Under the pieces are notes generated by a model. It searched no databases. It saw only the letters and a list, made by a program, of their open reading frames with translations, and was not told the origin of the DNA. Shown piece after piece: positions 1 to 64,000 of a DNA stretch of 64,000 bases. How positions within the stretch are numbered: position 1 is the first letter of the stretch; each line of letters begins with the position of its first letter. Origin of the DNA: Candidatus Oxydemutator sp. (lineage in GTDB: Bacteria > Pseudomonadota > Gammaproteobacteria > Poriferisulfidales > Oxydemutatoraceae); assembly GCA_965203445.1 (NCBI GenBank), contig OZ241883.1:1952001-2016000 (forward strand). The letters are read 5' to 3'. Both the position numbers and the translations under genes were made by a program.

Positions 1-1792
1 CGAGCCGCAGGTCGTTCGGCACGAAGTCGCGCTCGAGGAAGCGCTCGACCACCGGATGGCGCCCGCCGCGTATAGTTATGCCCGCGCGCTCGAGGAAGCG
101 CGGGCGCTTGTAGCCGTGGAGCCGCGCGCACCAGGCGAGCGCCGCCAGTACGTCGAGCGCCGCCAGCGCGCGCGCGCATTGTCCCAGTTGCGGCAGGCGC
201 GGCACTATGCCTTCGAGCAGCTTGCGGTAGATTTTCTTCTCCTTCGCCAGCGCGCGTTCGCGCGCCGTGATCACGCGGCTCTCGAAGTCGCGCAGCCGCG
301 GTAGCGTGAAGCGCTCGGTGTTCTTCAGCGTCTGCGTGCGGCGGTAGTCTTGCGGCACCTGGCCGGACTGCGATTTCGGCACTTCGATGTAGTAGCCGTG
401 TACTTTGTTGTAGGCGACGCGCAGACTGGCGACGCCGGTGCGCTGCTTCTCGTTGTTCTCCAGCTCGAGCAGGTAGTGGTCGGCGTTGCGCACGAGGTCG
501 CGCAACTCGTCGAGTTCGGCATCGTAGCCTTCGGCGATGACGCCGCCGTCGCGTACCGTCGCCGGCGGTTCCTCGACGATTGCGCGGCGCAGCTCCCCGG
601 CCAACCGAGGTTGCGCCTCGAGATTCCCGCCGATGCGCCCTAGCAGCGCGGCGTCGCTTTCGGCTATCAGCGGCGCGATCTCCGGCAGCAGCTCGAGGGT
701 CGCGCGCAATCCCGTCAGGTCGCGCGGACGCGCGCTTAGCAGCGCTAGGCGCGACGCGATGCGCTCGACGTCGTTGATCTTGCCGAGCAGCTCGCGCAAG
801 GCTTCGAGGTCGGCGGAGTCGCCGTCCAGCAGCCACGTGATCGCCTCCTGGCGCGCCTCGAGGCGCTTGCGATCCTTCAGTGGCTGTCCGAACCAGCGCC
901 GCAGGCAACGCGTGCCCATGGCCGAGCACGCGTGGTCGTGCACCGCTATCAGCGTGTGTTTGTCGTTCCCCGACATGGATTGGTCGATTTCCAGGCAGGC
1001 GCGGCTGGTCGCGTCCAGTTCGACGTAGTCCCGCTCGCGCTCGACGCTGATGCCGCGCAGATGCGGCAGCGCCGATCTTTGCGTGTCCTTGGCGTAGCGC
1101 AGCAGCGCGCCGGCGGCGCACACGCCGGCGCGCAGGTCCTCGCAGCCGAAGCCGGCGAGGTCTTGCGTCTGCAACTGCCGGCATAGCTCGTCACGGCAGT
1201 CGTCGTAGTCGAAATGCCACGGCGGTTGCGCGTGCGTGTCGCCCGGCAGCTGTCGGCACTGATCCTCGCTCGTCAGAATCTCGGCGGGTCGCAGGCGTTC
1301 GAGCTCGCTCATCAACGCCGCCTCGTCGCCGCATTCGCGCAGTACGAAACGCCCGCTGCTCAGTTCGAGCACCGCGAGGCCGAAGACGCCGTCACTGCGA
1401 TGGATCGCGGCCAGCAGGTTCTCGCGGCGCTCCTGTAGCAACGCCTCCTCGGTCAGCGTGCCCGGGGTGACGATGCGCGTGATCTCGCGCCTGACCGGGC
1501 CGCGCGCGCCCCTCGAGTCACCGATCTGGTCGCAGATCACGACCGAGTTGCCCAGGCGTACCAGGCGCGCGATGTACGAATCCGCCGAGTGCACCGGCAC
1601 GCCCGCCATCGGAATCGGATTGCCGCTCGATTGGCTGCGTGAAGTCAGCGTGATGTCGAGCAGGCGCGCGGCCTGCTCGGCGTCGCCGTAGAACAGCTCG
1701 TAAAAATCGCCCATCTGGTAGAACAGCAGCCAGTCGGGATACTCCGACTTGAGCTTCAGATAGCGTTGCATCGAGGGTGTGTGCTTTTCCAT
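1..1792 (-). CDS. mutS: DNA mismatch repair protein MutS (5' part; runs off the left edge)
   Basis: Manual translation from ATG at 1792: MEKHTPSMQRYLKLKSEYPDWLLFYQMGDFYELF...IPMAGVP...VTPGT, the MutS N-terminal signature. Absent from the ORF track because the stop lies outside the window. Confidence 0.95.
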   Translation of the reverse strand, partial: MEKHTPSMQRYLKLKSEYPDWLLFYQMGDFYELFYGDAEQAARLLDITLTSRSQSSGNPIPMAGVPVHSADSYIARLVRLGNSVVICDQIGDSRGARGPVRREITRIVTPGTLTEEALLQERRENLLAAIHRSDGVFGLAVLELSSGRFVLRECGDEAALMSELERLRPAEILTSEDQCRQLPGDTHAQPPWHFDYDDCRDELCRQLQTQDLAGFGCEDLRAGVCAAGALLRYAKDTQRSALPHLRGISVERERDYVELDATSRACLEIDQSMSGNDKHTLIAVHDHACSAMGTRCLRRWFGQPLKDRKRLEARQEAITWLLDGDSADLEALRELLGKINDVERIASRLALLSARPRDLTGLRATLELLPEIAPLIAESDAALLGRIGGNLEAQPRLAGELRRAIVEEPPATVRDGGVIAEGYDAELDELRDLVRNADHYLLELENNEKQRTGVASLRVAYNKVHGYYIEVPKSQSGQVPQDYRRTQTLKNTERFTLPRLRDFESRVITARERALAKEKKIYRKLLEGIVPRLPQLGQCARALAALDVLAALAWCARLHGYKRPRFLERAGITIRGGRHPVVERFLERDFVPNDLRL

Positions 1793-1914
1793 CCCGTGGA
1801 CTCCCGCGTGATTGCAGTATAGCCCTAATGGGTCGGGGGCGGGGCCGCCGATTGCGGCCCCGGGGGAACGTGATTACGTGGATTTCCCGCGGATCTGCGC
1901 CACTGCCCGGGCGC

Positions 1915-2259
1915 TCAGCCGGGGGGCCAGGCCAGGGCGCGGCCGGCGAGCAGGTGGACGTGGAGGTGGAACACGCTCTGGCCGGCGTCGGCGCCGTTGT
2001 TGACAACGAGGCGGAAGTTTTCACCGACGTTCTCGGCGCGCGCGATGTCGCCGGCTTTCAGCAGCAGGTGTCCGAGCAGCGCACGGTCCTCGCCGGTGGC
2101 GTCGGCGATTTTTGCGATGGGTTTTCTGGGGATGATCAGGATGTGCGTGGGCGCCTGCGGATCGGCGTCGCGGAAGGCCATGCACAGGTCGTCCTCATAG
2201 ACGACGTCCGCCGGAATTTCGCGCGCGATGATCTTGCTGAAAATAGTTTGTTCGGCCAT
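1915..2259 (-). CDS. hinT: Histidine triad (HIT) nucleotide-binding protein
   Basis: TIFSKIIAREIPA start, HLHVH triad, WPPG C-terminus. Confidence 0.93.
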   Translation of the reverse strand: MAEQTIFSKIIAREIPADVVYEDDLCMAFRDADPQAPTHILIIPRKPIAKIADATGEDRALLGHLLLKAGDIARAENVGENFRLVVNNGADAGQSVFHLHVHLLAGRALAWPPG

Positions 2260-2305
2260 CGGAATAACCTCGTTCGTGCGATGGGCGGCACAGCATTACC
2301 AATGC

Positions 2306-2380
2306 TGTATAAGGCCAGCAACGTATATTCTGGGACAAACACGGTTTGAGCGCAACCCGAGACGCACTTCGAGTATGGCG
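2306..2380 (+). mobile_element. Short IS481-like remnant (left-end-like sequence plus transposase N-terminal fragment)
   Basis: TGTATAAGGCCAGCAAC resembles the left end at 3666 (TGTACAGGGCCAGAAAC). The following DNA encodes IFWDKHGLSATRDA, similar to IFWDNHGLPATQDA at ~3835. Confidence 0.6.
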
Positions 2381-2443
2381 TGGGTTTGCTCTCCGGCCTG
2401 ATGGCATCCCAAGGCAAGGGAACGCCCCCGCGGGCGTTCCTGG

Positions 2444-3628
2444 TCATAGTGCGAGAACATACGGCTTCAAGTCAAAGGGTTCACCATGTGGAATAACAAT
2501 TTCGTCGCTTTGGGTGACGTGTATGTGCCAACCGGGCGATATTGTCGGGTTTCGATCTCTTGTTGCCTTGTGTAGCTTTGGCAGAATTGTCTCGAGAGTT
2601 TCAACGCCTACCGCATGGCAGTATTCTCGATTGTCGCCCGCCAGCAATAGAAAACCTTTCTCGGCCTGTTTCAGAAAATGATGACCCGGAAAACGAAAAG
2701 TGAACCAGAGTCTTTTATTTCTTTGATGAAGCTTTGATACTAAGACGACGGCTCTGACTTTTTTGTCGTCGGCGACAAACTGTACGCGTTTGCTGCGCAC
2801 CAGAGATACCTTCTCCCGCTTCCCCAAAGCACGGACGGCGCGTTTGCGAATATCTTCAGCCCACCTCCGACGTTCGGCCGTCGCCCCAGGCCTGGCTTCG
2901 TCGGTGTCGAACACCTCAGGCTCGGTCTCGTCGGTGTCGGAACGGTCTTGCGCCGCTGTGAACACTATGTCTATCAGCGCGTCGAGACGCGTGTATTCGA
3001 TGGGGCGCAGAACAGTTTGAATTTTTTTCGTGGTTTCCGATTCTTCCGATTCGATTTTCAGGTGTACCAGATCACACAATGCCTTGGCGCTGATAATACG
3101 AATTTCCCAGGCGTGACGCGAACCGCGGATCTGTGCCTCCAAGCCTCCCGTGTCCTGCCTTCCGACGACTAACAGAATGGAGGCATCTTTGGCGACCACG
3201 TCGTCTTCGACCAACTTGGCCTTGTAGCCGACTATCGTATCGAGATCAATCCTGTAGGCGTCCGTGGTTTTGACTTCGACGATGATCGTCCGACCGCGAT
3301 CATCCGATTTGTCCGCTCTCCATATGCCGTCTTGGCCCGGGCAACCGCTTTTGCCCCGGTAACGGCCGTTCTCCACCTCATACCCCAATCGCCGCCCTAA
3401 TTCATTGACGACGTCCTGTAACACGAGGCCGCCGTCGTCAAATTTTTTATTGTTCAAGCAGTACTCTATATGCCTGAACAGTTCCTCCGCCTCTATTGCG
3501 TGTATGAATTGGCGCAGTTCCTTCGAGCAGTCGCTATCGTCCTTCAGCCGGCCGTCCCCGGCTATGGCGACAATCTGGCTGATGTTTTTCTCCAGTATTT
3601 CCGGCGATTCCGGTTCCAATAAGGGCAC
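2444..3628 (-). CDS. PD-(D/E)xK (Mrr-like/restriction-type) nuclease domain protein
   Basis: GQDGIW...IIVEVKT motif in the N-terminal half; composition visibly less GC-rich than the flanks. Confidence 0.6.
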   Translation of the reverse strand: MPLLEPESPEILEKNISQIVAIAGDGRLKDDSDCSKELRQFIHAIEAEELFRHIEYCLNNKKFDDGGLVLQDVVNELGRRLGYEVENGRYRGKSGCPGQDGIWRADKSDDRGRTIIVEVKTTDAYRIDLDTIVGYKAKLVEDDVVAKDASILLVVGRQDTGGLEAQIRGSRHAWEIRIISAKALCDLVHLKIESEESETTKKIQTVLRPIEYTRLDALIDIVFTAAQDRSDTDETEPEVFDTDEARPGATAERRRWAEDIRKRAVRALGKREKVSLVRSKRVQFVADDKKVRAVVLVSKLHQRNKRLWFTFRFPGHHFLKQAEKGFLLLAGDNREYCHAVGVETLETILPKLHKATRDRNPTISPGWHIHVTQSDEIVIPHGEPFDLKPYVLAL

Positions 3629-3665
3629 GTCAGTTTTCCTCTCAAAGGTATCGAGGGCAAAGTAT

Positions 3666-4018
3666 TGTACAGGGCCAGAAACATCCTGGACAATATCTTA
3701 GCCGCAGAAAGGTAGCCGACATGCAAATAAAGCACGTCGGCTACCGCGTCCCAGGGTTGCGTAAAATAGCTTCCTATGCAAACCGAATGGAGGCTATTAT
3801 GGCAACGAGTGCCGAACGCAAATACGACGCCCTCATATTCTGGGATAATCATGGCTTGCCTGCAACCCAAGACGCCATATGCCTTCAACGATGCGTTGTT
3901 CAGGTATCTGGAACGCTACAACGGCGAGCGCCCGCACCGGAGCCTGGGGAATATCACCCCGTGCCAAGCCATCCAAAAACAACTACCCCATTTGTCCAGA
4001 ATGTGGTGGCCCCGTACA
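3666..4018 (+). mobile_element. Internally deleted IS481-family element (353 bp, MITE-like)
   Basis: Imperfect TGT...ACA terminal inverted repeats (TGTACAGGGCCAGAAACATCCTGGACAA vs reverse complement TGTACGGGGCCACCACATTCTGGACAA). Transposase N-terminus (MQIKHVG...FWDNHG) is joined out of frame to an integrase C-terminus (YNGERPHRSLGNITP). Confidence 0.75.
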
Positions 4019-4076
4019 TCTGTTTCCATTTCGTTGTCTTTTCCGCTATAATCCGGCGCTGTAATCGGCGCCCGCG

Positions 4077-4106
4077 AAAAAAGGCCCCTTGCGAGGGGCC
4101 TTTTTT
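4077..4106. terminator. Terminator-like hairpin in the rimP leader
   Basis: AAAAAAGGCCCCT-TGCG-AGGGGCCTTTTTT, downstream of a TATAAT at 4047-4052 and upstream of rimP. Confidence 0.75.
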
Positions 4107-4142
4107 GTGGGTATTTTCTGCGCTCCAAATGCGGGGAACGGC

Positions 4143-4616
4143 ATGGACAAAAACGGCTTGGCGGCCTTTATCAAGCCCGTCGTCGAGGCGATGGGCTATA
4201 TTTACTGGGGCAGCGAGTTCTCGGTGCACCGTCGCGGCGCCAGTCTGCGTGTTTTCATAGACCATGCCGGCGGCGTGACCTTAGACGATTGCAGCGCCGT
4301 CAGCGACCAGTTGAGCGGCGTCCTCGACGTCGAGGATCCGGTCAAAGGGCCGTACATCCTCGAGGTATCGTCGCCGGGCGTCGAGCGTCGCCTGATGAGC
4401 GCCGAACATTACCGCCGCTACCTGGGCAGCACCGTGAGCGTGCAAAGCGGCGTTGCGATCGGCGGCAGGAGAAACTTCAAGGGGCGCCTGGCCGGGATGG
4501 AGGACGGCGTCGTCACGCTCGAGACCGACGACGGCGCGGTCGAGCTGGCGCTCGCCTCGATTCGTCGCGCGCACCTGACGTTCGAGGGGGGCGTGAATCC
4601 CAAAGCGGCGCGATGA
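4143..4616 (+). CDS. rimP: Ribosome maturation factor RimP
   Basis: LRVFID...DC..VS..LS..LDVEDP...LEVSSPG; first gene before nusA. Confidence 0.93.
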   Translation: MDKNGLAAFIKPVVEAMGYIYWGSEFSVHRRGASLRVFIDHAGGVTLDDCSAVSDQLSGVLDVEDPVKGPYILEVSSPGVERRLMSAEHYRRYLGSTVSVQSGVAIGGRRNFKGRLAGMEDGVVTLETDDGAVELALASIRRAHLTFEGGVNPKAAR

Positions 4617-6127
4617 AAGGCAGCGAAATACTCCTCGTCGTCGATTCCATGTACAACGAGAAGGACGTCGAGAAGGAGGAGATCTTCGGCGCGCTCGAGG
4701 CGGCGCTTGCGATGGCCACGCGCAAAAGCCAAGCGCACGACATGGACGTGCGCATCGAGATCGACCGCGACACCGGCGACTACCGCACCTTCCGGCGCTG
4801 GCAGGTTGTGGACGACGAGGACCCGGACTTTTTCTCGCCTGAGTTTCAGATGCTGCTGAGCGCGGCGCGCGACCTCAAACCGGAGGTCCAGCCGCAGGAG
4901 TACATCGAGGAGCCGATGGAGTCGCTGCCGCTCGGGCGCATCTCGGCGCACACCGCAAAACAGGTCATCGCGCAAAAGCTGCGCGAGGCCGAGCGCGCGC
5001 GCATCGCGTTGCTCTACCGCGACCGGGTCGGCACGCTGATCATGGGCGTCGCCAAGCGCGAGGACCACACCGGCCTGTACATAGACCTGGGCGGCAACGC
5101 CGAGGGTTTCGTGCCGCGCGAGGACATGATCCCGCGCGAGAACATGCGTCCCGGCAACCGCGTGCGCGCCTATCTGCGCGAGATCCGCGAGGAGACGCGC
5201 GGACCGCAGCTGATCCTGTCGCGCACCGTGCCCGAGTTACTGATCGAGCTGTTCAAGCTCGAGGTGCCCGAGGTCGGGCAGGGACTGATCGAGATCATGG
5301 GCGCCGCGCGCGATCCCGGTCTGCGCGCCAAGATCGCGGTGCGCTCGAACGACCCGCGCCTGGATCCGGTGGGCGCCTGCGTCGGCATGCGCGGTTCGCG
5401 CGTGCAGTCGGTGTCGAACGAGCTGTCGGGGGAGCGCATAGACATCATCATGTGGGACGAGAACCTGCCCAAGTACGTGATCAACGCGATGTCGCCGGCG
5501 CCGGTCGTCTCGATCGTGATAGACGAGGATCGCCACAGCATAGACATCGCGGTCGAGGAGGACAAGCAGCCGCAGGCCATCGGGCGCGGCGGCCAGAACG
5601 TCAAGCTCGCCGGGCGCCTGCTGAACTGGCACCTGAACGTGATCACGACGCAGCAGGCCGAGGAGAGGAGCGACGCCGAGTCGCGCAGCCTGCTCGACAT
5701 GTTCCGCGAGAAACTCGACGTGGACGAGGAGGTGGCGGCGATCCTGGTGCACGAGGGCTTCTCCAGCATAGAGGAGATAGCCTACGTGCCGGTGAAGGAG
5801 CTGGCGGCCGTCGAGGAGTTCGACCAGAACATCGTGGATGAGCTGCGCAACCGCGCCAGCGACGTGTTGCTGTCGCAGGCGATCTCCGGCGACGCCGGCG
5901 ACGGCGAGGACAGCCTGCCGCAGCAGGACCTGCTGGAGGTCGAGGGCGTGAACGAGACCATCGCCTACCGCCTCGCCGCGCACGGCATCTGCACGCGCGC
6001 GGCGCTGGCCGAGCAGGCCGTGGACGAACTGCTCGAGATCGAGGAGATGGACGAGAAGCAGGCGGCGGCGCTGATCATGGAAGCGCGGGCGCCGTGGTTT
6101 GAGGAGGCCGGCGACGGGCAGGGCTGA
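4613..6127 (+). CDS. nusA: Transcription termination/antitermination factor NusA
   Basis: ARDPGLRAKIAV, DPVGACVGMRGSRVQ and AIGRGGQNVKLA motifs; ATG overlaps the rimP stop. Confidence 0.97.
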   Translation: MKGSEILLVVDSMYNEKDVEKEEIFGALEAALAMATRKSQAHDMDVRIEIDRDTGDYRTFRRWQVVDDEDPDFFSPEFQMLLSAARDLKPEVQPQEYIEEPMESLPLGRISAHTAKQVIAQKLREAERARIALLYRDRVGTLIMGVAKREDHTGLYIDLGGNAEGFVPREDMIPRENMRPGNRVRAYLREIREETRGPQLILSRTVPELLIELFKLEVPEVGQGLIEIMGAARDPGLRAKIAVRSNDPRLDPVGACVGMRGSRVQSVSNELSGERIDIIMWDENLPKYVINAMSPAPVVSIVIDEDRHSIDIAVEEDKQPQAIGRGGQNVKLAGRLLNWHLNVITTQQAEERSDAESRSLLDMFREKLDVDEEVAAILVHEGFSSIEEIAYVPVKELAAVEEFDQNIVDELRNRASDVLLSQAISGDAGDGEDSLPQQDLLEVEGVNETIAYRLAAHGICTRAALAEQAVDELLEIEEMDEKQAAALIMEARAPWFEEAGDGQG

Positions 6128-8541
6128 TGTCCGAGGACACCGTACGCAAATTGGCCGAGACGGTCGGCAAGCCGGTCGAGAGCATGATAGAGCAACTGAT
6201 ACAGTCCGGCGCGCCGCGCAAGGCGCCGGACGACGTCGTCACCAAAGATGAGAAGATGCGCCTGATCCGCCATCTGAAGGACGCCAGGAGCGGCAAGGCC
6301 GGCGAGGGCCGGGTAACGCTGCGCCGCAAGAAGCTGTCGCAACTGGAGGTGCCGTCGGCGCAGGGTCGGCTCTCGAACACGGTCAGCGTCGAGTTTCGCA
6401 AGCGCCATTCGTACGTCGAGCGCGGCGCCGCCGAGAAGGAGAAGGAAAAAGAGAAGGAGCAAGCCGAGAACAAGAAGGCGGCGCGCGCGACGTCGAAGAA
6501 AACCTCGACCAAAAAGGCCGCGAGCGCCGAGGGCAAGCCCGCCGCCGCCTCCAAGCCCGCACCCCGGGCCGCGCCCTCCGCGCCCAGGCCGTCCAAGCCC
6601 AAGGCCAGATCCAAGGCGGCCAAGTCCGAGGCCGCGCCGACGCCCTCCGCCGCCGCCGCCCGCCGTCGCAAGCAACTGCACATCGCAAGCGACAAGCGCG
6701 GCAAGAGAAAGGTCAAGAAGAAGCGCAAGCGCCTGGTCAAGGTCGTCGCCTCCGGCAAACACGCCTTCGAGAAGCCGGTCGAACCGGTCAAGCGCGAAGT
6801 GTTCGTGCCCGAGAGCCTCACGGTTTCCGGGCTGGCCCAGCGCATGGCCATCAAGAGCGGCGAGTTGATCAAGCAGATGATGGACATGGGCATGATGGCG
6901 ACCATCAACCAGGCGCTCGACCAGGACACCGCGATTCTGATCGCCCAGGAGCTGGGTCATCGCGCGCGCGCCGAGAAGAAGGAGGACGCCGAGGCCGGCC
7001 TGACCGACGCCCTCGAATCGGTCGCCGGCGACGCGGTCGCGCGCCCGCCGGTGGTCATCGTCATGGGGCACGTGGATCACGGCAAGACTTCCCTGCTCGA
7101 CTGTATCCGCCGCACCAAGGTCAGCGCCGGCGAGGCCGGCGGCATCACCCAGCACATCGGCGCCTACCACGTGGACACCGGGCGCGGCACCGTGGTGTTT
7201 CTCGACACCCCCGGCCACGAGGCGTTCACGGCAATGCGCGCGCGCGGCGTGCGCATCACCGACGTCGCGGTGCTGGTCGTGGCCGCCGACGACGGCGTGA
7301 TGCCGCAGACGGTCGAGGCGATCGAGCACGCCAAGGCGGCCGAGGTGCCGGTCATCGTCGCCGTCAGCAAGGTGGACAAGGACGACGCCGACGTCGAGAG
7401 GGTCAAGTCCGGCCTGGCCGAGCACGGTCTGGTGTCCGAGGCGTGGGGCGGCGACAACATCTTCGTCGAGGTTTCGTCCAAGAGCGGCCAGGGAGTGGAC
7501 GCCCTGCTCGAGGCGATCGTGCTGCAATCGGAGATCATGGAACTGAAGGCGCCCGAACAGGGACCGGCGCGCGGCGTCATCATCGAGTCGTCGCTCGACA
7601 AGGGGCGCGGCGCGATTGCGACGATGCTGGTGCAGCAGGGCACCTTGAAAAAGGGCGACACGCTGCTGGCCGGCAACGAGTTCGGCAAGATCCGCGCGTT
7701 GTTGGACGAGGACGGCGAGCCCGTGTCGCAGGCGAAGCCCTCGATGCCGGCGCAGGTGCTGGGCTTGTCCGGTGCGCCGGCCGCGGGCGACGAGGCGCTG
7801 GTCGTGGGCAACGAGAAAAAGGCCAAGGAAGTGGCCGGCCTGCGCCGCGCGCGCACGCGCGAAAGCGCCCATGCGGCGCGCCGCCAGCCGCTGATCGGCG
7901 ACGGTTTCGACGCCGCCCTCGAGGAGACCAGGACTCTGAACCTGCTGATCAAGGGTGACGTGCAGGGAATGGTCGAGGCGCTGTGCGACGCGCTGATGAG
8001 GATCGAGAGCGCCGAGGTGCAGGTCAAGATCCTGTCGAGCGGCATCGGCGGCATCAACGTCTCCGACGTCAACCTGGCGGCGGCGTCACAGGCGCTGGTG
8101 ATCGGCTTCAACGTACGCGCCGACGGGCCGGCGCGCAAGACCGCGGTCGAGCAGGACGTCTCGATCCGCTACTACGGCGTCATCTACGAGCTGATGGACG
8201 ACGTGAAGAAGATGCTGAGCGACATGCTGGCGCCCGAGATCAAGGAGGAGATCGTCGGCATCGCCGAGGTCAGGCAGGTGTTCCGCTCGTCCAAATTGGG
8301 GGCGGTGGCCGGCTGCCAGGTCGTCGAGGGCGCCGTCAGGCGCGGCAGCCCGATCCGGGTGCTGCGCGACAACGTCGTCATCTTCGAGGGCGGTCTCGAA
8401 TCGCTGCGGCGCTTCAAGGACGACGTCGCCGAGGTGATCTCCGGCACCGAGTGCGGGGTTGCGGTCAAGGACTACAACGACGTCAAGGTCGGCGACCACA
8501 TCGAGGTCTATGAGAAGGTCGAGAAGCGGCGCACGCTGTGA
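6127..8541 (+). CDS. infB: Translation initiation factor IF-2
   Basis: MGHVDHGKTSLLD, GEAGGITQHIGAY, DTPGHEAFTAMRARG. Confidence 0.98.
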   Translation: MSEDTVRKLAETVGKPVESMIEQLIQSGAPRKAPDDVVTKDEKMRLIRHLKDARSGKAGEGRVTLRRKKLSQLEVPSAQGRLSNTVSVEFRKRHSYVERGAAEKEKEKEKEQAENKKAARATSKKTSTKKAASAEGKPAAASKPAPRAAPSAPRPSKPKARSKAAKSEAAPTPSAAAARRRKQLHIASDKRGKRKVKKKRKRLVKVVASGKHAFEKPVEPVKREVFVPESLTVSGLAQRMAIKSGELIKQMMDMGMMATINQALDQDTAILIAQELGHRARAEKKEDAEAGLTDALESVAGDAVARPPVVIVMGHVDHGKTSLLDCIRRTKVSAGEAGGITQHIGAYHVDTGRGTVVFLDTPGHEAFTAMRARGVRITDVAVLVVAADDGVMPQTVEAIEHAKAAEVPVIVAVSKVDKDDADVERVKSGLAEHGLVSEAWGGDNIFVEVSSKSGQGVDALLEAIVLQSEIMELKAPEQGPARGVIIESSLDKGRGAIATMLVQQGTLKKGDTLLAGNEFGKIRALLDEDGEPVSQAKPSMPAQVLGLSGAPAAGDEALVVGNEKKAKEVAGLRRARTRESAHAARRQPLIGDGFDAALEETRTLNLLIKGDVQGMVEALCDALMRIESAEVQVKILSSGIGGINVSDVNLAAASQALVIGFNVRADGPARKTAVEQDVSIRYYGVIYELMDDVKKMLSDMLAPEIKEEIVGIAEVRQVFRSSKLGAVAGCQVVEGAVRRGSPIRVLRDNVVIFEGGLESLRRFKDDVAEVISGTECGVAVKDYNDVKVGDHIEVYEKVEKRRTL

Positions 8542-8894
8542 CCGTTGCGATGGCCGAATCATCCCGACGCCTGCGCGTCGCCGCGATGCTGCGGCGGGAA
8601 CTGTCGTCGCTGCTGCGCCACGCGGTTGACGACCCCAGGCTGCGTGGCGTGGCCGTCACCGACGTCGAAGTCACCCCCGATCTGTCGCTCGCCAAAGTCT
8701 ATCTCGGCGTCGCCGACGACGCCGCCTCGGAGCAGGCGTTGCAAGGCGCCGCCATGGCCCGCGGATTTTTGAGGAAGCAGCTGGCGTCGTCCCTGTATCT
8801 GCGCGCGGTGCCCAGGCTGGCGTTCAAGATCGATCCGGCGTTCGCGGCCGCCGCGCGCATCGAGGATTTGCTCGCGGGTGAGGAGCGCGTCTGA
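8538..8894 (+). CDS. rbfA: Ribosome-binding factor A
   Basis: DPRL..V.VTDVEVTPDLS.AKVY, VPRL.F; synteny infB-rbfA-truB (start may be ATG 8550). Confidence 0.93.
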   Translation: MTVAMAESSRRLRVAAMLRRELSSLLRHAVDDPRLRGVAVTDVEVTPDLSLAKVYLGVADDAASEQALQGAAMARGFLRKQLASSLYLRAVPRLAFKIDPAFAAAARIEDLLAGEERV

Positions 8895-8906
8895 GGTGCC
8901 ACGCGC

Positions 8907-9794
8907 ATGGGGACGTTCCCGCAACACGGTTTGCTGGCGCTGGACAAGCCGCGCGGCCTCAGTTCGGCGGCCGCCGTCGCGCGCGTCAGAAGGAGGTTCG
9001 GCGCGGCCCGGGTCGGGCATTGCGGCACCCTCGATCCCGCGGCCGAGGGTCTGTTGGTGATCGGTCTTGGACGGGGCACGCGGGTGTTGCCCTATTTGTC
9101 GGCGCAACGCAAGCGGTATCAGGCGTGCGTGCGTCTCGGCGTGCGCACGGCGACCGCGGACTGCGAGGGCGAGTGGCTGGAGCGCAGGCCGTACCGGGTG
9201 CCGCAGGCGCGGCAACTGTGCCGCCTGTTCGACGATTTTTGCGGCGAGATAACGCAGGTGGCGCCGATGTATTCGGCCTTGAAACACCGCGGGCGGCGTC
9301 TCTATCAGCTGGCGCGCAGCGGCCAGGCGGCGCCGCTTAAGCGGCGCCGGGTGTTCGTGTATGCGCTGCGCCTGCGCCACGTCCACGGCGACGGTTTTTG
9401 CTTCGACGTGGAGTGTTCGCAGGGCACCTACGTGCGGACGCTGGCGGAGGACCTGGGCGCGCGTCTCGGCAGCGTGGCTTACCTGAGCCGCCTGCGGCGC
9501 ACCAGGATCGGTTCGTTCTCGTCGGCACGCGCACTGCCGCTGGCGGCGCTCGAGGAGTGCGGCGACGAGGCGCTTGCGCGATGCGTCGTCGCGCCGGACG
9601 AAGGGCTGGCGGACTTGCCTGAGGTCGTGCTCGACCGCGAGCGCGGCGAACGCTTCTGCCTCGGCCAGGCGGTGGGCGCGGCGCCGTCGCCGCCCGCCGG
9701 TACGTGCCGGGTCTATGGCGAGGCGCGGCGCTTTTTGGGAATCGCCGTCGCCGACGGCGCGCGCCTGCGTCCGCGGCGAGTGTTCGCCGGATGA
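8907..9794 (+). CDS. truB: tRNA pseudouridine(55) synthase TruB
   Basis: LDKPRG, GHCGTLDP, PMYSALKH.G, CSQGTYVRTL. Confidence 0.95.
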   Translation: MGTFPQHGLLALDKPRGLSSAAAVARVRRRFGAARVGHCGTLDPAAEGLLVIGLGRGTRVLPYLSAQRKRYQACVRLGVRTATADCEGEWLERRPYRVPQARQLCRLFDDFCGEITQVAPMYSALKHRGRRLYQLARSGQAAPLKRRRVFVYALRLRHVHGDGFCFDVECSQGTYVRTLAEDLGARLGSVAYLSRLRRTRIGSFSSARALPLAALEECGDEALARCVVAPDEGLADLPEVVLDRERGERFCLGQAVGAAPSPPAGTCRVYGEARRFLGIAVADGARLRPRRVFAG

Positions 9795-9878
9795 GGCGGG
9801 CGGCCGTCGCCCGGCACTCGCCGCTGTTGTCGGTTCATGCCGGATGATATACACTTGCAGCCTTACAAAAGGGATCAA

Positions 9879-10148
9879 ATGGCTTTACGAACTGAAGAGA
9901 AAAGCACAATCATCGGCCGCTACCGCCGCTCCGACAAAGACACCGGATCGGCCGAGGTCCAGGTTGCATTGCTGACTACGAGAATCAATTCTCTGCAAGA
10001 TCATTTTGCCCGGCACAAACACGACCATCATTCACGCAGGGGTCTGTTGAAGATGGTCAACGCAAGGCGCAAGCTGCTTGATTATTTGAAAGCGAGAGAC
10101 GTCGCTCGTTACCAGAAACTGATTGCCTCGTTGAAGCTGCGCCGCTGA
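9879..10148 (+). CDS. rpsO: 30S ribosomal protein S15
   Basis: [28 protein letters not shown]; 89 aa. Confidence 0.98.
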
Positions 10149-10285
10149 CGCGGTGCGCTTAGGCGCGCGGCGGCGGCTGGCCGGGGCACTCGATTTTTCG
10201 GTGCGCGCGCGGATGCGGGCGCTCGGACGAGGCGCTGCAAGAACGGCGACGACTCTACGGACCTCACGACTTGCAAGGTGGTGAG

Positions 10286-12373
10286 ATGAAGACTGTAGTC
10301 AAAAAATTCCAATACGGCGCGCACGACGTCGTTCTCGAAAGCGGCGCGCTCGCCCGTCAGGCGGACGGCGCGGTGCTGGTCAACGTGGCCGATACGGTGG
10401 TGCTGGTAACCGCGGTGTGCCGACGCGACGGCGCCGAGCAGCGCGATTTTCTGCCGCTCACGGTCAACTACCAGGAGCGCACCTACGCGGCGGGCAAGAT
10501 CCCGGGCGGTTTCTTCAGGCGCGAGGGGCGCCCGAGCGAGAAGGAGATCCTGATCTGTCGCCTGATCGACCGCCCGATGCGGCCGTTGTTTCCGCCTGGC
10601 TTCACCCAGGACGTGCAGATCGTTGCCACGGTCATGTCGCTCAACCCCGAGGTGGACGCGGACGTGCCGGCGCTGCTCGGGGCGTCGGCGGCGATGGCGA
10701 CTTCCGGCATTCCGTTCGACGGCCCGATCGGCGCCGCGCGCATCGGTTTTCACGACGAGCACTACGTGCTGAACCCGACGCTGTCGCAACTGGCGACCTC
10801 GGATCTCGATCTGGTGGTTGCCGGCACCGAGGGCGCGGTACTGATGGTCGAGTCGCAGGCGAAGCGGCTGACCGAGGCGCAGATGTTGGGCGCGGTGGAC
10901 TTCGGTCACCGCCAGATGCAGACCGCCATCGCCGCCATCAAGGAATTCGCCGCCGAGGTCGGGCGGCAGCCGTGGGCGTGGCAGCCGCCGGCGCGTGACG
11001 AGGCGCTGGCGGACGAGGTCGGGCGCCGTTGCAGCGACGGAATCGGCGAGGCCTACCGCGTGCGCGACAAACAGGAACGCCAGCAGCGGCTCGAGCAGTT
11101 GCGCGCTGATGCGGTGGCCGCGCTGGCGCCGGATGAGGACGGCGGCGACGCGGACAAAAAGTCACAGGTGCTCAAGGATTTCTCGAAACTGGAGAAAGAA
11201 ATCGTCCGCGCAAGCATACTCCAGGGAGAGAGGCGCATAGACGGCCGCGACACCCGCACCGTGCGCCCGATTCAGATCAGGACCAACCAACTGCCGCGCG
11301 CCCACGGCGACGCGCTGTTCACGCGCGGCGAGACCCAGGCCGTGGTCGCGGTGACCCTGGGCACCGACCGCGACGCGCAGATCATAGATAACATCGAAGG
11401 CGAGTCGCGCGACCGTTTCATGATGCACTACAACTTTCCCCCGTACTGCGTTGGCGAGACGGGTTTTATGGGGTCTCCGAAGCGGCGCGAAATCGGGCAC
11501 GGGCGTCTCGCCAAGCGCGGGCTGCTCGCGGTCATGCCGAGCAAGGAGGAGTTTCCCTACGTGTTGCGCGTGGTCTCGGAAGTCACCGAATCGAACGGTT
11601 CGAGCTCGATGGCCTCGGTGTGCGGCGCGAGCCTCGCGCTGATGGCGGCGGGCGTGCCGGTCAAGGCGTCGGTGGCGGGCATCGCGATGGGCCTGATCAT
11701 AGAAGGCGACAAGTTCGCGGTGCTGACCGACATCATGGGCGACGAGGATCATTTCGGCGACATGGACTTCAAGGTGGCGGGCACCGCCGACGGCGTCACC
11801 GCGCTGCAAATGGACATCAAGGTCGGCGGGGTGACGTCCGAGATCATGGCGGTCGCGCTCGAGCGCGCGCGCGAGGGGCGCCTGCACGTCCTGGAAAAAA
11901 TGAACGAGGCGCTGGCGGCGCCGCAGGAAATGTCGAAATACGCGCCGCGTCTCCTGACGATGCGCATCAAGCCGGCCAAGATCCGCGAGGTGATCGGCAA
12001 AGGAGGCTCGACGATACGCTCGATCACCGAGGACACCGGCGCCACCGTGGACATAGACGACGACGGCGTGGTGACCATCGCCTCCGCCGACCGCGACGCG
12101 GCCGCCAATGCCAAAAAACGGATAGAGGACATCATCGCCGACGTCGAAGTGGGCAAGATCTACGACGGCACCGTCGCCCGCATCGTCGAATTCGGCGCGT
12201 TCGTCACGATCTTGCCGGGGCGCGACGGGCTGGTGCATATCTCGCAGATCTCGGAGCAGCGCGTCGAGTCGGTCAGCGACGAGCTGAGCGAGGGCGACCG
12301 GATAAGGGTCAAGGTGCTGGACGTGGATCGCCAGGGGCGCATACGTCTGAGCATGAGAGAGTTGGATGGCTGA
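10286..12373 (+). CDS. pnp: Polyribonucleotide nucleotidyltransferase (PNPase)
   Basis: [39 protein letters not shown] and S1 domains. Confidence 0.98.
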
Positions 12374-12809
12374 AGGCGGCCCGCGGCGACGGCTGGCGGA
12401 GGGTGGTCGCAAGGCGCCCGGCAAAGTAGTCCGAAGCAACGAGGAATGGCGCGCGCTCCTGAGCGAACGACAATACCGGGTCTGTCGCCTGCGCGACACC
12501 GAGCCGGCGTTCGCCAACGCCTACCACGACTGCGAAGAGGCGGGCGTATACCATTGTGTCTGCTGCCAGGCGCCGTTGTTCTCATCCGACGCAAAGTTCG
12601 ACTCCGGCACCGGGTGGCCTAGTTTTTCGGCGGCGTTGGATGGTTCGTATATAGACACCGCCATAGACCACTCCCACGGCATGACCCGCATCGAAGTATC
12701 GTGCGCGGCCTGCGACGCCCACCTGGGGCACGTTTTCTCCGATGGAGCGGCGCCGACCGGCGCGCGCTACTGCATCAATTCGGCGGCGCTGGCCCTCAGA
12801 AGGAAGTGA
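12366..12809 (+). CDS. msrB: Peptide-methionine (R)-S-oxide reductase MsrB
   Basis: [28 protein letters not shown]. Confidence 0.95.
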
Positions 12810-12913
12810 GCGCCGGGGCGTTCGGGGATATGGTAAGATGACGAACCATAACGCTGGTTCCGGTAACCGCCGATCCGGCGTTCCGATACAGGAGAAACAA
12901 AAGGAGAAACACC

Positions 12914-13093
12914 ATGATAGTGAAATGGGATGAAAACACCTGCATTCATGCGGGCAAATGTGTCCAGGGCTTGCCCACCGTATTCAAAGTGGTGGACGGA
13001 AAATTCGAGATTGATCAGTCGGGCGCCAGCGAGCAATCCATCCGCGACCAGGTCGCCGAGTGCCCGTCCGGTGCGTTGACAATCGAAGAGTAA
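12914..13093 (+). CDS. Small divergent 4Fe-4S mono-cluster ferredoxin (YjdI-like), 59 aa
   Basis: Not in the ORF track. AGGAG RBS; MIVKWDENTCIHAGKCVQGLPTVF...CPSGALTIEE. Confidence 0.85.
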   Translation: MIVKWDENTCIHAGKCVQGLPTVFKVVDGKFEIDQSGASEQSIRDQVAECPSGALTIEE

Positions 13094-13303
13094 CCCTATA
13101 CGACTGCGCGCGCCTGATGCTGTAGTCGGGCGCGTGCGCCCAAGCGGCGTTGTTTTCCTCACCAATATTTCCATTCGATGCGTGAATCCCAAGGCCACCG
13201 TTCCCGGCAACTCCCGCAACGACGGCCTTGTTCGTTCACGCTCCCCGATCAGGGAAAAATCCTCGCCGCTTCGCCGCGCGGGGTCTGAACAAAAGCGCTA
13301 GCG

Positions 13304-14383
13304 ATGTTCGATTTTTTCAGCCGCAAGAAAGACCATGACGCGGTAATCAACTCGCGCACCCGCGTCACCGTGAAGGCCGGACAGAACCTTCTGGCGGCGG
13401 CGTTGGAGGCGGGCCTGGACTGGCCGCACGATTGCCGCGTCGGCAGTTGCGGCACGTGCCGTTGCAGGCTGAAGGCCGGGAAGATAAAAGCGCTTTCCGA
13501 CTTCACCTACGTTCTGACTGGCGAGCAGTTGCGCGACGGCGTGATTCTGGCCTGCCAGGCGGCGCTCAAGAGTGACGTCGAGGTCGAGGTCGCCCTGGGG
13601 GACGGCCGCGCCGGGATTGCGACGCTGGAGCGGCGGGCCGTGCTGGCCAGGAGCAGAGCCTTGACGCACGACATCCTCGAGTTGACGCTGGCCTGCGACG
13701 AACCGCTTCCCGACGGCATCATCGCCGGCCAATACGCGGAGATCGGCTACCACGGCCTGAGCAAGCCGCGCTCCTATTCCTTTGCAAAGTCCCCCGCGAA
13801 CGAGGAGCACGCGCAGCTGACGTTCTACGTCCGCCACGTGCCGGGCGGGGAATTCACCGACTGGCTTTTCGCCGAGGACCGCACCGGCGCGCGCCTGACG
13901 GTCACGTTGCCTTTCGGCAGCTTTCACCTGCACGACGCCGACGCGCCGATGATCTGCATCGCCGGCGGCAGCGGCATCAGCGCGATCAAGGCGATACTCG
14001 AGCACGCCTGCGACGCCGGCGTCGCCCGCGACGTTTATTTTCTGTTCGGCGCGCGCGCGCAGCGCGATCTGTACTGCCGTGCCGAGATCCGCGACATCAA
14101 GGAGCGCTGGAACAAAGCCCACGCCTTCGAGTTCGTCGAGGTGTTGTCCGACGAGCCCGCGGACAGCGACTGGAGCGGGCCGCGCGGCTTCGTCACGGAG
14201 TATCTGCGCGCCTCTTATATCGAGTCGAAGCGTCTCGACGTGACGCAGTGCCAGGGCTATTTGTGCGGGCCGCCGCCGATGATAGACGCGGGCATCGAAC
14301 TCCTCACGCAATCGGGCATGCCTGAGGAGCGGATTTTCTACGACAAATTTTTGGATGCGAGCACTCTTCCCGGCGGGCGCTGA
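13304..14383 (+). CDS. 2Fe-2S/FAD/NAD(P)H oxidoreductase, XylA/CymAb-like monooxygenase reductase
   Basis: PHDCRVGSCGTC...LAC ferredoxin domain, RSYSFA, GGEFT, IAGGSGI, YLCGPPPMID, FYDKF. Confidence 0.88.
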   Translation: MFDFFSRKKDHDAVINSRTRVTVKAGQNLLAAALEAGLDWPHDCRVGSCGTCRCRLKAGKIKALSDFTYVLTGEQLRDGVILACQAALKSDVEVEVALGDGRAGIATLERRAVLARSRALTHDILELTLACDEPLPDGIIAGQYAEIGYHGLSKPRSYSFAKSPANEEHAQLTFYVRHVPGGEFTDWLFAEDRTGARLTVTLPFGSFHLHDADAPMICIAGGSGISAIKAILEHACDAGVARDVYFLFGARAQRDLYCRAEIRDIKERWNKAHAFEFVEVLSDEPADSDWSGPRGFVTEYLRASYIESKRLDVTQCQGYLCGPPPMIDAGIELLTQSGMPEERIFYDKFLDASTLPGGR

Positions 14384-14413
14384 GCGCGGCCTCTGACGGC
14401 GCCCGCGCCTGGC

Positions 14414-15061
14414 TCACACCGAGGCCATCTGCCTTTCTCTGATTTCGTCCAGGGTCTTGCAGTCTATGCACATGGTCGCGGTCGGGCGCGCCTCGAGGCG
14501 GCTGATGCCGATTTCTACGCCGCATAGCTCGCAATGGCCGTACTCGTTGTTGTCTATTCGGGCGATCGCCTGGTCTATTTTCCTGAGGAGCTTGCGTTCG
14601 CGGTCGCGTTCCCGCAACTCGAGGCTGAAGCCTTCTTCCTGAGTGGCGCGGTCGGCCGAGTCCGCGTAGTTGTTGGAATCGGTTTTCATGTGGATGACCG
14701 TGCGGTCCACTTCCTGCATCAAGGCTTCTTTCCAGGAGATCATCAGCTTGCGAAAGTGTTCCAGTTGTCTGCGGTTCATGTACTTTTCGCCTTTCCTTCT
14801 CTTGTAGGGCTTGACGCCGCCCGCCGCCGCGCCGCCGCGCCGCGCGGGCGTACGCGCGCTGGTTTTCTTTCTGGTCGCGGCGGTTTTTCCGGCTGCGCTC
14901 GCGGGCGCCTTGCCGGCCGCGTGCGCGCTCCTGGGCGCTCGCTTCTTGGGCGCCTGCTTTTTGGCGGGCGCTTTTTTGGCGCCGGGCGCCTTTTTTTTGG
15001 CGGCGGTCACGGCGGTTTTGCGCGTGACTCTCCTGGTCGCTTTCTTGATTGTCTTTGGCAT
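14414..15061 (-). CDS. dksA: RNA polymerase-binding transcription factor DksA with a Lys/Ala-rich N-terminal extension
   Basis: ADSADRATQEE.FSLELR.RDRERKL, C4 zinc finger, RLEARPTA.MCIDCK. Confidence 0.95.
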   Translation of the reverse strand: MPKTIKKATRRVTRKTAVTAAKKKAPGAKKAPAKKQAPKKRAPRSAHAAGKAPASAAGKTAATRKKTSARTPARRGGAAAGGVKPYKRRKGEKYMNRRQLEHFRKLMISWKEALMQEVDRTVIHMKTDSNNYADSADRATQEEGFSLELRERDRERKLLRKIDQAIARIDNNEYGHCELCGVEIGISRLEARPTATMCIDCKTLDEIRERQMASV

Positions 15062-15115
15062 CGTTTCCTTTTATCAATTTATAGGCGGCCGCGCAAGCGG
15101 CGGCAGGGCCGGCGT

Positions 15116-16447
15116 TCAGGTTACTTTTACGGCGATTTCGCCGTCTGCGACGAGAATCTCCAAAGGCTGGTCTTTGTGCACGCTCGCTACCGAACGAATG
15201 ACGCGCCCTTGCTTGTCCGTGGCTATCGCGTAGCCACGCTTCAGGGTCGCGCGCGGGCCCAGCGCGTCCAGCCTGGCGGCCACTTTTTCCAATGCGTGCA
15301 TTTTACCCGAAACGAGTTTGTCCATCACCGACGACAATTCGCGGGCGTTGCGCCGCAGGCGACCCGTATGCATCCTGACCAGGGCACGGGGGTTGGCGCG
15401 CGCCAGCAAGGCGTTCGCGTGTCCGTAGCGCAGGCGTTCGGCGGACAGGCGATTTTTCGCACCGGCGCCGAGCCTCTCCTGGAGTTCGTCGAATTGCCGC
15501 GTCAGGTTGCGCACGCGAATCGCCGGGTGGAAACGCAGCAGGTCGTCGTGCAGTCGCTTTGCGCGCCGGCGGTCGTCGGCGACCGCGGTGCGCATGAGGC
15601 GCGCCAGCCGCCGCGCGAGTTCGAGCAGCCGGCCGCCGGTCGCGGCCGCGTCGGGACTGGCCCGCGCGGCCGCGGCCGACGGCGTCGGCGCGCGGTAGTC
15701 GCTTGCGAAGTCGGCGATCGTGAAGTCGATCTCGTGGCCGACCCCGCTTACCACCGGCAGCCGCGACGCGACGATCGCGCGCGCGACGCTCTCGTCGTTG
15801 AAAGCCTGCAAGTCCTCGAGCGATCCGCCGCCGCGCACCAGCAACAGCAGCTCGGCGGCGCCGTGGCGGTTTGCAAGCTCGAGCGCCCCGACGACGCCGG
15901 CGACGGCGCCCGCGCCTTGCACCGGCGTCGGATAGACGATCAGGCGGATCATCGCGCAGCGCTTGCGCACGACCGCGACGACGTCGCGCAGCGCGGCCGC
16001 GTCCGGCGAGGTGACGACGCCGAGCGTGCGCGGCCACGGCGGCAGCGGCCGTTTGCGCGCCTGGTCGAAAAGACCCTCGCGGTCGAGTTTTTGTTTCAGC
16101 GCCTCGAAGCGGCGCTGCAACTCGCCGACCCCGGCCGCCTCCATGCGTTCGACGATCAGCTGCAACTCGCCGCGCGGTTCGTAACAATCGGGCCTGGCGC
16201 GCACGATCACCCGTTCGCCGTTTTCGGGCGCGGCCGCAAGCGCCCGGTTTTTGCCGCGAAACATCGCGCAGCGAATTTGCGCGTAGTGATCCTTGACGGT
16301 GAAGTACATGTGGCCGGAGGCGGCGACCACGAAATTGGAGATCTCACCCTCCAGCCACAGCGGCGCGGTGTAGTCGCGCGCCAGCATCCGGCGCAGCTCG
16401 CCGAGCAGGCGGCTGACCGTATAGACGTCGGTTGTGGCGGGCTTCAT
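15116..16447 (-). CDS. xseA: Exodeoxyribonuclease VII large subunit
   Basis: WLEGEISNF...[43 protein letters not shown]; divergent from guaB. Confidence 0.95.
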
Positions 16448-16592
16448 CGTCGTTTGCCGGAGGCGTCGCTGTGGTGGTTCCGGGTGCGGGGTTTCGGGTC
16501 GCGCCCCCGGGAGGTCTCCTTCGGGGTATGCTAAAATTGTATTGTCGCATAGGCCGGGGCATTTCCATACCCGGCTTGTTCGATCCGGTATC

Positions 16593-18053
16593 ATGGAACG
16601 CTTACGGGAAGCCCTCACTTTCGACGACGTTCTCCTGGTGCCCGGCTATTCCGAGGTGCTGCCCGCCGACACCGACCTGCGCACGCGCCTGACGCGCGAG
16701 ATTTCCCTGAATATCCCGCTGGTGTCGGCGGCCATGGACACCGTCACCGAAGCCGCGCTTGCGATTGCGATGGCCCAGGAAGGCGGCCTGGGTTTCATCC
16801 ACAGGAACATGGCGCTCGAGCGACAGGCGGACGAGGTCAGGCGCGTCAAGAAATTCGAGAGCGGCGTCATCAGCGACCCGATTACCGTGCCCCTCGCGGC
16901 CACGGTCAGCGAGGTTCTCGCACTGATGAGGCAACACGACGTCTCCGGCGTGCCCGTGGTCGAGGGCAAAAACCTGGTCGGCATAGTTACCCACAGGGAC
17001 CTGCGTTTCGAGGTGCGCATGAACGAGGCGGTGGCCTCGGTGATGACGCCCAAGGAGCGCCTGGTCACGGTCGCCGAGGGCGCCGACAAGGACGAGGTGC
17101 TGCGCCTGCTGCACGAGCACCGCATAGAGAAAATGCCGGTGGTCAACGATGAGTTTCAGTTGCGCGGACTGATCACGGTCAAGGATTTCCAGAAATCGGT
17201 GCAATATCCGAACGCCTGCAAGGACGCGAGCGGGCGCCTGCGCGTCGGCGCCGCCGTCGGCATAGGCGGCGACACCTTGGAGCGCGCCGGGGCGTTGATT
17301 GCGGCCGGGGCCGACGCCATCGCGGTCGACACCGCGCACGGCTTCGCCCGCAGCGTGCTGGACGTCGTGCGCGACCTGAGGGCGGCCTTTCCCGAGGCGC
17401 AGATCGTCGCCGGCAACGTCGCCACCTCGGAGGCCGCGGCGAAACTGGTCGAGATGGGCGCCGACGCGATCAAGGTGGGCATAGGCCCAGGCTCGATCTG
17501 CACGACGCGCATCGTCGCCGGCGTCGGCATTCCGCAGTTCACCGCGATTCGGCAGGTGGCCTCGGGCGTGGGCGAGGACACGCCGGTGATCGCCGACGGC
17601 GGCGTCCGCTTCTCGGGCGACGTCGCAAAGGCGCTCGCCGCCGGCGCCTCGGCGGTCATGATCGGCGGCCTGTTCGCCGGCGCCGAGGAGGCGCCCGGCG
17701 GCATCGAGTTGTACCAGGGGCGCTCGTACAAATCCTACCGCGGCATGGGTTCGCTGGCGGCGATGCAACGCGAGGTCAGCGACCGCTATTTCCAGTCCGC
17801 CGCCGACGCCGACGGCGCTAAGCTCGTGCCCGAGGGCATCGAGGGCCGCGTTCCGTATTGCGGCGTCCTGTCCGACATCGTCTATCAGTTGCTGGGCGGC
17901 GTGCGCTCGAGCATGGGCTATCTGGGTTGTGCCGACGTGCGCGAGATGCATCGCAAGGCGAGTTTCGTGCGCATCACCGCGGCGGGCATGAAGGAGAGCC
18001 ACGTCCACGACGTGACGATCACCAAAGAGGCGCCGAATTACCACGCCGGCTGA
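16593..18053 (+). CDS. guaB: IMP dehydrogenase
   Basis: [28 protein letters not shown] pair. Confidence 0.98.
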
Positions 18054-18070
18054 GCACGGACTTGCGGCAC

Positions 18071-19621
18071 ATGCGCGAGGCGCGGACACAAGACAAAGTC
18101 GCAATCATAGATTTCGGCTCCCAGTACACGCAGCTGATCGCGCGTCGCGTGCGCGAGATCGGCGTCTATAGCGAGATTTTTCCGTACACCGCGCGCGCCG
18201 GCGAAGTGCGCGGGTTCGCCCCCAAATGCCTGATTCTGTCGGGCGGCCCCGAGTCGGTGACCGTGGGCGAGGCGCCGCAGCCCGGCTTCGACGTCACCTC
18301 CCTCGGCGCGCCGGTGCTCGGCATCTGCTACGGCATGCAGTGGCTGGCCTCGCACCTGGGCGGCAGGGTCGAGGCCGCCCGGCACCGCGAGTTCGGCAGC
18401 GCCGACGTCACGATCACGAGGCCGACGCGGCTACTCGGCGACGGCGGCGCCGGCGCGTTGCAGACGTGGATGTCGCACGGCGACCGCGTGACCGCGCTGC
18501 CGCCCGGTTTTGCGGGCGTGGCCCGCAGCCGCTCCTCGCCGATCGCGGCGATGGCCGACGAGCAGCGCGCGATCTACGGCTTGCAGTTTCACCCGGAAGT
18601 GGCGCACACGCCGCGCGGGCCGGAGATCCTGCGCCGCTTCGTGTGCGACGTCGCCGGCTGCCGGCGGAATTGGGTCGCCCGCGGCATCGTCCACGAGAGC
18701 GTGCGTCGCATCCGCGAGCGGGTCGGCGGCGAGCAGGTGGTGCTGGGGCTTTCGGGCGGCGTGGATTCCGCGGTCGCGGCGCTGCTGATACGCCGGGCGA
18801 TCGGCGATCAGCTGCACTGCGTGTTCATAGACAACGGCCTGTTGCGCCACGGCGAGCAGCGGCAAGTGCGCGATACCTTTTCGCGGCATTTCGGCGTGGA
18901 CTTGCGCGTGGTCGAGGCCGCCGACGTCTTTTTGAAAAAACTGCAAGGGGTGACGGATCCCGAGCAAAAACGCAGGATCATCGGCGCCCTGTTCGTGGAG
19001 TTGTTCGAGGAGCAGGCGCGCACCATCGAAGACGCGCGTTGGCTGGCGCAGGGCACGATCTATCCCGACGTGATCGAGTCGGCGAAGCGCCAGGGCGCCC
19101 ACCTCATCAAGTCGCACCACAACGTCGCCGGACTGCCGGAGAAGATGCGGCTGAAACTGTTGGAACCGCTCGCCGGGTTGTTCAAGGACGAGGTGCGCGC
19201 GGTCGGCGCCGAGTTGGGCCTGGCAGCCGAGTTTATAAGCCGGCATCCTTTTCCGGGGCCCGGCCTCGCGGTGCGCGTGATCGGCGAGATCGACGCCCGG
19301 GCGCTCGACCTGTTGCGCCGCGCCGACGCCGTCTTCATCGAGGAACTGCGCAGCCGCGGTCTGTACGAGCGGGTGGCCCAGGCGTTTGCGGTTCTTCTGC
19401 CGGTGCGCTCGGTCGGCGTCATGGGCGACGGCAGGCACTACGGGCGCGTCGTCGTGCTGCGCGCGGTTGAGACCGACGACTTTATGACCGCGCGCTGCGC
19501 CCGCTTCCCCGACGGTTTCATCGAGGGCGTGTCGCACAGAATCGTCAATGAGGTGCCGGGCGTCTCGCGCGTCTGCTACGACGTGAGCGGCAAGCCGCCG
19601 GCCACCATCGAGTGGGAATGA
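18071..19621 (+). CDS. guaA: GMP synthase (glutamine-hydrolysing)
   Basis: [38 protein letters not shown]. Confidence 0.98.
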
Positions 19622-20103
19622 GGCACCCGGCGCCCGGGCCGGCGCCCGAAGCGGCGCGCGACGATTTCCATTGTATGCGGCTTGCGTTGGCCGAGGCGCG
19701 CGCCGCCCAGCGCCTGGGAGAGGTGCCGGTGGGCGCGGTGGTCGTGCATCGGGGCGCGGTCATAGCGCGTGGGCGCAATACCTCCATCGCCGACGGCGAT
19801 CCGTCGGCGCACGCCGAGATCGTCGCGTTGCGCGCGGCCGGGCGCCGGCTGGCCAATTACCGCCTGAACGACGCCGTGCTCTACGTGACCCTGGAACCCT
19901 GCGTGATGTGCTTTGCGGCGATGGTGCACGCGCGCATCGCGCGCCTGGTCTATGGCGCGGCCGATCCGGCGACGGGCGCCTTGAGCGGCGCTTTTCAACT
20001 GGAAGGCCACCCGGCTTTCAACCATGCTTTTGCGGTGACCGGCGGCGTGCTCGAGGCCGAATGCGGCGGCGTGCTCAAGGCTTTCTTCGACGCCCGGCGA
20101 TAG
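19618..20103 (+). CDS. tadA: tRNA adenosine(34) deaminase TadA
   Basis: [23 protein letters not shown]. Confidence 0.93.
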
Positions 20104-20127
20104 CCGCCGGCGCGTCGCGGCACAATC

Positions 20128-21603
20128 TCACAGAGGCGCCGGCGCAACGGCGTTCAGGCGCGCCGGTCTCGGTATCCTGGTGGAAACGTCGCCTTCGAGC
20201 CGGTCCATCAGGCGCCGGTAGCTGCGGATGTTTCTGACGTAGAGCAGCGTGTCGCCGCCGCGCGGTTTGCCGTGGCGCGCGGCGCGGTACCAGCGCGGCC
20301 GTTGCAACAGGCGCAGCGCTTTTTTCAGATCCGGCCACGACGCGGGGTTGGCGCCTTGGCGCGCGGCAAGTTCCATCGCGTCCGCGGCGTGGCCGTAGCC
20401 GGAGTTGTACGCGACCAGCGCCAGCCACGTGCGATCCGGTTCGGGAACGCCGGCGGGAACCTTCTCCTTCATCGCCAGGAAATGGCGGGCGCCGCCGAGG
20501 ATGCTCGCGTAGGCGTCGGCGCGGTCTTCGACGCCGTAGTGTTCGGCGGTGTCGCGCGTCAGCATCATCATGCCCCTGACGCCGGTCGGCGACACCGCGC
20601 CGGGATCCCAGTGGGACTCTTGATAGGCGACCGCGGCGAGTAGTTTCCAGTTCACTTTGTACAGCGCGGCCGCGCGCCGGAATAGATCGCGATACTTGGG
20701 CAGTTCGGCGTCGGCCGATTCGAGAAAGGTGAGTTTGTCGGCGTACGCGAGCGGCGTTCCGTGCAGCTGGTGCTTGTCGAGCAGACGCTCGAGCTCGCCG
20801 TCGCGCTTCACGCCCTCGAAGAAATCCGCGACCGCCGCGGCCAGTTTCGTGGGCGCGTCTTGCCGCAACAGCCACGCCACCGGCAGCGCGCCCGGCACCT
20901 CGAATGCGACCTTGACGTAGGGGTAGAACGGGCGCGACGCCGCGAGTTCGCTCGAGTCGGCGATGGTGTAGCGGATCAGGCCGAGGTTGAGCCACTCGAT
21001 CAGCTCGTGCGAATCGGTGTTTTCGCGGACGTACCAGTCGCCGGCGGCGTGCGTCTTCTGCTTCGCCGCGGCCAGGGTCTCGAGGTGGCTTGGGTGGGGG
21101 CTTACGTCCACGTCTTCCAGCGCCACCGTCTCCAGCGCGGCGGGGGGCGCGTCGGGGTGGCGGTAGATGAACTGCTGGCTGACCTGGTAGTAGGGGGGCG
21201 ACGAGGCGAAGCGTTGTTCCAGCGTCTCGGTGACACTCAAGGCGCCGGCGGCGATCTGCACTTGGCCGTCCTCCAGCAGTGCAAGCGCCTCGGCGACCGT
21301 GACCGTCGGGATGATTTCGAGCGCGCCCTCGTATTCCGCCGCGAACGCCTCGAGCAAGTCGTGATCAAGGCCGACCGGGCGTTGCTCCAGCCAGTAGTAG
21401 CCGGCGGGGTTGGCGCGCACCGCGACCCTGACGCGCCCGGCGGATTCCTCCTCCTGCTCTGGCGCCGGCTGGTGGCCGCATCCGGCCAGGATCGCGGCGA
21501 TCAGAAATGCCGCTGTTTTCGGGGGGGACGTTTGCGCACGATGCCGCGCGTGCGCGCTGCGCTCTGATGTCTTGCATTTAATATGTGCTTGTTTATTCAT
21601 CAC
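20128..21603 (-). CDS. mltF: Membrane-bound lytic murein transglycosylase F (start uncertain)
   Basis: Substrate-binding domain plus SLT domain (YQESHWDP.AVSPTGVRGMMMLT, AYNSG.GH); next to tadA. Confidence 0.9.
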   Translation of the reverse strand: MMNKQAHIKCKTSERSAHARHRAQTSPPKTAAFLIAAILAGCGHQPAPEQEEESAGRVRVAVRANPAGYYWLEQRPVGLDHDLLEAFAAEYEGALEIIPTVTVAEALALLEDGQVQIAAGALSVTETLEQRFASSPPYYQVSQQFIYRHPDAPPAALETVALEDVDVSPHPSHLETLAAAKQKTHAAGDWYVRENTDSHELIEWLNLGLIRYTIADSSELAASRPFYPYVKVAFEVPGALPVAWLLRQDAPTKLAAAVADFFEGVKRDGELERLLDKHQLHGTPLAYADKLTFLESADAELPKYRDLFRRAAALYKVNWKLLAAVAYQESHWDPGAVSPTGVRGMMMLTRDTAEHYGVEDRADAYASILGGARHFLAMKEKVPAGVPEPDRTWLALVAYNSGYGHAADAMELAARQGANPASWPDLKKALRLLQRPRWYRAARHGKPRGGDTLLYVRNIRSYRRLMDRLEGDVSTRIPRPARLNAVAPAPL

Positions 21604-21613
21604 TTATTGATCT

Positions 21614-21645
21614 TTTCCGGCGACGGCGCCTCTTTCCGGCGACGG
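21614..21645. repeat. 13-bp direct repeat TTTCCGGCGACGG x2 (19-bp period) in the divergent mltF/monooxygenase intergenic region
   Basis: Copies at 21614-21626 and 21633-21645. Confidence 0.6.
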
Positions 21646-21786
21646 TGCACCGCATATAATTTAAGTTATAGTACGACCGCAAGCCCATCCCCCGATTCGG
21701 AGCGCTCCCTCTATATACTATGCCCCGGATTGTTCTTGTCACACCCTTGTTACATATAGGGTAATTTGTGCTACTATACCCCCCAT

Positions 21787-21814
21787 CAGATTACCACCCT
21801 CGTGGTGGTATCTG
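21787..21814 (+). promoter_or_regulatory. Stem-loop or inverted repeat in the monooxygenase leader
   Basis: CAGATTACCACC-CTCGT-GGTGGTATCTG, just upstream of the AGGAGG RBS (21832-21837). Confidence 0.45.
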
Positions 21815-21846
21815 GTAATGAGTAATTACCTAGGAGGTACTCGTTT

Positions 21847-23037
21847 ATGAAAAAACTCTTAATTAATACGCGCTACTTCTTCGCGCCTCTGTTAATCCTG
21901 GTTGCCATGTTCGGCGTAATGCTGGGTGGCATATTCAACTGGGTCGGAGTTGCGTTGCTGGTAGCGGGTATATTCATCGATACCGCGATGAAGTTTCAGA
22001 GTCGGGGTGCCGGAGTTGATGGAGATGGGAATACCCTGGGTATTCCAGCGCTGCAAAACGGCGTCATGTACATCATGCTTCCGGTGTTCGTCCTGCTCCA
22101 GGTCGTCCTGGCTTGGCGCATTTTCCAGTACGTCACGGGAGTTCCGGTGGAAGTAACCGGAATGCTGTGGGGCGTATTGCCGATGACGAACGGCATCACG
22201 GGTCTGGATCTGATCGGCGCCACGTGCTCCATCGGTATCTTTGCCGGCATCGGCATTATCTACGGCCACGAACTGTCCCATACCAAGGGTTTCGGGTTCA
22301 TCATCTCGAGGCTGATGATGGGGCTGTCCGGTTCGGCCCATTTCTGCTACGCCCACGTGTATAACCACCACCTGGAACTGGCGTCGGAAGATGATCCGGC
22401 GACGGCGCCGCGTGGCCGGACGATATACGGGCACCTGCCGCTCAGCTATTTCGGGCAGTCCAAGTTTCTGCTTGAGATGGAACAGGCGCGGCTGAAGAAA
22501 ATGGGGGTTCCGTTCCTGTCGTGGCAAAACCGTTGGATTCGCGGCTTCATGATGAGCCTGCCTTCCCTGGCCCTGTTCTTCTGGGCAGGAGGCTGGGTCG
22601 GCGTAGGCTGTCTGGCCATCGTGTGGATCATTTCCAATTTTGAACTGGAAGCGTTGAACTTCCTGGAGCACTACGGCTTGATCCGCGAGAAGGGACTGCC
22701 GATAGACTATCGCCATTCGTGGGATAACTCCACGGCGTTCACGAGCTGGTTCTTCATCGAGATTGGTCGCCAGGCCGATCACCACGACCGCGGAGAAACT
22801 CACTTCTGGGAGCTGGACGAAGTGGATGCGCCCAACACTGGTTGGGGCTACTTCACTTTGTTTGCCATGGCATTGGTTCCACCGCTGTGGAAGATGTACA
22901 TGAAAAAGCGGCTGGCTGCCTGGGATGAGCATCATGCGAGCGATGGCGAGAAGGAAATCGCCCGTCGCATCAACGAAAAAACCGGTTTCGCCGGCACGGC
23001 GAAACCAGGGGATACGCTCTCCGCGACCGCGGCGTAA
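21847..23037 (+). CDS. Membrane non-heme diiron monooxygenase, AlkB/XylM (fatty-acid-desaturase superfamily)
   Basis: Several TM segments; HELSH, HVYNHH, DPATAPRG, NFLEHYG, QADHH and ALVPPLW motifs; XylM-like C-terminus (WDEHHAS.GE..IARR.N). Confidence 0.9.
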   Translation: MKKLLINTRYFFAPLLILVAMFGVMLGGIFNWVGVALLVAGIFIDTAMKFQSRGAGVDGDGNTLGIPALQNGVMYIMLPVFVLLQVVLAWRIFQYVTGVPVEVTGMLWGVLPMTNGITGLDLIGATCSIGIFAGIGIIYGHELSHTKGFGFIISRLMMGLSGSAHFCYAHVYNHHLELASEDDPATAPRGRTIYGHLPLSYFGQSKFLLEMEQARLKKMGVPFLSWQNRWIRGFMMSLPSLALFFWAGGWVGVGCLAIVWIISNFELEALNFLEHYGLIREKGLPIDYRHSWDNSTAFTSWFFIEIGRQADHHDRGETHFWELDEVDAPNTGWGYFTLFAMALVPPLWKMYMKKRLAAWDEHHASDGEKEIARRINEKTGFAGTAKPGDTLSATAA

Positions 23038-23064
23038 TTCACGTCCGACTGGATGTCATAATTT

Positions 23065-23104
23065 CCCGCCTGCCCCGGAACTCTCGCCGGGGCAGGTGGG
23101 CTTT
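23065..23104 (+). terminator. Strong intercistronic hairpin after the monooxygenase gene
   Basis: CCCGCCTGCCCCGG...CCGGGGCAGGTGGG followed by CTTT. Confidence 0.6.
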
Positions 23105-23165
23105 ATGAGCGATTCGGTCAATACACTAAACAACATTTTCAGGAGTAACCTTTCAGGAGAAAATA

Positions 23166-23825
23166 ATGGCTGTTGGAGATAGCTTGCGTAACCGTGTCCA
23201 ACTGTGGGGCGCGCCCGGATGCGTGAATACGGCGAAATGCCTGTTCACGGCGGGAGAAAAAGGCATGGACGTGACGACGATAATGTTCGATCCCTCTTCC
23301 TCCGAAGTAAAGTCGAGATCGCCGCTTGGTCTCGGTCCTATACTTTGTCATAGGGATTTTGTGGTAGTCGGACACGTGGCCGTCATGTCGTACATGGACG
23401 ACAAGGGATTTGGACCGTCCCTGATGATTAGAAACGGAGTCGTCCGCGCGTTGCAGCATCAGTGGTCGCACTACACCACCGACGCCGTGCAGCCCGCGAT
23501 GGAAGCGGACGATGAAGGCGCGCTGGGAAGCGCTTTCGACCAGCTGAACGACCGGCTGAACGAGCGCGGCGGCAACATACGCGGCGATTTTATCTGCGGG
23601 GACTTTTCGCTCGCCGATATTCACTGGGCCGCGTGCGCGAACATGTTGATCGCCAAAGGCAAGGGTTCGATTGTGGACGGCCGCCCGGCCGTCGCCAAAT
23701 GGTGGGGCTTGGTCAAGGAACATCCGAGCACCAGCAAGGAGAACATCAGGGCATTCGAATGTATGCCGACCCAGGCGGATATTCAATCCAATACCCTGCG
23801 CGACATCAATATTCACAACAACTGA
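23166..23825 (+). CDS. Glutathione S-transferase-fold protein (divergent)
   Basis: SPLGLGPIL, YMDD..GPSLM and FICGDFSLADI (GST C-terminal N-cap motif); AGGAG RBS. Confidence 0.8.
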   Translation: MAVGDSLRNRVQLWGAPGCVNTAKCLFTAGEKGMDVTTIMFDPSSSEVKSRSPLGLGPILCHRDFVVVGHVAVMSYMDDKGFGPSLMIRNGVVRALQHQWSHYTTDAVQPAMEADDEGALGSAFDQLNDRLNERGGNIRGDFICGDFSLADIHWAACANMLIAKGKGSIVDGRPAVAKWWGLVKEHPSTSKENIRAFECMPTQADIQSNTLRDINIHNN

Positions 23826-23851
23826 AACCACCGGATAATAAGGAGACGCGA

Positions 23852-24046
23852 ATGTTCAAGATAGTGGTCGCAATGCTCGTATGGTCCGGAGCGCTGGGTT
23901 ATGGTCTGTGGATGCTGGGCGTCCAGAACCACATGCATGATCCGCTATGGGCGATAGGTACCGGACTGGCTTTGCTGATTGGGCTCATGGTCAACGTCGT
24001 GCTGTTTTCCAAACTGCACGGCAACAAACCATGGGAATGGTTCTAA
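23852..24046 (+). CDS. 64-aa two-TM membrane protein of unknown function
   Basis: AAGGAG RBS; MFKIVVAMLVWSGALGYGLWMLGVQNHMHDPLWAIGTGLALLIGLMVNVVLFSKLHGNKPWEWF. Confidence 0.75.
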   Translation: MFKIVVAMLVWSGALGYGLWMLGVQNHMHDPLWAIGTGLALLIGLMVNVVLFSKLHGNKPWEWF

Positions 24047-24077
24047 AATGATTTTTCAACAACTACGGAGAAGTATA

Positions 24078-25508
24078 ATGAAAAAATCACAAATGACGTC
24101 GTCAGCAGCAAAGGGTCTGGTTCTCACCGTCTCCTTTTTGCTGATGCCGCTGGCCGCGGTGGCGGGGCCGTATGGATACGACTTGCACAACGTGCTGTCA
24201 CCGAAGGCCGCCGGCATGGCGGGCACGACGATCGCGGGACCGGGAGCAGGCCCGGTCGAGGCGGTCTATGGAAACCCCGCCAACCTCGCCGATTTCTTCG
24301 TCTCGAGGACCGGACAGACTGCGGGAACGCAGTTCACGTTCGGGGCGACGTTGTACCATCCGGAGGCTATTGCGAAGCATGGGGATCGGAATGTAGCAGC
24401 CCCTGGAACTAATGCTGCTAATAACCCCTGTATCACGTGTTTGGCTGGAGGCGCAGCGTTTCGTGAAAGATCTCAGGCTGAATCTTATGCGGTGCCGCAG
24501 GTTGGCTTTACCCAGGATCTTTCCGGGCTCGGCATACCTGTTGTCTTAGGCGGCGGTTTGTCGGCGGTTTCCGGCATCGGTGTAGATTGGCGCAGCAATC
24601 CGAACGCATTGGGTGTCGGTGCCGAATTCATTGTACTGGGAATCAACCTGGGAGCGGGTTATGAAGTGTCCCCGGCTATGGATGTGGGTGTTGCGGCGAC
24701 TATCAGTTACGCGATGCTTGAAGCCGGTTTGGCCGGGACCTCTGGGCAAGCGCATGATTATGGGATTCGCGGCACTCTCGGGGCGGATTATCACCTGACC
24801 GACTCGACCGACGTCGGGTTTTACGTTCAGAGCGAATTGCGGCACAACTGGAATGACTTTGTTTTGCTGAGTAATGAACCGCTATTAAATGCTGGTGGTC
24901 AGCCGACAGGTTTCGGTCGTATTCAGGCTGCTCAATATTCTGATCTGGATATTGAGCAACCGGCTAACCTTGCCTTTGGCATTTCACACAAATTCACCGA
25001 TGACCTGCGTATTGCGGCTGATGTAATCTATAAAAAATGGAGCGAGGCCGCCTTCTGGGAAAGGATTTACCATGATCAGACCGCGTTCTCGATTGGTGGT
25101 GAGTATGACATGGGTCCTTGGACGTTTCGGGCCGGCTACGGTTATGCGAATGATCCGAACCGCGACACGCCGAAGGGTGGTGCATTAGAAGGGAATGATT
25201 TCATTTGTACTGGATCACCACCGGCCAATGGCGCATGCCTGCCGTTGGCTGGTCCGCTTGGTACTGCGGTGTGGAGCTGGGTTCAGGCGATGGAAGGTCC
25301 TGTCATTTATGAACATCGTGTCAGCGCCGGCTTTACGTACCATGGTTTCTTGGCGCCGTTCCTGAATCTGGATGTGCACGTCGCACATCAAATGCAGGAA
25401 GACAGAGACTTCAGTGTCCCCGATTTCGGTCCGCTTAATTTTACAGATCACACCGAACTCGACGTCCAGTCCTGGCACGGAGGCTTCGCGCTGACCTGGG
25501 CGTTTTAA
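24078..25508 (+). CDS. FadL/TodX/OmpP1-family outer-membrane hydrophobic-compound channel
   Basis: Signal peptide, AAGMAG...YGNPANL N-terminal hatch motif, amphipathic beta strands, terminal Phe. Confidence 0.82.
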   Translation: MKKSQMTSSAAKGLVLTVSFLLMPLAAVAGPYGYDLHNVLSPKAAGMAGTTIAGPGAGPVEAVYGNPANLADFFVSRTGQTAGTQFTFGATLYHPEAIAKHGDRNVAAPGTNAANNPCITCLAGGAAFRERSQAESYAVPQVGFTQDLSGLGIPVVLGGGLSAVSGIGVDWRSNPNALGVGAEFIVLGINLGAGYEVSPAMDVGVAATISYAMLEAGLAGTSGQAHDYGIRGTLGADYHLTDSTDVGFYVQSELRHNWNDFVLLSNEPLLNAGGQPTGFGRIQAAQYSDLDIEQPANLAFGISHKFTDDLRIAADVIYKKWSEAAFWERIYHDQTAFSIGGEYDMGPWTFRAGYGYANDPNRDTPKGGALEGNDFICTGSPPANGACLPLAGPLGTAVWSWVQAMEGPVIYEHRVSAGFTYHGFLAPFLNLDVHVAHQMQEDRDFSVPDFGPLNFTDHTELDVQSWHGGFALTWAF

Positions 25509-25531
25509 CTACTACTACGGAGGGCAGCACT

Positions 25532-25804
25532 ATGCCTAAATTCATCATAGAGAGGGAAATCCCCAATGCGGGTTCCCTGTCCCAATCGGAGCTGCAAGGC
25601 GTCGCTCAGAAGTCGTGCAGCATCCTGAAGGACATGGGGCCGCAGATCCAATGGGTCGAAAGCCAAGTCACGGACGACAAGGTGTACTGCACGTACATCG
25701 CTCCCGACGAGGAGATGATCAGAAAACATGCAGAAGCCGGCGGCTTCCCAGCAAACAAAATATCAATGGTAAAAAGAACGATTGACCCAACAACGTCGGA
25801 ATAA
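25532..25804 (+). CDS. DUF4242-family small protein
   Basis: MPKFIIEREIP, QWVES.VTDDKVYC.YIAPDEE.IR.HA..GGFPAN.IS. Confidence 0.85.
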   Translation: MPKFIIEREIPNAGSLSQSELQGVAQKSCSILKDMGPQIQWVESQVTDDKVYCTYIAPDEEMIRKHAEAGGFPANKISMVKRTIDPTTSE

Positions 25805-25852
25805 CATACGAGAGATCATCAACATGGTAATACTCATAAGGTAGCGTTCATT

Positions 25853-25890
25853 ATCGGGTTGTCTCTTTTCCAAGAGACAACCCGATTTTT
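25853..25890 (+). terminator. Rho-independent terminator ending the monooxygenase operon
   Basis: ATCGGGTTGTCTCTT-TTCC-AAGAGACAACCCGAT-TTTT. Confidence 0.85.
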
Positions 25891-25931
25891 ATGTACGATT
25901 CATCAAAACCCAACCAGATCGGAGAGCCAGC

Positions 25932-26349
25932 ATGCCAGAACATAAAACCACGAAAGTCCTATTCCTCTTTTTCATAATACTGTCCTTATCCGCCTGTAGC
26001 ATTGGCATTGGTAGCGGGCGGCTCTATACCTCACCAGGAGTATCTTTAGAAGGTGTTAAATCAATTTTTGGTAAACACTATGATGATATAGATGAGATGG
26101 CTGAGCAGGAGCAGATAGAAGATATTGATGCCCTTATCGCAGACATATTTGATGGAGACCCTAACTCTTTTCAAGAAGCGACAGCGGTTCGCTCTGTCTG
26201 TAAATCGGGAGATGCAAAGAAGCAGGCTTTGTCTCGGAGCTCAACAGACGATGAAGATGCAGAGAAGCAGGCTTTGTCTCGAAGCTCAACAGAGACGAGG
26301 ACATGCTATAGGAATGAATTGCAAAATCTTATCCTGGGTAGATCAGAAA
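25932..26349 (+). pseudogene. Lipoprotein of unknown function, 5' half (interrupted by the IS1595 element)
   Basis: Hydrophobic signal with LSAC lipobox; rejoins 28974-29494 in frame when the element and one TSD are removed. Confidence 0.85.
26210..26293 (+). repeat. Tandem duplication in the lipoprotein gene (45-nt period, 39 nt with 2 mismatches)
   Basis: Encodes DAKKQALSRSST / DAEKQALSRSST. Confidence 0.85.
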
Positions 26350-26376
26350 GGGAATTATATACTTAAATCTACAAAA

Positions 26377-26556
26377 TCAGCGTTTAACCAGTTTCCATTT
26401 CTGGTGTAATTCTTCTTCTGTAGGCTTCTTATTTTCGTATTTGGCACGCTTCTTTATCGGTTTGAGTAAAACCCCTTTTATCGCAGATTCAAACTCCTCC
26501 ATAGAGATGGGTTTATAATCATCCGGGTTAAGTCCTTTTGGTTTTTTGTCGGTCAT
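26377..26556 (-). CDS. 59-aa basic hypothetical protein inside the IS1595 element
   Basis: Not in the ORF track. AGGAG RBS; MTDKKPKGLNPDDYKPISMEEFESAIKGVLLKPIKKRAKYENKKPTEEELHQKWKLVKR; stop lies next to the TIR. Confidence 0.65.
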   Translation of the reverse strand: MTDKKPKGLNPDDYKPISMEEFESAIKGVLLKPIKKRAKYENKKPTEEELHQKWKLVKR

Positions 26557-26564
26557 ATGAACTC

Positions 26565-27875
26565 CTATGCCGTCTTTCTGCCAAAGGTTATCTTGCGTTT
26601 CAGCAATTTCTCGCGGGCGGCGATTTTGGCCATCAGGTAATCCATAGGCCTATCACCCTTTATACGATTGCAGTTGCCACATAGCAGTTGGTAATTGCCG
26701 TAGGTATCCTGCCCGCCCTTGTTCTTGGGCACTATATGGTCTATTTCCAGATTCTCGTAGTTGTCCATGCCACAGGCATTGCATATCTTGCCGTATTCCT
26801 TTCCCAATCTCTTCTTTACTTGCTTCTTGTTCTTGGCATCAACTATATCCGTTATCTCTATATCCGTTCTGATCGGCACATCGGTTCTATGGACAAAATC
26901 TTTGAACAATCCGGCTTCATCGGACAATCTATCCACTACCAACTCGGCAGACTTCTTTTCAATATCTATTCCTATCCATCTGCGTTGTAATTGTTGCGCC
27001 GCAACCATTGTTGTTGCACATCCACAAAAAGGGTCCAAAACCACATTGCCTTTGTTGCTGCTTGCCTTAATGATCCGTTCAAGCAGGGCCAACGGTTTCT
27101 GCGTGGGGTAACCCAAACGCTCTTTTGATGTCCTACCAACCGCGTCCATGTTCCAATAGTCCCTACAACCCGTCATTGTGTAATATCCCCGTTCGTCCTT
27201 ATACAATTTTATGTTGGTCTTTGAAAAAAGGATATTCTGATAGGTTCCATGCTCATCACTAAGCGTTTTGTTCTTCTTGGAATGTCTTAATTGCCCTGTC
27301 AGGTATGACCTATCTTGCGGTATGTTGAAATTGTATTTCTTGCTTTTGCTGTAAAACAAAATTACATCGTGCTTCCGGCCGAAGAATCTTTTACTTGCTC
27401 CACCAGTCCGATAACACCAAAGAATTTCATTCAGAAAATTATTCTTGCCGAATACTCTATCGCAGATAATTTTCAAGTAGTGACTTGCTGTTTGATCACA
27501 ATGTAAGTAAAGACTGCCTGTAGGTTTCAACACCCTATGCATCTCCAGTATTCTTTGGGTCATGTAAGTAAGATACGCCATCATCGCCTTGCTATGCAGT
27601 ATTTCTACTGCTTCTATATACTGAACAAGATACGGGTAGTCATTCACCATTCTTTCCAGGTACGCCTCGTCAACGTCCTTCCAACTCCACATGTCCTTGA
27701 AAGAAGCACCGGCCGCCTTGCTGCCTATCGGTGCCGAATAAAACCGCTTGCTATTGAACGGGGGGTCAAGGTAAATCAAATCAACCGATTCACTGTTCAT
27801 CCCGTTCAGCACGTACAGGCAATCCCCAGTGAACAAGATATTCCTTTGTAAATCAAGGGGTTGCCCCCCCCGCAC
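26565..27875 (-). CDS. Beta-class N6A/N4C DNA methyltransferase fused to a C-terminal HNH endonuclease
   Basis: DLIYLDPPF (motif IV) precedes YPTQKP..LL and VLDPFCGCATT (motif I). C-terminus CNACG...EIDHIVPKNKGG.D...N.QLLCGNCN..KG. Confidence 0.9.
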   Translation of the reverse strand: MRGGQPLDLQRNILFTGDCLYVLNGMNSESVDLIYLDPPFNSKRFYSAPIGSKAAGASFKDMWSWKDVDEAYLERMVNDYPYLVQYIEAVEILHSKAMMAYLTYMTQRILEMHRVLKPTGSLYLHCDQTASHYLKIICDRVFGKNNFLNEILWCYRTGGASKRFFGRKHDVILFYSKSKKYNFNIPQDRSYLTGQLRHSKKNKTLSDEHGTYQNILFSKTNIKLYKDERGYYTMTGCRDYWNMDAVGRTSKERLGYPTQKPLALLERIIKASSNKGNVVLDPFCGCATTMVAAQQLQRRWIGIDIEKKSAELVVDRLSDEAGLFKDFVHRTDVPIRTDIEITDIVDAKNKKQVKKRLGKEYGKICNACGMDNYENLEIDHIVPKNKGGQDTYGNYQLLCGNCNRIKGDRPMDYLMAKIAAREKLLKRKITFGRKTA

Positions 27876-27906
27876 TATATGTAGTAGGTGCCACGGGTCT
27901 GGCCGG

Positions 27907-28851
27907 TTATGTGGTTAGTTCTTTGTACGAGATGCGCTTGCCTCCCATGCCCTGCACAAGCGATTCCATCCGATCAATAGTATCCACTTCGCAGTTGCCC
28001 TCGTTCAGGCGGAACGAGAACTCATCCACATAGCGATGCAGATGTTTCTTGCTGACATGGTGGAAGGTGCCGTGCACGCCTCTTTTCAGCAACGCCCACA
28101 CCGACTCGATACTGTTCGTATGAACCATGCCATCTACATACCTATTAGCGGAATGGTTGATGGCTTCATGTGTGTATCCTTGTAGTCCCGTATAGGCGCC
28201 ATGCTCATCAGTGAACACTCTTGAACCTTTCTCAATATTATCGTAGATAACATTCTGTAAAGTATGTTTATCGGTGTTGCCCACCGGCATCGCCTTCACA
28301 CGGCCTTTGCGCTCACGCATACCAAGTACAGGTGTTTTGCCGATAGTTCCCCGTCCGGCCTTCAGTTTCTTGTTCTCATGCTTGTTCCGTTCCATGCCCC
28401 CTATGTAGGCCTCATCCACTTCCACAATATGCGACAACTTGAACTCCCCCTGCTTGCAGGCCTCGCGGATGCGCTGCAACATATACCATGAAGACTTTTG
28501 GGTGATACCCAACTCTTTTGACAACTGCAAAGATGATATGCCCTTGCGTGCCGTCAACACGGCATAGATGGCTATGGCCCATTTGCGAATCCCAATTTTG
28601 GATGCGTGCATAACGGAACCCGTCTTAACAGTGAATGCCTTGCGACAATCCTTATGCCAGTATGTGAACTTTTTGCCCTTGTACGGGTTGATATTATCCA
28701 TGCCCCCGCAATGCGGGCACACCGGCTTGCCCTCCCATCTTGAACGTTCAAGCCAGGCAACAGCCTTGCGCTCGGTGCCGAACATGGAAGACAACTCTAT
28801 TATGCTAATCGTATTTGCTATTCTTTTCATGGCTTTTCTCCTCTCAATCAA
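27907..28851 (-). CDS. IS1595-family DDE transposase (start may be 28830)
   Basis: N-terminal CPHCG zinc ribbon, HTH (ISSLQLSKELGITQKSSWYMLQRIR), VEVDEAYIGG, VFTDEH, HTNSIESVW, YVDEFSFRLN. Confidence 0.95.
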   Translation of the reverse strand: MIERRKAMKRIANTISIIELSSMFGTERKAVAWLERSRWEGKPVCPHCGGMDNINPYKGKKFTYWHKDCRKAFTVKTGSVMHASKIGIRKWAIAIYAVLTARKGISSLQLSKELGITQKSSWYMLQRIREACKQGEFKLSHIVEVDEAYIGGMERNKHENKKLKAGRGTIGKTPVLGMRERKGRVKAMPVGNTDKHTLQNVIYDNIEKGSRVFTDEHGAYTGLQGYTHEAINHSANRYVDGMVHTNSIESVWALLKRGVHGTFHHVSKKHLHRYVDEFSFRLNEGNCEVDTIDRMESLVQGMGGKRISYKELTT

Positions 28852-28973
28852 TCTCTGTTTGTAGATTATTATACTGATATTATAATGTGTGTGTCAACCC
28901 TGCCCCTTTCTTATTGATATACAAAGGAATTATGGAACCTTTGTAGATTTAAGTATATAATTCCCATCAGAAA

Positions 28974-29494
28974 CCCGGTGTGGCAGATTTTTGCAGCATC
29001 TTAGGGGACAAAGTTCAGATCTTCATTATACTTTGGGAATCGCGTCCGTCGTAGCAGGTGCGTTCGCGACAGTTATTGAGCATGCCAAAACCGCCCAGAA
29101 GTTTTCCGGAGTATCTGCTGCTGCAACTGGAATCAGGGCGGAATATGACCAGAGTTATTTCAACCAATTGCTGATAAATACGATCGAAGGAGGTATCAGT
29201 AAAAAACGCAGGGAAATCAGGGATGAAATTGAGAAGAAGGCAAAGGGAGATATTAATACGTATGGCGTTAATCAGGCAGTTAAAGACGCGAGGCGGTATC
29301 ATGCCAGTTGTAATATTATTGCTGGGTTGAAAAAGGCAAGTGCAATTGATCATTCTATTGGCCTGAAGAAGTTTCAGGAGACGACCGAGGAGCTTAGGAA
29401 AGAAAGATTACGTATGCTAAAGGATCTAGAAGACCAAGAAAAAAAACAAGAAGAAGAAATAGAGGAGATCAAAAAACAAATAAACGGAGGGTAA
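28974..29494 (+). pseudogene. Lipoprotein of unknown function, 3' half
   Basis: Continues the frame of the 25932 ORF (..GRSE|TRCGRFLQHL..); reconstructed ORF is 939 nt, 312 aa. Confidence 0.85.
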
Positions 29495-29577
29495 TAAACA
29501 ATCCTAGCGACGCGAATGATAATGAGGATGTAGCATAGTTTCTCGTTGGCTTGTTACAGCGGGTGTTCTGCCGTTTG

Positions 29578-30720
29578 TGACCTACCTCCCCTCAAGGAAT
29601 ACGAGGCGGGCGCCCGCATGGCGGATTTGTCTCGCAAATAGGGGGTCAGCGAGCAGAGTTTCTACCGCTGGAAGTCGAAGTATGGGGGAATGGATGTAAG
29701 CGAAGCGAGGCGCTTGAAGCAGTTGGAGGTGGAGAACGCCAAGTGGAAGCACCTGCTGGCGGAGGCGATATTAGACAAGAAGGCGTTGCAGGAGTTGGTA
29801 TCAAAAAAGTGGTGACGCCTGGGGCGCGCCGCCAGAACGTGCGGCACTTGGTGCGCCGCGACGTGGCGAGCGTGCGTCGGGCAGCACGTCCCTTGATGGG
29901 TTTGGTGGGATTGAGTCGTTCGGTGGCGCAGTATCGGCGCCACCGGCGAGGTCACGAGGCATTGCGAAGGCGTCTTTATGGAGTTGGCGCGGAAGTATCC
30001 GCGCTACGGGTATCTGACGCTGCACGGGCTGCTGCGTGCCGAAGGGCTGGTGGTGAACCGCAAGCGCACCTATCGCCTGTATTGCGAGCTAGGCTTGCAG
30101 GTGCGCCGGCAGCGGCGCAAGAAGCTGTCGCGCCCGCGCGTGGCGATACCGGCGCCCGGCGCCGCGAACCAGCACTGGTCTATGGACTTCGTATCGGATC
30201 AGTTGGCCTGCGGGCGCCGCTTTCGCATTCGGGGCGTCATAGACGACTACTCGCGCGAGTGCGTCGGTCAGATAGTGGGCACTTCGATAGGTAGCGAGCG
30301 CGTGGTTCGTTTCCCGGATGCTCTTGGCCAAAAGCGCGCGCTGCCCAAGACGCTGGTATGCGACAACGGGAGCAAGTTCGCCAGCAAAGCAATGTGTCTA
30401 TGGTCGAGAAGCAGCGGTGTGGAGTTGCACTTCATCCAACCCGGCAAGCCGGTGCACAATGTCTATGTGGGGCCTATGTGGAGAGTTTCAACGGGTTTGT
30501 GCGACGCCTGCCTGAACCAGCCCTGGTTCGCGGATTTGGGGGACGCCAAGCAGCTCATTGCCGACTGGCGCCATCACTACAACCACGTCAGGCCGCATAG
30601 TTCCTTGGGCTATGTAGCGCCAGCGGCATTCCTGAAGAAGGCCGCAGCCTGATACAATGGAATTTCTTTCAATGACTGCGACCCTAATTTAGGGGGAAGG
30701 TCAATTTAGGGGGAAGGTCA
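29578..30720 (+). mobile_element. Degenerate IS3-family element (IS407-like ends)
   Basis: TGACCT.. left end and ..AGGTCA right end (duplicated). orfA is 5'-truncated with an in-frame TAG (29639) and an A6G slippery site (29803-29809). orfB has WSMDFVSD, CDNG and YNHVRPHSSLGY but is frameshifted. Confidence 0.88.
29591..30652 (+). pseudogene. IS3 transposase orfAB pseudogene
   Basis: Nonsense codon in orfA. In orfB the catalytic ESFNG segment is shifted out of frame near a CTATGTGG duplication (~30462-30481). Confidence 0.8.
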
Positions 30721-30761
30721 TTGAAAGAAAAGTTTTACGCAAAGGCCACAGATGAAAATAT

Positions 30762-31595
30762 GAACCTATCTCAAAATCAAATATCTGCTGATTATCGTGT
30801 ATGATCTATTGCATGGTACGATTGAGCGACGAGCAATGGGAACGCATACACAAGCACTTCCCAGAAGAGAACATCCCACCGGGTCGGGCCGGTCGCAAAC
30901 CAGTGCCGACAAGGAAGGTTCTCGAAGGCGTCCTGTGGATCCTCAACACGGGTGCGCAATGGAAGATGCTGCCGCAATGTTATCCGAATTACAAAACAGT
31001 TCACCGTCGTTTTCAACGGTGGTGTATGGACAACACCTTGCGCGATCTGTTGGTGGACTTGGCTAACGATTTACGCAAGGAAGGGATCGTGGACGAGAGG
31101 GAGTGTTATATAGATGGGATGTTTGCCGCGGCCAAAGGGGGTGGCGCCGAGGTGGGTAGGACGAAGCGCGGAAAAGGCGTCAGAATCATGGCCATAGTGG
31201 ATAAGCATGGTCTGCCGTTGTCGGTCAGTACGCACGCGGCGAACCATCACGAAGTGACCTTGGTGCAGTTGAGTTTTGACTTTTACATGATAGAGGCGAA
31301 GCCGAAGAACCTGATAGGGGATCGCGCCTATGATAGCGATGGTTTGGATGAGGAATTGCGCGCTTCGGGGATAGAGATGATAGCCCCGCACAAACGCAAT
31401 CGTAAGAAACGCAAGACCCAGGATGGTCGCAGACTGCGCCGTTACGAAAGACGCTGGATAGTGGAGAGAACTTTTGCATGGCTACAGTGGCAACGACGAG
31501 TGTTAACACGGTGGGAGTATTACGCGCATAACTTTTTTGGTTTTGTGCAGCTGGCTGCCATGATGATATTGATTAGGCAATTTTGAGATAGGTTC
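30762..31595 (+). mobile_element. IS5-family insertion sequence (~834 bp)
   Basis: TIRs GAACCTATCTCAAAAT / ATTTTGAGATAGGTTC, each flanked by AT. Confidence 0.9.
30813..31586 (+). CDS. IS5-family transposase (single intact ORF)
   Basis: LSDEQW, GVLWILNTGAQW..LP..YP...TVHRRF, YIDG, IGDRAYDSD, RWIVERTFAWL. Confidence 0.93.
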   Translation: MVRLSDEQWERIHKHFPEENIPPGRAGRKPVPTRKVLEGVLWILNTGAQWKMLPQCYPNYKTVHRRFQRWCMDNTLRDLLVDLANDLRKEGIVDERECYIDGMFAAAKGGGAEVGRTKRGKGVRIMAIVDKHGLPLSVSTHAANHHEVTLVQLSFDFYMIEAKPKNLIGDRAYDSDGLDEELRASGIEMIAPHKRNRKKRKTQDGRRLRRYERRWIVERTFAWLQWQRRVLTRWEYYAHNFFGFVQLAAMMILIRQF

Positions 31596-31617
31596 ATGCA
31601 ATTCCTTGCCTCCTCGT

Positions 31618-33039
31618 ATGCGACACACGCGCGCCAGAAATAGGGGGAACCAAGCCGTCATCATCGCAAACCTCGTGCTGCTGGCGCTGGCGATGTTGTT
31701 GCCGGCGTCGCCGGCCACGGCGCAGGCGCGAGAGACCCAAGAGACCTACTACGTTCCGTTGGCGCTATCCGACACCGGCTTGTCGCCGGTCGGCGCCGCG
31801 TATTTCGGCGGTGTGCGCGATTATCTGGCGTTGTTGAACGAGCGTGACGGAGGCATCGGCGGCGTGCGCCTCGTCTGGGACGAGTGCGAGACTGAATACG
31901 ACCCGGCCCAGGGACTCGAGTGCTACCGGCTGCAACGCGACGGCGATCTGGGCGAACCCCTGTATTTCGACGCGCTGACGCTTTCTTTTCATCCGTTGGA
32001 CCGCGGCTGGTTCCAGCGCCTGGTCACCCAGAGCCGCCGCGACAAATTGCCGGTCGTGAGCGTCCACCGCGGGCGCCTCGAGAGCAGGCGCGGCGACGTC
32101 TTTCCGTATCAGTTTCCGTTTGGCCCCAGCGCGTATGATTTCGCCCATGCCGCGATAAAGCACATGGGCGCGCGCCTCGGTGGCATGGATAAGCTTAAGG
32201 GCCTGACCATCGTCACCCTGCACCACGGCTCGCCCTATGGCCGCGAGACCAACGCCTTCCTCGACCATCTCGGCGAGCAGTACGGCTTTCGGCACGAGGC
32301 CGTAGAGGTGCTTCACCCGGGCAACGAGCAAGGCTCCCAGTGGCTCCGGGTGCGGAAGCTGAAACCGGCCTTTGTGTTTTTGCGCGGCTGGGGGCTGATG
32401 AACCCGGCCGCGATCCAGACCGCGGTGCGCACCGGCTATCAAACGTCGCGCATCATCGGCAATGAGTGGAGCAATTCCGACGAAGACGTGATCCCCGCCG
32501 GCAAGGCCGCCGACGGCTACCAGGCGCTGACCGTGCATCGGGCCGGCGCCGACTTTCCGCTGGCGCGGGAGATTCTGGAACGGATCTACAACCAGGGACA
32601 GGGCAGCCTGGAGGAGCGGGATCAGATCGGCAGCGGCTACTGGAATCTCGGGGTCTGGATGGCGGTGCTGAGCACGCGGGCGATCCGCGCGGCACAGAAG
32701 CGTTTCGGCAAGAAACTGAGCGGCGCAATGGTGCGTTGGGGATTGGAAAACGTCGCCCTGACGCAGGCTGATCTCGATGAATTAGGGCTTGCGCACATGG
32801 CGCCCCCAATACGCCCGGGCTGCATGGATCACGGCGCGCTCGATAAGGTTCGCGTCCACCAATGGGACGCCGACAACCGCGAATGGACGATGGTCAGCGA
32901 CGACTGGATAGACGGCGGCAGCGATTTTGCACGGCGGCTTATGGATGAAAAGGCGCAGGAATACGCCGGGCGCTATCCTGAGTTCGCGCGACGAGACTGC
33001 GACAACGCCGCGGATCGAGACGACTTCGATCTAAAATAA
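31618..33039 (+). CDS. ABC transporter substrate-binding protein, branched-chain amino acid (LivJ-like) superfamily; start uncertain
   Basis: Signal peptide; [32 protein letters not shown] motifs. Confidence 0.85.
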
Positions 33040-33540
33040 CTCCGGCAATTTCAACTTCTCCGACGACGTGACGACGCCGTCGGCGTCGGCGTATACCCAT
33101 TCTCCGGGGACAAACTCGGTCTCGGCAAAATGCACCGGGACGTCGGTCTCGCCGCGGTCTTTTTTTTCGCTTTTGCGCGGGTGGGTGCCGATGGCCTTTA
33201 CCCCGAGATGCAGTTCCCGGATGATTTCCGAATCGCGTATGCAGCCGTTGACGATGACGCCTTCCCACTCGTTGTCTATCGCAAGCTCGGCGAGTTTGTC
33301 GCCGAGCAGGGCGCAGCGCGTCGAGCCGCCGCCGTCCACGACCAGAACCCGCCCGCGGCCGTCGGTTTCCAGCGTCTTTCTGACGAAGGAGTTGTCCTCG
33401 AAGCAGCGCACCGTCGAGATTTTTCCGTGAAAGGTGGTCGGGCGGCCAAAATCGCGTAGCCGCGGCGTCGCACAGGCGACGTTGACGCTGCCCGGAAAGG
33501 CATCGTAGAGATCCGCCGTGTTGATGATTCTGGGTGGCAT
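33031..33540 (-). CDS. rraA: RraA/MenG family protein (regulator of RNase E / HMG aldolase-like)
   Basis: [40 protein letters not shown]. Confidence 0.92.
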
Positions 33541-33640
33541 AACGCGGCCGGAATGCTATCATACAAGGCTTGCCTTTGCATAAGGCCATTTGTCGAACGC
33601 ACTATCACCGCACACAACATCCGGAGGAAACCCGCACGCG

Positions 33641-34915
33641 ATGAGCAGACAAGACATGGTTTCTGAAATTCAGAAAGATTGGGACGACAACCCGCGCTGG
33701 GCCGGGATACGCCGAGGCTACCGTGCCGAGGACGTCGTGCGCCTGCGCGGTTCGGTGCGCGTGGAGCATACGCTGGCGCGCACGGGCGCCGAGAAATTAT
33801 GGGAATTGTTGCAGCGCGAGCCTTACGTGAGCAGCCTGGGCGCACTCACCGGCGGGCAGGCGATGCAGCAGGTCAAGGCCGGGGTCAAGGCCATATACCT
33901 GTCCGGCTGGCAGGTCGCGGCCGACGCCAATCTGTCGCAGGAGATGTATCCCGACCAGTCGCTCTATCCGGCCAACTCGGTGCCCTCCGTGGTGCGACGC
34001 ATCAACAACACGTTCGCGCGCGCCGATCAGATCGCATGGGCGAAGGGCGAGGAGCGGGATTTCTTCGCGCCGATCGTGGCCGACGCCGAGGCCGGTTTCG
34101 GCGGCGTCTTGAATGCTTTCGAGTTGATGAAGGCGATGATCGAGGCGGGCGCCGCCGGCGTGCACTATGAGGATCAGCTCGCTTCGGTAAAGAAGTGCGG
34201 GCACATGGGCGGCAAGGTGCTGGTGCCGACGCGCGAGGCGGTGCAGAAATTGATCGCGGCGCGTCTTGCCGCCGACGTCTGCGGCGTGCCGACGCTGCTG
34301 CTGGCGCGCACCGACGCCCATGCCGCCAATCTGCTGACTACCGACGTGGACGATCACGACAAGCCGTTTCTGACCGGCGAACGCACCGCCGAGGGCTTCT
34401 ATCAGACGCGCGCCGGCTTTGATCAGGCGATTGCCAGGGGGCTTGCCTATGCGCCGTACGCCGATCTGTTGTGGTGCGAGACCGCGGTGCCGGACCTGGA
34501 CGAGGCGTGCCTGTTCGCCGAGGGCATACGCAAGGAGTTCCCGGGCAAGATGCTCGCCTACAACTGCTCGCCTTCGTTCAACTGGAAGCGCAATCTCGAC
34601 GACGAGGGCATCGCCAGGTTTCAGCGCGAACTGGGGGCGATGGGGTACAAGTTTCAATTCATCACCCTCGCCGGCATCCACAACATGTGGTACCACATGT
34701 TCGATCTTTCCGATAACTACGTCAAAACCGGCATGAAAGCCTACGTCGAGATGGTGCAGGAAAAGGAGTTCGAGGCGCTTGCCAGGGGCTATACTTTTTC
34801 CAGCCACCAAGCCGAGGTCGGAACCGGCTATTTCGACGACGTTACGACGGTGATCCAGGGAGGGGCTTCTTCAGTCACGGCCTTGGCCGGATCAACCGAA
34901 GAAGACCAGTTCTAA
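33641..34915 (+). CDS. aceA: Isocitrate lyase
   Basis: [42 protein letters not shown]. Confidence 0.98.
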
Positions 34916-34945
34916 CCCGGCTTGGGCCGCGCACGCGAGCAGGCG

Positions 34946-36283
34946 GTGAGCACAGCGGCGCCATCCGAGCACGTGCGCCGGCCGGCGCGCGGCGAGCGCA
35001 TCCGGATCGTCGCCGGGCGCGTCGAGGCGCCCGACCATCCCGTCATTCCGTTTATCGAAGGCGACGGCATCGGCGTGGACGTGACGCCGGTCATGCGGCG
35101 GGTGGTGGACGCCGCGGTGCGCCACGCATACGGCGGTCGCAGGCACGTCGAATGGATGGAGGTATACGCCGGCGAGAAGGCGATGACGCTCTACGGGGAA
35201 TGGCTGCCGCGCGAGACCTTCGACTTGATCCGCGAGTACGCGGTCGCAATCAAGGGCCCCCTGACGACGCCGGTCGGAAAGGGCATGCGCTCCTTGAACG
35301 TGGCCATCCGCCAGGATCTGGATTTGTACGCCTGCGTTCGGCCGATCCGTTATTTTCCGGGAACGCCGACGCCGTTGAAGGACTCGGAGACCACCGACAT
35401 GATAGTCTTTCGGGAGAACACCGAGGACATCTACGCCGGGATCGAATGGCCCGCGGAATCCGAAGAGGTCGGGCAAGTGCTGGACTTCCTGATGGATACG
35501 ATGAAAGTCACCGGCATCCGTTTTCCCGAGTCTTCCGGGATCGGCATCAAGCCGGTCTCGCGCGAAGGTTCGCAGCGCCTGATCAGGAAGGCCCTGCGCT
35601 ACGCCATAGACAACGACCGCGGCTCGGTGTCGCTGGTGCACAAAGGCAACATCATGAAGTACACCGAGGGCGCTTTCCGCAACTGGGGCTATGAGCTCGC
35701 GATCAACGAATTCGACGCCGAGAAAATCGGGGACGGGCCCTGGTGCAAGATAACCAACCCCGACAATGGCCGCGAAATCATCGTCAAGGACCTCATCGCG
35801 GACAATTTTCTCCAGCAGATTCTGTTGCGCCCGGACGAATACGACGTCATCGCGACGCTCAACCTGAACGGCGACTACATATCCGACGCGCTCGCGGCCC
35901 AGGTCGGCGGCATCGGCATCGCGCCCGGCGGCAACATGTCCGACACGATCGCCGTGTTCGAGGCGACGCACGGCAGCGCCCCCAAGTACGCCGGCAAAAA
36001 TCGGGTCAATCCCGGTTCGATCATTCTGTCGGCGGAGATGATGCTGCGCCACGTCGGCTGGAGCGAGGCCGCGGATCTCGTCTTGAAAGGCGTCGCCGCC
36101 TCGATCGCGGCCAAGACCGTGACCTACGATCTGGCGCGGGTGCGCGGCGGCCTGTTCACCAGAGGCCGCAGAATCAGCAGCAGCCGCGACGTGGACGCCG
36201 AGCTGCAACGCCTGCTCCCGGGCGCCGTTCTCGTGACCACCAGCGGTTTCGGAGACGAGATCATCAAGAACATGGCGACCTAG
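34946..36283 (+). CDS. icd: NADP-dependent isocitrate dehydrogenase (dimeric, E. coli type)
   Basis: [54 protein letters not shown]. Confidence 0.97.
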
Positions 36284-36435
36284 GGTACGGGCCCTGGCCG
36301 CCCGCCGCGCGACGAGCCGACCGGCGGAAAGGCCGTCGCCGTTCCGTTTATAATAATCAACGCGCTTGGGTGCGCCAGTCGCGTCATTTGCGGCGTGCCC
36401 GCGACCGCGCGTAGCAGGCGGCATACCAACGGACT

Positions 36436-36813
36436 ATGAAAGGACTTTTGCTGATTGCCCACGGCAGCAGCCGTCAGGCGTCCAACGACGAGATCAAGCG
36501 GCTTGCCGAGCGGCTGCGACGCAAGACGCCCGAGCGTTTCCAGTACATAGCCTACGCTTTTCTCGAAATGGCACAGCCGTCTATATCCGAAGGCATACAG
36601 AAGTGTCTGGACGTGGGCGTCAACGAGTTGTACGTGCTGCCGTATTTCCTGGCCAAGGGGAAACACGTGGCCGAGGACATTCCGGCCGAGATTTCGCGCA
36701 AGCGGCTCGAGAATCCGCGCGTCAAGATACACTTGTGCGGCCACCTGGGAAGGTCGGAGGAAGCGATGGCCGACCTGTTGTTGTACGTCGCGGAGCAGGA
36801 AGCGAGTGGATAA
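36436..36813 (+). CDS. CbiX/SirB-type (short) sirohydrochlorin chelatase
   Basis: LLIAHGS, AFLEMAQP, PYFLA.GKHVAEDIP. Confidence 0.85.
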   Translation: MKGLLLIAHGSSRQASNDEIKRLAERLRRKTPERFQYIAYAFLEMAQPSISEGIQKCLDVGVNELYVLPYFLAKGKHVAEDIPAEISRKRLENPRVKIHLCGHLGRSEEAMADLLLYVAEQEASG

Positions 36814-37243
36814 ACGAACCGCGGGCGTCCTGATCGAGCGCAACCCGCTGAAGCGTCGCCTGCTGTTCGCGGCCGGGCACGTGTGCGTGCTGCTCGGTTT
36901 GCTGGCGCTGTTGTTGCCGGTGGTTCCGACTTCGCCTTTTCTGATCATAGGCGCCGCCTGCTACGCGCGTTCTTCCGAGAAGTTTTACCACCTGCTGTTG
37001 CGAAACAAGTATTTCGGCCCGATGATACGGCAGTGGGAGCGCAACCGCTGCCTCGAGAAAAAATTCAAGCTGGCCGCGTTCGCGGTTCTGGCCGCGGCTT
37101 TTCTGTCGTCGAGCTTTTTGTTCCTCGAGAACTGGATGGCGCGCGCGCTGCTGTTGGCGTTCGGCCTGGCGTTTATCGCGTTCGTGGCGAGCGTCCCCAC
37201 TTGCCCGAACGCCGCGCACTCGGGACGCGACCATGCCCGTTGA
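36806..37243 (+). CDS. YbaN (DUF454) inner-membrane protein
   Basis: LPVVPTSPFLI.AACYARSS..F...L. Confidence 0.85.
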   Translation: MDKRTAGVLIERNPLKRRLLFAAGHVCVLLGLLALLLPVVPTSPFLIIGAACYARSSEKFYHLLLRNKYFGPMIRQWERNRCLEKKFKLAAFAVLAAAFLSSSFLFLENWMARALLLAFGLAFIAFVASVPTCPNAAHSGRDHAR

Positions 37244-38378
37244 GGTGCCGCCGGCGACCAGGATAAGAAAATTATCCGGCGACTACGGCATGAGCGGCTT
37301 CGTCATGCGCCGTGGCGGCGTGCTGCCGGAGGTGCACGTCGGCTACGAGACCTGGGGCGCGCTCTCGCAAAACCGCGACAACGCGGTGCTGCTGTTCACC
37401 GGTCTGTCGCCGTCGGCGCATGCGTGCTCCTCCCCCGAAGACCCTTCCGCCGGCTGGTGGGAGTACATGATCGGGCGCGGCAAGCCGATAGACACCGACC
37501 GCTTCTACGTGATCTGCGTCAATTCGCTCGGCAGCTGCTTCGGCTCGACGTCGCCGTCCTCGATAGATCCCGGCAGCGGCGAACGCTACGGCCTGCGTTT
37601 CCCGGAATTGACGATAGAGGACATCGCCAAGGCCGGGCATCATCTGCTGAACGACTTGAACATCGATCATCTGTTCGCCGTCGTCGGCGCCTCGATGGGC
37701 GGCATGAGCGCGCTCGCCTACGCGCTTCAGTACCCCGACGAGGTCACGTATCTGATCTGCATTTCCGCGGCCACGCGCGCGCTGCCGTTCACGATCGCGC
37801 TGCGCTCGCTACAGCGCGAAATCATCCGCTGCGATCCGAATTGGAACGACGGCGCCTATGCCGAGGAGGCGGCGCCCGATTGCGGCATGGTGCTGGCGCG
37901 CAAGCTGGGTTTGATGTCCTACCGCGCCGCCGCCGAGTGGCGCCACCGCTTCGACCGCGCCAGGATGCCGCCGTCGCGCCGCGCGCGCGACGCGTTCTCG
38001 CTCGAGTTCGAGATCGAGTCCTATCTCGACTACAACGCCCGCAAATTCGTCGCGTCCTTCGACGCCAACAGCTACCTGTATCTGTCGCGCGCGCTCGACT
38101 GGTTCGACGTCGCCGATCACGGGGGATCGGTCAACGCCGGCCTGGCGCGCCTGCACGCCAGGCGCTCGCTGATCGTGGGCGTCTCCACCGACATCCTGTT
38201 TCCGTTGGAGCAGCAGCGCGAGATCGCCGGCGGACTCGAGAAGGCGGGCCGGGAAGTCGAGTTCGTCGTGCTCGACACGATCCACGGCCACGATTCTTTC
38301 CTGATAGACGAGGAGCACTTCGCGCCGGTGGTGAGGCGCTTCGTCGCCCGCGCGGCGCGCGAGGAGCAGCTGGCGTAG
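37233..38378 (+). CDS. MetX-family alpha/beta-hydrolase acyltransferase (homoserine or serine O-acyltransferase)
   Basis: YETWG, TGLSPSAH, WWEYMIG.GKPIDT, GASMGGM nucleophile, DILFP, HGHDSFL. Confidence 0.88.
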   Translation: MPVEVPPATRIRKLSGDYGMSGFVMRRGGVLPEVHVGYETWGALSQNRDNAVLLFTGLSPSAHACSSPEDPSAGWWEYMIGRGKPIDTDRFYVICVNSLGSCFGSTSPSSIDPGSGERYGLRFPELTIEDIAKAGHHLLNDLNIDHLFAVVGASMGGMSALAYALQYPDEVTYLICISAATRALPFTIALRSLQREIIRCDPNWNDGAYAEEAAPDCGMVLARKLGLMSYRAAAEWRHRFDRARMPPSRRARDAFSLEFEIESYLDYNARKFVASFDANSYLYLSRALDWFDVADHGGSVNAGLARLHARRSLIVGVSTDILFPLEQQREIAGGLEKAGREVEFVVLDTIHGHDSFLIDEEHFAPVVRRFVARAAREEQLA

Positions 38379-38428
38379 CCGCGCCCGCGCCGGCTGTGCC
38401 GGCCGGGCCGGCTGCGCTCGTTCGGCGG

Positions 38429-39799
38429 CTATCTCTCTTCTATCGGCGTGAACGACCTTGCGCGGCTGCCGGTGTAAAGCTGGCGCGGACGTCCCAGGCG
38501 CGTGTGCGCGTCCGCCATCATCTCGTTCCAGTGGCTGATCCAGCCGATGGTGCGCGCCAGCGCGAAGATCACCGTGAACATGTCGCGCGGCAACCCCATT
38601 GCGTTCAGAATGATGCCGGAATAGAAGTCCACGTTCGGGTACAGTTTGCGCGAGATGAAATAGTCGTCCTCGAGCGCGATTTTCTCCAGGCGTCTGGCGG
38701 TCTCCAGCAGCGGCCGCTGGCCCTCGTCCTCGAGCTGCGCCAGCAGCTCGAGGCAGGTTCCGCGCAGGATCCTGGCGCGCGGATCGTAGTTCTTATACAC
38801 CCGGTGGCCGAAGCCCATCAGCCGGAAGTGGTCGTTCTTGTCCTTGGCGCGCTTGATGTAGTAATCGAGCGGGCGCCCCGAGTCGACGATGGTCTCCAAC
38901 ATGTGGATGACGGCCTCGTTGGCGCCGCCGTGGGCGGCGCCCCACAGCGACGTGACGCCGGCGGCCAGCGCCGCGTACGGGTTGGTCTCGGTGCTGCCGC
39001 TCAGGCGCACGGTGGAAGTCGAGGCGTTTTGCTCGTGGTCGGCGTGCAACAACAGTATCAGATCCATGGCCGCGGCGAATTTTTTCCTCAAGGCCGGTCT
39101 GCCGTCGAAATCTCCGAACGCCATCTCCAGGAAACCCTCGGTGTACGAAAGCTCCGGATCGCGCTCGCTAAGGGCCTCGCCGTTGCGGTAGCGCACTATC
39201 CAGGCGGCGATCGTCGCCGTCTTCGCGATCAGGCGGTGCGCCGCGCGTTCGCGGTAGCGCGGGTCGTGGATCGCCAACTCCTGATGGTAGAGCGCCGCCA
39301 GGTAGCTGACCGCCGCCATCAGCATGGCCATCGGGTGACGCTCCCTGCCGAAGCCGTCGAACAGCGACGTGAGCGCCCGCTTGTCGAGTCCGCCGCGCGC
39401 GAGAATACTGCGGTTGAACTCGTCCAGCTGCCGGCGCTTGGGCAACTCCCCGTACAGCAGCAGGTAGCAGACTTCCGGATAGTTGCTGTTTTCGGCCAGC
39501 TGCTCGATGGTGTAGCCGCGGTAGCTCAGCAGACCGCGGGCGCCGTCTATATAGGTGATCTTGCTCTCGCAGCTCGCGGTCGAGACGAACCCCGGATCGA
39601 ACGTGAAGTAGCCCAATTCGGAGTATATCGGGCGGATGTCTATGATGTCCGGGCCGACGCTGGACTCCAGAACCGGCAGTGTGATTTCCTTGTCCGCCTG
39701 CGGATCGGTCAGTTTGACTGTTTTGTTTCCCACTTTTGTGTCGCTTCGAGGTTCCGTCGGCGCTGCCAGTGGACTTTTGCGTTTGGAATAATCAATCAT
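38429..39799 (-). CDS. gltA: Citrate synthase (type II)
   Basis: FDPGF.STASCESKITYIDG, LHADHEQNASTSTVR, LMGFGHRVYKNYDPRA, YPNVDFYSG. Confidence 0.97.
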   Translation of the reverse strand: MIDYSKRKSPLAAPTEPRSDTKVGNKTVKLTDPQADKEITLPVLESSVGPDIIDIRPIYSELGYFTFDPGFVSTASCESKITYIDGARGLLSYRGYTIEQLAENSNYPEVCYLLLYGELPKRRQLDEFNRSILARGGLDKRALTSLFDGFGRERHPMAMLMAAVSYLAALYHQELAIHDPRYRERAAHRLIAKTATIAAWIVRYRNGEALSERDPELSYTEGFLEMAFGDFDGRPALRKKFAAAMDLILLLHADHEQNASTSTVRLSGSTETNPYAALAAGVTSLWGAAHGGANEAVIHMLETIVDSGRPLDYYIKRAKDKNDHFRLMGFGHRVYKNYDPRARILRGTCLELLAQLEDEGQRPLLETARRLEKIALEDDYFISRKLYPNVDFYSGIILNAMGLPRDMFTVIFALARTIGWISHWNEMMADAHTRLGRPRQLYTGSRARSFTPIEER

Positions 39800-39950
39800 T
39801 ATATACGATGTGCCCGGCGAACCAAAGCGGACGCCGCCGGGCGCGCGGCATGCAGCCGTCGGGCGCGCACATATACGCGACGTGCTCGTGCGGAAAAGTT
39901 TTTGCCTCTTGTGCGTTCTCGGCGACCCTCTCGGCTACGTACAGTAATTG

Positions 39951-40028
39951 ATAAAAGCGAACGTTAAGAGAAATAATATGCAGCAATCACAAAAATTAAA
40001 TTGACTAATCCGCATCCGCGCCCATGAT
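39951..40028 (+). promoter_or_regulatory. Putative OxyR-type site and sigma70 promoter of catalase
   Basis: ATAA-N7-CGTT-N7-ATAA-N7-CAAT (39951-39987; 11/16 match to ATAG-N7-CTAT x2), TTGACT at 40001 and CATGAT at 40023. Confidence 0.45.
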
Positions 40029-40073
40029 TACGCGCATGGCTGCACAACACAAACGCAGCCGGGAGGCAATAGC

Positions 40074-41537
40074 ATGAGCAAACAAGATAAGAACCGCAGA
40101 CCGACCCTGACGACCGCGGCCGGGATCCCGGTGGCGGACAACCAGAACAGTCTTACCGCCGGCGCCCGCGGGCCGTTGTTGGTTCAGGACAGCCAGCTGT
40201 TCGAGAAGCACGCGCATTTCAACCGCGAGCGCATTCCGGAGCGCGTCGTGCACGCCAAGGGTTCCGCCGCGTACGGAACGTTGCGCGTCGAGCACGACGT
40301 CAGCGACTACACCAGGGCCGGGTTGTTCGGGCGCGTCGGCAACGAGGCCGAGTGCTTTTTGCGCTTTTCGACCGTCGCCGGCGAACGCGGCGCGGCGGAC
40401 GCCGAGCGCGACGTGCGCGGCTTCGCGCTCAAGGTGTACACCGAGGAGGGCAACTGGGACGTGGTCGGCAACAACACGCCGGTGTTCTTCGTCCGCGATC
40501 CGTACAAGTTTCCCGACTTCATCCGCACGCAGAAGCGCGACCCGCGCACCAATCTGCGTTCGCCGACCGCGATGTGGGACTTCTGGTCGTTGTCGCCCGA
40601 AAGCCTGCACCAGGTCACGATCCTGTTCTCCGACCGCGGTCTGCCGAGGAGCTACCGTCACGTGAACGGCTATGGTTCGCACACCTACAGTTTCATCAAC
40701 GCCGGCGGCGAGCGCTTCTGGGTCAAGTTCCACTTCAAGACGAAGCAGGGCATCGAGTTTTTGACCGACGAAGAGGCGGCGCACCTGGTCGGCGGCGACC
40801 GCGAGACGCATCAGCGCGACCTGTACGACGCCATCGCCAGGGGCGAGTATCCCCAATGGCGCTTCTGCGTGCAGATCATGCCCGAGGCCGACGCCGACAA
40901 GACGCCGTACAACCCGTTCGACTTGACCAAGGTCTGGCCGCACCGCGACTACCCGTTGATCGAGGTCGGCACGCTGGAGCTGAACCGCAATCCGGAGAAC
41001 TACTTCGCCGAGGTCGAGCAATCCAGCTTCTCCCCGGCCAACGTGGTGCCCGGCATCGGCCACAGCCCGGACAAAATGCTCCAGTTCCGCGTGTTCTCCT
41101 ACGCCGACGCGCATCGCTACCGCTTAGGGATCAACTATGAGGCGTTGCCGGTCAACCGCCCCAGGTGCCCGGTACATTCCTACCACCGCGACGGCGCGAT
41201 GCGTTTCGACGGCAACGGCGGAGGCGCGGTGCACTACGAGCCGAACAGTTTCGGCGGCCCGGTGGAGGATCGCGCGTACCGCGAGCCGCCGCTGGCGATA
41301 GACGGCGCCGCCGATCGCTACGACCACCGCGACGGCAACGACGACTACGCCCAGGCCGGCGATCTCTTCCGTCTGATGGGGCGCGGGCAACAACAGCGGT
41401 TGTTCGCCAATATCGCCCGTGCGATGGCCGGCGTGCCGGAGGCGATAGTCCGACGCCAGATCGCGCACTTTGCGAAGGCCGATCCGGCCTACGGCGAGGG
41501 CGTGGCGCGGGCGTTGGGCGTCAAAAAGGCGGCGTGA
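40074..41537 (+). CDS. katA: Monofunctional heme catalase (small subunit)
   Basis: [46 protein letters not shown]. Confidence 0.95.
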
Positions 41538-41671
41538 GCGCCGGCGGCGACCGGCTCGCTGACGAAACCGGCTGGGCGCCGGCGGACGGCGAACCGGTCG
41601 TCGCCGTCGTCCGTCGTTTGTCGGCGCCGATGAGGAAGGTGCGGGTGGCGCCGGCTCCGCGCGGGATGGGT

Positions 41672-42205
41672 TCAGGGGCGGGTATCGTCCAGTCCGAAAC
41701 GTTCGACGATAAAATCGGCGACGCCGCCGGGATCGTCGAGGGCGATGACCGGGATGCCGGCGTCGCCGGCGTGTTCATCGTTCGTCGCCAACGCGATGAC
41801 GTTGTCGTCGTCGGGGTAGAGGGGCGGTCTGCCCAGTTCTTTGCGGTACAGTTCGATTTTCGGGAACGCCTCGTGTTTGAAGCCTTCCACCAGTACCAGA
41901 TCGAGCGTCTCGCGCGTGATGATCTCGATCAGCCGCTCCAGCGAGGCCTCCCGGTCGGCGTCAAAATGCTCGTGTATCAGCGCCCAGCGCCGGCTCGACG
42001 ATACCAGGGTGCGCCGCGCACCGGCGTGCCTGAGTTCGTAGCTATCCTTGCCGGGTCGGTCGGTGTCAAAATTGTGGTGCGCGTGTTTGATCACGCCGAC
42101 GCGCAGGCCGTGCGCCCTCAGGACGCGCAGCAGTTGGACCAGCAGCGTGGTTTTGCCGGTGCCGCTGTGGGCGCAGAAACCGACGACGGGGCAGGGCGCG
42201 TTCAC
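41672..42205 (-). CDS. mobB: Molybdopterin-guanine dinucleotide biosynthesis protein B
   Basis: SGTGKTTL, IKHAHHNFD.D.PGKDS, LVLVEGFK. Confidence 0.93.
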   Translation of the reverse strand: MNAPCPVVGFCAHSGTGKTTLLVQLLRVLRAHGLRVGVIKHAHHNFDTDRPGKDSYELRHAGARRTLVSSSRRWALIHEHFDADREASLERLIEIITRETLDLVLVEGFKHEAFPKIELYRKELGRPPLYPDDDNVIALATNDEHAGDAGIPVIALDDPGGVADFIVERFGLDDTRP

Positions 42206-42804
42206 GCGCGGGCACCGGCCGCGGCCACTTGTTCGGGCGTGTTGAGGTTCGCAAAAGTCTCGGCCTGATCGCTGAAATCGCAGAACGCGGTCGGCACGCG
42301 CTCAAACCAGAGGTCTATCTTGCGCCCGCCGTCGCCGAGAAAATCACGCAGCGAGCCGTGCAGCGACGTTTTCATCAGGCAGAACACCGGATGCAGGCGT
42401 CGCCCGTCAAAGGCGACGGCGAGGTCGGCCCGTTCACGCGCCAAGGTTCGGTACAAGCGCGACACCAATTCCGCCGACAGCCGCGGGCTGTCGCACGGGA
42501 CTACGGCCATGCAGGGCGTCGCGGCCGCGGCCGCGGCCGCGCAGATGCCGGCGAGAGGCCCCTGGAAACCGCCGAAGCCGTCGCTGACCACCGGGTATCC
42601 GTAGGCGCGATAGCGCTCGAGGTTGCGGTTCGCGCTGATCATCAGCGCGCCCACCTGCGGTTTTAGCGCCGCGATGGCGTGCTCGACAAAAGGCCGTCCG
42701 GCGAGCATCGCCAGCCCCTTGTCGACGCCGCCCATGCGCGCGCCCTTGCCGCCGGCGAGGATGACGCCGGTGACGTCGCTTAGCGGGTAACGAGGCTGGT
42801 TCAT
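42202..42804 (-). CDS. mobA: Molybdenum cofactor guanylyltransferase
   Basis: ILAGGKGARMGGVDKGL, GPLAG, PCDSP, FANLNTP. Confidence 0.95.
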   Translation of the reverse strand: MNQPRYPLSDVTGVILAGGKGARMGGVDKGLAMLAGRPFVEHAIAALKPQVGALMISANRNLERYRAYGYPVVSDGFGGFQGPLAGICAAAAAAATPCMAVVPCDSPRLSAELVSRLYRTLARERADLAVAFDGRRLHPVFCLMKTSLHGSLRDFLGDGGRKIDLWFERVPTAFCDFSDQAETFANLNTPEQVAAAGARA

Positions 42805-42863
42805 GCTGCCTTATAATATACCGACGATCGTTCTCGTGGAAAGCGACCATAGGGAGGCAACAC

Positions 42864-43166
42864 GTGTCGGATGTGAGCGATGAAACCAGAGTGCAGGTCG
42901 AGGCCGCCGTGTATCGGCGGCTGATCGAGCACCTGCGCGCGCACCCCGAGGTGCAGAACGTGGATTTGATGAATCTCGCGGATTTCTGCCGCAACTGTCT
43001 TGCCAAATGGTACGTCGCCGCGGCCGCGGAACGCGGCGTCGAGATCGACTATGAGCGGGCACGCGAGATCATCTACGGCATGGCGTATTCCGAATGGAAG
43101 ACGCGCCACCAGAAACCGGCGACGCCGCAACAGCGGGAGGCCTGGAAGGCGCGGCGCGAGACGTGA
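42864..43166 (+). CDS. DUF1244-family protein
   Basis: EAAVYRRLIEHLR...VQNVDLMNLA.FCRNCL.KWY...YGM.Y.EWK. Confidence 0.85.
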   Translation: MSDVSDETRVQVEAAVYRRLIEHLRAHPEVQNVDLMNLADFCRNCLAKWYVAAAAERGVEIDYERAREIIYGMAYSEWKTRHQKPATPQQREAWKARRET

Positions 43167-43172
43167 CGCCCG

Positions 43173-43940
43173 ATGGCCGGCCTCAACGACAACCAGCTGC
43201 TGCGCTACGGCAGACAGATCCTGCTGCCGCAGATCGGCGTCCGCGGGCAGGAGCGGCTGCTGCGTTCGAGCGCGCTGGTGGTGGGCGCCGGCGGCCTCGG
43301 TTCGCCGGCCTCGATGTACCTGGCGGCCGGCGGCGTCGGGCGCCTGATTATCGCCGACGACGACGCGGTCGAGTTGTCCAACTTGCAACGCCAGATCGTG
43401 CACGCGAGCGGCGACCTCGGCAAGCGCAAGACCTCGTCGGCCGGGGCGCGCCTCGCCGATTTGAATCCGGAGGTCGCGGTTACCGAAGTGGACGAGCGCA
43501 TGGACCTCGAGAAATTGCGCCCGCTCGTCGCGCAGAGCGACGTCGTCCTCGACTGTTCGGATAATTTCGAGACCCGCTACGCGCTGAACCGCGCGTGCCG
43601 GGAGGCGCGCAAGCCGCTGGTGTCCGCGGCCGCCATCCGTATGGAGGGCCAGCTCAGCACGTTCGTGCCGGCCGAGCGCGACAGCCCGTGCTACCAATGC
43701 CTGTATCCCGAGGGCGCGCACGGCGACGAGCGCTGTGCTACCAACGGCATCCTGTCGCCGCTGACCGGCGTCATCGGCAGCCTGCAGGCGATAGAGGCCG
43801 TCAAGCTGCTGCTCGGCCTGGGTGACACGCTCGTCGGGCGCCTGCTGCTGTTTGACGCGATGCACATGCAGTGGCGCGAGCTCAAGCTGTCGAAAAATCC
43901 CGAGTGCGCGCTGTGCGGTGAACGCAACGCCGCGGCGTAG
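43173..43940 (+). CDS. moeB: Molybdopterin-synthase adenylyltransferase MoeB (ThiF family)
   Basis: RYGRQILL, GAGGLGS, SNLQRQ, DCSDNF, PCYQCL, C-terminal CALC. Confidence 0.9.
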   Translation: MAGLNDNQLLRYGRQILLPQIGVRGQERLLRSSALVVGAGGLGSPASMYLAAGGVGRLIIADDDAVELSNLQRQIVHASGDLGKRKTSSAGARLADLNPEVAVTEVDERMDLEKLRPLVAQSDVVLDCSDNFETRYALNRACREARKPLVSAAAIRMEGQLSTFVPAERDSPCYQCLYPEGAHGDERCATNGILSPLTGVIGSLQAIEAVKLLLGLGDTLVGRLLLFDAMHMQWRELKLSKNPECALCGERNAAA

Positions 43941-43946
43941 GGCGGC

Positions 43947-45182
43947 GTGACAGAGACGAGCCGGCACGACGACGGGCAGGCGCGACGCCCGCCGCGGGGC
44001 GAACCGTTCGTGCGCCTCGAGGTGGGGCCGACGCGCGTCGCGATCCTCGGTACCGCGCACGTCTCCGAGGCCAGCCGCCGCGAGGTGCGCGCCTGCATCG
44101 AGGGTGGCGCGTACGACGCGGTCGCGGTCGAACTGTGCGCAAGCCGCCACAAGGCCATCACCGACCCGGAGTCGCTCGCAAACATGGATTTGTGGCGGGT
44201 CATACGCGAGCGCAAGGTGTTTGCGATCACCGCGCTGCTGGTGCTAGGCGGTTGCCAGCAGCGTCTGGCCGAGCGCCTGGGCGTCGAAGCCGGCGCCGAG
44301 ATGAAAGAAGCCGTGCGTCTGGCCGGGGAGCGTGGTTTGCCGCTGGCTTTGATCGACCGCGAAGTCGGACTGACCTTGAAGCGCCTGTACCACGGCGTCG
44401 CCTGGTGGCGCAGACCGGCGCTGTTGTCGGGGCTGTTCGCCGGCTTGTTTCACGCCGACGAGATCACCGAGGCCGACGTCGAGAACGCGAAGCACGGCGA
44501 GACTCTGGAGACCGCGTTTCGGCACCTGCCTTTTTTGAGCGAAGAAATCGAACGGACGCTGGTGCGCGAGCGCGATCTCTACATGGCGGCGAAGATACGC
44601 AAGTTCGTGTCCGAGCGCGAGCCGCGAGCGCTGCTCGCGGTCGTGGGCGCCGGTCATCTCGACGGCTTGCGGCGCGAACTGGCGGACGAGAAGCGCGCCG
44701 GGCGCGCGGACGAGATCATCGCCGACTACGAGGCGGTGCCGGCGCGCGGACGCTGGTGGAAATTGCTGCCGTGGGCGATCGTCGCCGTGATCGTCGCCGG
44801 ATTCGTCCTCGGTTTCGCGCGCGATTTCGATTTGGGCGTCGCTCTGGTGCTCGATTGGATAGTGATCAACGGCGGTCTCGCGGCGCTGGGGGCGGCGCTC
44901 GCCGCGGCCCATCCGGTGACGGTCGCCGCGGTGTTCGTGGCCGCGCCGCTGACCTCGATCAACCCGACGATAGGCGCGGGCATGGCCGCGGCCGCGGTCG
45001 AGCTCTTTTTGCGGAAACCGCGCGTACTTGATTTCGAGCGCCTCAAGACCGATGCCGCGCGCTTCTCCGGCTGGCGCCGCAACCGCGTCGCCAGGACCCT
45101 GCTGATCTTTGTGCTGAGCACCATCGGTTCGGCCGCGGGCACCTACCTCGGGGGCTTCCACATTTACGACAGCTTGCGATGA
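43947..45182 (+). CDS. TraB/GumN family membrane protein
   Basis: LGTAHVS, VAVELC..R, GAEM, ERD.YMA, VVGAGH and C-terminal TM region. Confidence 0.85.
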   Translation: MTETSRHDDGQARRPPRGEPFVRLEVGPTRVAILGTAHVSEASRREVRACIEGGAYDAVAVELCASRHKAITDPESLANMDLWRVIRERKVFAITALLVLGGCQQRLAERLGVEAGAEMKEAVRLAGERGLPLALIDREVGLTLKRLYHGVAWWRRPALLSGLFAGLFHADEITEADVENAKHGETLETAFRHLPFLSEEIERTLVRERDLYMAAKIRKFVSEREPRALLAVVGAGHLDGLRRELADEKRAGRADEIIADYEAVPARGRWWKLLPWAIVAVIVAGFVLGFARDFDLGVALVLDWIVINGGLAALGAALAAAHPVTVAAVFVAAPLTSINPTIGAGMAAAAVELFLRKPRVLDFERLKTDAARFSGWRRNRVARTLLIFVLSTIGSAAGTYLGGFHIYDSLR

Positions 45183-45186
45183 CGGG

Positions 45187-46362
45187 CTAGGCGCGCAGGC
45201 AGGCGCGCAACCCGCCGACCAGACGCCTGAGGCCCTCGCCGACGCCGTCGGGCGGCAACGCGCCGTAGGAAACGCGCAGACACGAAGTGCGGCGTTCGCC
45301 GAAGGCCGAGCCCGGGATGACCGCGACGCGGTGCTCGCGAATCAGCGTCTCGGCCAGCCGGTAGTCGTCGCAGCGGCGCCGCAGCCGCAGGAAGATGTAA
45401 AACGCGCCCTCGGCCGCAATCGTCTCCACCAGGCCCTCGGCGTGTAATGCTCCCAGTTCGTTCAGGCATATTTCGCGGTTGGCCTCGATCAGCGCGCGTT
45501 GTTCGCCCGGGTAATCCCGCTCCTCGTTAAGGCAGTGCAGCGCCGCCAACTGCGAGACCGTCGGCGTGCAGATCACGACGTTGTCCTGCACCTTGGTGAT
45601 GTCGTCGTGCAGCCGCCGCGGCGCCACCACGTAGCCGACGCGCCACGACGCCATGCCGTAACTCTTCGAGAACGTGAACAGCGACAACGTGTGCGCCGCG
45701 GCGCCCGGCAGCGAGCCCGGCGAGAAATGGCGATGGCCGGCGTAGGTGAAGTCCGCGTACGCCTCGTCGCTGACGTGATAGACGCCGCGCCGGGCGCACA
45801 GCTCGTTGACGCCGGCAAGCAGCTCCTTCGGATAGACGCGCCCGCTGGGGTTGTTCGGCGAGATCGTGACCACGGCGCGCGTCTTCGGCGTGAACGCGGC
45901 CGCTATGCGTTCGAGGAGCGGGTAGTCGCGCGCGTCGGTGTCCACGCCGACGACGCGGCAACCGCACATCTCGACCGTCATCCGGTGATTGAAATACCAC
46001 GGCGCAAGCAGGATGACTTCGTCGCCCGGATCGCACACGCTCAGCATCAGCGCGTGGAAGGCCATGTTGGCGCCGGCGGTTACGAACACCGTCGACCGCC
46101 CGTCGACCGCGATGCCGTTGTCGCGCGCCAGCGTTCTTGCGAGCGCGTCGCGCAACTCGGGTATGCCTTCGACCGGAGCGTAGAAGTGACGTCCGGCGCC
46201 GGCCATGCGCGCCGCCGCCCGCTCGAGCGCCGCCGGCGGGGGCGGGTAGAACACCACGCCCTGGCCCAGCGAGATCGTGCCCGGGTGATCGGCCGCGAGC
46301 CGGTTGATTACCGGAATCACCGGTTCGTCTATCCGCCTCATGCGGCGCGCGACGCGTGCCAT
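45187..46362 (-). CDS. PLP-dependent class I/II aminotransferase
   Basis: SPNNPSG, SDEAY, FSKSYGMASWRVGY. Confidence 0.9.
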   Translation of the reverse strand: MARVARRMRRIDEPVIPVINRLAADHPGTISLGQGVVFYPPPPAALERAAARMAGAGRHFYAPVEGIPELRDALARTLARDNGIAVDGRSTVFVTAGANMAFHALMLSVCDPGDEVILLAPWYFNHRMTVEMCGCRVVGVDTDARDYPLLERIAAAFTPKTRAVVTISPNNPSGRVYPKELLAGVNELCARRGVYHVSDEAYADFTYAGHRHFSPGSLPGAAAHTLSLFTFSKSYGMASWRVGYVVAPRRLHDDITKVQDNVVICTPTVSQLAALHCLNEERDYPGEQRALIEANREICLNELGALHAEGLVETIAAEGAFYIFLRLRRRCDDYRLAETLIREHRVAVIPGSAFGERRTSCLRVSYGALPPDGVGEGLRRLVGGLRACLRA

Positions 46363-46366
46363 CGCG

Positions 46367-47086
46367 CTATTGCAGCAGCAGGTCTTTGGCCTGGTTGATC
46401 AGCGCCGCCAGATGCGCCGAACCGCCGCGGTCCGGGTGCAATTTCTGGATCAGACGCCGGTGCGCCTCGGTGATCGCCTCGCGCTTCGCGTCCGGTTTCA
46501 GGCCGAGGATGCGCAGCGCCTGGTCGCGGCTCATGTCGGGGGTCGCGGCCTCGCCGCGGTCGCCGCCGCCGTCGCCGCCGTGATCGCCGTGATCGCCGTG
46601 ATCGCCGGCGCGCCTCGAGCGCATTCTCTGGTAGCTTTGCAACAGTTGCGCCGCCTGCGGGTCGTCCTTGACAAACGCCGCCATCAGCGCCTCGAGTTCG
46701 CTCTTGTTGAAACTGCTGAGGCGCCGCCCTTTGTAGGCGCCCGCGAGGACGCGCCCGTCCATGGTGCCGGTCAGCGGATTGATTTCGAGCACCAGCGAGC
46801 GGCTCTGGAAATTGGCGAACCCTTGCGAACCGAGGTTGAGGTTGTGGAAGATCCTCGTGAACAGCGGCACGAAGCGCACCAGCGCGAACAGCTTGTAGAG
46901 CAGCGGCAGCGTCGCGCCGATGGCCGCCGCCAGCCAGTGCAGGCGTCCGCTCAGCGCCAGCGCCACCAGCACGCCCAGGCCTCCGTACAACAGCCATTTG
47001 CGGCGCACCCGCGGCGGCTTGCGCGCGACCCAGCGGGCGACCAGCAGCAGGATGACGAGGCCCGCGATGAATGCAAGCAGCAGCAT
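46367..47086 (-). CDS. Membrane-anchored protein with a C-terminal J-domain
   Basis: N-terminal TM helices; C-terminal ILGL...AHRRLIQKLHPDRGGS. Confidence 0.85.
   Translation of the reverse strand: MLLLAFIAGLVILLLVARWVARKPPRVRRKWLLYGGLGVLVALALSGRLHWLAAAIGATLPLLYKLFALVRFVPLFTRIFHNLNLGSQGFANFQSRSLVLEINPLTGTMDGRVLAGAYKGRRLSSFNKSELEALMAAFVKDDPQAAQLLQSYQRMRSRRAGDHGDHGDHGGDGGGDRGEAATPDMSRDQALRILGLKPDAKREAITEAHRRLIQKLHPDRGGSAHLAALINQAKDLLLQ
46576..46607. repeat. 9-bp tandem repeat (CGCCGTGAT x3.5) encoding GDH repeats
   Basis: GDHGDHGDHGGD in the linker before the J-domain. Confidence 0.8.
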
Positions 47087-47136
47087 GATTTTTACTATAA
47101 TGTGTACACGGCTACCCTAGTCGAATTGTATCCCTT

Positions 47137-47991
47137 ATGCAATGGTTCGACGCAATCCGCACGTCCGTTGACGAAGATCTGCGCCCGTTCAGGCGTTATC
47201 TTTCGGAGCGCGGAGTGTGTCACCACGTCGTCGAGCAAGGCGGCCGCCAGGTTCTGCTGCTCGCCGATCGCCGCGAGCTTCTTTCCGTGCGCCGATGGTT
47301 CGAGGAATGGCGCAGCGGGCGGTTGCCGCTGAGCGCGGCCGGCGACGACGCCGAGGCGTCGTTCGATTGGCGGCGCGCGTCGGCGCGCGTGCGCACGCTC
47401 ATCGCGCGCTATCCGGTCGTCGTCGCGTTGGCGTCGCTCAGCGCCGCCGGCGCGTGGCTGGTGTGGAGCGAAAACCTCTACGCGGTGCGCCTGCTGTTGC
47501 TCGAGGACGCGGCCGCGGCCGTCGCCGCCGGCCAATGGTGGCGCTTCGTGTCACCGGCTTTCGTGCATTTCGGAATCATCCACTTACTGTTCAACCTCCT
47601 GTGGCTGGCCGACCTCGGCCGCCGTATCGAATCATCGCAGTCGAGCATGCGCCTGCTGCTGGTGGTCGCGGTCACCGCGTTGTGTGCCAACTTGTCGCAA
47701 TACTGGCACGTTCCGGGGAGCGCGTTCGGCGGTATGTCGGGCGTCGTCTATGGCCTGCTCGGCTATTGCTGGCTGGCCGGGCGGCGCACGCCGCGCCTGC
47801 AACTTCCGGCCGGCGTCGTCGCGTTCCTGCTCGGTTGGATGCTGCTGTGCATGACCGGCATTTTCTCCGTCATCGGCATACACGTCGCCAACGCCGCCCA
47901 CGTGGGCGGCTTTGTGACGGGCTTGTTGCTCGCGTTGCTGCCGCCCCCTTCGGCGGGGGCTGGCGCCGGCGAGCGGGGAAAGACGACGTAG
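47137..47991 (+). CDS. glpG: Rhomboid intramembrane serine protease (GlpG-like)
   Basis: WWR..SP.FVHF...HLLFN, FGGMSGVVYG, NAAHVGG. Confidence 0.88.
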   Translation: MQWFDAIRTSVDEDLRPFRRYLSERGVCHHVVEQGGRQVLLLADRRELLSVRRWFEEWRSGRLPLSAAGDDAEASFDWRRASARVRTLIARYPVVVALASLSAAGAWLVWSENLYAVRLLLLEDAAAAVAAGQWWRFVSPAFVHFGIIHLLFNLLWLADLGRRIESSQSSMRLLLVVAVTALCANLSQYWHVPGSAFGGMSGVVYGLLGYCWLAGRRTPRLQLPAGVVAFLLGWMLLCMTGIFSVIGIHVANAAHVGGFVTGLLLALLPPPSAGAGAGERGKTT

Positions 47992-48054
47992 CACGCCGGC
48001 CGTTTGCGCAGGCGATTTCCGGCTACGACGGGATTGCCACCCATCCGCCGCCGA

Positions 48055-49221
48055 TCAATCCCTGCGCAAGCGCTTGTTCAGCGCGATCGGCGTCGGGTAA
48101 CGCATCACGACGAGGTAGGGCGACACCATAAACGTGATCAGCATCGCGATCTGGAGCAGGTGCGCGGCGTAGCCGCCTATCAGGTGCAATTCGTAGGCGA
48201 GCGCGGCGATCAGCAGCGAGAATTCGCTGCCTTGCCCAAGCCTGACGCCGACTTCGCGCGCACGCGCACGCTCCTCGCCGGTGCGCGCCAGCAGCAGGCG
48301 GAACACCGCGGGTTTGATCAGCAGGATCAGCCCGGCCAACAGCGCGGCCGCCGGCAACACTTCCACCAGCGAAGCCAATTCGATGCCGCTGCCCAGGGCG
48401 AAGAAGAAGATGATCAGGAAGAAGTCGCGCAGCGGCTTCAGCGACTCGGCGACGTAGAGCGCGACCGGATTGGCGGCGATGGTCACGCCGGCGATGAACG
48501 CGCCGATCTCGTACGACAGGCCGAGCGACGCCGTCAGCTGGGCGACGCCGATGCACCAGCCGATCATCAGCACGAAGATGTATTCGCGGATGGTGTCGAA
48601 TTTTTCCAGCAGCTTTAGAATCACGTGCTTCTGCATCAGGTAGATGAGCGGGGCCAGCAGCGGCAGCGACAACAGTTGCACCGCTATTTGCGCCGCGCCG
48701 GCGCCGCCCGCGAACGCGTGGAGCGCGACCAGCACGGCGACGGCCACCAGGTCCTGCAACAGCAGCACGCTGATGATGATCTCGCCGGTCGGCTTGTGGT
48801 GCAGCACCGTCGTCGGCAGCAGCTTGAGGCCGATAATCGTGCTCGAGAACATCAGCGCGCCCGCCACTACCAGCGTCTCCACGATGCTGAGTTCGAGCGC
48901 GTAGCCGAACAGCAGCCCGACTACGGCGAACGTCGCGCAACTCAGCATCGTCGGCGCGGCCGTCGCCCGCAGCATCTTCGCCAGTTTGACCGGCGACAGG
49001 TCAAGCCCCAGCAGGAACAGCAGAAAGGCGATGCCGATCTCCGAGATTTCGGCGATGCCGCTCGAATCCTCGATCAGCGCGAAGCCCGCGGGCCCCAGCA
49101 GCAGGCCGAGGACGATGTACGCGACCAACATCGTCTGGCGCGTGAACAGGGCCAGCGTCGCCATGATCGCGGCGCCGCTGAAGATCAGAAAGGTGGTGAA
49201 GAGGGCAAGGTCGTGCGGCAT
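48055..49221 (-). CDS. CPA2-family cation:proton antiporter
   Basis: Many TM helices, FSSTII, LLQDL, GAFIAG, GQGSEFS. Confidence 0.88.
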   Translation of the reverse strand: MPHDLALFTTFLIFSGAAIMATLALFTRQTMLVAYIVLGLLLGPAGFALIEDSSGIAEISEIGIAFLLFLLGLDLSPVKLAKMLRATAAPTMLSCATFAVVGLLFGYALELSIVETLVVAGALMFSSTIIGLKLLPTTVLHHKPTGEIIISVLLLQDLVAVAVLVALHAFAGGAGAAQIAVQLLSLPLLAPLIYLMQKHVILKLLEKFDTIREYIFVLMIGWCIGVAQLTASLGLSYEIGAFIAGVTIAANPVALYVAESLKPLRDFFLIIFFFALGSGIELASLVEVLPAAALLAGLILLIKPAVFRLLLARTGEERARAREVGVRLGQGSEFSLLIAALAYELHLIGGYAAHLLQIAMLITFMVSPYLVVMRYPTPIALNKRLRRD

Positions 49222-49328
49222 CTGACGTGCGGTTTTATTCGCGGAAATTGTCGGCTATTATAAGCAAACTGCGTCATCCCCTTGTTCGGATTGGCCTTTC
49301 GGGCAGTGCGAGGCGCTGAAACCGCACC

Positions 49329-50597
49329 ATGCTCGATCCCAGACTGCTGCGCAACAATCCCGACGCCGTCTTCGAGCGCCTGGCGCTGCGTGGCGGCGAT
49401 TACGGCGCCGACGCCTACCGCGCGCTCGACGGCAGGCGCAAGACGATGCAGGTCGAGATCGAGCGCGCGCAGGCCGCGATCAACGAGAAATCACGTGAAA
49501 TAGGCAGGCGCAAGGCCGAAGGCGCCGCCGTCGCCGGGCTGCTGGCCGAGGTCGAGGAGCTGAAGAAAAACTTCAAGCGGCGGCGCGCGGAGTTTGCCGC
49601 GTTGCAGGCGACGCTCGACGAGTTCCTGCTCGGCCTGCCGAACGTTCCGCACGAGTCGGTGCCGCCCGGGGACGACGACGGCGCCAATCTCGAAGTGCGG
49701 CGCTGGGGCGAGCCGCCGGCGTTCGATTTCGCACCGCGCGACCACGTCGCGCTGGGGCAGAGACTGGGGCTCGACATACCGGCGGCGGCGGCGATATCCG
49801 GCTCGCGCTATTGCGTGCTGTACGGCGTGCTCGCCGAGTTGCAGCGCGCGCTGATACGCTTCATGCTCGAGATGCACACCGGCGAGCACGGTTACCGCGA
49901 GGTGTACGTGCCGTACATCGTCCACGCCGGCGCGCTGCTCGGCACCGGCCAGCTGCCGAAGTTCGAGGATGACCTGTTCCGCTTGCAGGCCGACGCTCCG
50001 TGCTACCTGATTCCTACCGCCGAGGTGCCGGTGACCAACCTGTGCCGAGAGCGCATCCTCGAGGCCGACGCGCTGCCGCTGAAACTGGTCGCGCACACGC
50101 CGTGTTTTCGCTCCGAGGCCGGTTCCTACGGCAAGGACACGCACGGCCTGATGCGCCAGCACCAGTTCGAGAAGGTCGAGCTGGTGCAGGTCGTCTCCGC
50201 CGCGCGGTCGTGGCGGGCGCTCGAGGAATTGACCGCGCACGCCGAGGCCGTGTTGCAGGCGCTCGAACTGGCGTACCGCGTCGTCGTCCTGTGCGCGGGC
50301 GATCTGGGTTTCGCGTCGGCCAAGACCTACGACGTCGAGGCGTGGATGCCGGCCGAGGGTCGCTACCGCGAGATCTCCTCGTGCAGCAACATGCTCGATT
50401 TTCAGGCGCGGCGGATGCGGGCGCGCGTGCGCTCGCCCGATACCGGCAAGCCCGAATGGGTACATACCCTGAACGGGTCGGGGCTGGCGGTCGGGCGCAC
50501 CTTGATCGCGCTATTGGAGAATCACCAGGACGAGAACGGGCGCGTGCGGATACCGCCGAAGTTGCGCCCGTACCTGGGCGGTCGCGCTTTGATTTGA
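49329..50597 (+). CDS. serS: Serine--tRNA ligase
   Basis: [50 protein letters not shown]. Confidence 0.98.
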
Positions 50598-50614
50598 GCG
50601 CTTGGGCGCAAGCT

Positions 50615-51421
50615 TCAGGAGGCCGCGGCCGCCGTATAATCACATTGAAAAGTCGTGTATAGCTGGTTGTGGGAAGGTGCGTCGGCGGTATCGAGAATCA
50701 GACGAAGCAGATGGAAGCGGCAGGACGCGGTCGCCCGTTTTCCCGGCGTCATCGTCAGGAAATCGCGGTCGCCCAGCAGCTGGCACGACAGCGTCAGGTA
50801 GAGCAGATCCAGGCAGCGGTCGGCGATGCACGACTCGAACAGCTCAGGCCCCGCGGCCAGATAGACGCGCTGGCAGCCGGCGCCCGACAGGTGCTCGACC
50901 AACGGCTTGCCTTCGACGCGCTCGCCCGGGGTCTCGACGACGCGAAAACCCAAGGACTCCCACCGCCGGCGGCGTTTGCGGTCGTGCCCCGCGCCGACGA
51001 TGATCTCGACTCTCTCCGGGCGCAGGTAATCCGGCATCGGAAAATCCAGCGTGTTGCTGCAAATTGCGAGGCGCGGTTGCGTCGGCAACCCGCGTGATCG
51101 CCGCCATTCGAGCAGGTGCGGCTCCTCGAGGCGCAGGATGTCGCCGAGGCGACCCTGCGCCAGCGAGCGCAGGTAGCCACCGTGGGTTACGACGCAATCG
51201 GCCTGCGCTTCGAGTTGCAGGAACAATGCCAGATCGTTGCCGCTGGTCAGCGAATCCGGAAGTCGCGCGCCATCGTTTCCGATGACCGCGATGCGCCCGT
51301 CCAGGCTGCTCAGGAAATTGCCGTACACCAGCCGTTTTTCGCCGCTTAACAGCGGGTCATCCAGGTACAGACCGCGCACCGTGTCGCGGATCTGGTGGTC
51401 AGGGTAGAGCTGGGTCAGCAT
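50615..51421 (-). CDS. RibD C-terminal / dihydrofolate-reductase-like domain protein
   Basis: VYGNFLSSLDGRIA, AD.V...GY and AGP.L...I...LD.LYLT motifs. Confidence 0.75.
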   Translation of the reverse strand: MLTQLYPDHQIRDTVRGLYLDDPLLSGEKRLVYGNFLSSLDGRIAVIGNDGARLPDSLTSGNDLALFLQLEAQADCVVTHGGYLRSLAQGRLGDILRLEEPHLLEWRRSRGLPTQPRLAICSNTLDFPMPDYLRPERVEIIVGAGHDRKRRRRWESLGFRVVETPGERVEGKPLVEHLSGAGCQRVYLAAGPELFESCIADRCLDLLYLTLSCQLLGDRDFLTMTPGKRATASCRFHLLRLILDTADAPSHNQLYTTFQCDYTAAAAS

Positions 51422-51496
51422 CTTTTGTCCTATGAACTTTCATCACCAGACATCATATCATATTCCTATGCAAATTCAATTACTTCACAATCATTC

Positions 51497-51520
51497 TGTA
51501 GATTTTGATACATAATTCCC
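51497..51520. mobile_element. Solo IS1595-like terminal inverted repeat
   Basis: TGTAGATTTTGATACATAATTCCC matches 28942-28965 (TGTAGATTTAAGTATATAATTCCC) at 20/24 positions, at the edge of an AT-rich patch. Confidence 0.6.
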
Positions 51521-51743
51521 TTATTCTACGCCGCCGCCAGGCCATGACAAGCGATTTCCGACGAACGGTCATCCTGGAAATTGCCGTCCGGTCGGCGCAA
51601 CCGACTTCCCATCCGACGAATGACACGGTCATCCCGCCGGCAAAGTGCGTTGGCGGGACGTCGGGTTCGCACGTGTCGGGATCGTGCGCATCCAGGGCGC
51701 GCCGGCAAAGGTGGCCACGGCCGACTTTGTATAATGAGGCCCC

Positions 51744-53540
51744 ATGACCAGGCCCATCAGAGTATTGCCGTCGCACCTGGCCGATCAGATCGCCGCGGGA
51801 GAAGTGATCGAACGTCCCGCCTCGGTCGTCAAGGAACTGATCGAAAACGGCCTCGACGCCGGCGCCACGCGAATACGAGTGCGCGTGGAGCAGGGCGGCA
51901 TCAAGCGCATCGAGGTTGCGGACGACGGTCTCGGTATCCCGAAGGAACAACTGCCGCTCGCGCTGGCGCGCCACGCGACCAGCAAGATCGCGACGTTCGA
52001 CGACCTGGTGCAGGTGCGCGACTTCGGGTTTCGCGGCGAGGCGCTGCCCAGCATCGCGTCGGTCTCGGAATTGACGCTGTCCTCGCGCACCGACGGCGAC
52101 GCTTCCGGATGGTGCCTGCGCACGAGCTACGGCGCCAGCGCCGGGACGCCGCGGCCCAGCGCGTCGGCGCGGCGCGGAACCGTGGTGGAAGTGCGCAATC
52201 TGTTCTCGAAGCTGCCGGCGAGACGCAAGTTCCTGAAGGCCGCGCGCACCGAATTCGGCCACGTCCGGCAGCTCCTGCACAAGGCCGCGCTGGCGCGCTT
52301 CGACGTCGCCTGGGTGCTCGAGCACGACGGCCGGGAAGTGTCGCGTTTCCCGGCGGCCGCGGGCGAGGCGGCGCAAAGGGAGCGGCTTGGGAAAATACTC
52401 GGCAAGGCCTTCGCCGAGCATTGCGCGCGTTTCGAGAACGATACCGACGGTCTCAGACTGTCGGGATGGATCGGTGCGCCGACGATCTCGCGCAGCCAGC
52501 CCGACATGCAGTTCGGCTACGTCAACGGCCGCAGCGTGCGCGACAAGACCATCGCTCACGCGCTCAGGCAGGCCTACCAGGACGTTCTGTTCCACGGGCG
52601 CCACCCGTATTGCGTGCTCTATTTGGAGGTGGCGCCGGAGATGGTGGACGTCAACGTGCATCCGGCCAAGCACGAGGTCCGTTTCCGCCAGCAGAGGATG
52701 GTGCACGACTTCGTTCGCGTCACGGTGCAGCGCGCAATCGCCGAACTGACACCGGGCGATACGCCGAACCTTGCCGAATACCATCGCACCCTGGTCAACG
52801 AAAACCCGCGGGCGGCGGCGACGCAAACGCCGCTGAAGATACCGCAGCCGGACTACGCCGCGCGCAAGGCGAGCACCGCGTTCTACGGGCGCATCGCCGA
52901 GCGGGCGCCGCGTGCGGTGCCGGCGGCACCCGTGCCCGCCGCCGCGGCATTGCCCATACCGCCCCTGGGCTACGCGCTGTGCCAACTGCACGGCGTCTAT
53001 ATCGTCGCCCAGAACGAGCACGGAATGGTGCTGGCGGACGTGCACGCGGCCCATGAGCGTATTACTTACGAACGGCTCAAGCGCGCGTACCGGGAGCGCG
53101 ACGTCCGCGTCCAGCCGCTGCTGGTTCCGGTCTCGGTCGAGGTCAGCGAGCGCGAAGCCGACGTCTGCGAGGAACGCGCGGGCGAGCTCGAGCGCATCGG
53201 CTTTGGCGTCGACCGTATCGGGCGCGAAACGCTCGTCGTGCGCCGCCTCCCCAGTCTGCTGGCCGACGCCGATGCCGCCCGTTTGTTGCGCGACGTGCTT
53301 GCCGACTTGTGCGAGCACGGCGCCTCAAGCCGTATCGAGGAGAGCATGGACGCGATCCTTTCGAGCATGGCCTGTCACGGTTCGGTCAGAGCCAACCGCG
53401 CGTTGTCGTCGGACGAGATGAACGCGCTGTTGCGCGATATAGAGAAGACCGAGCGCGGCGGGCAGTGCAACCACGGGCGCCCGACCTGGGCGCAGCTCGG
53501 TATGGAGCAGCTCGACAAGCTGTTCAAGCGCGGGCAATAA
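51744..53540 (+). CDS. mutL: DNA mismatch repair endonuclease MutL
   Basis: QIAAGEVIERPASVVKEL.EN..DAG, GFRGEAL, VDVNVHPAK.EV, DVHAAHERITYE, ACH, CNHGRP. Confidence 0.97.
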   Translation: MTRPIRVLPSHLADQIAAGEVIERPASVVKELIENGLDAGATRIRVRVEQGGIKRIEVADDGLGIPKEQLPLALARHATSKIATFDDLVQVRDFGFRGEALPSIASVSELTLSSRTDGDASGWCLRTSYGASAGTPRPSASARRGTVVEVRNLFSKLPARRKFLKAARTEFGHVRQLLHKAALARFDVAWVLEHDGREVSRFPAAAGEAAQRERLGKILGKAFAEHCARFENDTDGLRLSGWIGAPTISRSQPDMQFGYVNGRSVRDKTIAHALRQAYQDVLFHGRHPYCVLYLEVAPEMVDVNVHPAKHEVRFRQQRMVHDFVRVTVQRAIAELTPGDTPNLAEYHRTLVNENPRAAATQTPLKIPQPDYAARKASTAFYGRIAERAPRAVPAAPVPAAAALPIPPLGYALCQLHGVYIVAQNEHGMVLADVHAAHERITYERLKRAYRERDVRVQPLLVPVSVEVSEREADVCEERAGELERIGFGVDRIGRETLVVRRLPSLLADADAARLLRDVLADLCEHGASSRIEESMDAILSSMACHGSVRANRALSSDEMNALLRDIEKTERGGQCNHGRPTWAQLGMEQLDKLFKRGQ

Positions 53541-53611
53541 GCGACGACGGTGCCCGCCGGCGCGCCGCGGGCGCCCGAATCGGCGGGCCGCGACTCGACA
53601 CGGAGACTCGT

Positions 53612-54595
53612 TTGACCGACGGCTGTCCGATTTCCCCGATTTTCCTGCTGGGACCGACCGCAAGCGGCAAGACCGCGCTCGTCCGGGAACTGGCGCGGCG
53701 CCTTCCGTGCGAGGTCGTGTGCGTGGATTCGGCGCTGGTCTATCGCGGCCTGGACGTCGGCACGGCCAAGCCCGGGCCGGCGACGCGCGCGCGCGTACCG
53801 CATCACCTGGTGGACCTGTGCGAACCGTCGGAAATCTACTCGGCGGCGAGGTTTTGCGCCGATGCGACGCGCGCGATCCGCGACATCCAGGGGCGGGGGC
53901 GCGTGCCGCTGCTGGCCGGAGGGACGATGTTCTACTTTCACGCGCTCGAACACGGTCTGGCGGCGATGCCTTCCGCCGATCCCGAACTGCGCGGCGACCT
54001 CGACGCGCGCGCGCGCCGCGAGGGCCTGCGAACCCTGCACGACGAGCTGAGACGGCTCGACCCGGCCGCCGCCGCGCGCGTCCACCCGAATGATTCGCAG
54101 CGCGTGCAGCGCGCGCTCGAGGTGTGCCTCTCCGGCGCGCGCCGCTTTGGCGAACGCCGGGGCGCCGAGGCCGACAAAGCGCCCGGCGCGCCGGAGGTGC
54201 CGTTGTTGCACGGGCGCCTCCACCGTGTCGGCCTGGTCTGCGCTGAGCGCGCGCACCTGCACCGGCGCATCGCACGACGCTTCGATCAGATGCTGGCGGA
54301 CGATTTTTGCGGCGAGGTCAGCCGCCTGCTGCTGCGCGGCGACCTCGATCCGGCGCTGCCGGCGCTGCGGGCGGTCGGCTACCGCCAAATGCGAAAATAC
54401 CTGTGCGGACGTTACGGCTTCGAGGAAATGCGCATGCGGGCGATCCACGCGACGCGGCAGCTGGCCAAAAAACAGTTGACATGGATGCGACGGATGCCAA
54501 ACTTGGACTTATACTTCAGCGACCGTTGCGGTTTTCCGCAAATTGCCGAACGCATAGAAAAAAAACAAAGGAGCATATCGGCGCAATGCACATAG
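53612..54595 (+). CDS. miaA: tRNA dimethylallyltransferase (start uncertain)
   Basis: [47 protein letters not shown]. Confidence 0.95.
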
Positions 54596-54864
54596 ACAAA
54601 GCCGGCGCGGCAAAAAAAGGGCCGCACGCGACGCGCGGCCAGAACGTCCAGGATCCGTTCCTGAACGCCGCGCGCAAGGCCAGGGTTCCAGTTTCGATCT
54701 ACCTGATCAACGGCGTCAAGCTGCAAGGCAGGATAGATTCGTTCGATCAATTCGTCATCGTCCTGCGCAACAACGCCGTGCAGGTGTTGTACAAGCACGC
54801 GATTTCGACCATCGTCCCGGTGCAACCGTTCGACTGGTCGCACAAAGGCGGCGACGCAGGCTAA
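54586..54864 (+). CDS. hfq: RNA chaperone Hfq
   Basis: [42 protein letters not shown]; follows miaA. Confidence 0.95.
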
Positions 54865-54870
54865 GCCGAC

Positions 54871-55665
54871 GTGTGGCAGGTGGCGACCATCCCGGCGTTT
54901 GCGGACAACTACCTGTGGTTGCTGCAAGGATCGGGGCGTCGGGCGGCCGTCGTCGATCCCGGCGACGCGGAGCCGGTGCTCGCGGCGCTCGACGCCGGGA
55001 AATGGGAGCTTGCGGCGATCCTGATCACCCACCATCACGCCGACCATATCGGCGGCGTGGCGCGCCTGCTGGCGTCGTTTCCCGAGGCCCGCGTATATGG
55101 CCCCGAGGACCGGCGCATCGGCGGCTTGACGCGCGTCGTGCGCGAGGGCGATCACGTCGAACTCGACTTTCTGCCCGCGCGCTTTGCGGTGTTCGAGGTG
55201 CCGGGCCACACGCGCACGCACCTTGCCTACTACACCGCGGGCACGCGGCGCGGAGAGGAGAGGCTGTTCTGCGGCGACACGATCTTTGCCTGCGGCTGCG
55301 GACGCCTGTTTGAAGGCACGCCGGCGCAGATGTGCGACTCGCTGTCGAAACTGAGACGGCTGCCGCAGACGACGCAAATCTATTGCGCGCACGAATACAC
55401 CCTCGACAATATCGCCTTTGCGAAGTGGGTGGAGCCGGACAGCGAGGCGCTGCTGGCGCGCGAGCGCGAGGCGCGGGCGCTGCGCGCAGCCGGACGCCCG
55501 ACGGTGCCGTCGCGGCTTGCGACGGAGCGTCGCACCAATCCTTTTCTGCGTTTCGACGAACCTCAGGTCGTAGCCGCGGCGCGCCGGCACGCGGGTGCCG
55601 CGTTGGCCACCGACGAGGAGGTCTTCGGCGAGATCCGCCGCTGGAAAGACACCGAGTTCGATTGA
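54871..55665 (+). CDS. gloB: Hydroxyacylglutathione hydrolase (glyoxalase II)
   Basis: PAFADNY.W, THHHADHIGG, LFCGDT.F.CGCGRLFEG, CAHEYT, TNPFLR. Confidence 0.95.
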   Translation: MWQVATIPAFADNYLWLLQGSGRRAAVVDPGDAEPVLAALDAGKWELAAILITHHHADHIGGVARLLASFPEARVYGPEDRRIGGLTRVVREGDHVELDFLPARFAVFEVPGHTRTHLAYYTAGTRRGEERLFCGDTIFACGCGRLFEGTPAQMCDSLSKLRRLPQTTQIYCAHEYTLDNIAFAKWVEPDSEALLAREREARALRAAGRPTVPSRLATERRTNPFLRFDEPQVVAAARRHAGAALATDEEVFGEIRRWKDTEFD

Positions 55666-55705
55666 ACGCCGCGGCTGTTCGCGCGCCCGTGGCCGCGCTC
55701 CCGGG

Positions 55706-55975
55706 CTAGCCGATCACAAAGCCTTCGGGCGCGGGCGCCTGCGCCGGTTCGCTTACCAGGCCGGTTACGCGCGCCCCCGGCGGGCCCGCGGCCACCGCCC
55801 GCCGCACCCGCTCGACGGCCTGGGGCGCGCCGTGGAGCCGCACCTCGACGCGACCGTCCGCCAGGTTGACGGCCGCGCCGGCGACGTTTTCCGCTACCGC
55901 CACGGCGCGCACGAAAGCGCGAAAACCGACGCCTTGCACGCGCCCCGAGACGAGTATCCTCAGACCCTGCATCAC
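55706..55975 (-). CDS. Acylphosphatase
   Basis: VSGRVQGVGFR, NLADGRVEV, GPPGARV. Confidence 0.9.
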   Translation of the reverse strand: MMQGLRILVSGRVQGVGFRAFVRAVAVAENVAGAAVNLADGRVEVRLHGAPQAVERVRRAVAAGPPGARVTGLVSEPAQAPAPEGFVIG

Positions 55976-56237
55976 ACCTTACGACACGGAGTCGTACTCA
56001 TTCCTCTCGCGCGGGTAGCGCTCGATTCCGGCCGCGGCTTCTTCGATGGCCGCTTGCGGCCGGTCAATTTCGAGGCTCTTGTGCGGTTTTGCATAATCGG
56101 GCGGGAAGGCGACGCTCGCGGGCGCCGGCGCTGATTTTCTGCATGCCGTGGCAAGGCGCATAAGCGCCGCTCGCGGGCGCCGTCCGACGCCGGCAGGCGG
56201 CGGATGAAGCACGTCGTTAGGGTAACATAAGCGGGTC

Positions 56238-57476
56238 ATGGGAACACGCGCGCACGTTTGCGTACTGGGTGCCGGCATCGCCGGCGTGACCACCGCCTAC
56301 CGGCTCAACCAGGACGGCTTCGACGTGACCGTCATCGAGCGCCGCGCACGTGCGGGCATGGAGACGTCGTTCGCCAACGGCGCCCAGCTGTCGCTCGCGA
56401 ACGCGCTGCCGTGGGCGCTGCCGGGCATGGCCTGGAAGGCGACGCGGTGGATCTTCGACGAGGATGCCAGCCTGTTCATACGTCCCAAGTTGTCGTGGCG
56501 CGAGTGGTGGTGGATCGCCGGTTTTTTTGCGAACTGCCGCGCGCGCGCCGCCGACCGCAACACCGCGGCGTTGATCGGGCTGTGCCGTCGTTCGCTGCGG
56601 CTGTACCATGAGCTGATCGAGCGCGAGCGCCTGCACTTTGACTACTCCCGAAAGGGCGTGCTGCACTTTTATTGCGACCGCGCGGCGTATCGTGACGCAC
56701 GCCGCCTCGGCGCGCGCCTTGCGGGCGGCGAACGTCCGTGCCGCGTGCCCGTGGACGGCGCGCAGATAGTGCGCCTGGAGCCGGCGCTTGCGGCCGCGGC
56801 CGGGCGCATCGTCGGCGGCTTCTACGCCGAGGGCGACGCCACCGGAGACGCCCATGTATTCTGCAAGGAACTGGCGCGCGTCTGCGACGCGCGCGGGGTG
56901 CGCTTTCGCTACCGCACGCGGGTTACCGGGCTGGCGCCGCGGGCGGGCGAAGTCGTCGTCAAGATCGCGGACGACGGCGGCTGCGACGACGCGCTCAGCG
57001 CCGATCACGCGGTCTGCTGCCTCGGTTCGTATTCACCGCTGCTGCTGCGCACGGCCGGCGTATTCGTCAACGTCTATCCGGTCAAGGGATATTCGCTGAC
57101 GATAGACCTGAAGGACGCGGCCGCGCGCAAGGCGGCGCCGTCGGTGTCGGTGCTGGACGACGAACACAAAATCGTCGCCAGCCGCCTGGGCGACCGCCTG
57201 CGCGTCGCCGGCACCGCCGAGCTTGACGGCTACAACCTGGATATCCGCGAGCGCCGTATCGCGCCGCTGAAGAACTGGGTGCGCCGGCTGTTTCCGCAAA
57301 TCTCGCTCGAATACGCGGTGCCGTGGGCCGGGCTGAGGCCGGCAACGCCGTCGAATCTGCCGCGCGTGGGCGCCACGCGCCACCCGCGCCTGTGGCTGAA
57401 CACCGGTCACGGCAGCCTGGGGTGGACCTCGGCGATGGCGACGGCCGAGCAGGTGTCGTGTGCTATAATGAAATGA
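56238..57476 (+). CDS. dadA: D-amino acid dehydrogenase (DadA-like FAD oxidoreductase)
   Basis: GAGIAG, ETSFANGAQLS, YPVKGYSLT, WAGLRP.TP, NTGHGSLGWT. Confidence 0.85.
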   Translation: MGTRAHVCVLGAGIAGVTTAYRLNQDGFDVTVIERRARAGMETSFANGAQLSLANALPWALPGMAWKATRWIFDEDASLFIRPKLSWREWWWIAGFFANCRARAADRNTAALIGLCRRSLRLYHELIERERLHFDYSRKGVLHFYCDRAAYRDARRLGARLAGGERPCRVPVDGAQIVRLEPALAAAAGRIVGGFYAEGDATGDAHVFCKELARVCDARGVRFRYRTRVTGLAPRAGEVVVKIADDGGCDDALSADHAVCCLGSYSPLLLRTAGVFVNVYPVKGYSLTIDLKDAAARKAAPSVSVLDDEHKIVASRLGDRLRVAGTAELDGYNLDIRERRIAPLKNWVRRLFPQISLEYAVPWAGLRPATPSNLPRVGATRHPRLWLNTGHGSLGWTSAMATAEQVSCAIMK

Positions 57477-57502
57477 CTCCAGGCAAGCGACGAGGACGAG
57501 AG

Positions 57503-58240
57503 ATGTCGAGACGTTTTCATTTGCTGGTCGCAATAGTCGCAACAGGCGTATTGTGCGCGGCTTTTGCGGTTGTTGCGCAGCAGCGCGTGGTCGTGGGCGA
57601 CAGCGTCGAACGACCCGCGCCGGGATGGGGCGAACTCGGATACGAGCCGCCCACGCCCGGCACCTACGAACTTCCGGTAATTCGACCGGCGGCCGACGGG
57701 GCGGTGTTGCTTGAAGACGGTTCCGAGGCGAGACTGCGTTCCTATCTGCAGGGGAAAATCTCCGTCTTATCCTTCATCTACACGAGCTGTTCGGACGTCA
57801 ACGGCTGCCCGCTCGCGACCTTTGTGCTGCACTCGCTGAAAGGAGCGATTGCGCGCCACCCGAACCTGTCCGACAAAGTTCGTTTCATCAGCCTGAGCTT
57901 CGACCCCGAACGCGACACGCCCAAGGCCATGCGCGATTACGGACGCGACTTCAAGCAGGGAACGGCCGCCGAATGGCTCTTCATGACCACCAGGTCGGAC
58001 AAGGAATTGCGCCCGATACTGAAGGCTTATAGCCAATACGTGAACAAGGCGCGCGACGCCGGCGGCAACACCGAAATCGCCCATACCCTGCGCGCCTATC
58101 TGGTGGACGCCAGTGGCGACGTCCGCAATATATACAGCATAGACTTTCTGCACCCGGATCTGCTGATGGCCGACATAGAGACCATCATGCTGGACGAGAG
58201 TCGTTTATCGAAGAGGGACGCGCCCGGGAACGAGAGGTGA
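57503..58240 (+). CDS. SCO1/SenC-family copper chaperone (exported)
   Basis: FIYTSCSDVNGCP (expanded Cys motif), SFDPERDTP, IAHT..YLVD..G. Confidence 0.85.
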   Translation: MSRRFHLLVAIVATGVLCAAFAVVAQQRVVVGDSVERPAPGWGELGYEPPTPGTYELPVIRPAADGAVLLEDGSEARLRSYLQGKISVLSFIYTSCSDVNGCPLATFVLHSLKGAIARHPNLSDKVRFISLSFDPERDTPKAMRDYGRDFKQGTAAEWLFMTTRSDKELRPILKAYSQYVNKARDAGGNTEIAHTLRAYLVDASGDVRNIYSIDFLHPDLLMADIETIMLDESRLSKRDAPGNER

Positions 58241-59577
58241 GGCCCGAGCGCGCTCAGGGCCGCGTGCTGCTGGCATCGGCCGTGGTCGTCGTCGGGGCCA
58301 TCGCGATAGCCGCCGGGGCCGGGACCGAGACGGGGGCCGCCGACGAGGACTCGATACTAGGTTCCGGCGACTATAAGGAAGGCTATGAGTCGGATGAATA
58401 CCGGACTCGTTCGCGCAGTCTTGAAAGCCGCACCGGGCGGGAGGCCAACCTCTATGCGTTGATGCGCGACCCGCCGCTGGGGCTGCCGTCGCCGCCGTGG
58501 CCACGCCTGAATCCGCCGTCGCCGGACGCCATCGCGCTCGGGCGGCGCCTGTTCTTCGACCGTCGCCTGTCATTGAACAACACCATGTCGTGCGCGATGT
58601 GCCACGTGCCGGAGATGGGGTTTGCCCACAACGAGCTCAAGACCGCGGTCGGCTTCGAGGGCCGCAGTGGCAGGCGCAACACGCCGACCCTGCTGAACGT
58701 CGCCTACAAGACGATGCTGTTTCACGACGGCCGCGAGTTCTCGCTCGAAAATCAAATATGGTCGCCGCTGCTGGCGCGCAATGAGATGGCCAATCCGTCG
58801 GTCGGGGCCGTTATAGAAAAAATACGCCGGATCAAGGAATACCCGGGTATCTTTCAGAAGGTATTCGGCGAGCGCGGCGTGTCCATGGAGACCGTCAGCA
58901 TGGCGTTTGCCCAGTATCAGCGCGCGCTGCTGTCGGCGAATTCGCGTTTTGATCGCTGGCGCTACAACGGCGAGAAAAACCTGCTGAACGCCGAGGAGCA
59001 GCGGGGTTTTGCGATCTTCAACGGCGCCGGCGCGTGTTCGGCATGCCACCTGATCGGCGAGCGCCACGCGCTGTTCACCGACAACCAGCTGCACAATACC
59101 GGGATAGGTTTCGATACCTCGATGAGGAAGGCGGCACCGACCGAGCGCGTCCAGTTGGCGCCGGGCGTCTTCGCCGACGTCGATCGCGGCGAGATCGCCG
59201 GCATCGGAGGCCCGCCCACCAAAATCAACGACGTCGGACGCTACGAGGTGACGCAGGACCCGGGCGACCGCTGGAAATACACGACGCCGACGTTGCGCAA
59301 CGTCGCGCTGACCGCGCCGTACATGCACAACGGCGAGTTGTTGACGCTCGAGGCGGTGGTCGAGTTCTACGACCGCGGGGGCGTGCCCAATGAATCGCTG
59401 AGTCCGCTGATCCGACCACTCGGTTTGACGCCGGCCGACAAGAAAGCGTTGGTCGCTTTCCTGCAGACGCTGACCGGCGGCAATACCGCGGAATTGGTGT
59501 CGGACGCGTTTGCGGCGCCGGTCGGTGAACTGCGGCGCGACGATCCGTTCTGGGCAAACCAGCGCTTCGCGGAATAA
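58237..59577 (+). CDS. Di-heme cytochrome c peroxidase / MauG-like protein
   Basis: LGRRLFFD.RLS, CAMCH, RNTPT, CSACH, TPTLRNVALTAPYMHNG. Confidence 0.9.
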   Translation: MRPERAQGRVLLASAVVVVGAIAIAAGAGTETGAADEDSILGSGDYKEGYESDEYRTRSRSLESRTGREANLYALMRDPPLGLPSPPWPRLNPPSPDAIALGRRLFFDRRLSLNNTMSCAMCHVPEMGFAHNELKTAVGFEGRSGRRNTPTLLNVAYKTMLFHDGREFSLENQIWSPLLARNEMANPSVGAVIEKIRRIKEYPGIFQKVFGERGVSMETVSMAFAQYQRALLSANSRFDRWRYNGEKNLLNAEEQRGFAIFNGAGACSACHLIGERHALFTDNQLHNTGIGFDTSMRKAAPTERVQLAPGVFADVDRGEIAGIGGPPTKINDVGRYEVTQDPGDRWKYTTPTLRNVALTAPYMHNGELLTLEAVVEFYDRGGVPNESLSPLIRPLGLTPADKKALVAFLQTLTGGNTAELVSDAFAAPVGELRRDDPFWANQRFAE

Positions 59578-59580
59578 CCG

Positions 59581-60147
59581 GTGGCGTGCACAATACGCAA
59601 TGCGCCTGCAATCGCGATGGGCGTATGGCTATCCATCATCGCCGCCGTCGGCGCTCAGGCGGCGATAGCGGAGCCGGGCGCGAGGCTGTTCGATCCGATA
59701 CCCCCGGGGCAGAGCGCGCAAGGATTCTCTCTACCGGACGTGCACGGGCGCAGGCACACGTTGGAGGAGTATCGCGGACGCTTCGTGCTGGTCGCTTTCT
59801 GGTCGGCGAACTGCCTGATTTGCGTCGAGGAAATCGCCGACATGGAGGCCGCGTACCACTTGTTGCGCGGAGGCGATGCAGATGCCGCCTTCGAGATAAT
59901 CGCAATCCACGCGGGTGCCGAGTCGTCGAAGATGCGCGAGGTGCTGGCAGCCAGCGCGGCCAGCTACACCGTGCTGGTCGACGAAGATCTGGAGATGGGC
60001 GGCTGGGGCATCCCGGCGCTGCCGACCGTTTATCTGGTAAGCCCCGAGGGAGAACTGCTCTACCGTGCGGTCGGCGCACGCGACTGGGGAGCGCCACGCT
60101 TGTTGGATCTGTTGCGCTCGATCATGGATACTTCCTCGAAGCGATGA
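59581..60147 (+). CDS. TlpA/ResA-like exported thioredoxin
   Basis: FSLPD..G, FWSANCLICVEE, LPT.YLV..EG, GARDW. Confidence 0.85.
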   Translation: MACTIRNAPAIAMGVWLSIIAAVGAQAAIAEPGARLFDPIPPGQSAQGFSLPDVHGRRHTLEEYRGRFVLVAFWSANCLICVEEIADMEAAYHLLRGGDADAAFEIIAIHAGAESSKMREVLAASAASYTVLVDEDLEMGGWGIPALPTVYLVSPEGELLYRAVGARDWGAPRLLDLLRSIMDTSSKR

Positions 60148-60149
60148 AA

Positions 60150-60192
60150 GATGCCGCTCCCGACGTGCCACCGGTCCGCCGGGAGCGGCATC
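60150..60192. terminator. 13-bp stem-loop between the SCO-MauG-TlpA genes and mptG
   Basis: GATGCCGCTCCCG ... CGGGAGCGGCATC; no U-tract. Confidence 0.4.
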
Positions 60193-60295
60193 CCGCCGGC
60201 GCCCAGGTACATTAGACTTTGCGCCGCCCATGGCCTAGCTTTGTTCGCGGAGAGGAATTCGAGAGGCTAGGCGGTAGTGACGGCGCCGCCGACCC

Positions 60296-61297
60296 ATGGA
60301 GCGACAAAAGCGATTCCTGACGACTTGCCGGGTAGCCGCACCGGCGCGCCTGCATCTGGGTTTTGTCGATCTGCACGGCGGCCTCGGACGCCGCTTCGGC
60401 AGCCTCGGCGTCTCGCTTGCCGAACCGGTGACCGAGCTGCGCCTGTCGCCGGCGACGGCGCTCGACGTGTCCGGTTGCGCGCACGCCAAGGCGGCGCGGC
60501 TCGTCGCCCGCTTCGATCGCCACCACGGCGTCACCACGCGCGCGCGCATCGAGATCGCGCACGGTATTCCCGAACACCGGGGACTCGGTTCCGGCACGCA
60601 GTTGGCGCTCGCCGTGGGCCATGCGCTGAACCGACTGCATCGGCTCGGCTTGTCGAGCCGGGCGCTGGCCTCCGGCCTCGGGCGCGGCAGACGCTCCGGG
60701 ATCGGGATCGCCGCATTCGACGGGGGCGGCGTGGTCGCGGACGGCGGCCGTGGCGACGGCGATACGCCGCCCCCGGCAATCGTGCGCCTGCCTTTCCCCG
60801 AACAGTGGCGCATCCTGCTGATTTTCGACGACGACGAGGAAGCCGGCCTGCACGGCGCGAAGGAAGAATCGGCGTTTTCGGAATTACCGAAATTTTCAGT
60901 ACAATGCGCCGGTTTCCTGAGCCGTCTTCTGATGATGAAGCTGCTGCCGGCCGTGGCCGAGGCGGACTATCCGTCTTTTGCCGAAGCGATCAGCGAGTTT
61001 CAGGACGTAATCGGCGATTACTTCTCGGCGGTGCAGGGCGGCGGATGCCGCAGCCGGCGCATCGGGAAAATTCTGGATTACCTGAAGAAAAAAGATATAC
61101 AGGGAAGCGGCCAGAGTTCGTGGGGCCCGACCGCCTTTGCCGTCACCCGCGACCAGAACGCGGCGCGCGATTTGAGAACCATGATCGAGCGGCACCTCGG
61201 CGACGACGCGTTTTTCGCCTCGGCGCGCGTCAGTATGCTGATCACCGCCGGCAACAATCGAGGCGGTGACGTGCGCGCCGAATACGACGAATCATGA
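60296..61297 (+). CDS. mptG: Beta-ribofuranosylaminobenzene 5'-phosphate (RFAP) synthase
   Basis: APARLHLGFVDL, H.GLGSGTQLAL, GRGRRSGIG, GQSSWGPT; precedes mtdB-orfY-mch. Confidence 0.9.
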   Translation: MERQKRFLTTCRVAAPARLHLGFVDLHGGLGRRFGSLGVSLAEPVTELRLSPATALDVSGCAHAKAARLVARFDRHHGVTTRARIEIAHGIPEHRGLGSGTQLALAVGHALNRLHRLGLSSRALASGLGRGRRSGIGIAAFDGGGVVADGGRGDGDTPPPAIVRLPFPEQWRILLIFDDDEEAGLHGAKEESAFSELPKFSVQCAGFLSRLLMMKLLPAVAEADYPSFAEAISEFQDVIGDYFSAVQGGGCRSRRIGKILDYLKKKDIQGSGQSSWGPTAFAVTRDQNAARDLRTMIERHLGDDAFFASARVSMLITAGNNRGGDVRAEYDES

Positions 61298-61320
61298 ACA
61301 CACCGTAACCGGGGGATACA

Positions 61321-62241
61321 ATGGAGAAATTTCACGTATTGCACATGTTCACCTCGGCACCGAACCTGAGCCCGTTCGATGCCAACATGGCCGCGGACGC
61401 GGGCTGGCACACGCTGGTTCCGTACACCTCGCTGACGCTAGAGGACGTCCCCGCGTTGGTGCAGGACGCGATGTTTTCGCGCAGTCCCTCGGGTCTCAAG
61501 CGCACCGGCATATTCATCGGCGGGCGCGACCCGGGCGTCGCGCTCGAAATGCTCGAGCGGGCGCGCAAGGTCATGTTCCCGCCGTTTCAGATGTCGGTGT
61601 TCGCGGACCCGAGCGGTGCGTTCACGACCGCCGCCGGCATGATCGCCGCGGTCGAATCGAGGCTGCGACGCGATCACGACAGCGACTGGCAGGGCGCCGA
61701 CACGCTCATACTCGGCGGCACCGGCCCGGTCGGCCTGGCGGCCGCGATTCTCGCGTCGCAACTGGGTTCGTCGGTGACGATCATGAGTCGTTCGGCGCAA
61801 AGGGCCGAGGCGGCCGTTGACCAATGCCGCGCCTATGCGAGTGAAGGCGCGGCGTCCGCGGGCGGATCGCTGGCGGCGGCGGCTGACGCCGACAAGGCCG
61901 CGCGGCTTGCGCGAGCCGACGTCGTGCTGGCGACCGCGGCCGCCGGCGTCGAAATGCTGAGCGCGGACGAGGTCGCGGGCGCGCCGCGGCTGAAGGTGGC
62001 GGCCGACGTCAACGCGGTGCCGCCTTCGGGCGTCGCCGGCCTCGAGGCGCGGCACGACGGCGAGCCGTTGGCGGCCTCGAAGTCGGGCGCGGTCGGGGTC
62101 GGCGCGCTCGCGATTGGCAACATCAAGTACCAAGTGCAGCACCGGCTGTTGAAGAGCATGCGCGAAAGCGACGAACCGTTGTATCTACACTACGAAAGCG
62201 CCTGTGAAGCCGCGCGCGCATATGCCGTGCAGCGTGCCTGA
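61321..62241 (+). CDS. mtdB: NAD(P)-dependent methylene-H4MPT dehydrogenase
   Basis: SPFDANMAADAG, QDAMFSR.P, SVFADPSGAFTTAA, GGTGPVG, DVNAVPPSG, GALAIGNIKY. Confidence 0.9.
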   Translation: MEKFHVLHMFTSAPNLSPFDANMAADAGWHTLVPYTSLTLEDVPALVQDAMFSRSPSGLKRTGIFIGGRDPGVALEMLERARKVMFPPFQMSVFADPSGAFTTAAGMIAAVESRLRRDHDSDWQGADTLILGGTGPVGLAAAILASQLGSSVTIMSRSAQRAEAAVDQCRAYASEGAASAGGSLAAAADADKAARLARADVVLATAAAGVEMLSADEVAGAPRLKVAADVNAVPPSGVAGLEARHDGEPLAASKSGAVGVGALAIGNIKYQVQHRLLKSMRESDEPLYLHYESACEAARAYAVQRA

Positions 62242-63379
62242 GCGCGCGCCCGACGTGCTGATCATGGCCGCCAGCGCCCGTGCGCTGGCGCAGTCGGCGG
62301 TCAAGTCGGGTCTGCGCCCGGCGCTTATAGACGCCTTTTGCGACCGCGACGCGCACGCTTGCGCGGTTTCGCTGAGCCGCGTGCCGCTGACCGCCGACGG
62401 CCTGGAGCCTGCCTCGCTGCAACGGGCGTTTCGGCGCGTCTTGTCGCGTTTCGGCGCGACCCTCAAAGGCTGGGTCGCGGGTGCCGGTCTCGACAACCGG
62501 GGCGATCTGCTCGCCGACTTCGCCCGGCGTCTGCCGTTGTTCGGCAACGACGCGGAAGTTTTCAAGCGTTGTGCCCTGGCCATGGCGCCGGCATTTGCCG
62601 CCGACCTCGGGTTGCCTCCGTTGCCGGATAGCGCCGGATACCCGCGTCTGTCGAAGTCGCCGCTGCGCGCCGGCGGCGCGCATATCGAACGTGCCGGCAC
62701 TAGCGCGCGCAATCCCGCGCCGGACGGCGAGCGGCGCTACCGCCAGACGTATTTGCCCGGCGTCGGCGTCTCGCACCTGTTTGCAGCGAACGGGAAGGGT
62801 ATCGCGACCATCGGTTTTGGCACGCAATGGCATTCGCACCACGACCGGCGCCGCCCGTTCACCTACGGCGGCGCAATCAACCGCACCCCGCTGGGCGCAG
62901 CCGAGCGCGCGCAAGCCGAGATCTGGGCAAGCCGCCTGACTAAGACCTTGGGCTTACGCGGTATCAACAACGCCGATTACCTCTATTGCGCGGGTCGTCT
63001 GTATTTTCTTGAACTCAATCCGAGGCCGGGTGCGACGACGGCGTTGTACGACGCGGATTACCCGAGAGGATTGATCGAGGCGCATATGCAGGCTAGTCGT
63101 GGACGCTTGCCGACGCCGCGTCCAGTGGCCGCGACCAGGGCACAGGCGGTCGTATATGCGCGCCGCACCCTCGTACTTGCGGACGGCTTCCGGTGGCCGA
63201 GGGCGGCTTGCGACGTGCCGGCCGCAGGCGAAACGTTCGAGGCCGGGGCGCCGCTTTGCAGTCTGGCCGTCGAGGGTGGCGCGGTCGCCTCGGTGCTGTC
63301 GCGATTGCAGCGAGCGCTGCGTGACATGATGGATTTGCTGAATAAAAACGAGCAAGACGATGAAATACACGAGAAATAG
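62234..63379 (+). CDS. ATP-grasp protein of the H4MPT/methanofuran C1 cluster (OrfY-like)
   Basis: SARALAQSA...DAFCD.D, GGAHI, FLELNPRPG; lies between mtdB and mch. Confidence 0.8.
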   Translation: MPERAPDVLIMAASARALAQSAVKSGLRPALIDAFCDRDAHACAVSLSRVPLTADGLEPASLQRAFRRVLSRFGATLKGWVAGAGLDNRGDLLADFARRLPLFGNDAEVFKRCALAMAPAFAADLGLPPLPDSAGYPRLSKSPLRAGGAHIERAGTSARNPAPDGERRYRQTYLPGVGVSHLFAANGKGIATIGFGTQWHSHHDRRRPFTYGGAINRTPLGAAERAQAEIWASRLTKTLGLRGINNADYLYCAGRLYFLELNPRPGATTALYDADYPRGLIEAHMQASRGRLPTPRPVAATRAQAVVYARRTLVLADGFRWPRAACDVPAAGETFEAGAPLCSLAVEGGAVASVLSRLQRALRDMMDLLNKNEQDDEIHEK

Positions 63380-63429
63380 ATGTCTCAAAATGTAGCGCTC
63401 CCGAACCGGATAGCGGCTGCGACTGTCCT

Positions 63430-64000
63430 ATGAGCATACCCAGTCTCAACCGCCTGGCGATGCCGCTGGTAGAGCAGCTATGCGAAAAGCGGGCGCAGCT
63501 TGGCTTGGCCGTCGAACGCACCGCCGACGGCGTGTTGTTGGTGGACGCCGGTATCGTCGCGCGCGGTGGTCTCGAAGCCGGACGTCTGATCGCCGAGATT
63601 TGCTTAGGCGGCCTCGGCAGAGTCACGTTGACGCACGCCGGAGTCTCCCCGAAATGGCCGCTGACGCTGCACGTGCATACCGCGCAGCCGGTGCTGGCGT
63701 GTCTGGCGTCGCAGTACGCGGGCTGGAGCCTGGCGCACGGTGAGGGCCAGGACGCCTTTCACGCGCTGGGGTCGGGGCCGGCGCGCGCGTTGGCGGCGCG
63801 CGAACCGCTGTTCGAGGAATTGGCTTACCAGGACGACGCCGACGGCGCGGTATTGGTGCTCGAAACGGATGCGCCGCCGCCGCCGCCGTTGCTTCGCAGG
63901 ATCGCCGAAAATTGCGGCGTCGCCTGCGAACGCCTGAGCGTCATTTTGACGCCGACGTCGAGCCTGGCGGGCTCGGTGCAGGTGGTTGCCCGCGTCCTCG
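63430..64000 (+). CDS. mch: Methenyl-H4MPT cyclohydrolase (runs off the right edge)
   Basis: Manual translation MSIPSLNRLA...VDAGI..RGGLEAGRLIAEICLGGLG...LACLASQYAGWSL...LGSGPARALA. Confidence 0.93.
   Translation, partial: MSIPSLNRLAMPLVEQLCEKRAQLGLAVERTADGVLLVDAGIVARGGLEAGRLIAEICLGGLGRVTLTHAGVSPKWPLTLHVHTAQPVLACLASQYAGWSLAHGEGQDAFHALGSGPARALAAREPLFEELAYQDDADGAVLVLETDAPPPPPLLRRIAENCGVACERLSVILTPTSSLAGSVQVVARVL

What the first reader, a model, noticed from the sequence alone, without database searches (positions are those of the whole stretch)
21847..25890. Candidate undescribed oxidation system: AlkB/XylM-like monooxygenase + GST-fold + 2-TM microprotein + FadL channel + DUF4242
Seen: five co-oriented genes with clear RBSs, closed by a strong terminator and with visibly lower GC than the backbone. 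Established: FadL/TodX/XylN channels import hydrophobic substrates, and XylM/AlkB hydroxylate methyl groups. Canonical alk, xyl and cym clusters include rubredoxin or a reductase plus alcohol/aldehyde dehydrogenases, none of which is here. Inference: the product may need no dehydrogenase. Hydroxylating a heteroatom-bound methyl group (e.g. dimethyl sulfide, methyl ether, halomethane) releases formaldehyde spontaneously, which fits the H4MPT genes and the SCO/MauG module in this window. The GST-fold, microprotein and DUF4242 products could be accessory subunits or handle a reactive intermediate. The substrate cannot be determined from sequence.
Basis: partly seen in the sequence, partly recalled or inferred. 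Interest (0 to 1): 0.85.

Follow-up and report, generated by a model that had tools for sequence, protein, structure and literature searches.

The report
Candidate membrane dimethylsulfide monooxygenase operon
A conserved operon built around an AlkB/XylM-like membrane iron enzyme occurs only in bacteria that also carry methanethiol oxidase, which makes it a strong candidate for the still unidentified enzyme that starts dimethylsulfide breakdown in many marine bacteria.

Summary
The five co-oriented genes are real. The gene set is conserved in the same order in 6 of 80 related loci. Its core of hydroxylase, GST-fold protein and microprotein is kept in 33 of 80.

The hydroxylase belongs to a third clade beside AlkB and XylM. 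In this clade an invariant Gln replaces one of the nine His iron ligands.

Fuller clusters elsewhere carry a ferredoxin and a XylA-type reductase. The window has both 8.5 kb upstream.

The main result is a link to methanethiol oxidase (MtoX/SBP56):
- In 400 gammaproteobacterial genomes, all 17 with this clade are among the 46 with SBP56.
- In Methylophaga, the same 3 of 37 genomes carry both.
- In two lineages the cluster runs straight into mtoX-sco1/mauG.

A published study found a 'fatty acid desaturase', a FadL-like porin and a flavin reductase induced by DMS in M. thiooxydans, whose DMS-cleaving enzyme is unknown (PMC6548844).

Best reading (0.55): a membrane di-iron DMS monooxygenase that yields methanethiol and formaldehyde. 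No biochemistry supports this yet. The roles of the GST-fold and SCO4226-like proteins remain open.

The parts
21847..23037 (+). AlkB/XylM-like membrane di-iron hydroxylase (396 aa). It belongs to a third clade. Eight of the nine canonical His ligands are kept, and Gln309 replaces the first His of the last His box.
23166..23825 (+). Soluble GST-fold protein (219 aa). Cys19 sits at the position of the phi-class catalytic Ser. The canonical Glu-Ser glutathione-binding pair is replaced by Gly69-x.
   Evidence: The family was found only in genomes that have the hydroxylase: 14 of 400, all within the 17.
23852..24046 (+). 64-aa microprotein with two transmembrane segments; predicted membrane subunit of the hydroxylase.
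   Evidence: Complex prediction gave ipSAE 0.75 against a best control of 0.00. The family was found in 15 of 401 genomes, all within the 17 that have the hydroxylase.
24078..25508 (+). FadL/TodX-family outer-membrane channel with an N-terminal signal-like segment.
   Evidence: Present in 21 of 80 related loci.
25532..25804 (+). SCO4226-like (DUF4242) small soluble protein; role unknown.
   Evidence: Present in 10 of 80 related loci.
25853..25886 (+). Intrinsic-terminator-like hairpin (15-bp stem followed by a T-run) that closes the operon.
12914..13093 (+). Fer4_19 mono-cluster ferredoxin; probable electron carrier of the system. It is 54% identical to the ferredoxin inside the Methylophaga cluster.
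13304..14383 (+). XylA-type reductase (Fer2-FAD-NAD); probable electron donor. It is 49% identical to the in-cluster reductase of L054 and 42% identical to XylA of pWW0.
   Evidence: It lies at the same 8.9-9.6 kb upstream position in G069 and G059.
57323..60147 (+). SCO1, MauG and TlpA-like genes. This module follows mtoX in other genomes. It is context here, not part of the operon.
   Evidence: compare L085 and L086 and PMC6548844 section 20 passages.

Best explanation
The operon encodes a membrane-bound di-iron monooxygenase system for dimethylsulfide or a very similar methyl sulfide.

Proposed mechanism (all steps inferred):
- The FadL-type channel lets the hydrophobic substrate through the outer membrane.
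- The hydroxylase and its 64-aa membrane partner hydroxylate one S-methyl group. Electrons come from NADH through the XylA-type reductase and the small ferredoxin encoded 8.5 kb upstream.
- The resulting hemithioacetal breaks down by itself into methanethiol and formaldehyde.
- Methanethiol goes to the periplasmic methanethiol oxidase MtoX. Formaldehyde goes to the H4MPT pathway.

Shown here:
- the gene set and its conservation;
- a separate clade with an 8-His plus Gln ligand set;
- a phyletic and physical link to mtoX;
- a phyletic lock between the hydroxylase, the microprotein and the GST-fold protein.

Inferred:
- the substrate, the reaction and the electron path;
- the role of the Cys-type GST-fold protein, which may handle the hemithioacetal or methanethiol mixed disulfides (low confidence);
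- the role of the SCO4226-like protein, which remains unknown.
For: 1. Phyletic pattern.
- In a sample of 400 scored gammaproteobacterial genomes that are at least 90% complete, SBP56/MtoX is in 46 and the hydroxylase clade (E<=1e-60) is in 17.
- All 17 lie within the 46, against 29 of the 383 without the clade. They span 10 families and 13 genera.
- Hypergeometric p is 5e-18 by genome and 2.8e-13 by genus. Related genomes are not independent, so these values overstate the case.
- In the Methylophaga genus, where all members are methylotrophs, the hydroxylase is in 3 of 37 genomes and SBP56 is in exactly the same 3.
- Among 50 further genomes behind my loci, 41 have SBP56.

2. Physical linkage.
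- L085 reads hydroxylase, globin, reductase, MtoX, SCO1/MauG, all on one strand.
- L086 reads hydroxylase, ferredoxin, GST, reductase, microprotein, FadL, MtoX, SCO1/MauG, TlpA, all on one strand.
- The two genes lie 8-23 kb apart on one contig in the three Methylophaga genomes. They lie about 5-18 kb apart in G442, G411 and G258.

3. Published expression data. M. thiooxydans grown on DMS rather than methanol strongly up-regulates a 'fatty acid desaturase', a FadL-like porin and an NAD(P)H flavin reductase together with both MtoX genes. It has no dmoA, and its DMS-cleaving enzyme is unidentified (PMC6548844, sections 22 and 26 read). All three MtoX-positive Methylophaga genomes carry the full cluster or its hydroxylase, and each has only 2-3 FA_desaturase genes.

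4. Missing alternative. The complete genome of the window has MtoX but no luciferase-like (DmoA-family) gene.

5. Kinship. The clade is sister to XylM, which hydroxylates activated methyl groups. The reductase is 42% identical to XylA.

6. Dedicated partners.
- The microprotein family is in 15 of 401 genomes and the GST-fold family in 14 of 400. All of these genomes carry the hydroxylase.
- The complex model supports binding of the microprotein: ipSAE 0.75 against a best control of 0.00. That mark was reached by 58 of 80 solved complexes and 2 of 110 mismatched pairs. The runs agree in at least 78% of contacts, and the partner pLDDT is at least 79.

7. No alcohol or aldehyde dehydrogenase belongs to the conserved set.

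8. Literature. A 2026 review lists only DmoA for DMS to methanethiol (PMC13360808, passages). A 2022 paper and a December 2025 preprint still call the Methylophaga enzyme unidentified.
Against: - There is no biochemical or genetic test.
- According to the introduction of PMC6548844, earlier work found no DMS monooxygenase activity in DMS-grown M. thiooxydans and proposed a methyltransferase.
- I could not verify that the paper's DMS-induced 'fatty acid desaturase' is this gene. It is one of 2-3 FA_desaturase genes per genome, and the supplementary tables are closed.
- In the RNA contigs of four coded runs, the mtoX region reached depths of 17,000-35,000 in two runs. The cluster lay in long contigs with a flat depth of 180-350. 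This cannot rank genes, but it rules out MtoX-like abundance.
- In this genome mtoX is 619 kb from the operon. None of the 80 loci has mtoX within 7 kb.
- 29 of the 46 SBP56-positive genomes lack the clade.
- Within the window's own order all three genes are near-universal: 51, 51 and 50 of 53. The pattern there says nothing either way.
- DMS is small and crosses membranes, so the need for a FadL channel is not obvious.
- From recall, AlkB can sulfoxidise thioethers. DMSO could therefore be the product.
- The divergent G150 and G377 members lack a detectable microprotein and GST. G446 has the microprotein but not the GST. These two partners are therefore not strictly required for the link to MtoX.
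Confidence: 0.55

Rival explanations
1. The same enzyme system acts on a different methylated heteroatom compound, or carries out a different reaction on DMS. Examples are DMS S-oxygenation to DMSO, or oxidation of dimethyl disulfide, other methylthio compounds, methyl ethers or methyl halides.
For: - The chemistry would be the same as in the main reading, so sequence cannot separate these substrates.
- From recall, AlkB performs sulfoxidation and ether demethylation.
- A FadL channel suits somewhat larger hydrophobic molecules.
- The GST-fold partner has no clear role in plain DMS demethylation.
Against: - The operon fusion and strict co-occurrence with MtoX point to a reaction that releases methanethiol. 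Methyl halides, methyl ethers and DMSO formation would not do so.
- DMS is the growth substrate that induced the candidate genes in PMC6548844.
Confidence: 0.2
2. It is an ordinary hydrocarbon hydroxylase (alkane, alkene or methylarene) used for carbon catabolism, like the AlkB or XylMA systems.
For: - The fold and motifs are AlkB-like.
- It has a XylA-type reductase.
- It has a FadL/XylN-type channel.
- Databases label relatives 'alkane 1-monooxygenase'.
Against: - The clade is separate from the sampled AlkB and XylM sequences and has an altered ligand set.
- No alcohol or aldehyde dehydrogenase is in the conserved set.
- It is a core gene in genomes of only 0.9-1.2 Mb.
- A hydrocarbon role would not predict strict co-occurrence with MtoX or the operon fusion with mtoX.
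Confidence: 0.08
3. It is a lipid desaturase or hydroxylase that maintains membrane lipids under the peroxide and thiol stress of methanethiol oxidation. This is how the authors of PMC6548844 read their DMS-induced desaturase.
For: - It is a member of the FA_desaturase superfamily.
- That reading is given in PMC6548844 section 26.
- FabA lies near the stand-alone copies in 29 loci.
- This role would also explain co-occurrence with MtoX.
Against: - Its nearest relatives are the hydrocarbon hydroxylases AlkB and XylM, not lipid desaturases.
- A dedicated outer-membrane uptake channel and a XylA-type reductase fit an external substrate.
- The FabA neighbourhood is confined to closely related genomes.
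Confidence: 0.07
4. It is an alkene epoxidase whose epoxide product is opened by the GST-fold protein, as in isoprene or styrene pathways.
For: - One to three GST-fold genes lie in the cluster.
- From recall, AlkB and XylM can epoxidise alkenes, and the isoprene and styrene pathways use GSTs.
Against: - This role would not explain the link to MtoX.
- The GST has Cys at the catalytic position and lacks the Glu-Ser glutathione-binding pair, which does not fit a conjugating GST.
- No downstream dehydrogenase or CoA-transferase genes are conserved.
Confidence: 0.04

Closest known systems
Xylene monooxygenase XylM/XylA with the XylN channel (TOL plasmid pWW0)
   Same: - It is a membrane di-iron hydroxylase of the same superfamily, and XylM is the sister clade in my tree (SH-aLRT 87).
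- The reductase has the same Fer2-FAD-NAD architecture and is 42% identical to XylA.
- A FadL-family channel is encoded alongside.
- The chemistry is hydroxylation of an activated methyl group.
   Different: - It is only 26.5% identical to XylM and lies on a separate long branch.
- Gln replaces a His ligand that XylM keeps.
- It has extra dedicated partners: a microprotein, a Cys-type GST-fold protein, a ferredoxin, and in some clusters globins and an SCO4226-like protein.
- It has no benzyl alcohol or benzaldehyde dehydrogenase genes.
- It is linked to mtoX rather than to aromatic catabolism.
Alkane hydroxylase AlkB with rubredoxin AlkG (solved structures 8sbb and 8f6t)
   Same: - The fold matches: 8f6t is the only Foldseek hit, with TM 0.68.
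- The four His-box motifs are present, and phmmer gives 2.6e-31.
   Different: - Identity is 25-33%, and the clade is separate.
- It keeps 8 of the 9 His ligands. The ninth is an invariant Gln, whereas the nine His are reported invariant and indispensable in AlkB (PMC10110569, passage).
- No rubredoxin was seen among the recurrent genes of the clusters. The genome's single rubredoxin is 324 kb away.
DMS monooxygenase DmoAB (Hyphomicrobium sulfonivorans)
   Same: The proposed overall reaction is the same: DMS plus O2 plus reductant gives methanethiol and formaldehyde. It also sits in the same place in the pathway, upstream of MtoX (review PMC13360808, passage).
   Different: - DmoA is a soluble flavin-dependent enzyme of the luciferase family, which is an unrelated family.
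- The window's genome has no such gene.
mtoX-sco1/mauG methanethiol oxidase clusters
   Same: The same SBP56, SCO1/MauG and TlpA-like string that is described for Methylophaga and Hyphomicrobium follows the hydroxylase cluster directly in L085 and L086 (PMC6548844 section 20 passages).
   Different: The published descriptions I read (passages of PMC5739008 and PMC6548844) do not mention a hydroxylase as part of these clusters.

Membership tests
AlkB/XylM membrane di-iron monooxygenases (FA_desaturase superfamily) | Sequence and fold similarity to AlkB | tested here: met
   - Pfam FA_desaturase scores 92.6 bits against a cut-off of 29.7.
- 8sbb matches at 2.6e-31.
- 8f6t is the only Foldseek hit, with TM 0.68.
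AlkB/XylM membrane di-iron monooxygenases (FA_desaturase superfamily) | Nine invariant His ligands in four His-rich motifs (PMC10110569) | tested here: not met
   - Eight are kept: H141, H145, H170, H174, H175, H275, H312 and H313.
- The first His of the last box is Gln309 in 82 of 82 clade rows and in 118 of 120 database relatives.
- Which residues are ligands is assigned by counting motifs, not from coordinates.
AlkB/XylM membrane di-iron monooxygenases (FA_desaturase superfamily) | Placement inside a characterised AlkB or XylM clade | tested here: not met
   - The 82 clade rows form their own group (SH-aLRT 99), sister to 2 XylM rows. The 4 AlkB rows are separate.
- Few references were used. 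CymAa and MdpA were not identified among them.
XylMA-type two-component system | Fer2-FAD-NAD reductase partner of the XylA type | tested here: met
   - The reductase at 13304-14383 is 42% identical to XylA.
- Its homologues lie inside the cluster in 21 of 80 loci.
- Electron transfer itself was not tested.
AlkB-AlkG-AlkT system | Rubredoxin partner encoded with the hydroxylase | tested here: not met
   - No rubredoxin was seen among the recurrent genes I annotated in the related loci. I did not run a rubredoxin-specific scan of the loci.
- The genome has one rubredoxin, 324 kb away.
DmoA-type DMS monooxygenase | Luciferase-like flavin-dependent monooxygenase fold (PF00296) | tested here: not met
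   The hydroxylase belongs to another fold. The complete genome has no PF00296 match. The system may work like DmoA but is not a member of that family.
Glutathione S-transferases | Thioredoxin-like N-domain plus helical C-domain | tested here: met
   - The profile hits phi-class GST at 2.9e-20.
- The model has pLDDT 91.8.
- TM is 0.65-0.72 to phi and omega GSTs.
Glutathione S-transferases | Catalytic Ser/Tyr/Cys and the Glu-Ser pair that binds glutathione | tested here: inconclusive
   - Cys19, kept in at least 90% of 15 sequences, aligns with the phi-class catalytic Ser.
- The Glu-Ser positions read Gly69-x.
- Glutathione binding was not tested.
FadL/TodX outer-membrane channels | Toluene_X profile match and an export signal | tested here: met
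   - The Toluene_X match scores 47.2 bits against a cut-off of 29.7.
- A hydrophobic N-terminal segment is present.
- Similarity to XylN is weak (E 2e-9 over 91 aa).
- The hatch and the lateral opening were not examined.
SCO4226-like (DUF4242) | Pfam PF14026 match | tested here: met
   The Pfam match scores 91.8 bits against a cut-off of 28.5. The NCBIfam nickel-binding equivalog is far below its cut-off, at 14.8 against 125.

The most novel reading that the evidence does not exclude
This is the long-sought DMS monooxygenase of marine gammaproteobacteria that is not of the DmoA type. It is a two-subunit membrane enzyme made of the hydroxylase and a 64-aa partner, with an unprecedented 8-His plus Gln di-iron site. 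It is fed by a XylA-type reductase and served by a dedicated Cys-type GST-fold protein.

It is a core gene of a whole order of sponge-associated and pelagic sulfur oxidisers, including genomes of about 1 Mb. These bacteria would therefore use DMS as a combined source of carbon, sulfur and energy, and would form an uncounted sink for a climate-active gas.
Probability: 0.5. Interest if true: 0.9.

Novelty: new variant of a known kind. Interest (0 to 1): 0.85.

Why it matters
DMS is the main biogenic sulfur gas released from the ocean, and most of it is consumed by microbes. The only known enzyme that cleaves DMS to methanethiol is DmoA. Methylophaga and many bacteria that carry mtoX lack DmoA.

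Papers from 2019, 2022 and 2025 explicitly call their enzyme unidentified. A concrete candidate with defined subunits and electron partners makes this question directly testable.

If the candidate is confirmed, three things follow:
- it would give a new marker gene for marine DMS consumption;
- genes now labelled 'alkane 1-monooxygenase' in marine and sponge metagenomes would be reassigned away from hydrocarbon degradation;
- there would be a natural variant of the AlkB-type di-iron site in which Gln replaces His.

Tried and rejected
RNA evidence.
- I searched public runs with the Methylophaga cluster (L084:3100-13000) and laid four coded RNA runs of one study on 20 kb.
- Only assembled contigs were available. 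The mtoX region had depths of 17,000-35,000 in X2 and X3, against 46-80 in X1 and X4. The cluster lay in 6-137 kb contigs with a single flat depth each (20-350).
- This cannot show induction or the lack of it. I rejected it as evidence either way, except that it excludes MtoX-like abundance.

Co-occurrence within the window's own order. The hydroxylase, SBP56 and the GST-fold protein are all near-universal there (51, 51 and 50 of 53). The pattern is uninformative.

A recently transferred genomic island.
- The cluster does have lower GC than its flanks. However, it sits between mltF and the same downstream gene in the same-genus locus L001, where it is also lower in GC: 0.514 against 0.58-0.60.
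- Only 25.9-31.7 kb is specific to this genome. That segment holds a methylase-HNH gene and IS1595, IS3 and IS4/5 transposases.
- No tRNA gene is in the window.

Nitric-oxide chemistry. I considered this because the Methylophaga cluster holds truncated globins, an NMO-family gene and a divergent CbbQ/NorQ-VWA pair. I dropped it because these genes are not part of the conserved core.

Searches that gave nothing useful.
- NCBIfam gave no hit above its cut-offs.
- The Atlas search of the microprotein gave only scores of 0.84 or less.
- The PDB search of the SCO4226-like protein gave nothing meaningful.
- The promoter scan found no site upstream of the first gene.

Literature searches for a prior link between AlkB-type enzymes and DMS or mtoX found none in the listings. 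This covers only the held library. Subscription papers and supplements were not seen.

Supplementary Table S6 of PMC6548844 could confirm or refute that the DMS-induced genes lie in this cluster.

Full report
WHAT IS THERE

- The first gene (21847-23037) is a member of the FA_desaturase superfamily (92.6 bits against a cut-off of 29.7). It has clear similarity to solved AlkB (8sbb, 2.6e-31). Its AF2 model (pLDDT 73) finds the AlkB-AlkG structure 8f6t as its only significant PDB neighbour (TM 0.68).
- The second gene (23166-23825) gives only sub-threshold GST hits as a single sequence. A profile of 15 orthologues hits phi-class GSTs at 2.9e-20. A confident model (pLDDT 91.8) superposes on phi and omega GSTs (TM 0.65-0.72).
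- The third gene is a 64-aa protein with two hydrophobic segments and no known family. Its ATG is at 23852, not 23855.
- The fourth gene is a FadL/TodX channel (47.2 bits against 29.7). Its ATG is at 24078.
- The fifth gene is an SCO4226-like/DUF4242 protein.

Every start has a GGAG-type ribosome-binding site. A 15-bp hairpin with a T-run closes the set at 25853-25886. GC is 0.549, against 0.675-0.681 in the flanking mltF and guaA genes.

THE GENE SET ELSEWHERE

A scan of one genome per species found 260 relatives of the hydroxylase. I studied the best 80 loci.

- Six loci (L001-L006, labelled Candidatus Porisulfidus or Oxydemutatoraceae metagenome-assembled genomes) have the same five genes in the same order.
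- 33 of the 80 loci, plus the window, keep the hydroxylase with the GST-fold protein and/or the microprotein.
- Fuller versions, such as the Methylophaga locus L054, read: hydroxylase, truncated globin, Fer4_19 ferredoxin, GST, Fer2-FAD-NAD reductase, microprotein, FadL, globin, DUF4242, NMO-family protein. A CbbQ/NorQ-VWA pair lies divergently upstream.
- Another version carries three GST-fold genes in a row.
- The reductase lies in the locus in 21 of 80 loci, the ferredoxin in 15 and a globin in 14.
- In the other loci the hydroxylase stands alone, next to a MerR/B12-binding regulator and FabA (29 loci) or next to a metallophosphoesterase (13 loci).
- Four genomes hold one stand-alone copy and one clustered copy with identical protein sequences. 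The two settings therefore house the same enzyme.

THE ELECTRON PARTNERS ARE IN THE WINDOW

The genome (2.38 Mb, one contig, 63.6% GC) encodes homologues of the in-cluster ferredoxin and reductase of Methylophaga.

- The ferredoxin is at window 12914-13093 (54% identity). The reductase is at 13304-14383 (49% identity). Both lie 8.5 kb upstream of the operon, behind msrB.
- The reductase is 42% identical to XylA of plasmid pWW0 over 335 residues.
- The same upstream spacing of 8.9-9.6 kb is kept in G069 and G059.

A THIRD CLADE WITH AN ALTERED METAL SITE

The hydroxylase is 26.5% identical to XylM and 25-33% identical to plasmid-borne AlkBs.

I built a maximum-likelihood tree from 82 clade members, 4 AlkB, 2 XylM and one desaturase outgroup (quick search, LG+G4).

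- The clade is one group (SH-aLRT 99) on a long branch.
- It is sister to XylM (87) and apart from AlkB (99).
- Reference sampling is thin, and the long branches call for caution.

AlkB binds its two irons through nine His residues in four motifs, reported as invariant and indispensable (PMC10110569, passage). In this clade eight of those columns are His. The first His of the last box is Gln309 in all 82 sequences, whereas all six AlkB and XylM references have His there. The motif G(R/L)Q(A/G)DHHDRGE is present in 118 of 120 database relatives at 66-90% identity.

THE LINK TO METHANETHIOL OXIDASE

This is the main result.

1. Methylophaga. In the genus of L054 the hydroxylase clade is in 3 of 37 genomes. 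SBP56/MtoX is in exactly the same 3, on the same contig and 8-23 kb away. All Methylophaga are methylotrophs, so the link is to mtoX rather than to methylotrophy as such.

2. Class-wide sample. I searched 400 scored gammaproteobacterial genomes of at least 90% completeness.
   - SBP56 is in 46.
   - The hydroxylase clade is in 17. All 17 lie within the 46, and they span 10 families and 13 genera.
   - Hypergeometric p is 5e-18 by genome and 2.8e-13 by genus. Kinship inflates these figures.
   - Two of the 46 (G398 and G254) are unpublished genomes that lack the hydroxylase. Removing them changes nothing material.

3. Further genomes. Of 50 further genomes behind my loci, 41 have SBP56. The 9 misses are eight bins of 0.6-1.1 Mb of unknown completeness and one 7-Mb bin.

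4. Direct fusion in two separate families.
   - L085 reads: sensor kinase, response regulator, hydroxylase, globin, reductase, SBP56, SCO1/MauG.
   - L086 reads: hydroxylase, ferredoxin, GST, reductase, microprotein, FadL, SBP56, SCO1/MauG, TlpA-like.
   - In both loci all of these genes are on one strand.
   - The SBP56, SCO1/MauG and TlpA string is the mto cluster described for Methylophaga (PMC6548844, section 20 passages).

5. The window's own genome.
   - It has one SBP56 gene, 619 kb away.
   - Its only MauG gene lies in the window with SCO1 and a TlpA-like gene at 57323-60147, next to H4MPT genes such as mtdB.
   - It has no luciferase-like (DmoA-family) gene.

Within the window's own order the hydroxylase, SBP56 and the GST-fold protein are each in 50-51 of 53 genomes, including genomes of 0.9-1.2 Mb. 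That fits a core pathway but does not discriminate between explanations.

DEDICATED PARTNERS

- A profile of the microprotein finds it in 15 of 401 genomes of the class sample. All 15 are among the 17 hydroxylase carriers, and the two misses are the most divergent members, G150 and G377.
- A profile of the GST-fold protein at E<=1e-30 finds it in 14 of 400 genomes, again all among the 17.
- In divergent paralogues (G446, G263, G536) the microprotein gene lies directly downstream of the hydroxylase.
- The complex model supports binding of the microprotein to the hydroxylase. It does not show it. The ipSAE is 0.75 against a best control of 0.00. That mark was reached by 58 of 80 solved complexes and 2 of 110 mismatched pairs. 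The runs agree in at least 78% of contacts, and the partner pLDDT is at least 79. My own alignments were used, so these counts hold only roughly.
- In the GST-fold protein, Cys19 aligns with the catalytic Ser of phi-class GSTs. The Glu-Ser pair that usually holds glutathione reads Gly69-x. From general knowledge, Cys-type GSTs act as thiol transferases or reductases rather than as conjugating enzymes.

PUBLISHED EXPRESSION DATA

I read sections 22 and 26 of Kröber and Schäfer 2019 (PMC6548844) in full, and other parts as passages.

- M. thiooxydans grown on DMS rather than methanol strongly up-regulates both methanethiol oxidases. [quoted passage not shown]
- No dmoA is present. No DMS methyltransferase was found. 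[quoted passage not shown] They read the desaturase as a lipid-repair function.
- The three MtoX-positive Methylophaga genomes each have 2-3 FA_desaturase genes, one of which is this hydroxylase. In two of them (G001/L054 and G038/L084) I saw the FadL and reductase genes in the same cluster. For G036 I did not annotate beyond the hydroxylase.

The match is suggestive. I could not verify it, because the supplementary tables are closed and I did not resolve which handle is which strain.

HOW IT MOST LIKELY WORKS

The best reading (0.55) is a membrane DMS monooxygenase.

- FadL admits DMS.
- The hydroxylase-microprotein complex hydroxylates one S-methyl group, reduced by NADH through the XylA-type reductase and possibly the ferredoxin.
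- The hemithioacetal breaks down into methanethiol and formaldehyde.
- MtoX and the H4MPT pathway take these onward.

This explains three things: why no alcohol or aldehyde dehydrogenase belongs to the set, why the genes follow mtoX so strictly, and why mtoX carriers without DmoA can grow on DMS. The sister relation to XylM fits too, since XylM acts on activated methyl C-H bonds.

The substrate and the reaction are inferred, not shown. The roles of the GST-fold protein (perhaps handling methanethiol mixed disulfides or the hemithioacetal), the globins and the SCO4226-like protein are guesses.

EVIDENCE AGAINST

- Earlier enzyme assays found no DMS monooxygenase activity in M. thiooxydans (as cited in PMC6548844). 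From general knowledge, assays designed for a soluble flavin enzyme could miss a membrane multi-component system.
- RNA contigs do not show MtoX-like abundance for the cluster.
- mtoX is not within 7 kb in any of the 80 loci.
- 29 of the 46 SBP56 carriers lack the clade.
- A FadL channel for so small a molecule is not an obvious need.

RIVALS

- Another methylated heteroatom substrate, or S-oxygenation to DMSO: 0.20.
- Ordinary hydrocarbon hydroxylation: 0.08.
- Lipid modification under stress: 0.07.
- Alkene epoxidation with a GST: 0.04.

NOVELTY

The enzyme family is known. Three things are new:

- a third clade with an 8-His plus Gln site;
- two dedicated partner proteins of no described function;
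- a consistent link to methanethiol oxidation.

I found no paper linking AlkB-type enzymes to DMS or mtoX. Five searches of the held library gave listings only. Passages of PMC5739008 also showed nothing. A 2026 review names only DmoA for DMS to methanethiol. A 2022 paper and a December 2025 preprint call the Methylophaga enzyme unidentified.

I rate it a new variant of a known kind, with high interest, because it makes a stated open question directly testable.

Noticed in passing
window 25900-31700: A low-GC (0.487) insertion specific to this genome sits directly after the operon. It holds an unknown 144-aa ORF with an internal repeat, an N6/N4 DNA methylase fused to an HNH nuclease (26565-27875, minus strand), an IS1595 transposase (27907-28851, minus strand), an IS3-type integrase (29978-30652) and an IS4/5 transposase (30801-31586). 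In the same-genus locus L001 the operon is followed directly by the gene that lies at 31756 in the window.
   Followed up: partly
L031, L040-L044, L046, L048-L052, L055, L056, L058-L060, L063, L065, L069-L071, L073, L074, L076-L078, L080 (about 1.2 kb upstream of the hydroxylase): In 29 loci the stand-alone copies of the hydroxylase lie divergently next to a MerR-type regulator with two B12-binding domains (CarH/LitR-like). This suggests light- or B12-dependent control of the gene.
   Followed up: no
L070/L072, L037/L038, L041/L047, L059/L045: Four genomes carry two copies of the hydroxylase with identical protein sequences. One copy sits beside MerR/FabA and the other in the GST cluster. This points to recent duplication or gene conversion.
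   Followed up: no
L054 3803-6712; L084 10668-13564: A CbbQ/NorQ-type AAA ATPase and a VWA (NorD-like) protein are encoded divergently from the hydroxylase in Methylophaga. From recall, such pairs insert non-haem iron into nitric oxide reductase, so they may mature the di-iron site.
   Followed up: no
L054 8209-8610 and 12224-12706; L085 9142-9504: Truncated (bacterial-like) globins lie inside the fuller clusters, directly after the hydroxylase, in 14 of 80 loci. Their role could be oxygen supply or sulfide or thiol binding, but this is unknown.
   Followed up: no
L013 10049-12023 and 13 similar loci: Two further GST-fold paralogues and a conserved 146-aa protein of no known family follow the microprotein in one cluster type.
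   Followed up: no
G263:C2:664095-666265; G536:C1:485056-487199: A divergent paralogue set (54-58% identity) has the compact order GST-fold, hydroxylase, microprotein. Some genomes hold three or four hydroxylase copies.
   Followed up: no
genome C1:1364189-1364488: A stand-alone Fer2 domain, 58% identical to the N-terminal 2Fe-2S domain of the Methylophaga reductase, lies about 8 kb from the genome's mtoX gene.
   Followed up: no

Follow-up and report, generated by a model that had tools for sequence, protein, structure and literature searches.

Transporter IS (tIS) of the IS1595 family were reportedly described by Siguier et al. in 2009. In the pertinent part of the TnCentral preprint, tIS are restricted to the IS1595 and IS66 families (bioRxiv 10.1101/2021.05.26.445724). 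Characterised Type IIC/IIG enzymes, as surveyed in the relevant sections of PMC4081073, mostly combine an N-terminal PD-D/EXK nuclease with a gamma-class MTase, BtgZI being the exception named there. In Type III mod genes, movement of the target-recognition region (TRD) reshapes methylomes, according to the passages of PMC3467074 on these genes, and on/off switching of Campylobacter jejuni Cj0031 affects both methylation and phage restriction, as related in part of PMC4889913.

In the window analysed here (the whole stretch of DNA, 64 kb long), we found an element that, judged from its sequence, is an intact tIS of the IS1595 family. Its cargo is probably a one-protein restriction-modification (R-M) enzyme in which the recognition segment can be exchanged and a run of G residues may serve as a switch. 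The vehicle, a tIS, is already known; the fusion that forms its cargo is abundant and apparently uncharacterised.

The element, its insertion site and its relatives

The intact IS1595-type element occupies positions 26350-28965 (2616 bp). Its minus strand encodes a 307-aa transposase and a 436-aa cargo protein and contains a 59-aa ORF; these are its three ORFs. The features of the element and of its insertion site, in window positions, are the following.

25932..26349, plus strand: 5′ half of the interrupted host ORF, with a lipoprotein-like N-terminus (judged by eye)
26342..26349, strand not applicable: first copy of the TSD, ATCAGAAA
26350..26375, strand not applicable: 26-bp TIR downstream of the element's genes
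26377..26556, minus strand: 59-aa ORF of the IS backbone, with homologues in L052, L053, L138, L288 and L290
26565..27875, minus strand: cargo gene for a 436-aa fusion of a beta-class amino-MTase with a Zn-binding HNH domain at the C-terminus
26649..26783, minus strand: HNH domain, aa 365-409, with the His, Asn, Asn and two CxxC pairs intact
27126..27413, minus strand: hypervariable TRD, aa 155-250, exchanged between backbones on sequence comparison
27864..27871, minus strand: in-frame G8 run within MTase codons 2-4; candidate slippage switch
27907..28830, minus strand: IS1595 DDE transposase, 307 aa, with Zn ribbon C38/C41/H59/C62 and D139, D208 and E242
28868..28897, minus strand: sigma-70-type promoter-like site, TTGACA-18-TATAAT (12/12), reading into the transposase; identified by consensus match only
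28940..28965, strand not applicable: 26-bp TIR upstream of the transposase
28966..28973, strand not applicable: second copy of the TSD, ATCAGAAA
28974..29494, plus strand: 3′ half of the interrupted host ORF, a hypothetical protein

The two 26-nt TIRs are 100% complementary; of the 68 inverted pairs detected in 4.3 kb, no other is both long and perfect. The 8-bp TSD (26342-26349 and 28966-28973) is present on both flanks of the element. An internal 17-bp inverted repeat (27840-27856 and 28914-28930) was also seen and is near chance by rough estimate. The GC content of the element is 45%, against 64% for the genome. When the element and one TSD were deleted in silico, a single host frame of 312 aa was restored that includes the downstream ORF; the host gene was therefore split by the insertion, and its halves are still undecayed. 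The 3′ half had no Pfam match and its look-alikes are unnamed hypothetical clusters, and no uninterrupted allele was found in the 40 relatives searched with this query. The element is present once in the 2.38-Mb, one-contig genome, and the possibility of a multi-copy element in this genome was thus rejected. A public contig (run X1) covers the whole stretch with 0 differences; X1 may itself be the source of this DNA. An empty site or circle joint was not seen in the contigs of 4 runs, which is uninformative because contigs drop rare variants.

The open frame of the transposase extends from 27907 to 28851 on the minus strand, with a likely start at ATG 28830. The protein matched PF12762 at 149 bits (cut-off 27), PF12760 at 31.6 bits (25.4) and NF033547 at 206 bits (75). 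The catalytic triad D139/D208/E242 is invariant in 19/19 aligned transposases, and the N-terminal zinc ribbon, which accounts for the PF12760 match, has His59 as its third ligand. An 8-bp target duplication is typical of the IS1595 family. By its transposase, zinc ribbon, TIRs and 8-bp TSD, the element is a member of this family. Its catalytic domain gives the only PF12762 match in the genome; a second IS1595 transposase copy is an N-terminal remnant that adjoins another MTase. The 59-aa ORF had no match in Pfam or NCBIfam. In relatives it recurs just inside the far TIR and, because cargo-free copies also carry it, we assign it to the backbone and place the cargo slot between it and the transposase.

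Relatives carry sister elements flanked by 8-bp TSDs of their own (L054, L040, L126, L138), and the contents of the slot differ among loci. It is empty or nearly so in four (L052, L053, L055, L056), holds an MTase-HNH fusion in another four (L054, L290, L301, L001), an MTase-GIY-YIG fusion in one (L058), an MTase with an Mrr-like tail in L126/L311 and L040, and other MTases in six (L061, L066, L067, L068, L302, L309). Two loci that we examined contained unrelated or unassigned ORFs, and one contained a glycosyltransferase whose position relative to the element ends is uncertain. In one genome (G004), the transposase was matched over its full length 8 times at an identical score, and one of these copies (L056) was checked as cargo-free. 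Since a variable passenger slot lies within IS ends, the element fits the definition of a tIS.

Pieces of a further sister element, 96-99% identical, were found in a run from another study (X3). The X3 contigs match both ends and the transposase with 15 differences in 1103 nt; their flanks differ from those found here and read as one TSD, AAAAGTAA. The MTase piece shows 22 differences in 510 nt and then continues into a different TRD, the end of which resembles (by eye) the TRD of homologue P0003. We infer from the shared TSD that these pieces, which lie on separate contigs at a depth of about 2, belong to one element.

These results bear on several claims of the initial annotation. The perfect 26-bp TIRs and 8-bp TSD that it reported were confirmed by their coordinates, by the 100% complementarity and by the presence of ATCAGAAA twice, as were the intact transposase and the 436-aa MTase-HNH passenger by profile scores and motifs (those of the cargo are given below). 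Its view of the element as intact, recent and mobile is supported by the ends, the TSD, the restored host frame and the X3 sister with another TSD. It had also proposed as a check that cargo or TRD might vary among sister elements, and both do, the former in the slot contents and the latter in X3. The 59-aa ORF, the G8 run, the split host ORF of 312 aa and the tnpB cassettes described next are additions to that annotation.

The genome also contains 13 cassettes that bear tnpB but lack a transposase; one measures 786 bp and the remaining 12 about 1.25-1.4 kb. Their ends have 11-12 of the first 12 bases in common with the element TIR, and 8/13 are flanked by a perfect 8-bp TSD. In three of them, 23-24 of the 26 TIR bases are conserved, which makes these three the strongest candidates for trans-mobilisation; in the others the agreement is 15-21 bases, and a different transposase may be required. 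Similar tnpB cassettes occur in relatives. For the cassettes of this genome, no candidate helper was found other than the transposase described here, which makes trans-mobilisation directly testable.

The cargo protein, its recognition region and its nuclease

The cargo protein matched PF01555 at 171 bits and PF01844 at 46 bits. It carries DPPF at residue 37, the TRD at 155-250 and motif I (DPFCG) at 281, followed by an HNH motif, C365xxC...DH380...N394...C399xxC-N403, in which all catalytic residues and zinc ligands are there. The top structural matches were M.BceJIV, M.RsrI, EcoP15I Mod and M.MboIIA. Together with the motif order (IV, TRD, motif I), these matches identify the protein as a beta-class amino-MTase; none of its family matches points to a particular sequence specificity. 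No solved structure was found to cover both the MTase and the HNH domains. A single-chain model had a pLDDT of 75 and a pTM of 0.63. Modelled as a dimer, the protein scored 0.71, compared with 0.00 for the best of 3 controls, with at least 95% of contacts agreeing between runs and a partner pLDDT of 75-76 (the pass mark is reached by 20/30 solved pairs and 1/23 solved single chains). All confident contacts are between residues of the MTase core and none in the HNH, and the model probably passes by likeness to solved beta-class MTase dimers. Such a dimer would bring together two HNH sites, in principle enough for a double-strand cut.

The HNH domain resembles the generic HNH domains of IscB/Cas9 and of group II intron proteins. 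An RNA-guided (IscB-like) reading was rejected, as the IscB model scored 41 versus 175 bits and covered the HNH stretch only; a search for a guide RNA gave no Rfam match in the 64-kb window. An NrdR-box-like motif ahead of the MTase start was dropped as not conserved (2/148 loci).

The homologue search returned at least 7999 candidates, of which the best 120 were used for motif and TRD counts. Among these 120, the TRD falls into 61 clusters at 60% identity. Homologue P0003 is 93-98% identical to the cargo outside the TRD and 24% identical inside it, and for P0027 the backbone identity is 68% and the TRD identity 92%. The same pattern is seen across pairs: TRD identity is below 40% in 12/59 pairs with a backbone identity of at least 90%, and it reaches at least 60% in 53/1946 pairs with a backbone identity of 50-70%. 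Exchange of the TRD between backbones is established at the sequence level by this incongruence, which rests on pairwise identities.

Several observations bear on whether the nuclease is kept. The HNH motif is intact in 114 of the best 120 homologues. The HNH part differs from that of the X3 sister by 9 synonymous changes and 1 replacement change, and in 7/7 relatives compared its pN is 0.23-0.30 and its pS at least 0.70 (for distant relatives only pN and pS are quoted because synonymous sites are saturated). Divergence is faster in the HNH than in the MTase core, with a pN about 2x as high, and 5/9 proteins with the TRD type of this cargo are without an HNH, some of which may be truncations. 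Motif conservation, synonymous excess and a pN below pS are indirect evidence that the nuclease has been kept by selection. Among 182 genes with the same MTase core, the tail has an HNH motif in 130; the others have T5orf172 or Mrr_cat-like tails, several of the latter below the Pfam cut-off. The T5orf172 tail is one that we take to be GIY-YIG-like. The filling of this position by three unrelated folds points to a working nuclease position.

Most homologues derive from metagenome-assembled genomes, which span many phyla. The fusion adjoins a transposase in 3/49 genome loci, in 1/78 metagenome loci, 47 of which have 1.2 kb or more of upstream sequence, and in 9/30 loci of relatives, a count that includes this element and one duplicate. 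None of the 29 plasmid and 48 phage matching records contains a full-length fusion (at least 80% of the query), and related MTases without an HNH were found in phages and plasmids. The fusion is unusual among characterised enzymes yet common in uncultured bacteria. Among the papers listed by full-text searches of the openly accessible literature, none was found that describes a beta-class MTase with a C-terminal HNH. The architecture had at the outset been called atypical by contrast with the usual Type IIC/IIG arrangement; that contrast agrees with the account of characterised enzymes in PMC4081073, as far as its relevant sections go, whereas in metagenomes, where the fusion is abundant, the term does not apply.

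Possible switching, proposed mechanism and alternatives

The MTase gene starts with GTG, and the G8 run follows just after. A G/C run of at least 8 just after the start occurs in 10/179 distinct homologous genes. In relatives and similar genomes it was found in 6/12 IS-preceded genes versus 4/44 others (the grouping is our own, and related genomes are counted as independent), and in gut/other-metagenome loci in 0/123. Three of the 10 genes with a start-proximal run are in frame and 7 are out of frame; about a dozen of the 31 G/C runs in this assembly are 18-28 nt long and, as run lengths in the assembly are unreliable, the out-of-frame cases may in part reflect sequencing error. The C run in X3 is longer than the one here, in contig data and at a contig end. 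Phase-variable R-M genes are recognised by a simple repeat inside the reading frame; the G8 run lies within the frame, and runs recur at the same position in relatives. This position is suggestive of an on/off switch of the cargo gene. Among the papers listed by a literature search on phase variation of IS passengers, none was pertinent by its title or the opening of its abstract. Both MutS and MutL were found in the genome, so loss of mismatch repair was rejected as a cause of slippage, and the two proteins should damp the slippage of an 8-mer.

Our best reading of these sequences is that the cargo would be a Type IIC-like R-M enzyme with a swappable TRD like that of Type III Mod, possibly phase-variable. 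Transcription of transposase, cargo and small ORF likely starts from one promoter inside the upstream end, and AT-rich sites of 8 bp would be the targets into which the transposase inserts the unit. The cargo is predicted to dimerise via its MTase core, to read a short sequence with its TRD and to methylate adenine in host DNA (cytosine N4 is also possible), and the tethered HNH domains are predicted to nick or cut unmethylated incoming DNA. The TRD would be exchanged by recombination between the conserved motif blocks, with a joint change in the specificities of methylation and cutting, and slippage of the G8 run would turn off the two activities together. The transposase of the element also likely acts in trans to mobilise at least some of the tnpB-only cassettes.

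Other explanations would assign the nuclease a different part or none. The cargo could be in effect an orphan MTase that shuffles its specificity for epigenetic or anti-restriction purposes, with an HNH that is weakly nicking, regulatory or dispensable. The same TRD does occur in 5 homologues without an HNH, related HNH-less MTases are present in phages and plasmids (with 0/48 and 0/29 records covering 80% of the query), and TRD movement alters methylomes in Type III mod genes, at least as presented in part of PMC3467074. Nevertheless, we consider this explanation unlikely, given that 114 of the best 120 homologues have an intact HNH motif, that the HNH shows a 9:1 synonymous excess and that other nuclease folds repeatedly replace it. 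Alternatively, the HNH might serve the element or the gene itself by nicking for TRD gene conversion, for homing or for repair of the donor site after transposition. We hold this to be very unlikely: TRD exchange is frequent, the HNH resembles the generic domains of IscB/Cas9 and group II intron proteins and the same type of end also carries another nuclease, TnpB, but most homologues lie away from a transposase (only 1/78 and 3/49 adjoin one) and IS copies spread cargo-free, as in the genome with 8 transposase matches, one of them checked.

The cargo might also be an addiction module that kills cells losing the element. That R-M systems can be selfish addiction cassettes is established and is also set out in part of PMC6471742, and a nuclease-MTase pair is here found inside a mobile element. 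However, with both activities in one chain, they would decay together, and out-of-frame, broken and cargo-free relatives occur; we give this explanation the least credence. Among the functions suggested in the initial annotation, R-M has the strongest support and an epigenetic role is possible, while the case for addiction is weak, considering the single chain and the out-of-frame and broken relatives.

A broader proposal goes beyond the R-M reading of this one cargo, and we put it forward tentatively. The fusions may form a class of R-M enzymes, as yet uncharacterised, that are compact, encoded by one gene and reprogrammable, and that combine a Mod-like dimer core, a cassette TRD and a socket for HNH, GIY-YIG or Mrr-like nucleases. 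One IS1595 lineage would deliver them with a slippage switch added at the start codon, and the same transposase would spread tnpB-only cassettes of RNA-guided nucleases. If this were true, one small transposon family would distribute two kinds of programmable nuclease in host-associated bacteria. If the HNH cuts, the 436-aa protein would be a single-chain R-M enzyme of very compact design whose architecture is not among the reviewed Type IIC/IIG forms, and the 61 TRD types among the best 120 homologues would constitute a natural library of specificities. The present copy lends itself well to testing, being intact and in frame, and a nearly identical sister with a different TRD exists.

Comparison with known systems

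Like the tIS characterised in the pertinent part of bioRxiv 10.1101/2021.05.26.445724, the element is IS-sized and combines TIRs and a short TSD with a DDE transposase and a passenger gene. It differs in that the slot of this lineage, which precedes a conserved terminal ORF of about 55 aa, mostly holds DNA MTases and MTase-nuclease fusions. The solo tnpB cassettes resemble the DDE-associated or solo TnpBs of PMC10691335 and PMC13565253, which likewise lie between DDE inverted ends and which, according to their main texts, are mobilised in trans. Those main texts name IS630, ISL2 and IS1031, and IS1595 is absent from them; in the supplementary material concerned, IS1595 appears once, in a row of a profile list. 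Among the papers listed by literature searches on TnpB with IS1595 or DDE ends, none was found to name a TnpB-IS1595 pairing.

The cargo places its nuclease and MTase domains in one polypeptide, encoded by one ORF, which is a defining trait of Type IIC. It shares with the Type IIC/IIG enzymes MmeI, Eco57I and BpuSI, as treated in the sections of PMC4081073 devoted to them, the arrangement of one chain with one specificity region and one nuclease site. With one common specificity region, a specificity change of the Type IIC/IIG kind would affect both nuclease and MTase. Unlike these enzymes, the 436-aa cargo has a beta-class MTase first and a small HNH last, an internal TRD and a predicted dimer of the MTase core. 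It also falls outside Type IIG, which is defined by a cleavage domain joined to a gamma-class MTase and by stimulation with AdoMet, as the MTase is here of the beta class and N-terminal.

The likeness to Type III Mod lies in the beta class and in the location of the TRD between motif blocks IV-VIII and X-III, and it extends to the incongruence between TRD and backbone similarities, both as reported in the relevant passages of PMC3467074. Type III systems are defined by a Res gene beside mod; this element consists of transposase, cargo and 59-aa ORF only, without a gene for a Res helicase-nuclease, and its nuclease is the fused HNH. The Type IIG enzyme Cj0031, on the account given in part of PMC4889913, is similarly a single-gene R-M enzyme, but its architecture is another one, and in our case the gene lies inside a transposon and switching is only suggested.

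Finally, the transposon-like R-M units of Furuta et al. 2010 also have R-M genes between TIRs (26/26 in N. gonorrhoeae) and 8-bp duplications, in the description that the pertinent section of PMC2853133 gives. Unlike in those units, a cognate and intact transposase is present within the element described here, and its cargo is one fused gene.

Surroundings and internal repeat of the IS1595 transposon

The region around the 312-aa host ORF interrupted by the MTase-HNH-carrying transposon is an insertion hotspot of low GC. Two further transposition genes lie directly downstream of the interrupted gene, which itself contains a direct repeat, and a near-perfect inverted repeat lies within the transposon (window coordinates):

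29978-30652, IS3-type integrase-core ORF, directly beyond the interrupted gene
30801-31586, IS5-type transposase, next on the same side
26210-26293, 39-nt direct repeat with a spacing of 45 nt, within the interrupted ORF
27840-27856 and 28914-28930, 17-nt inverted repeat with one mismatch, within the transposon

The direct repeat is an in-frame duplication of 15 aa. The inverted repeat has one arm in the 5′ region of the MTase gene and the other in the subterminal part of the transposon's upstream end.

Related ends in the source genome

IS1595-type TIRs also bound 13 tnpB-only cassettes in the source genome (e.g., L070-L083). Judged by eye, the inner TIR of these cassettes forms the 3′ arm of a hairpin that covaries among copies, a pattern compatible with an omega-RNA that would extend into the cassette end. 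Cassette examples and other units with related ends are as follows (contig C1 of genome G000 unless marked):

174463-175774, 975120-976431, and 2133905-2135281, tnpB-only cassettes (ten more exist)
window 51433-51520, minus strand, solitary left cassette end, with the first tnpB codons only, then host sequence
512963-514351 (L085), truncated IS1595 transposase, then a 278-aa N6/N4 methyltransferase, then a TIR-like end
113341-113503 (L086), 163-bp MITE-like unit with the TIR type of the tnpB cassettes and the transposon

No partner was found for the solitary end. L085 is a second MTase-carrying element of this genome, now dead. At 31 sites on the same contig, G/C runs measure 8 in one repeat copy vs. 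21-27 in another, reflecting either assembly error or real hypermutability.

MTase-family homologues

One homologue, P0067, is recorded under a freshwater mussel name and is probably a bacterial sequence inside the mussel assembly. Single genomes can hold many family members, with 14 matches in G042 and 18 in G050 (L227-L286 across the two genomes), among them several fusions (HNH, GIY-YIG, and Mrr-like); these sets are a pool for exchange of target-recognition regions.
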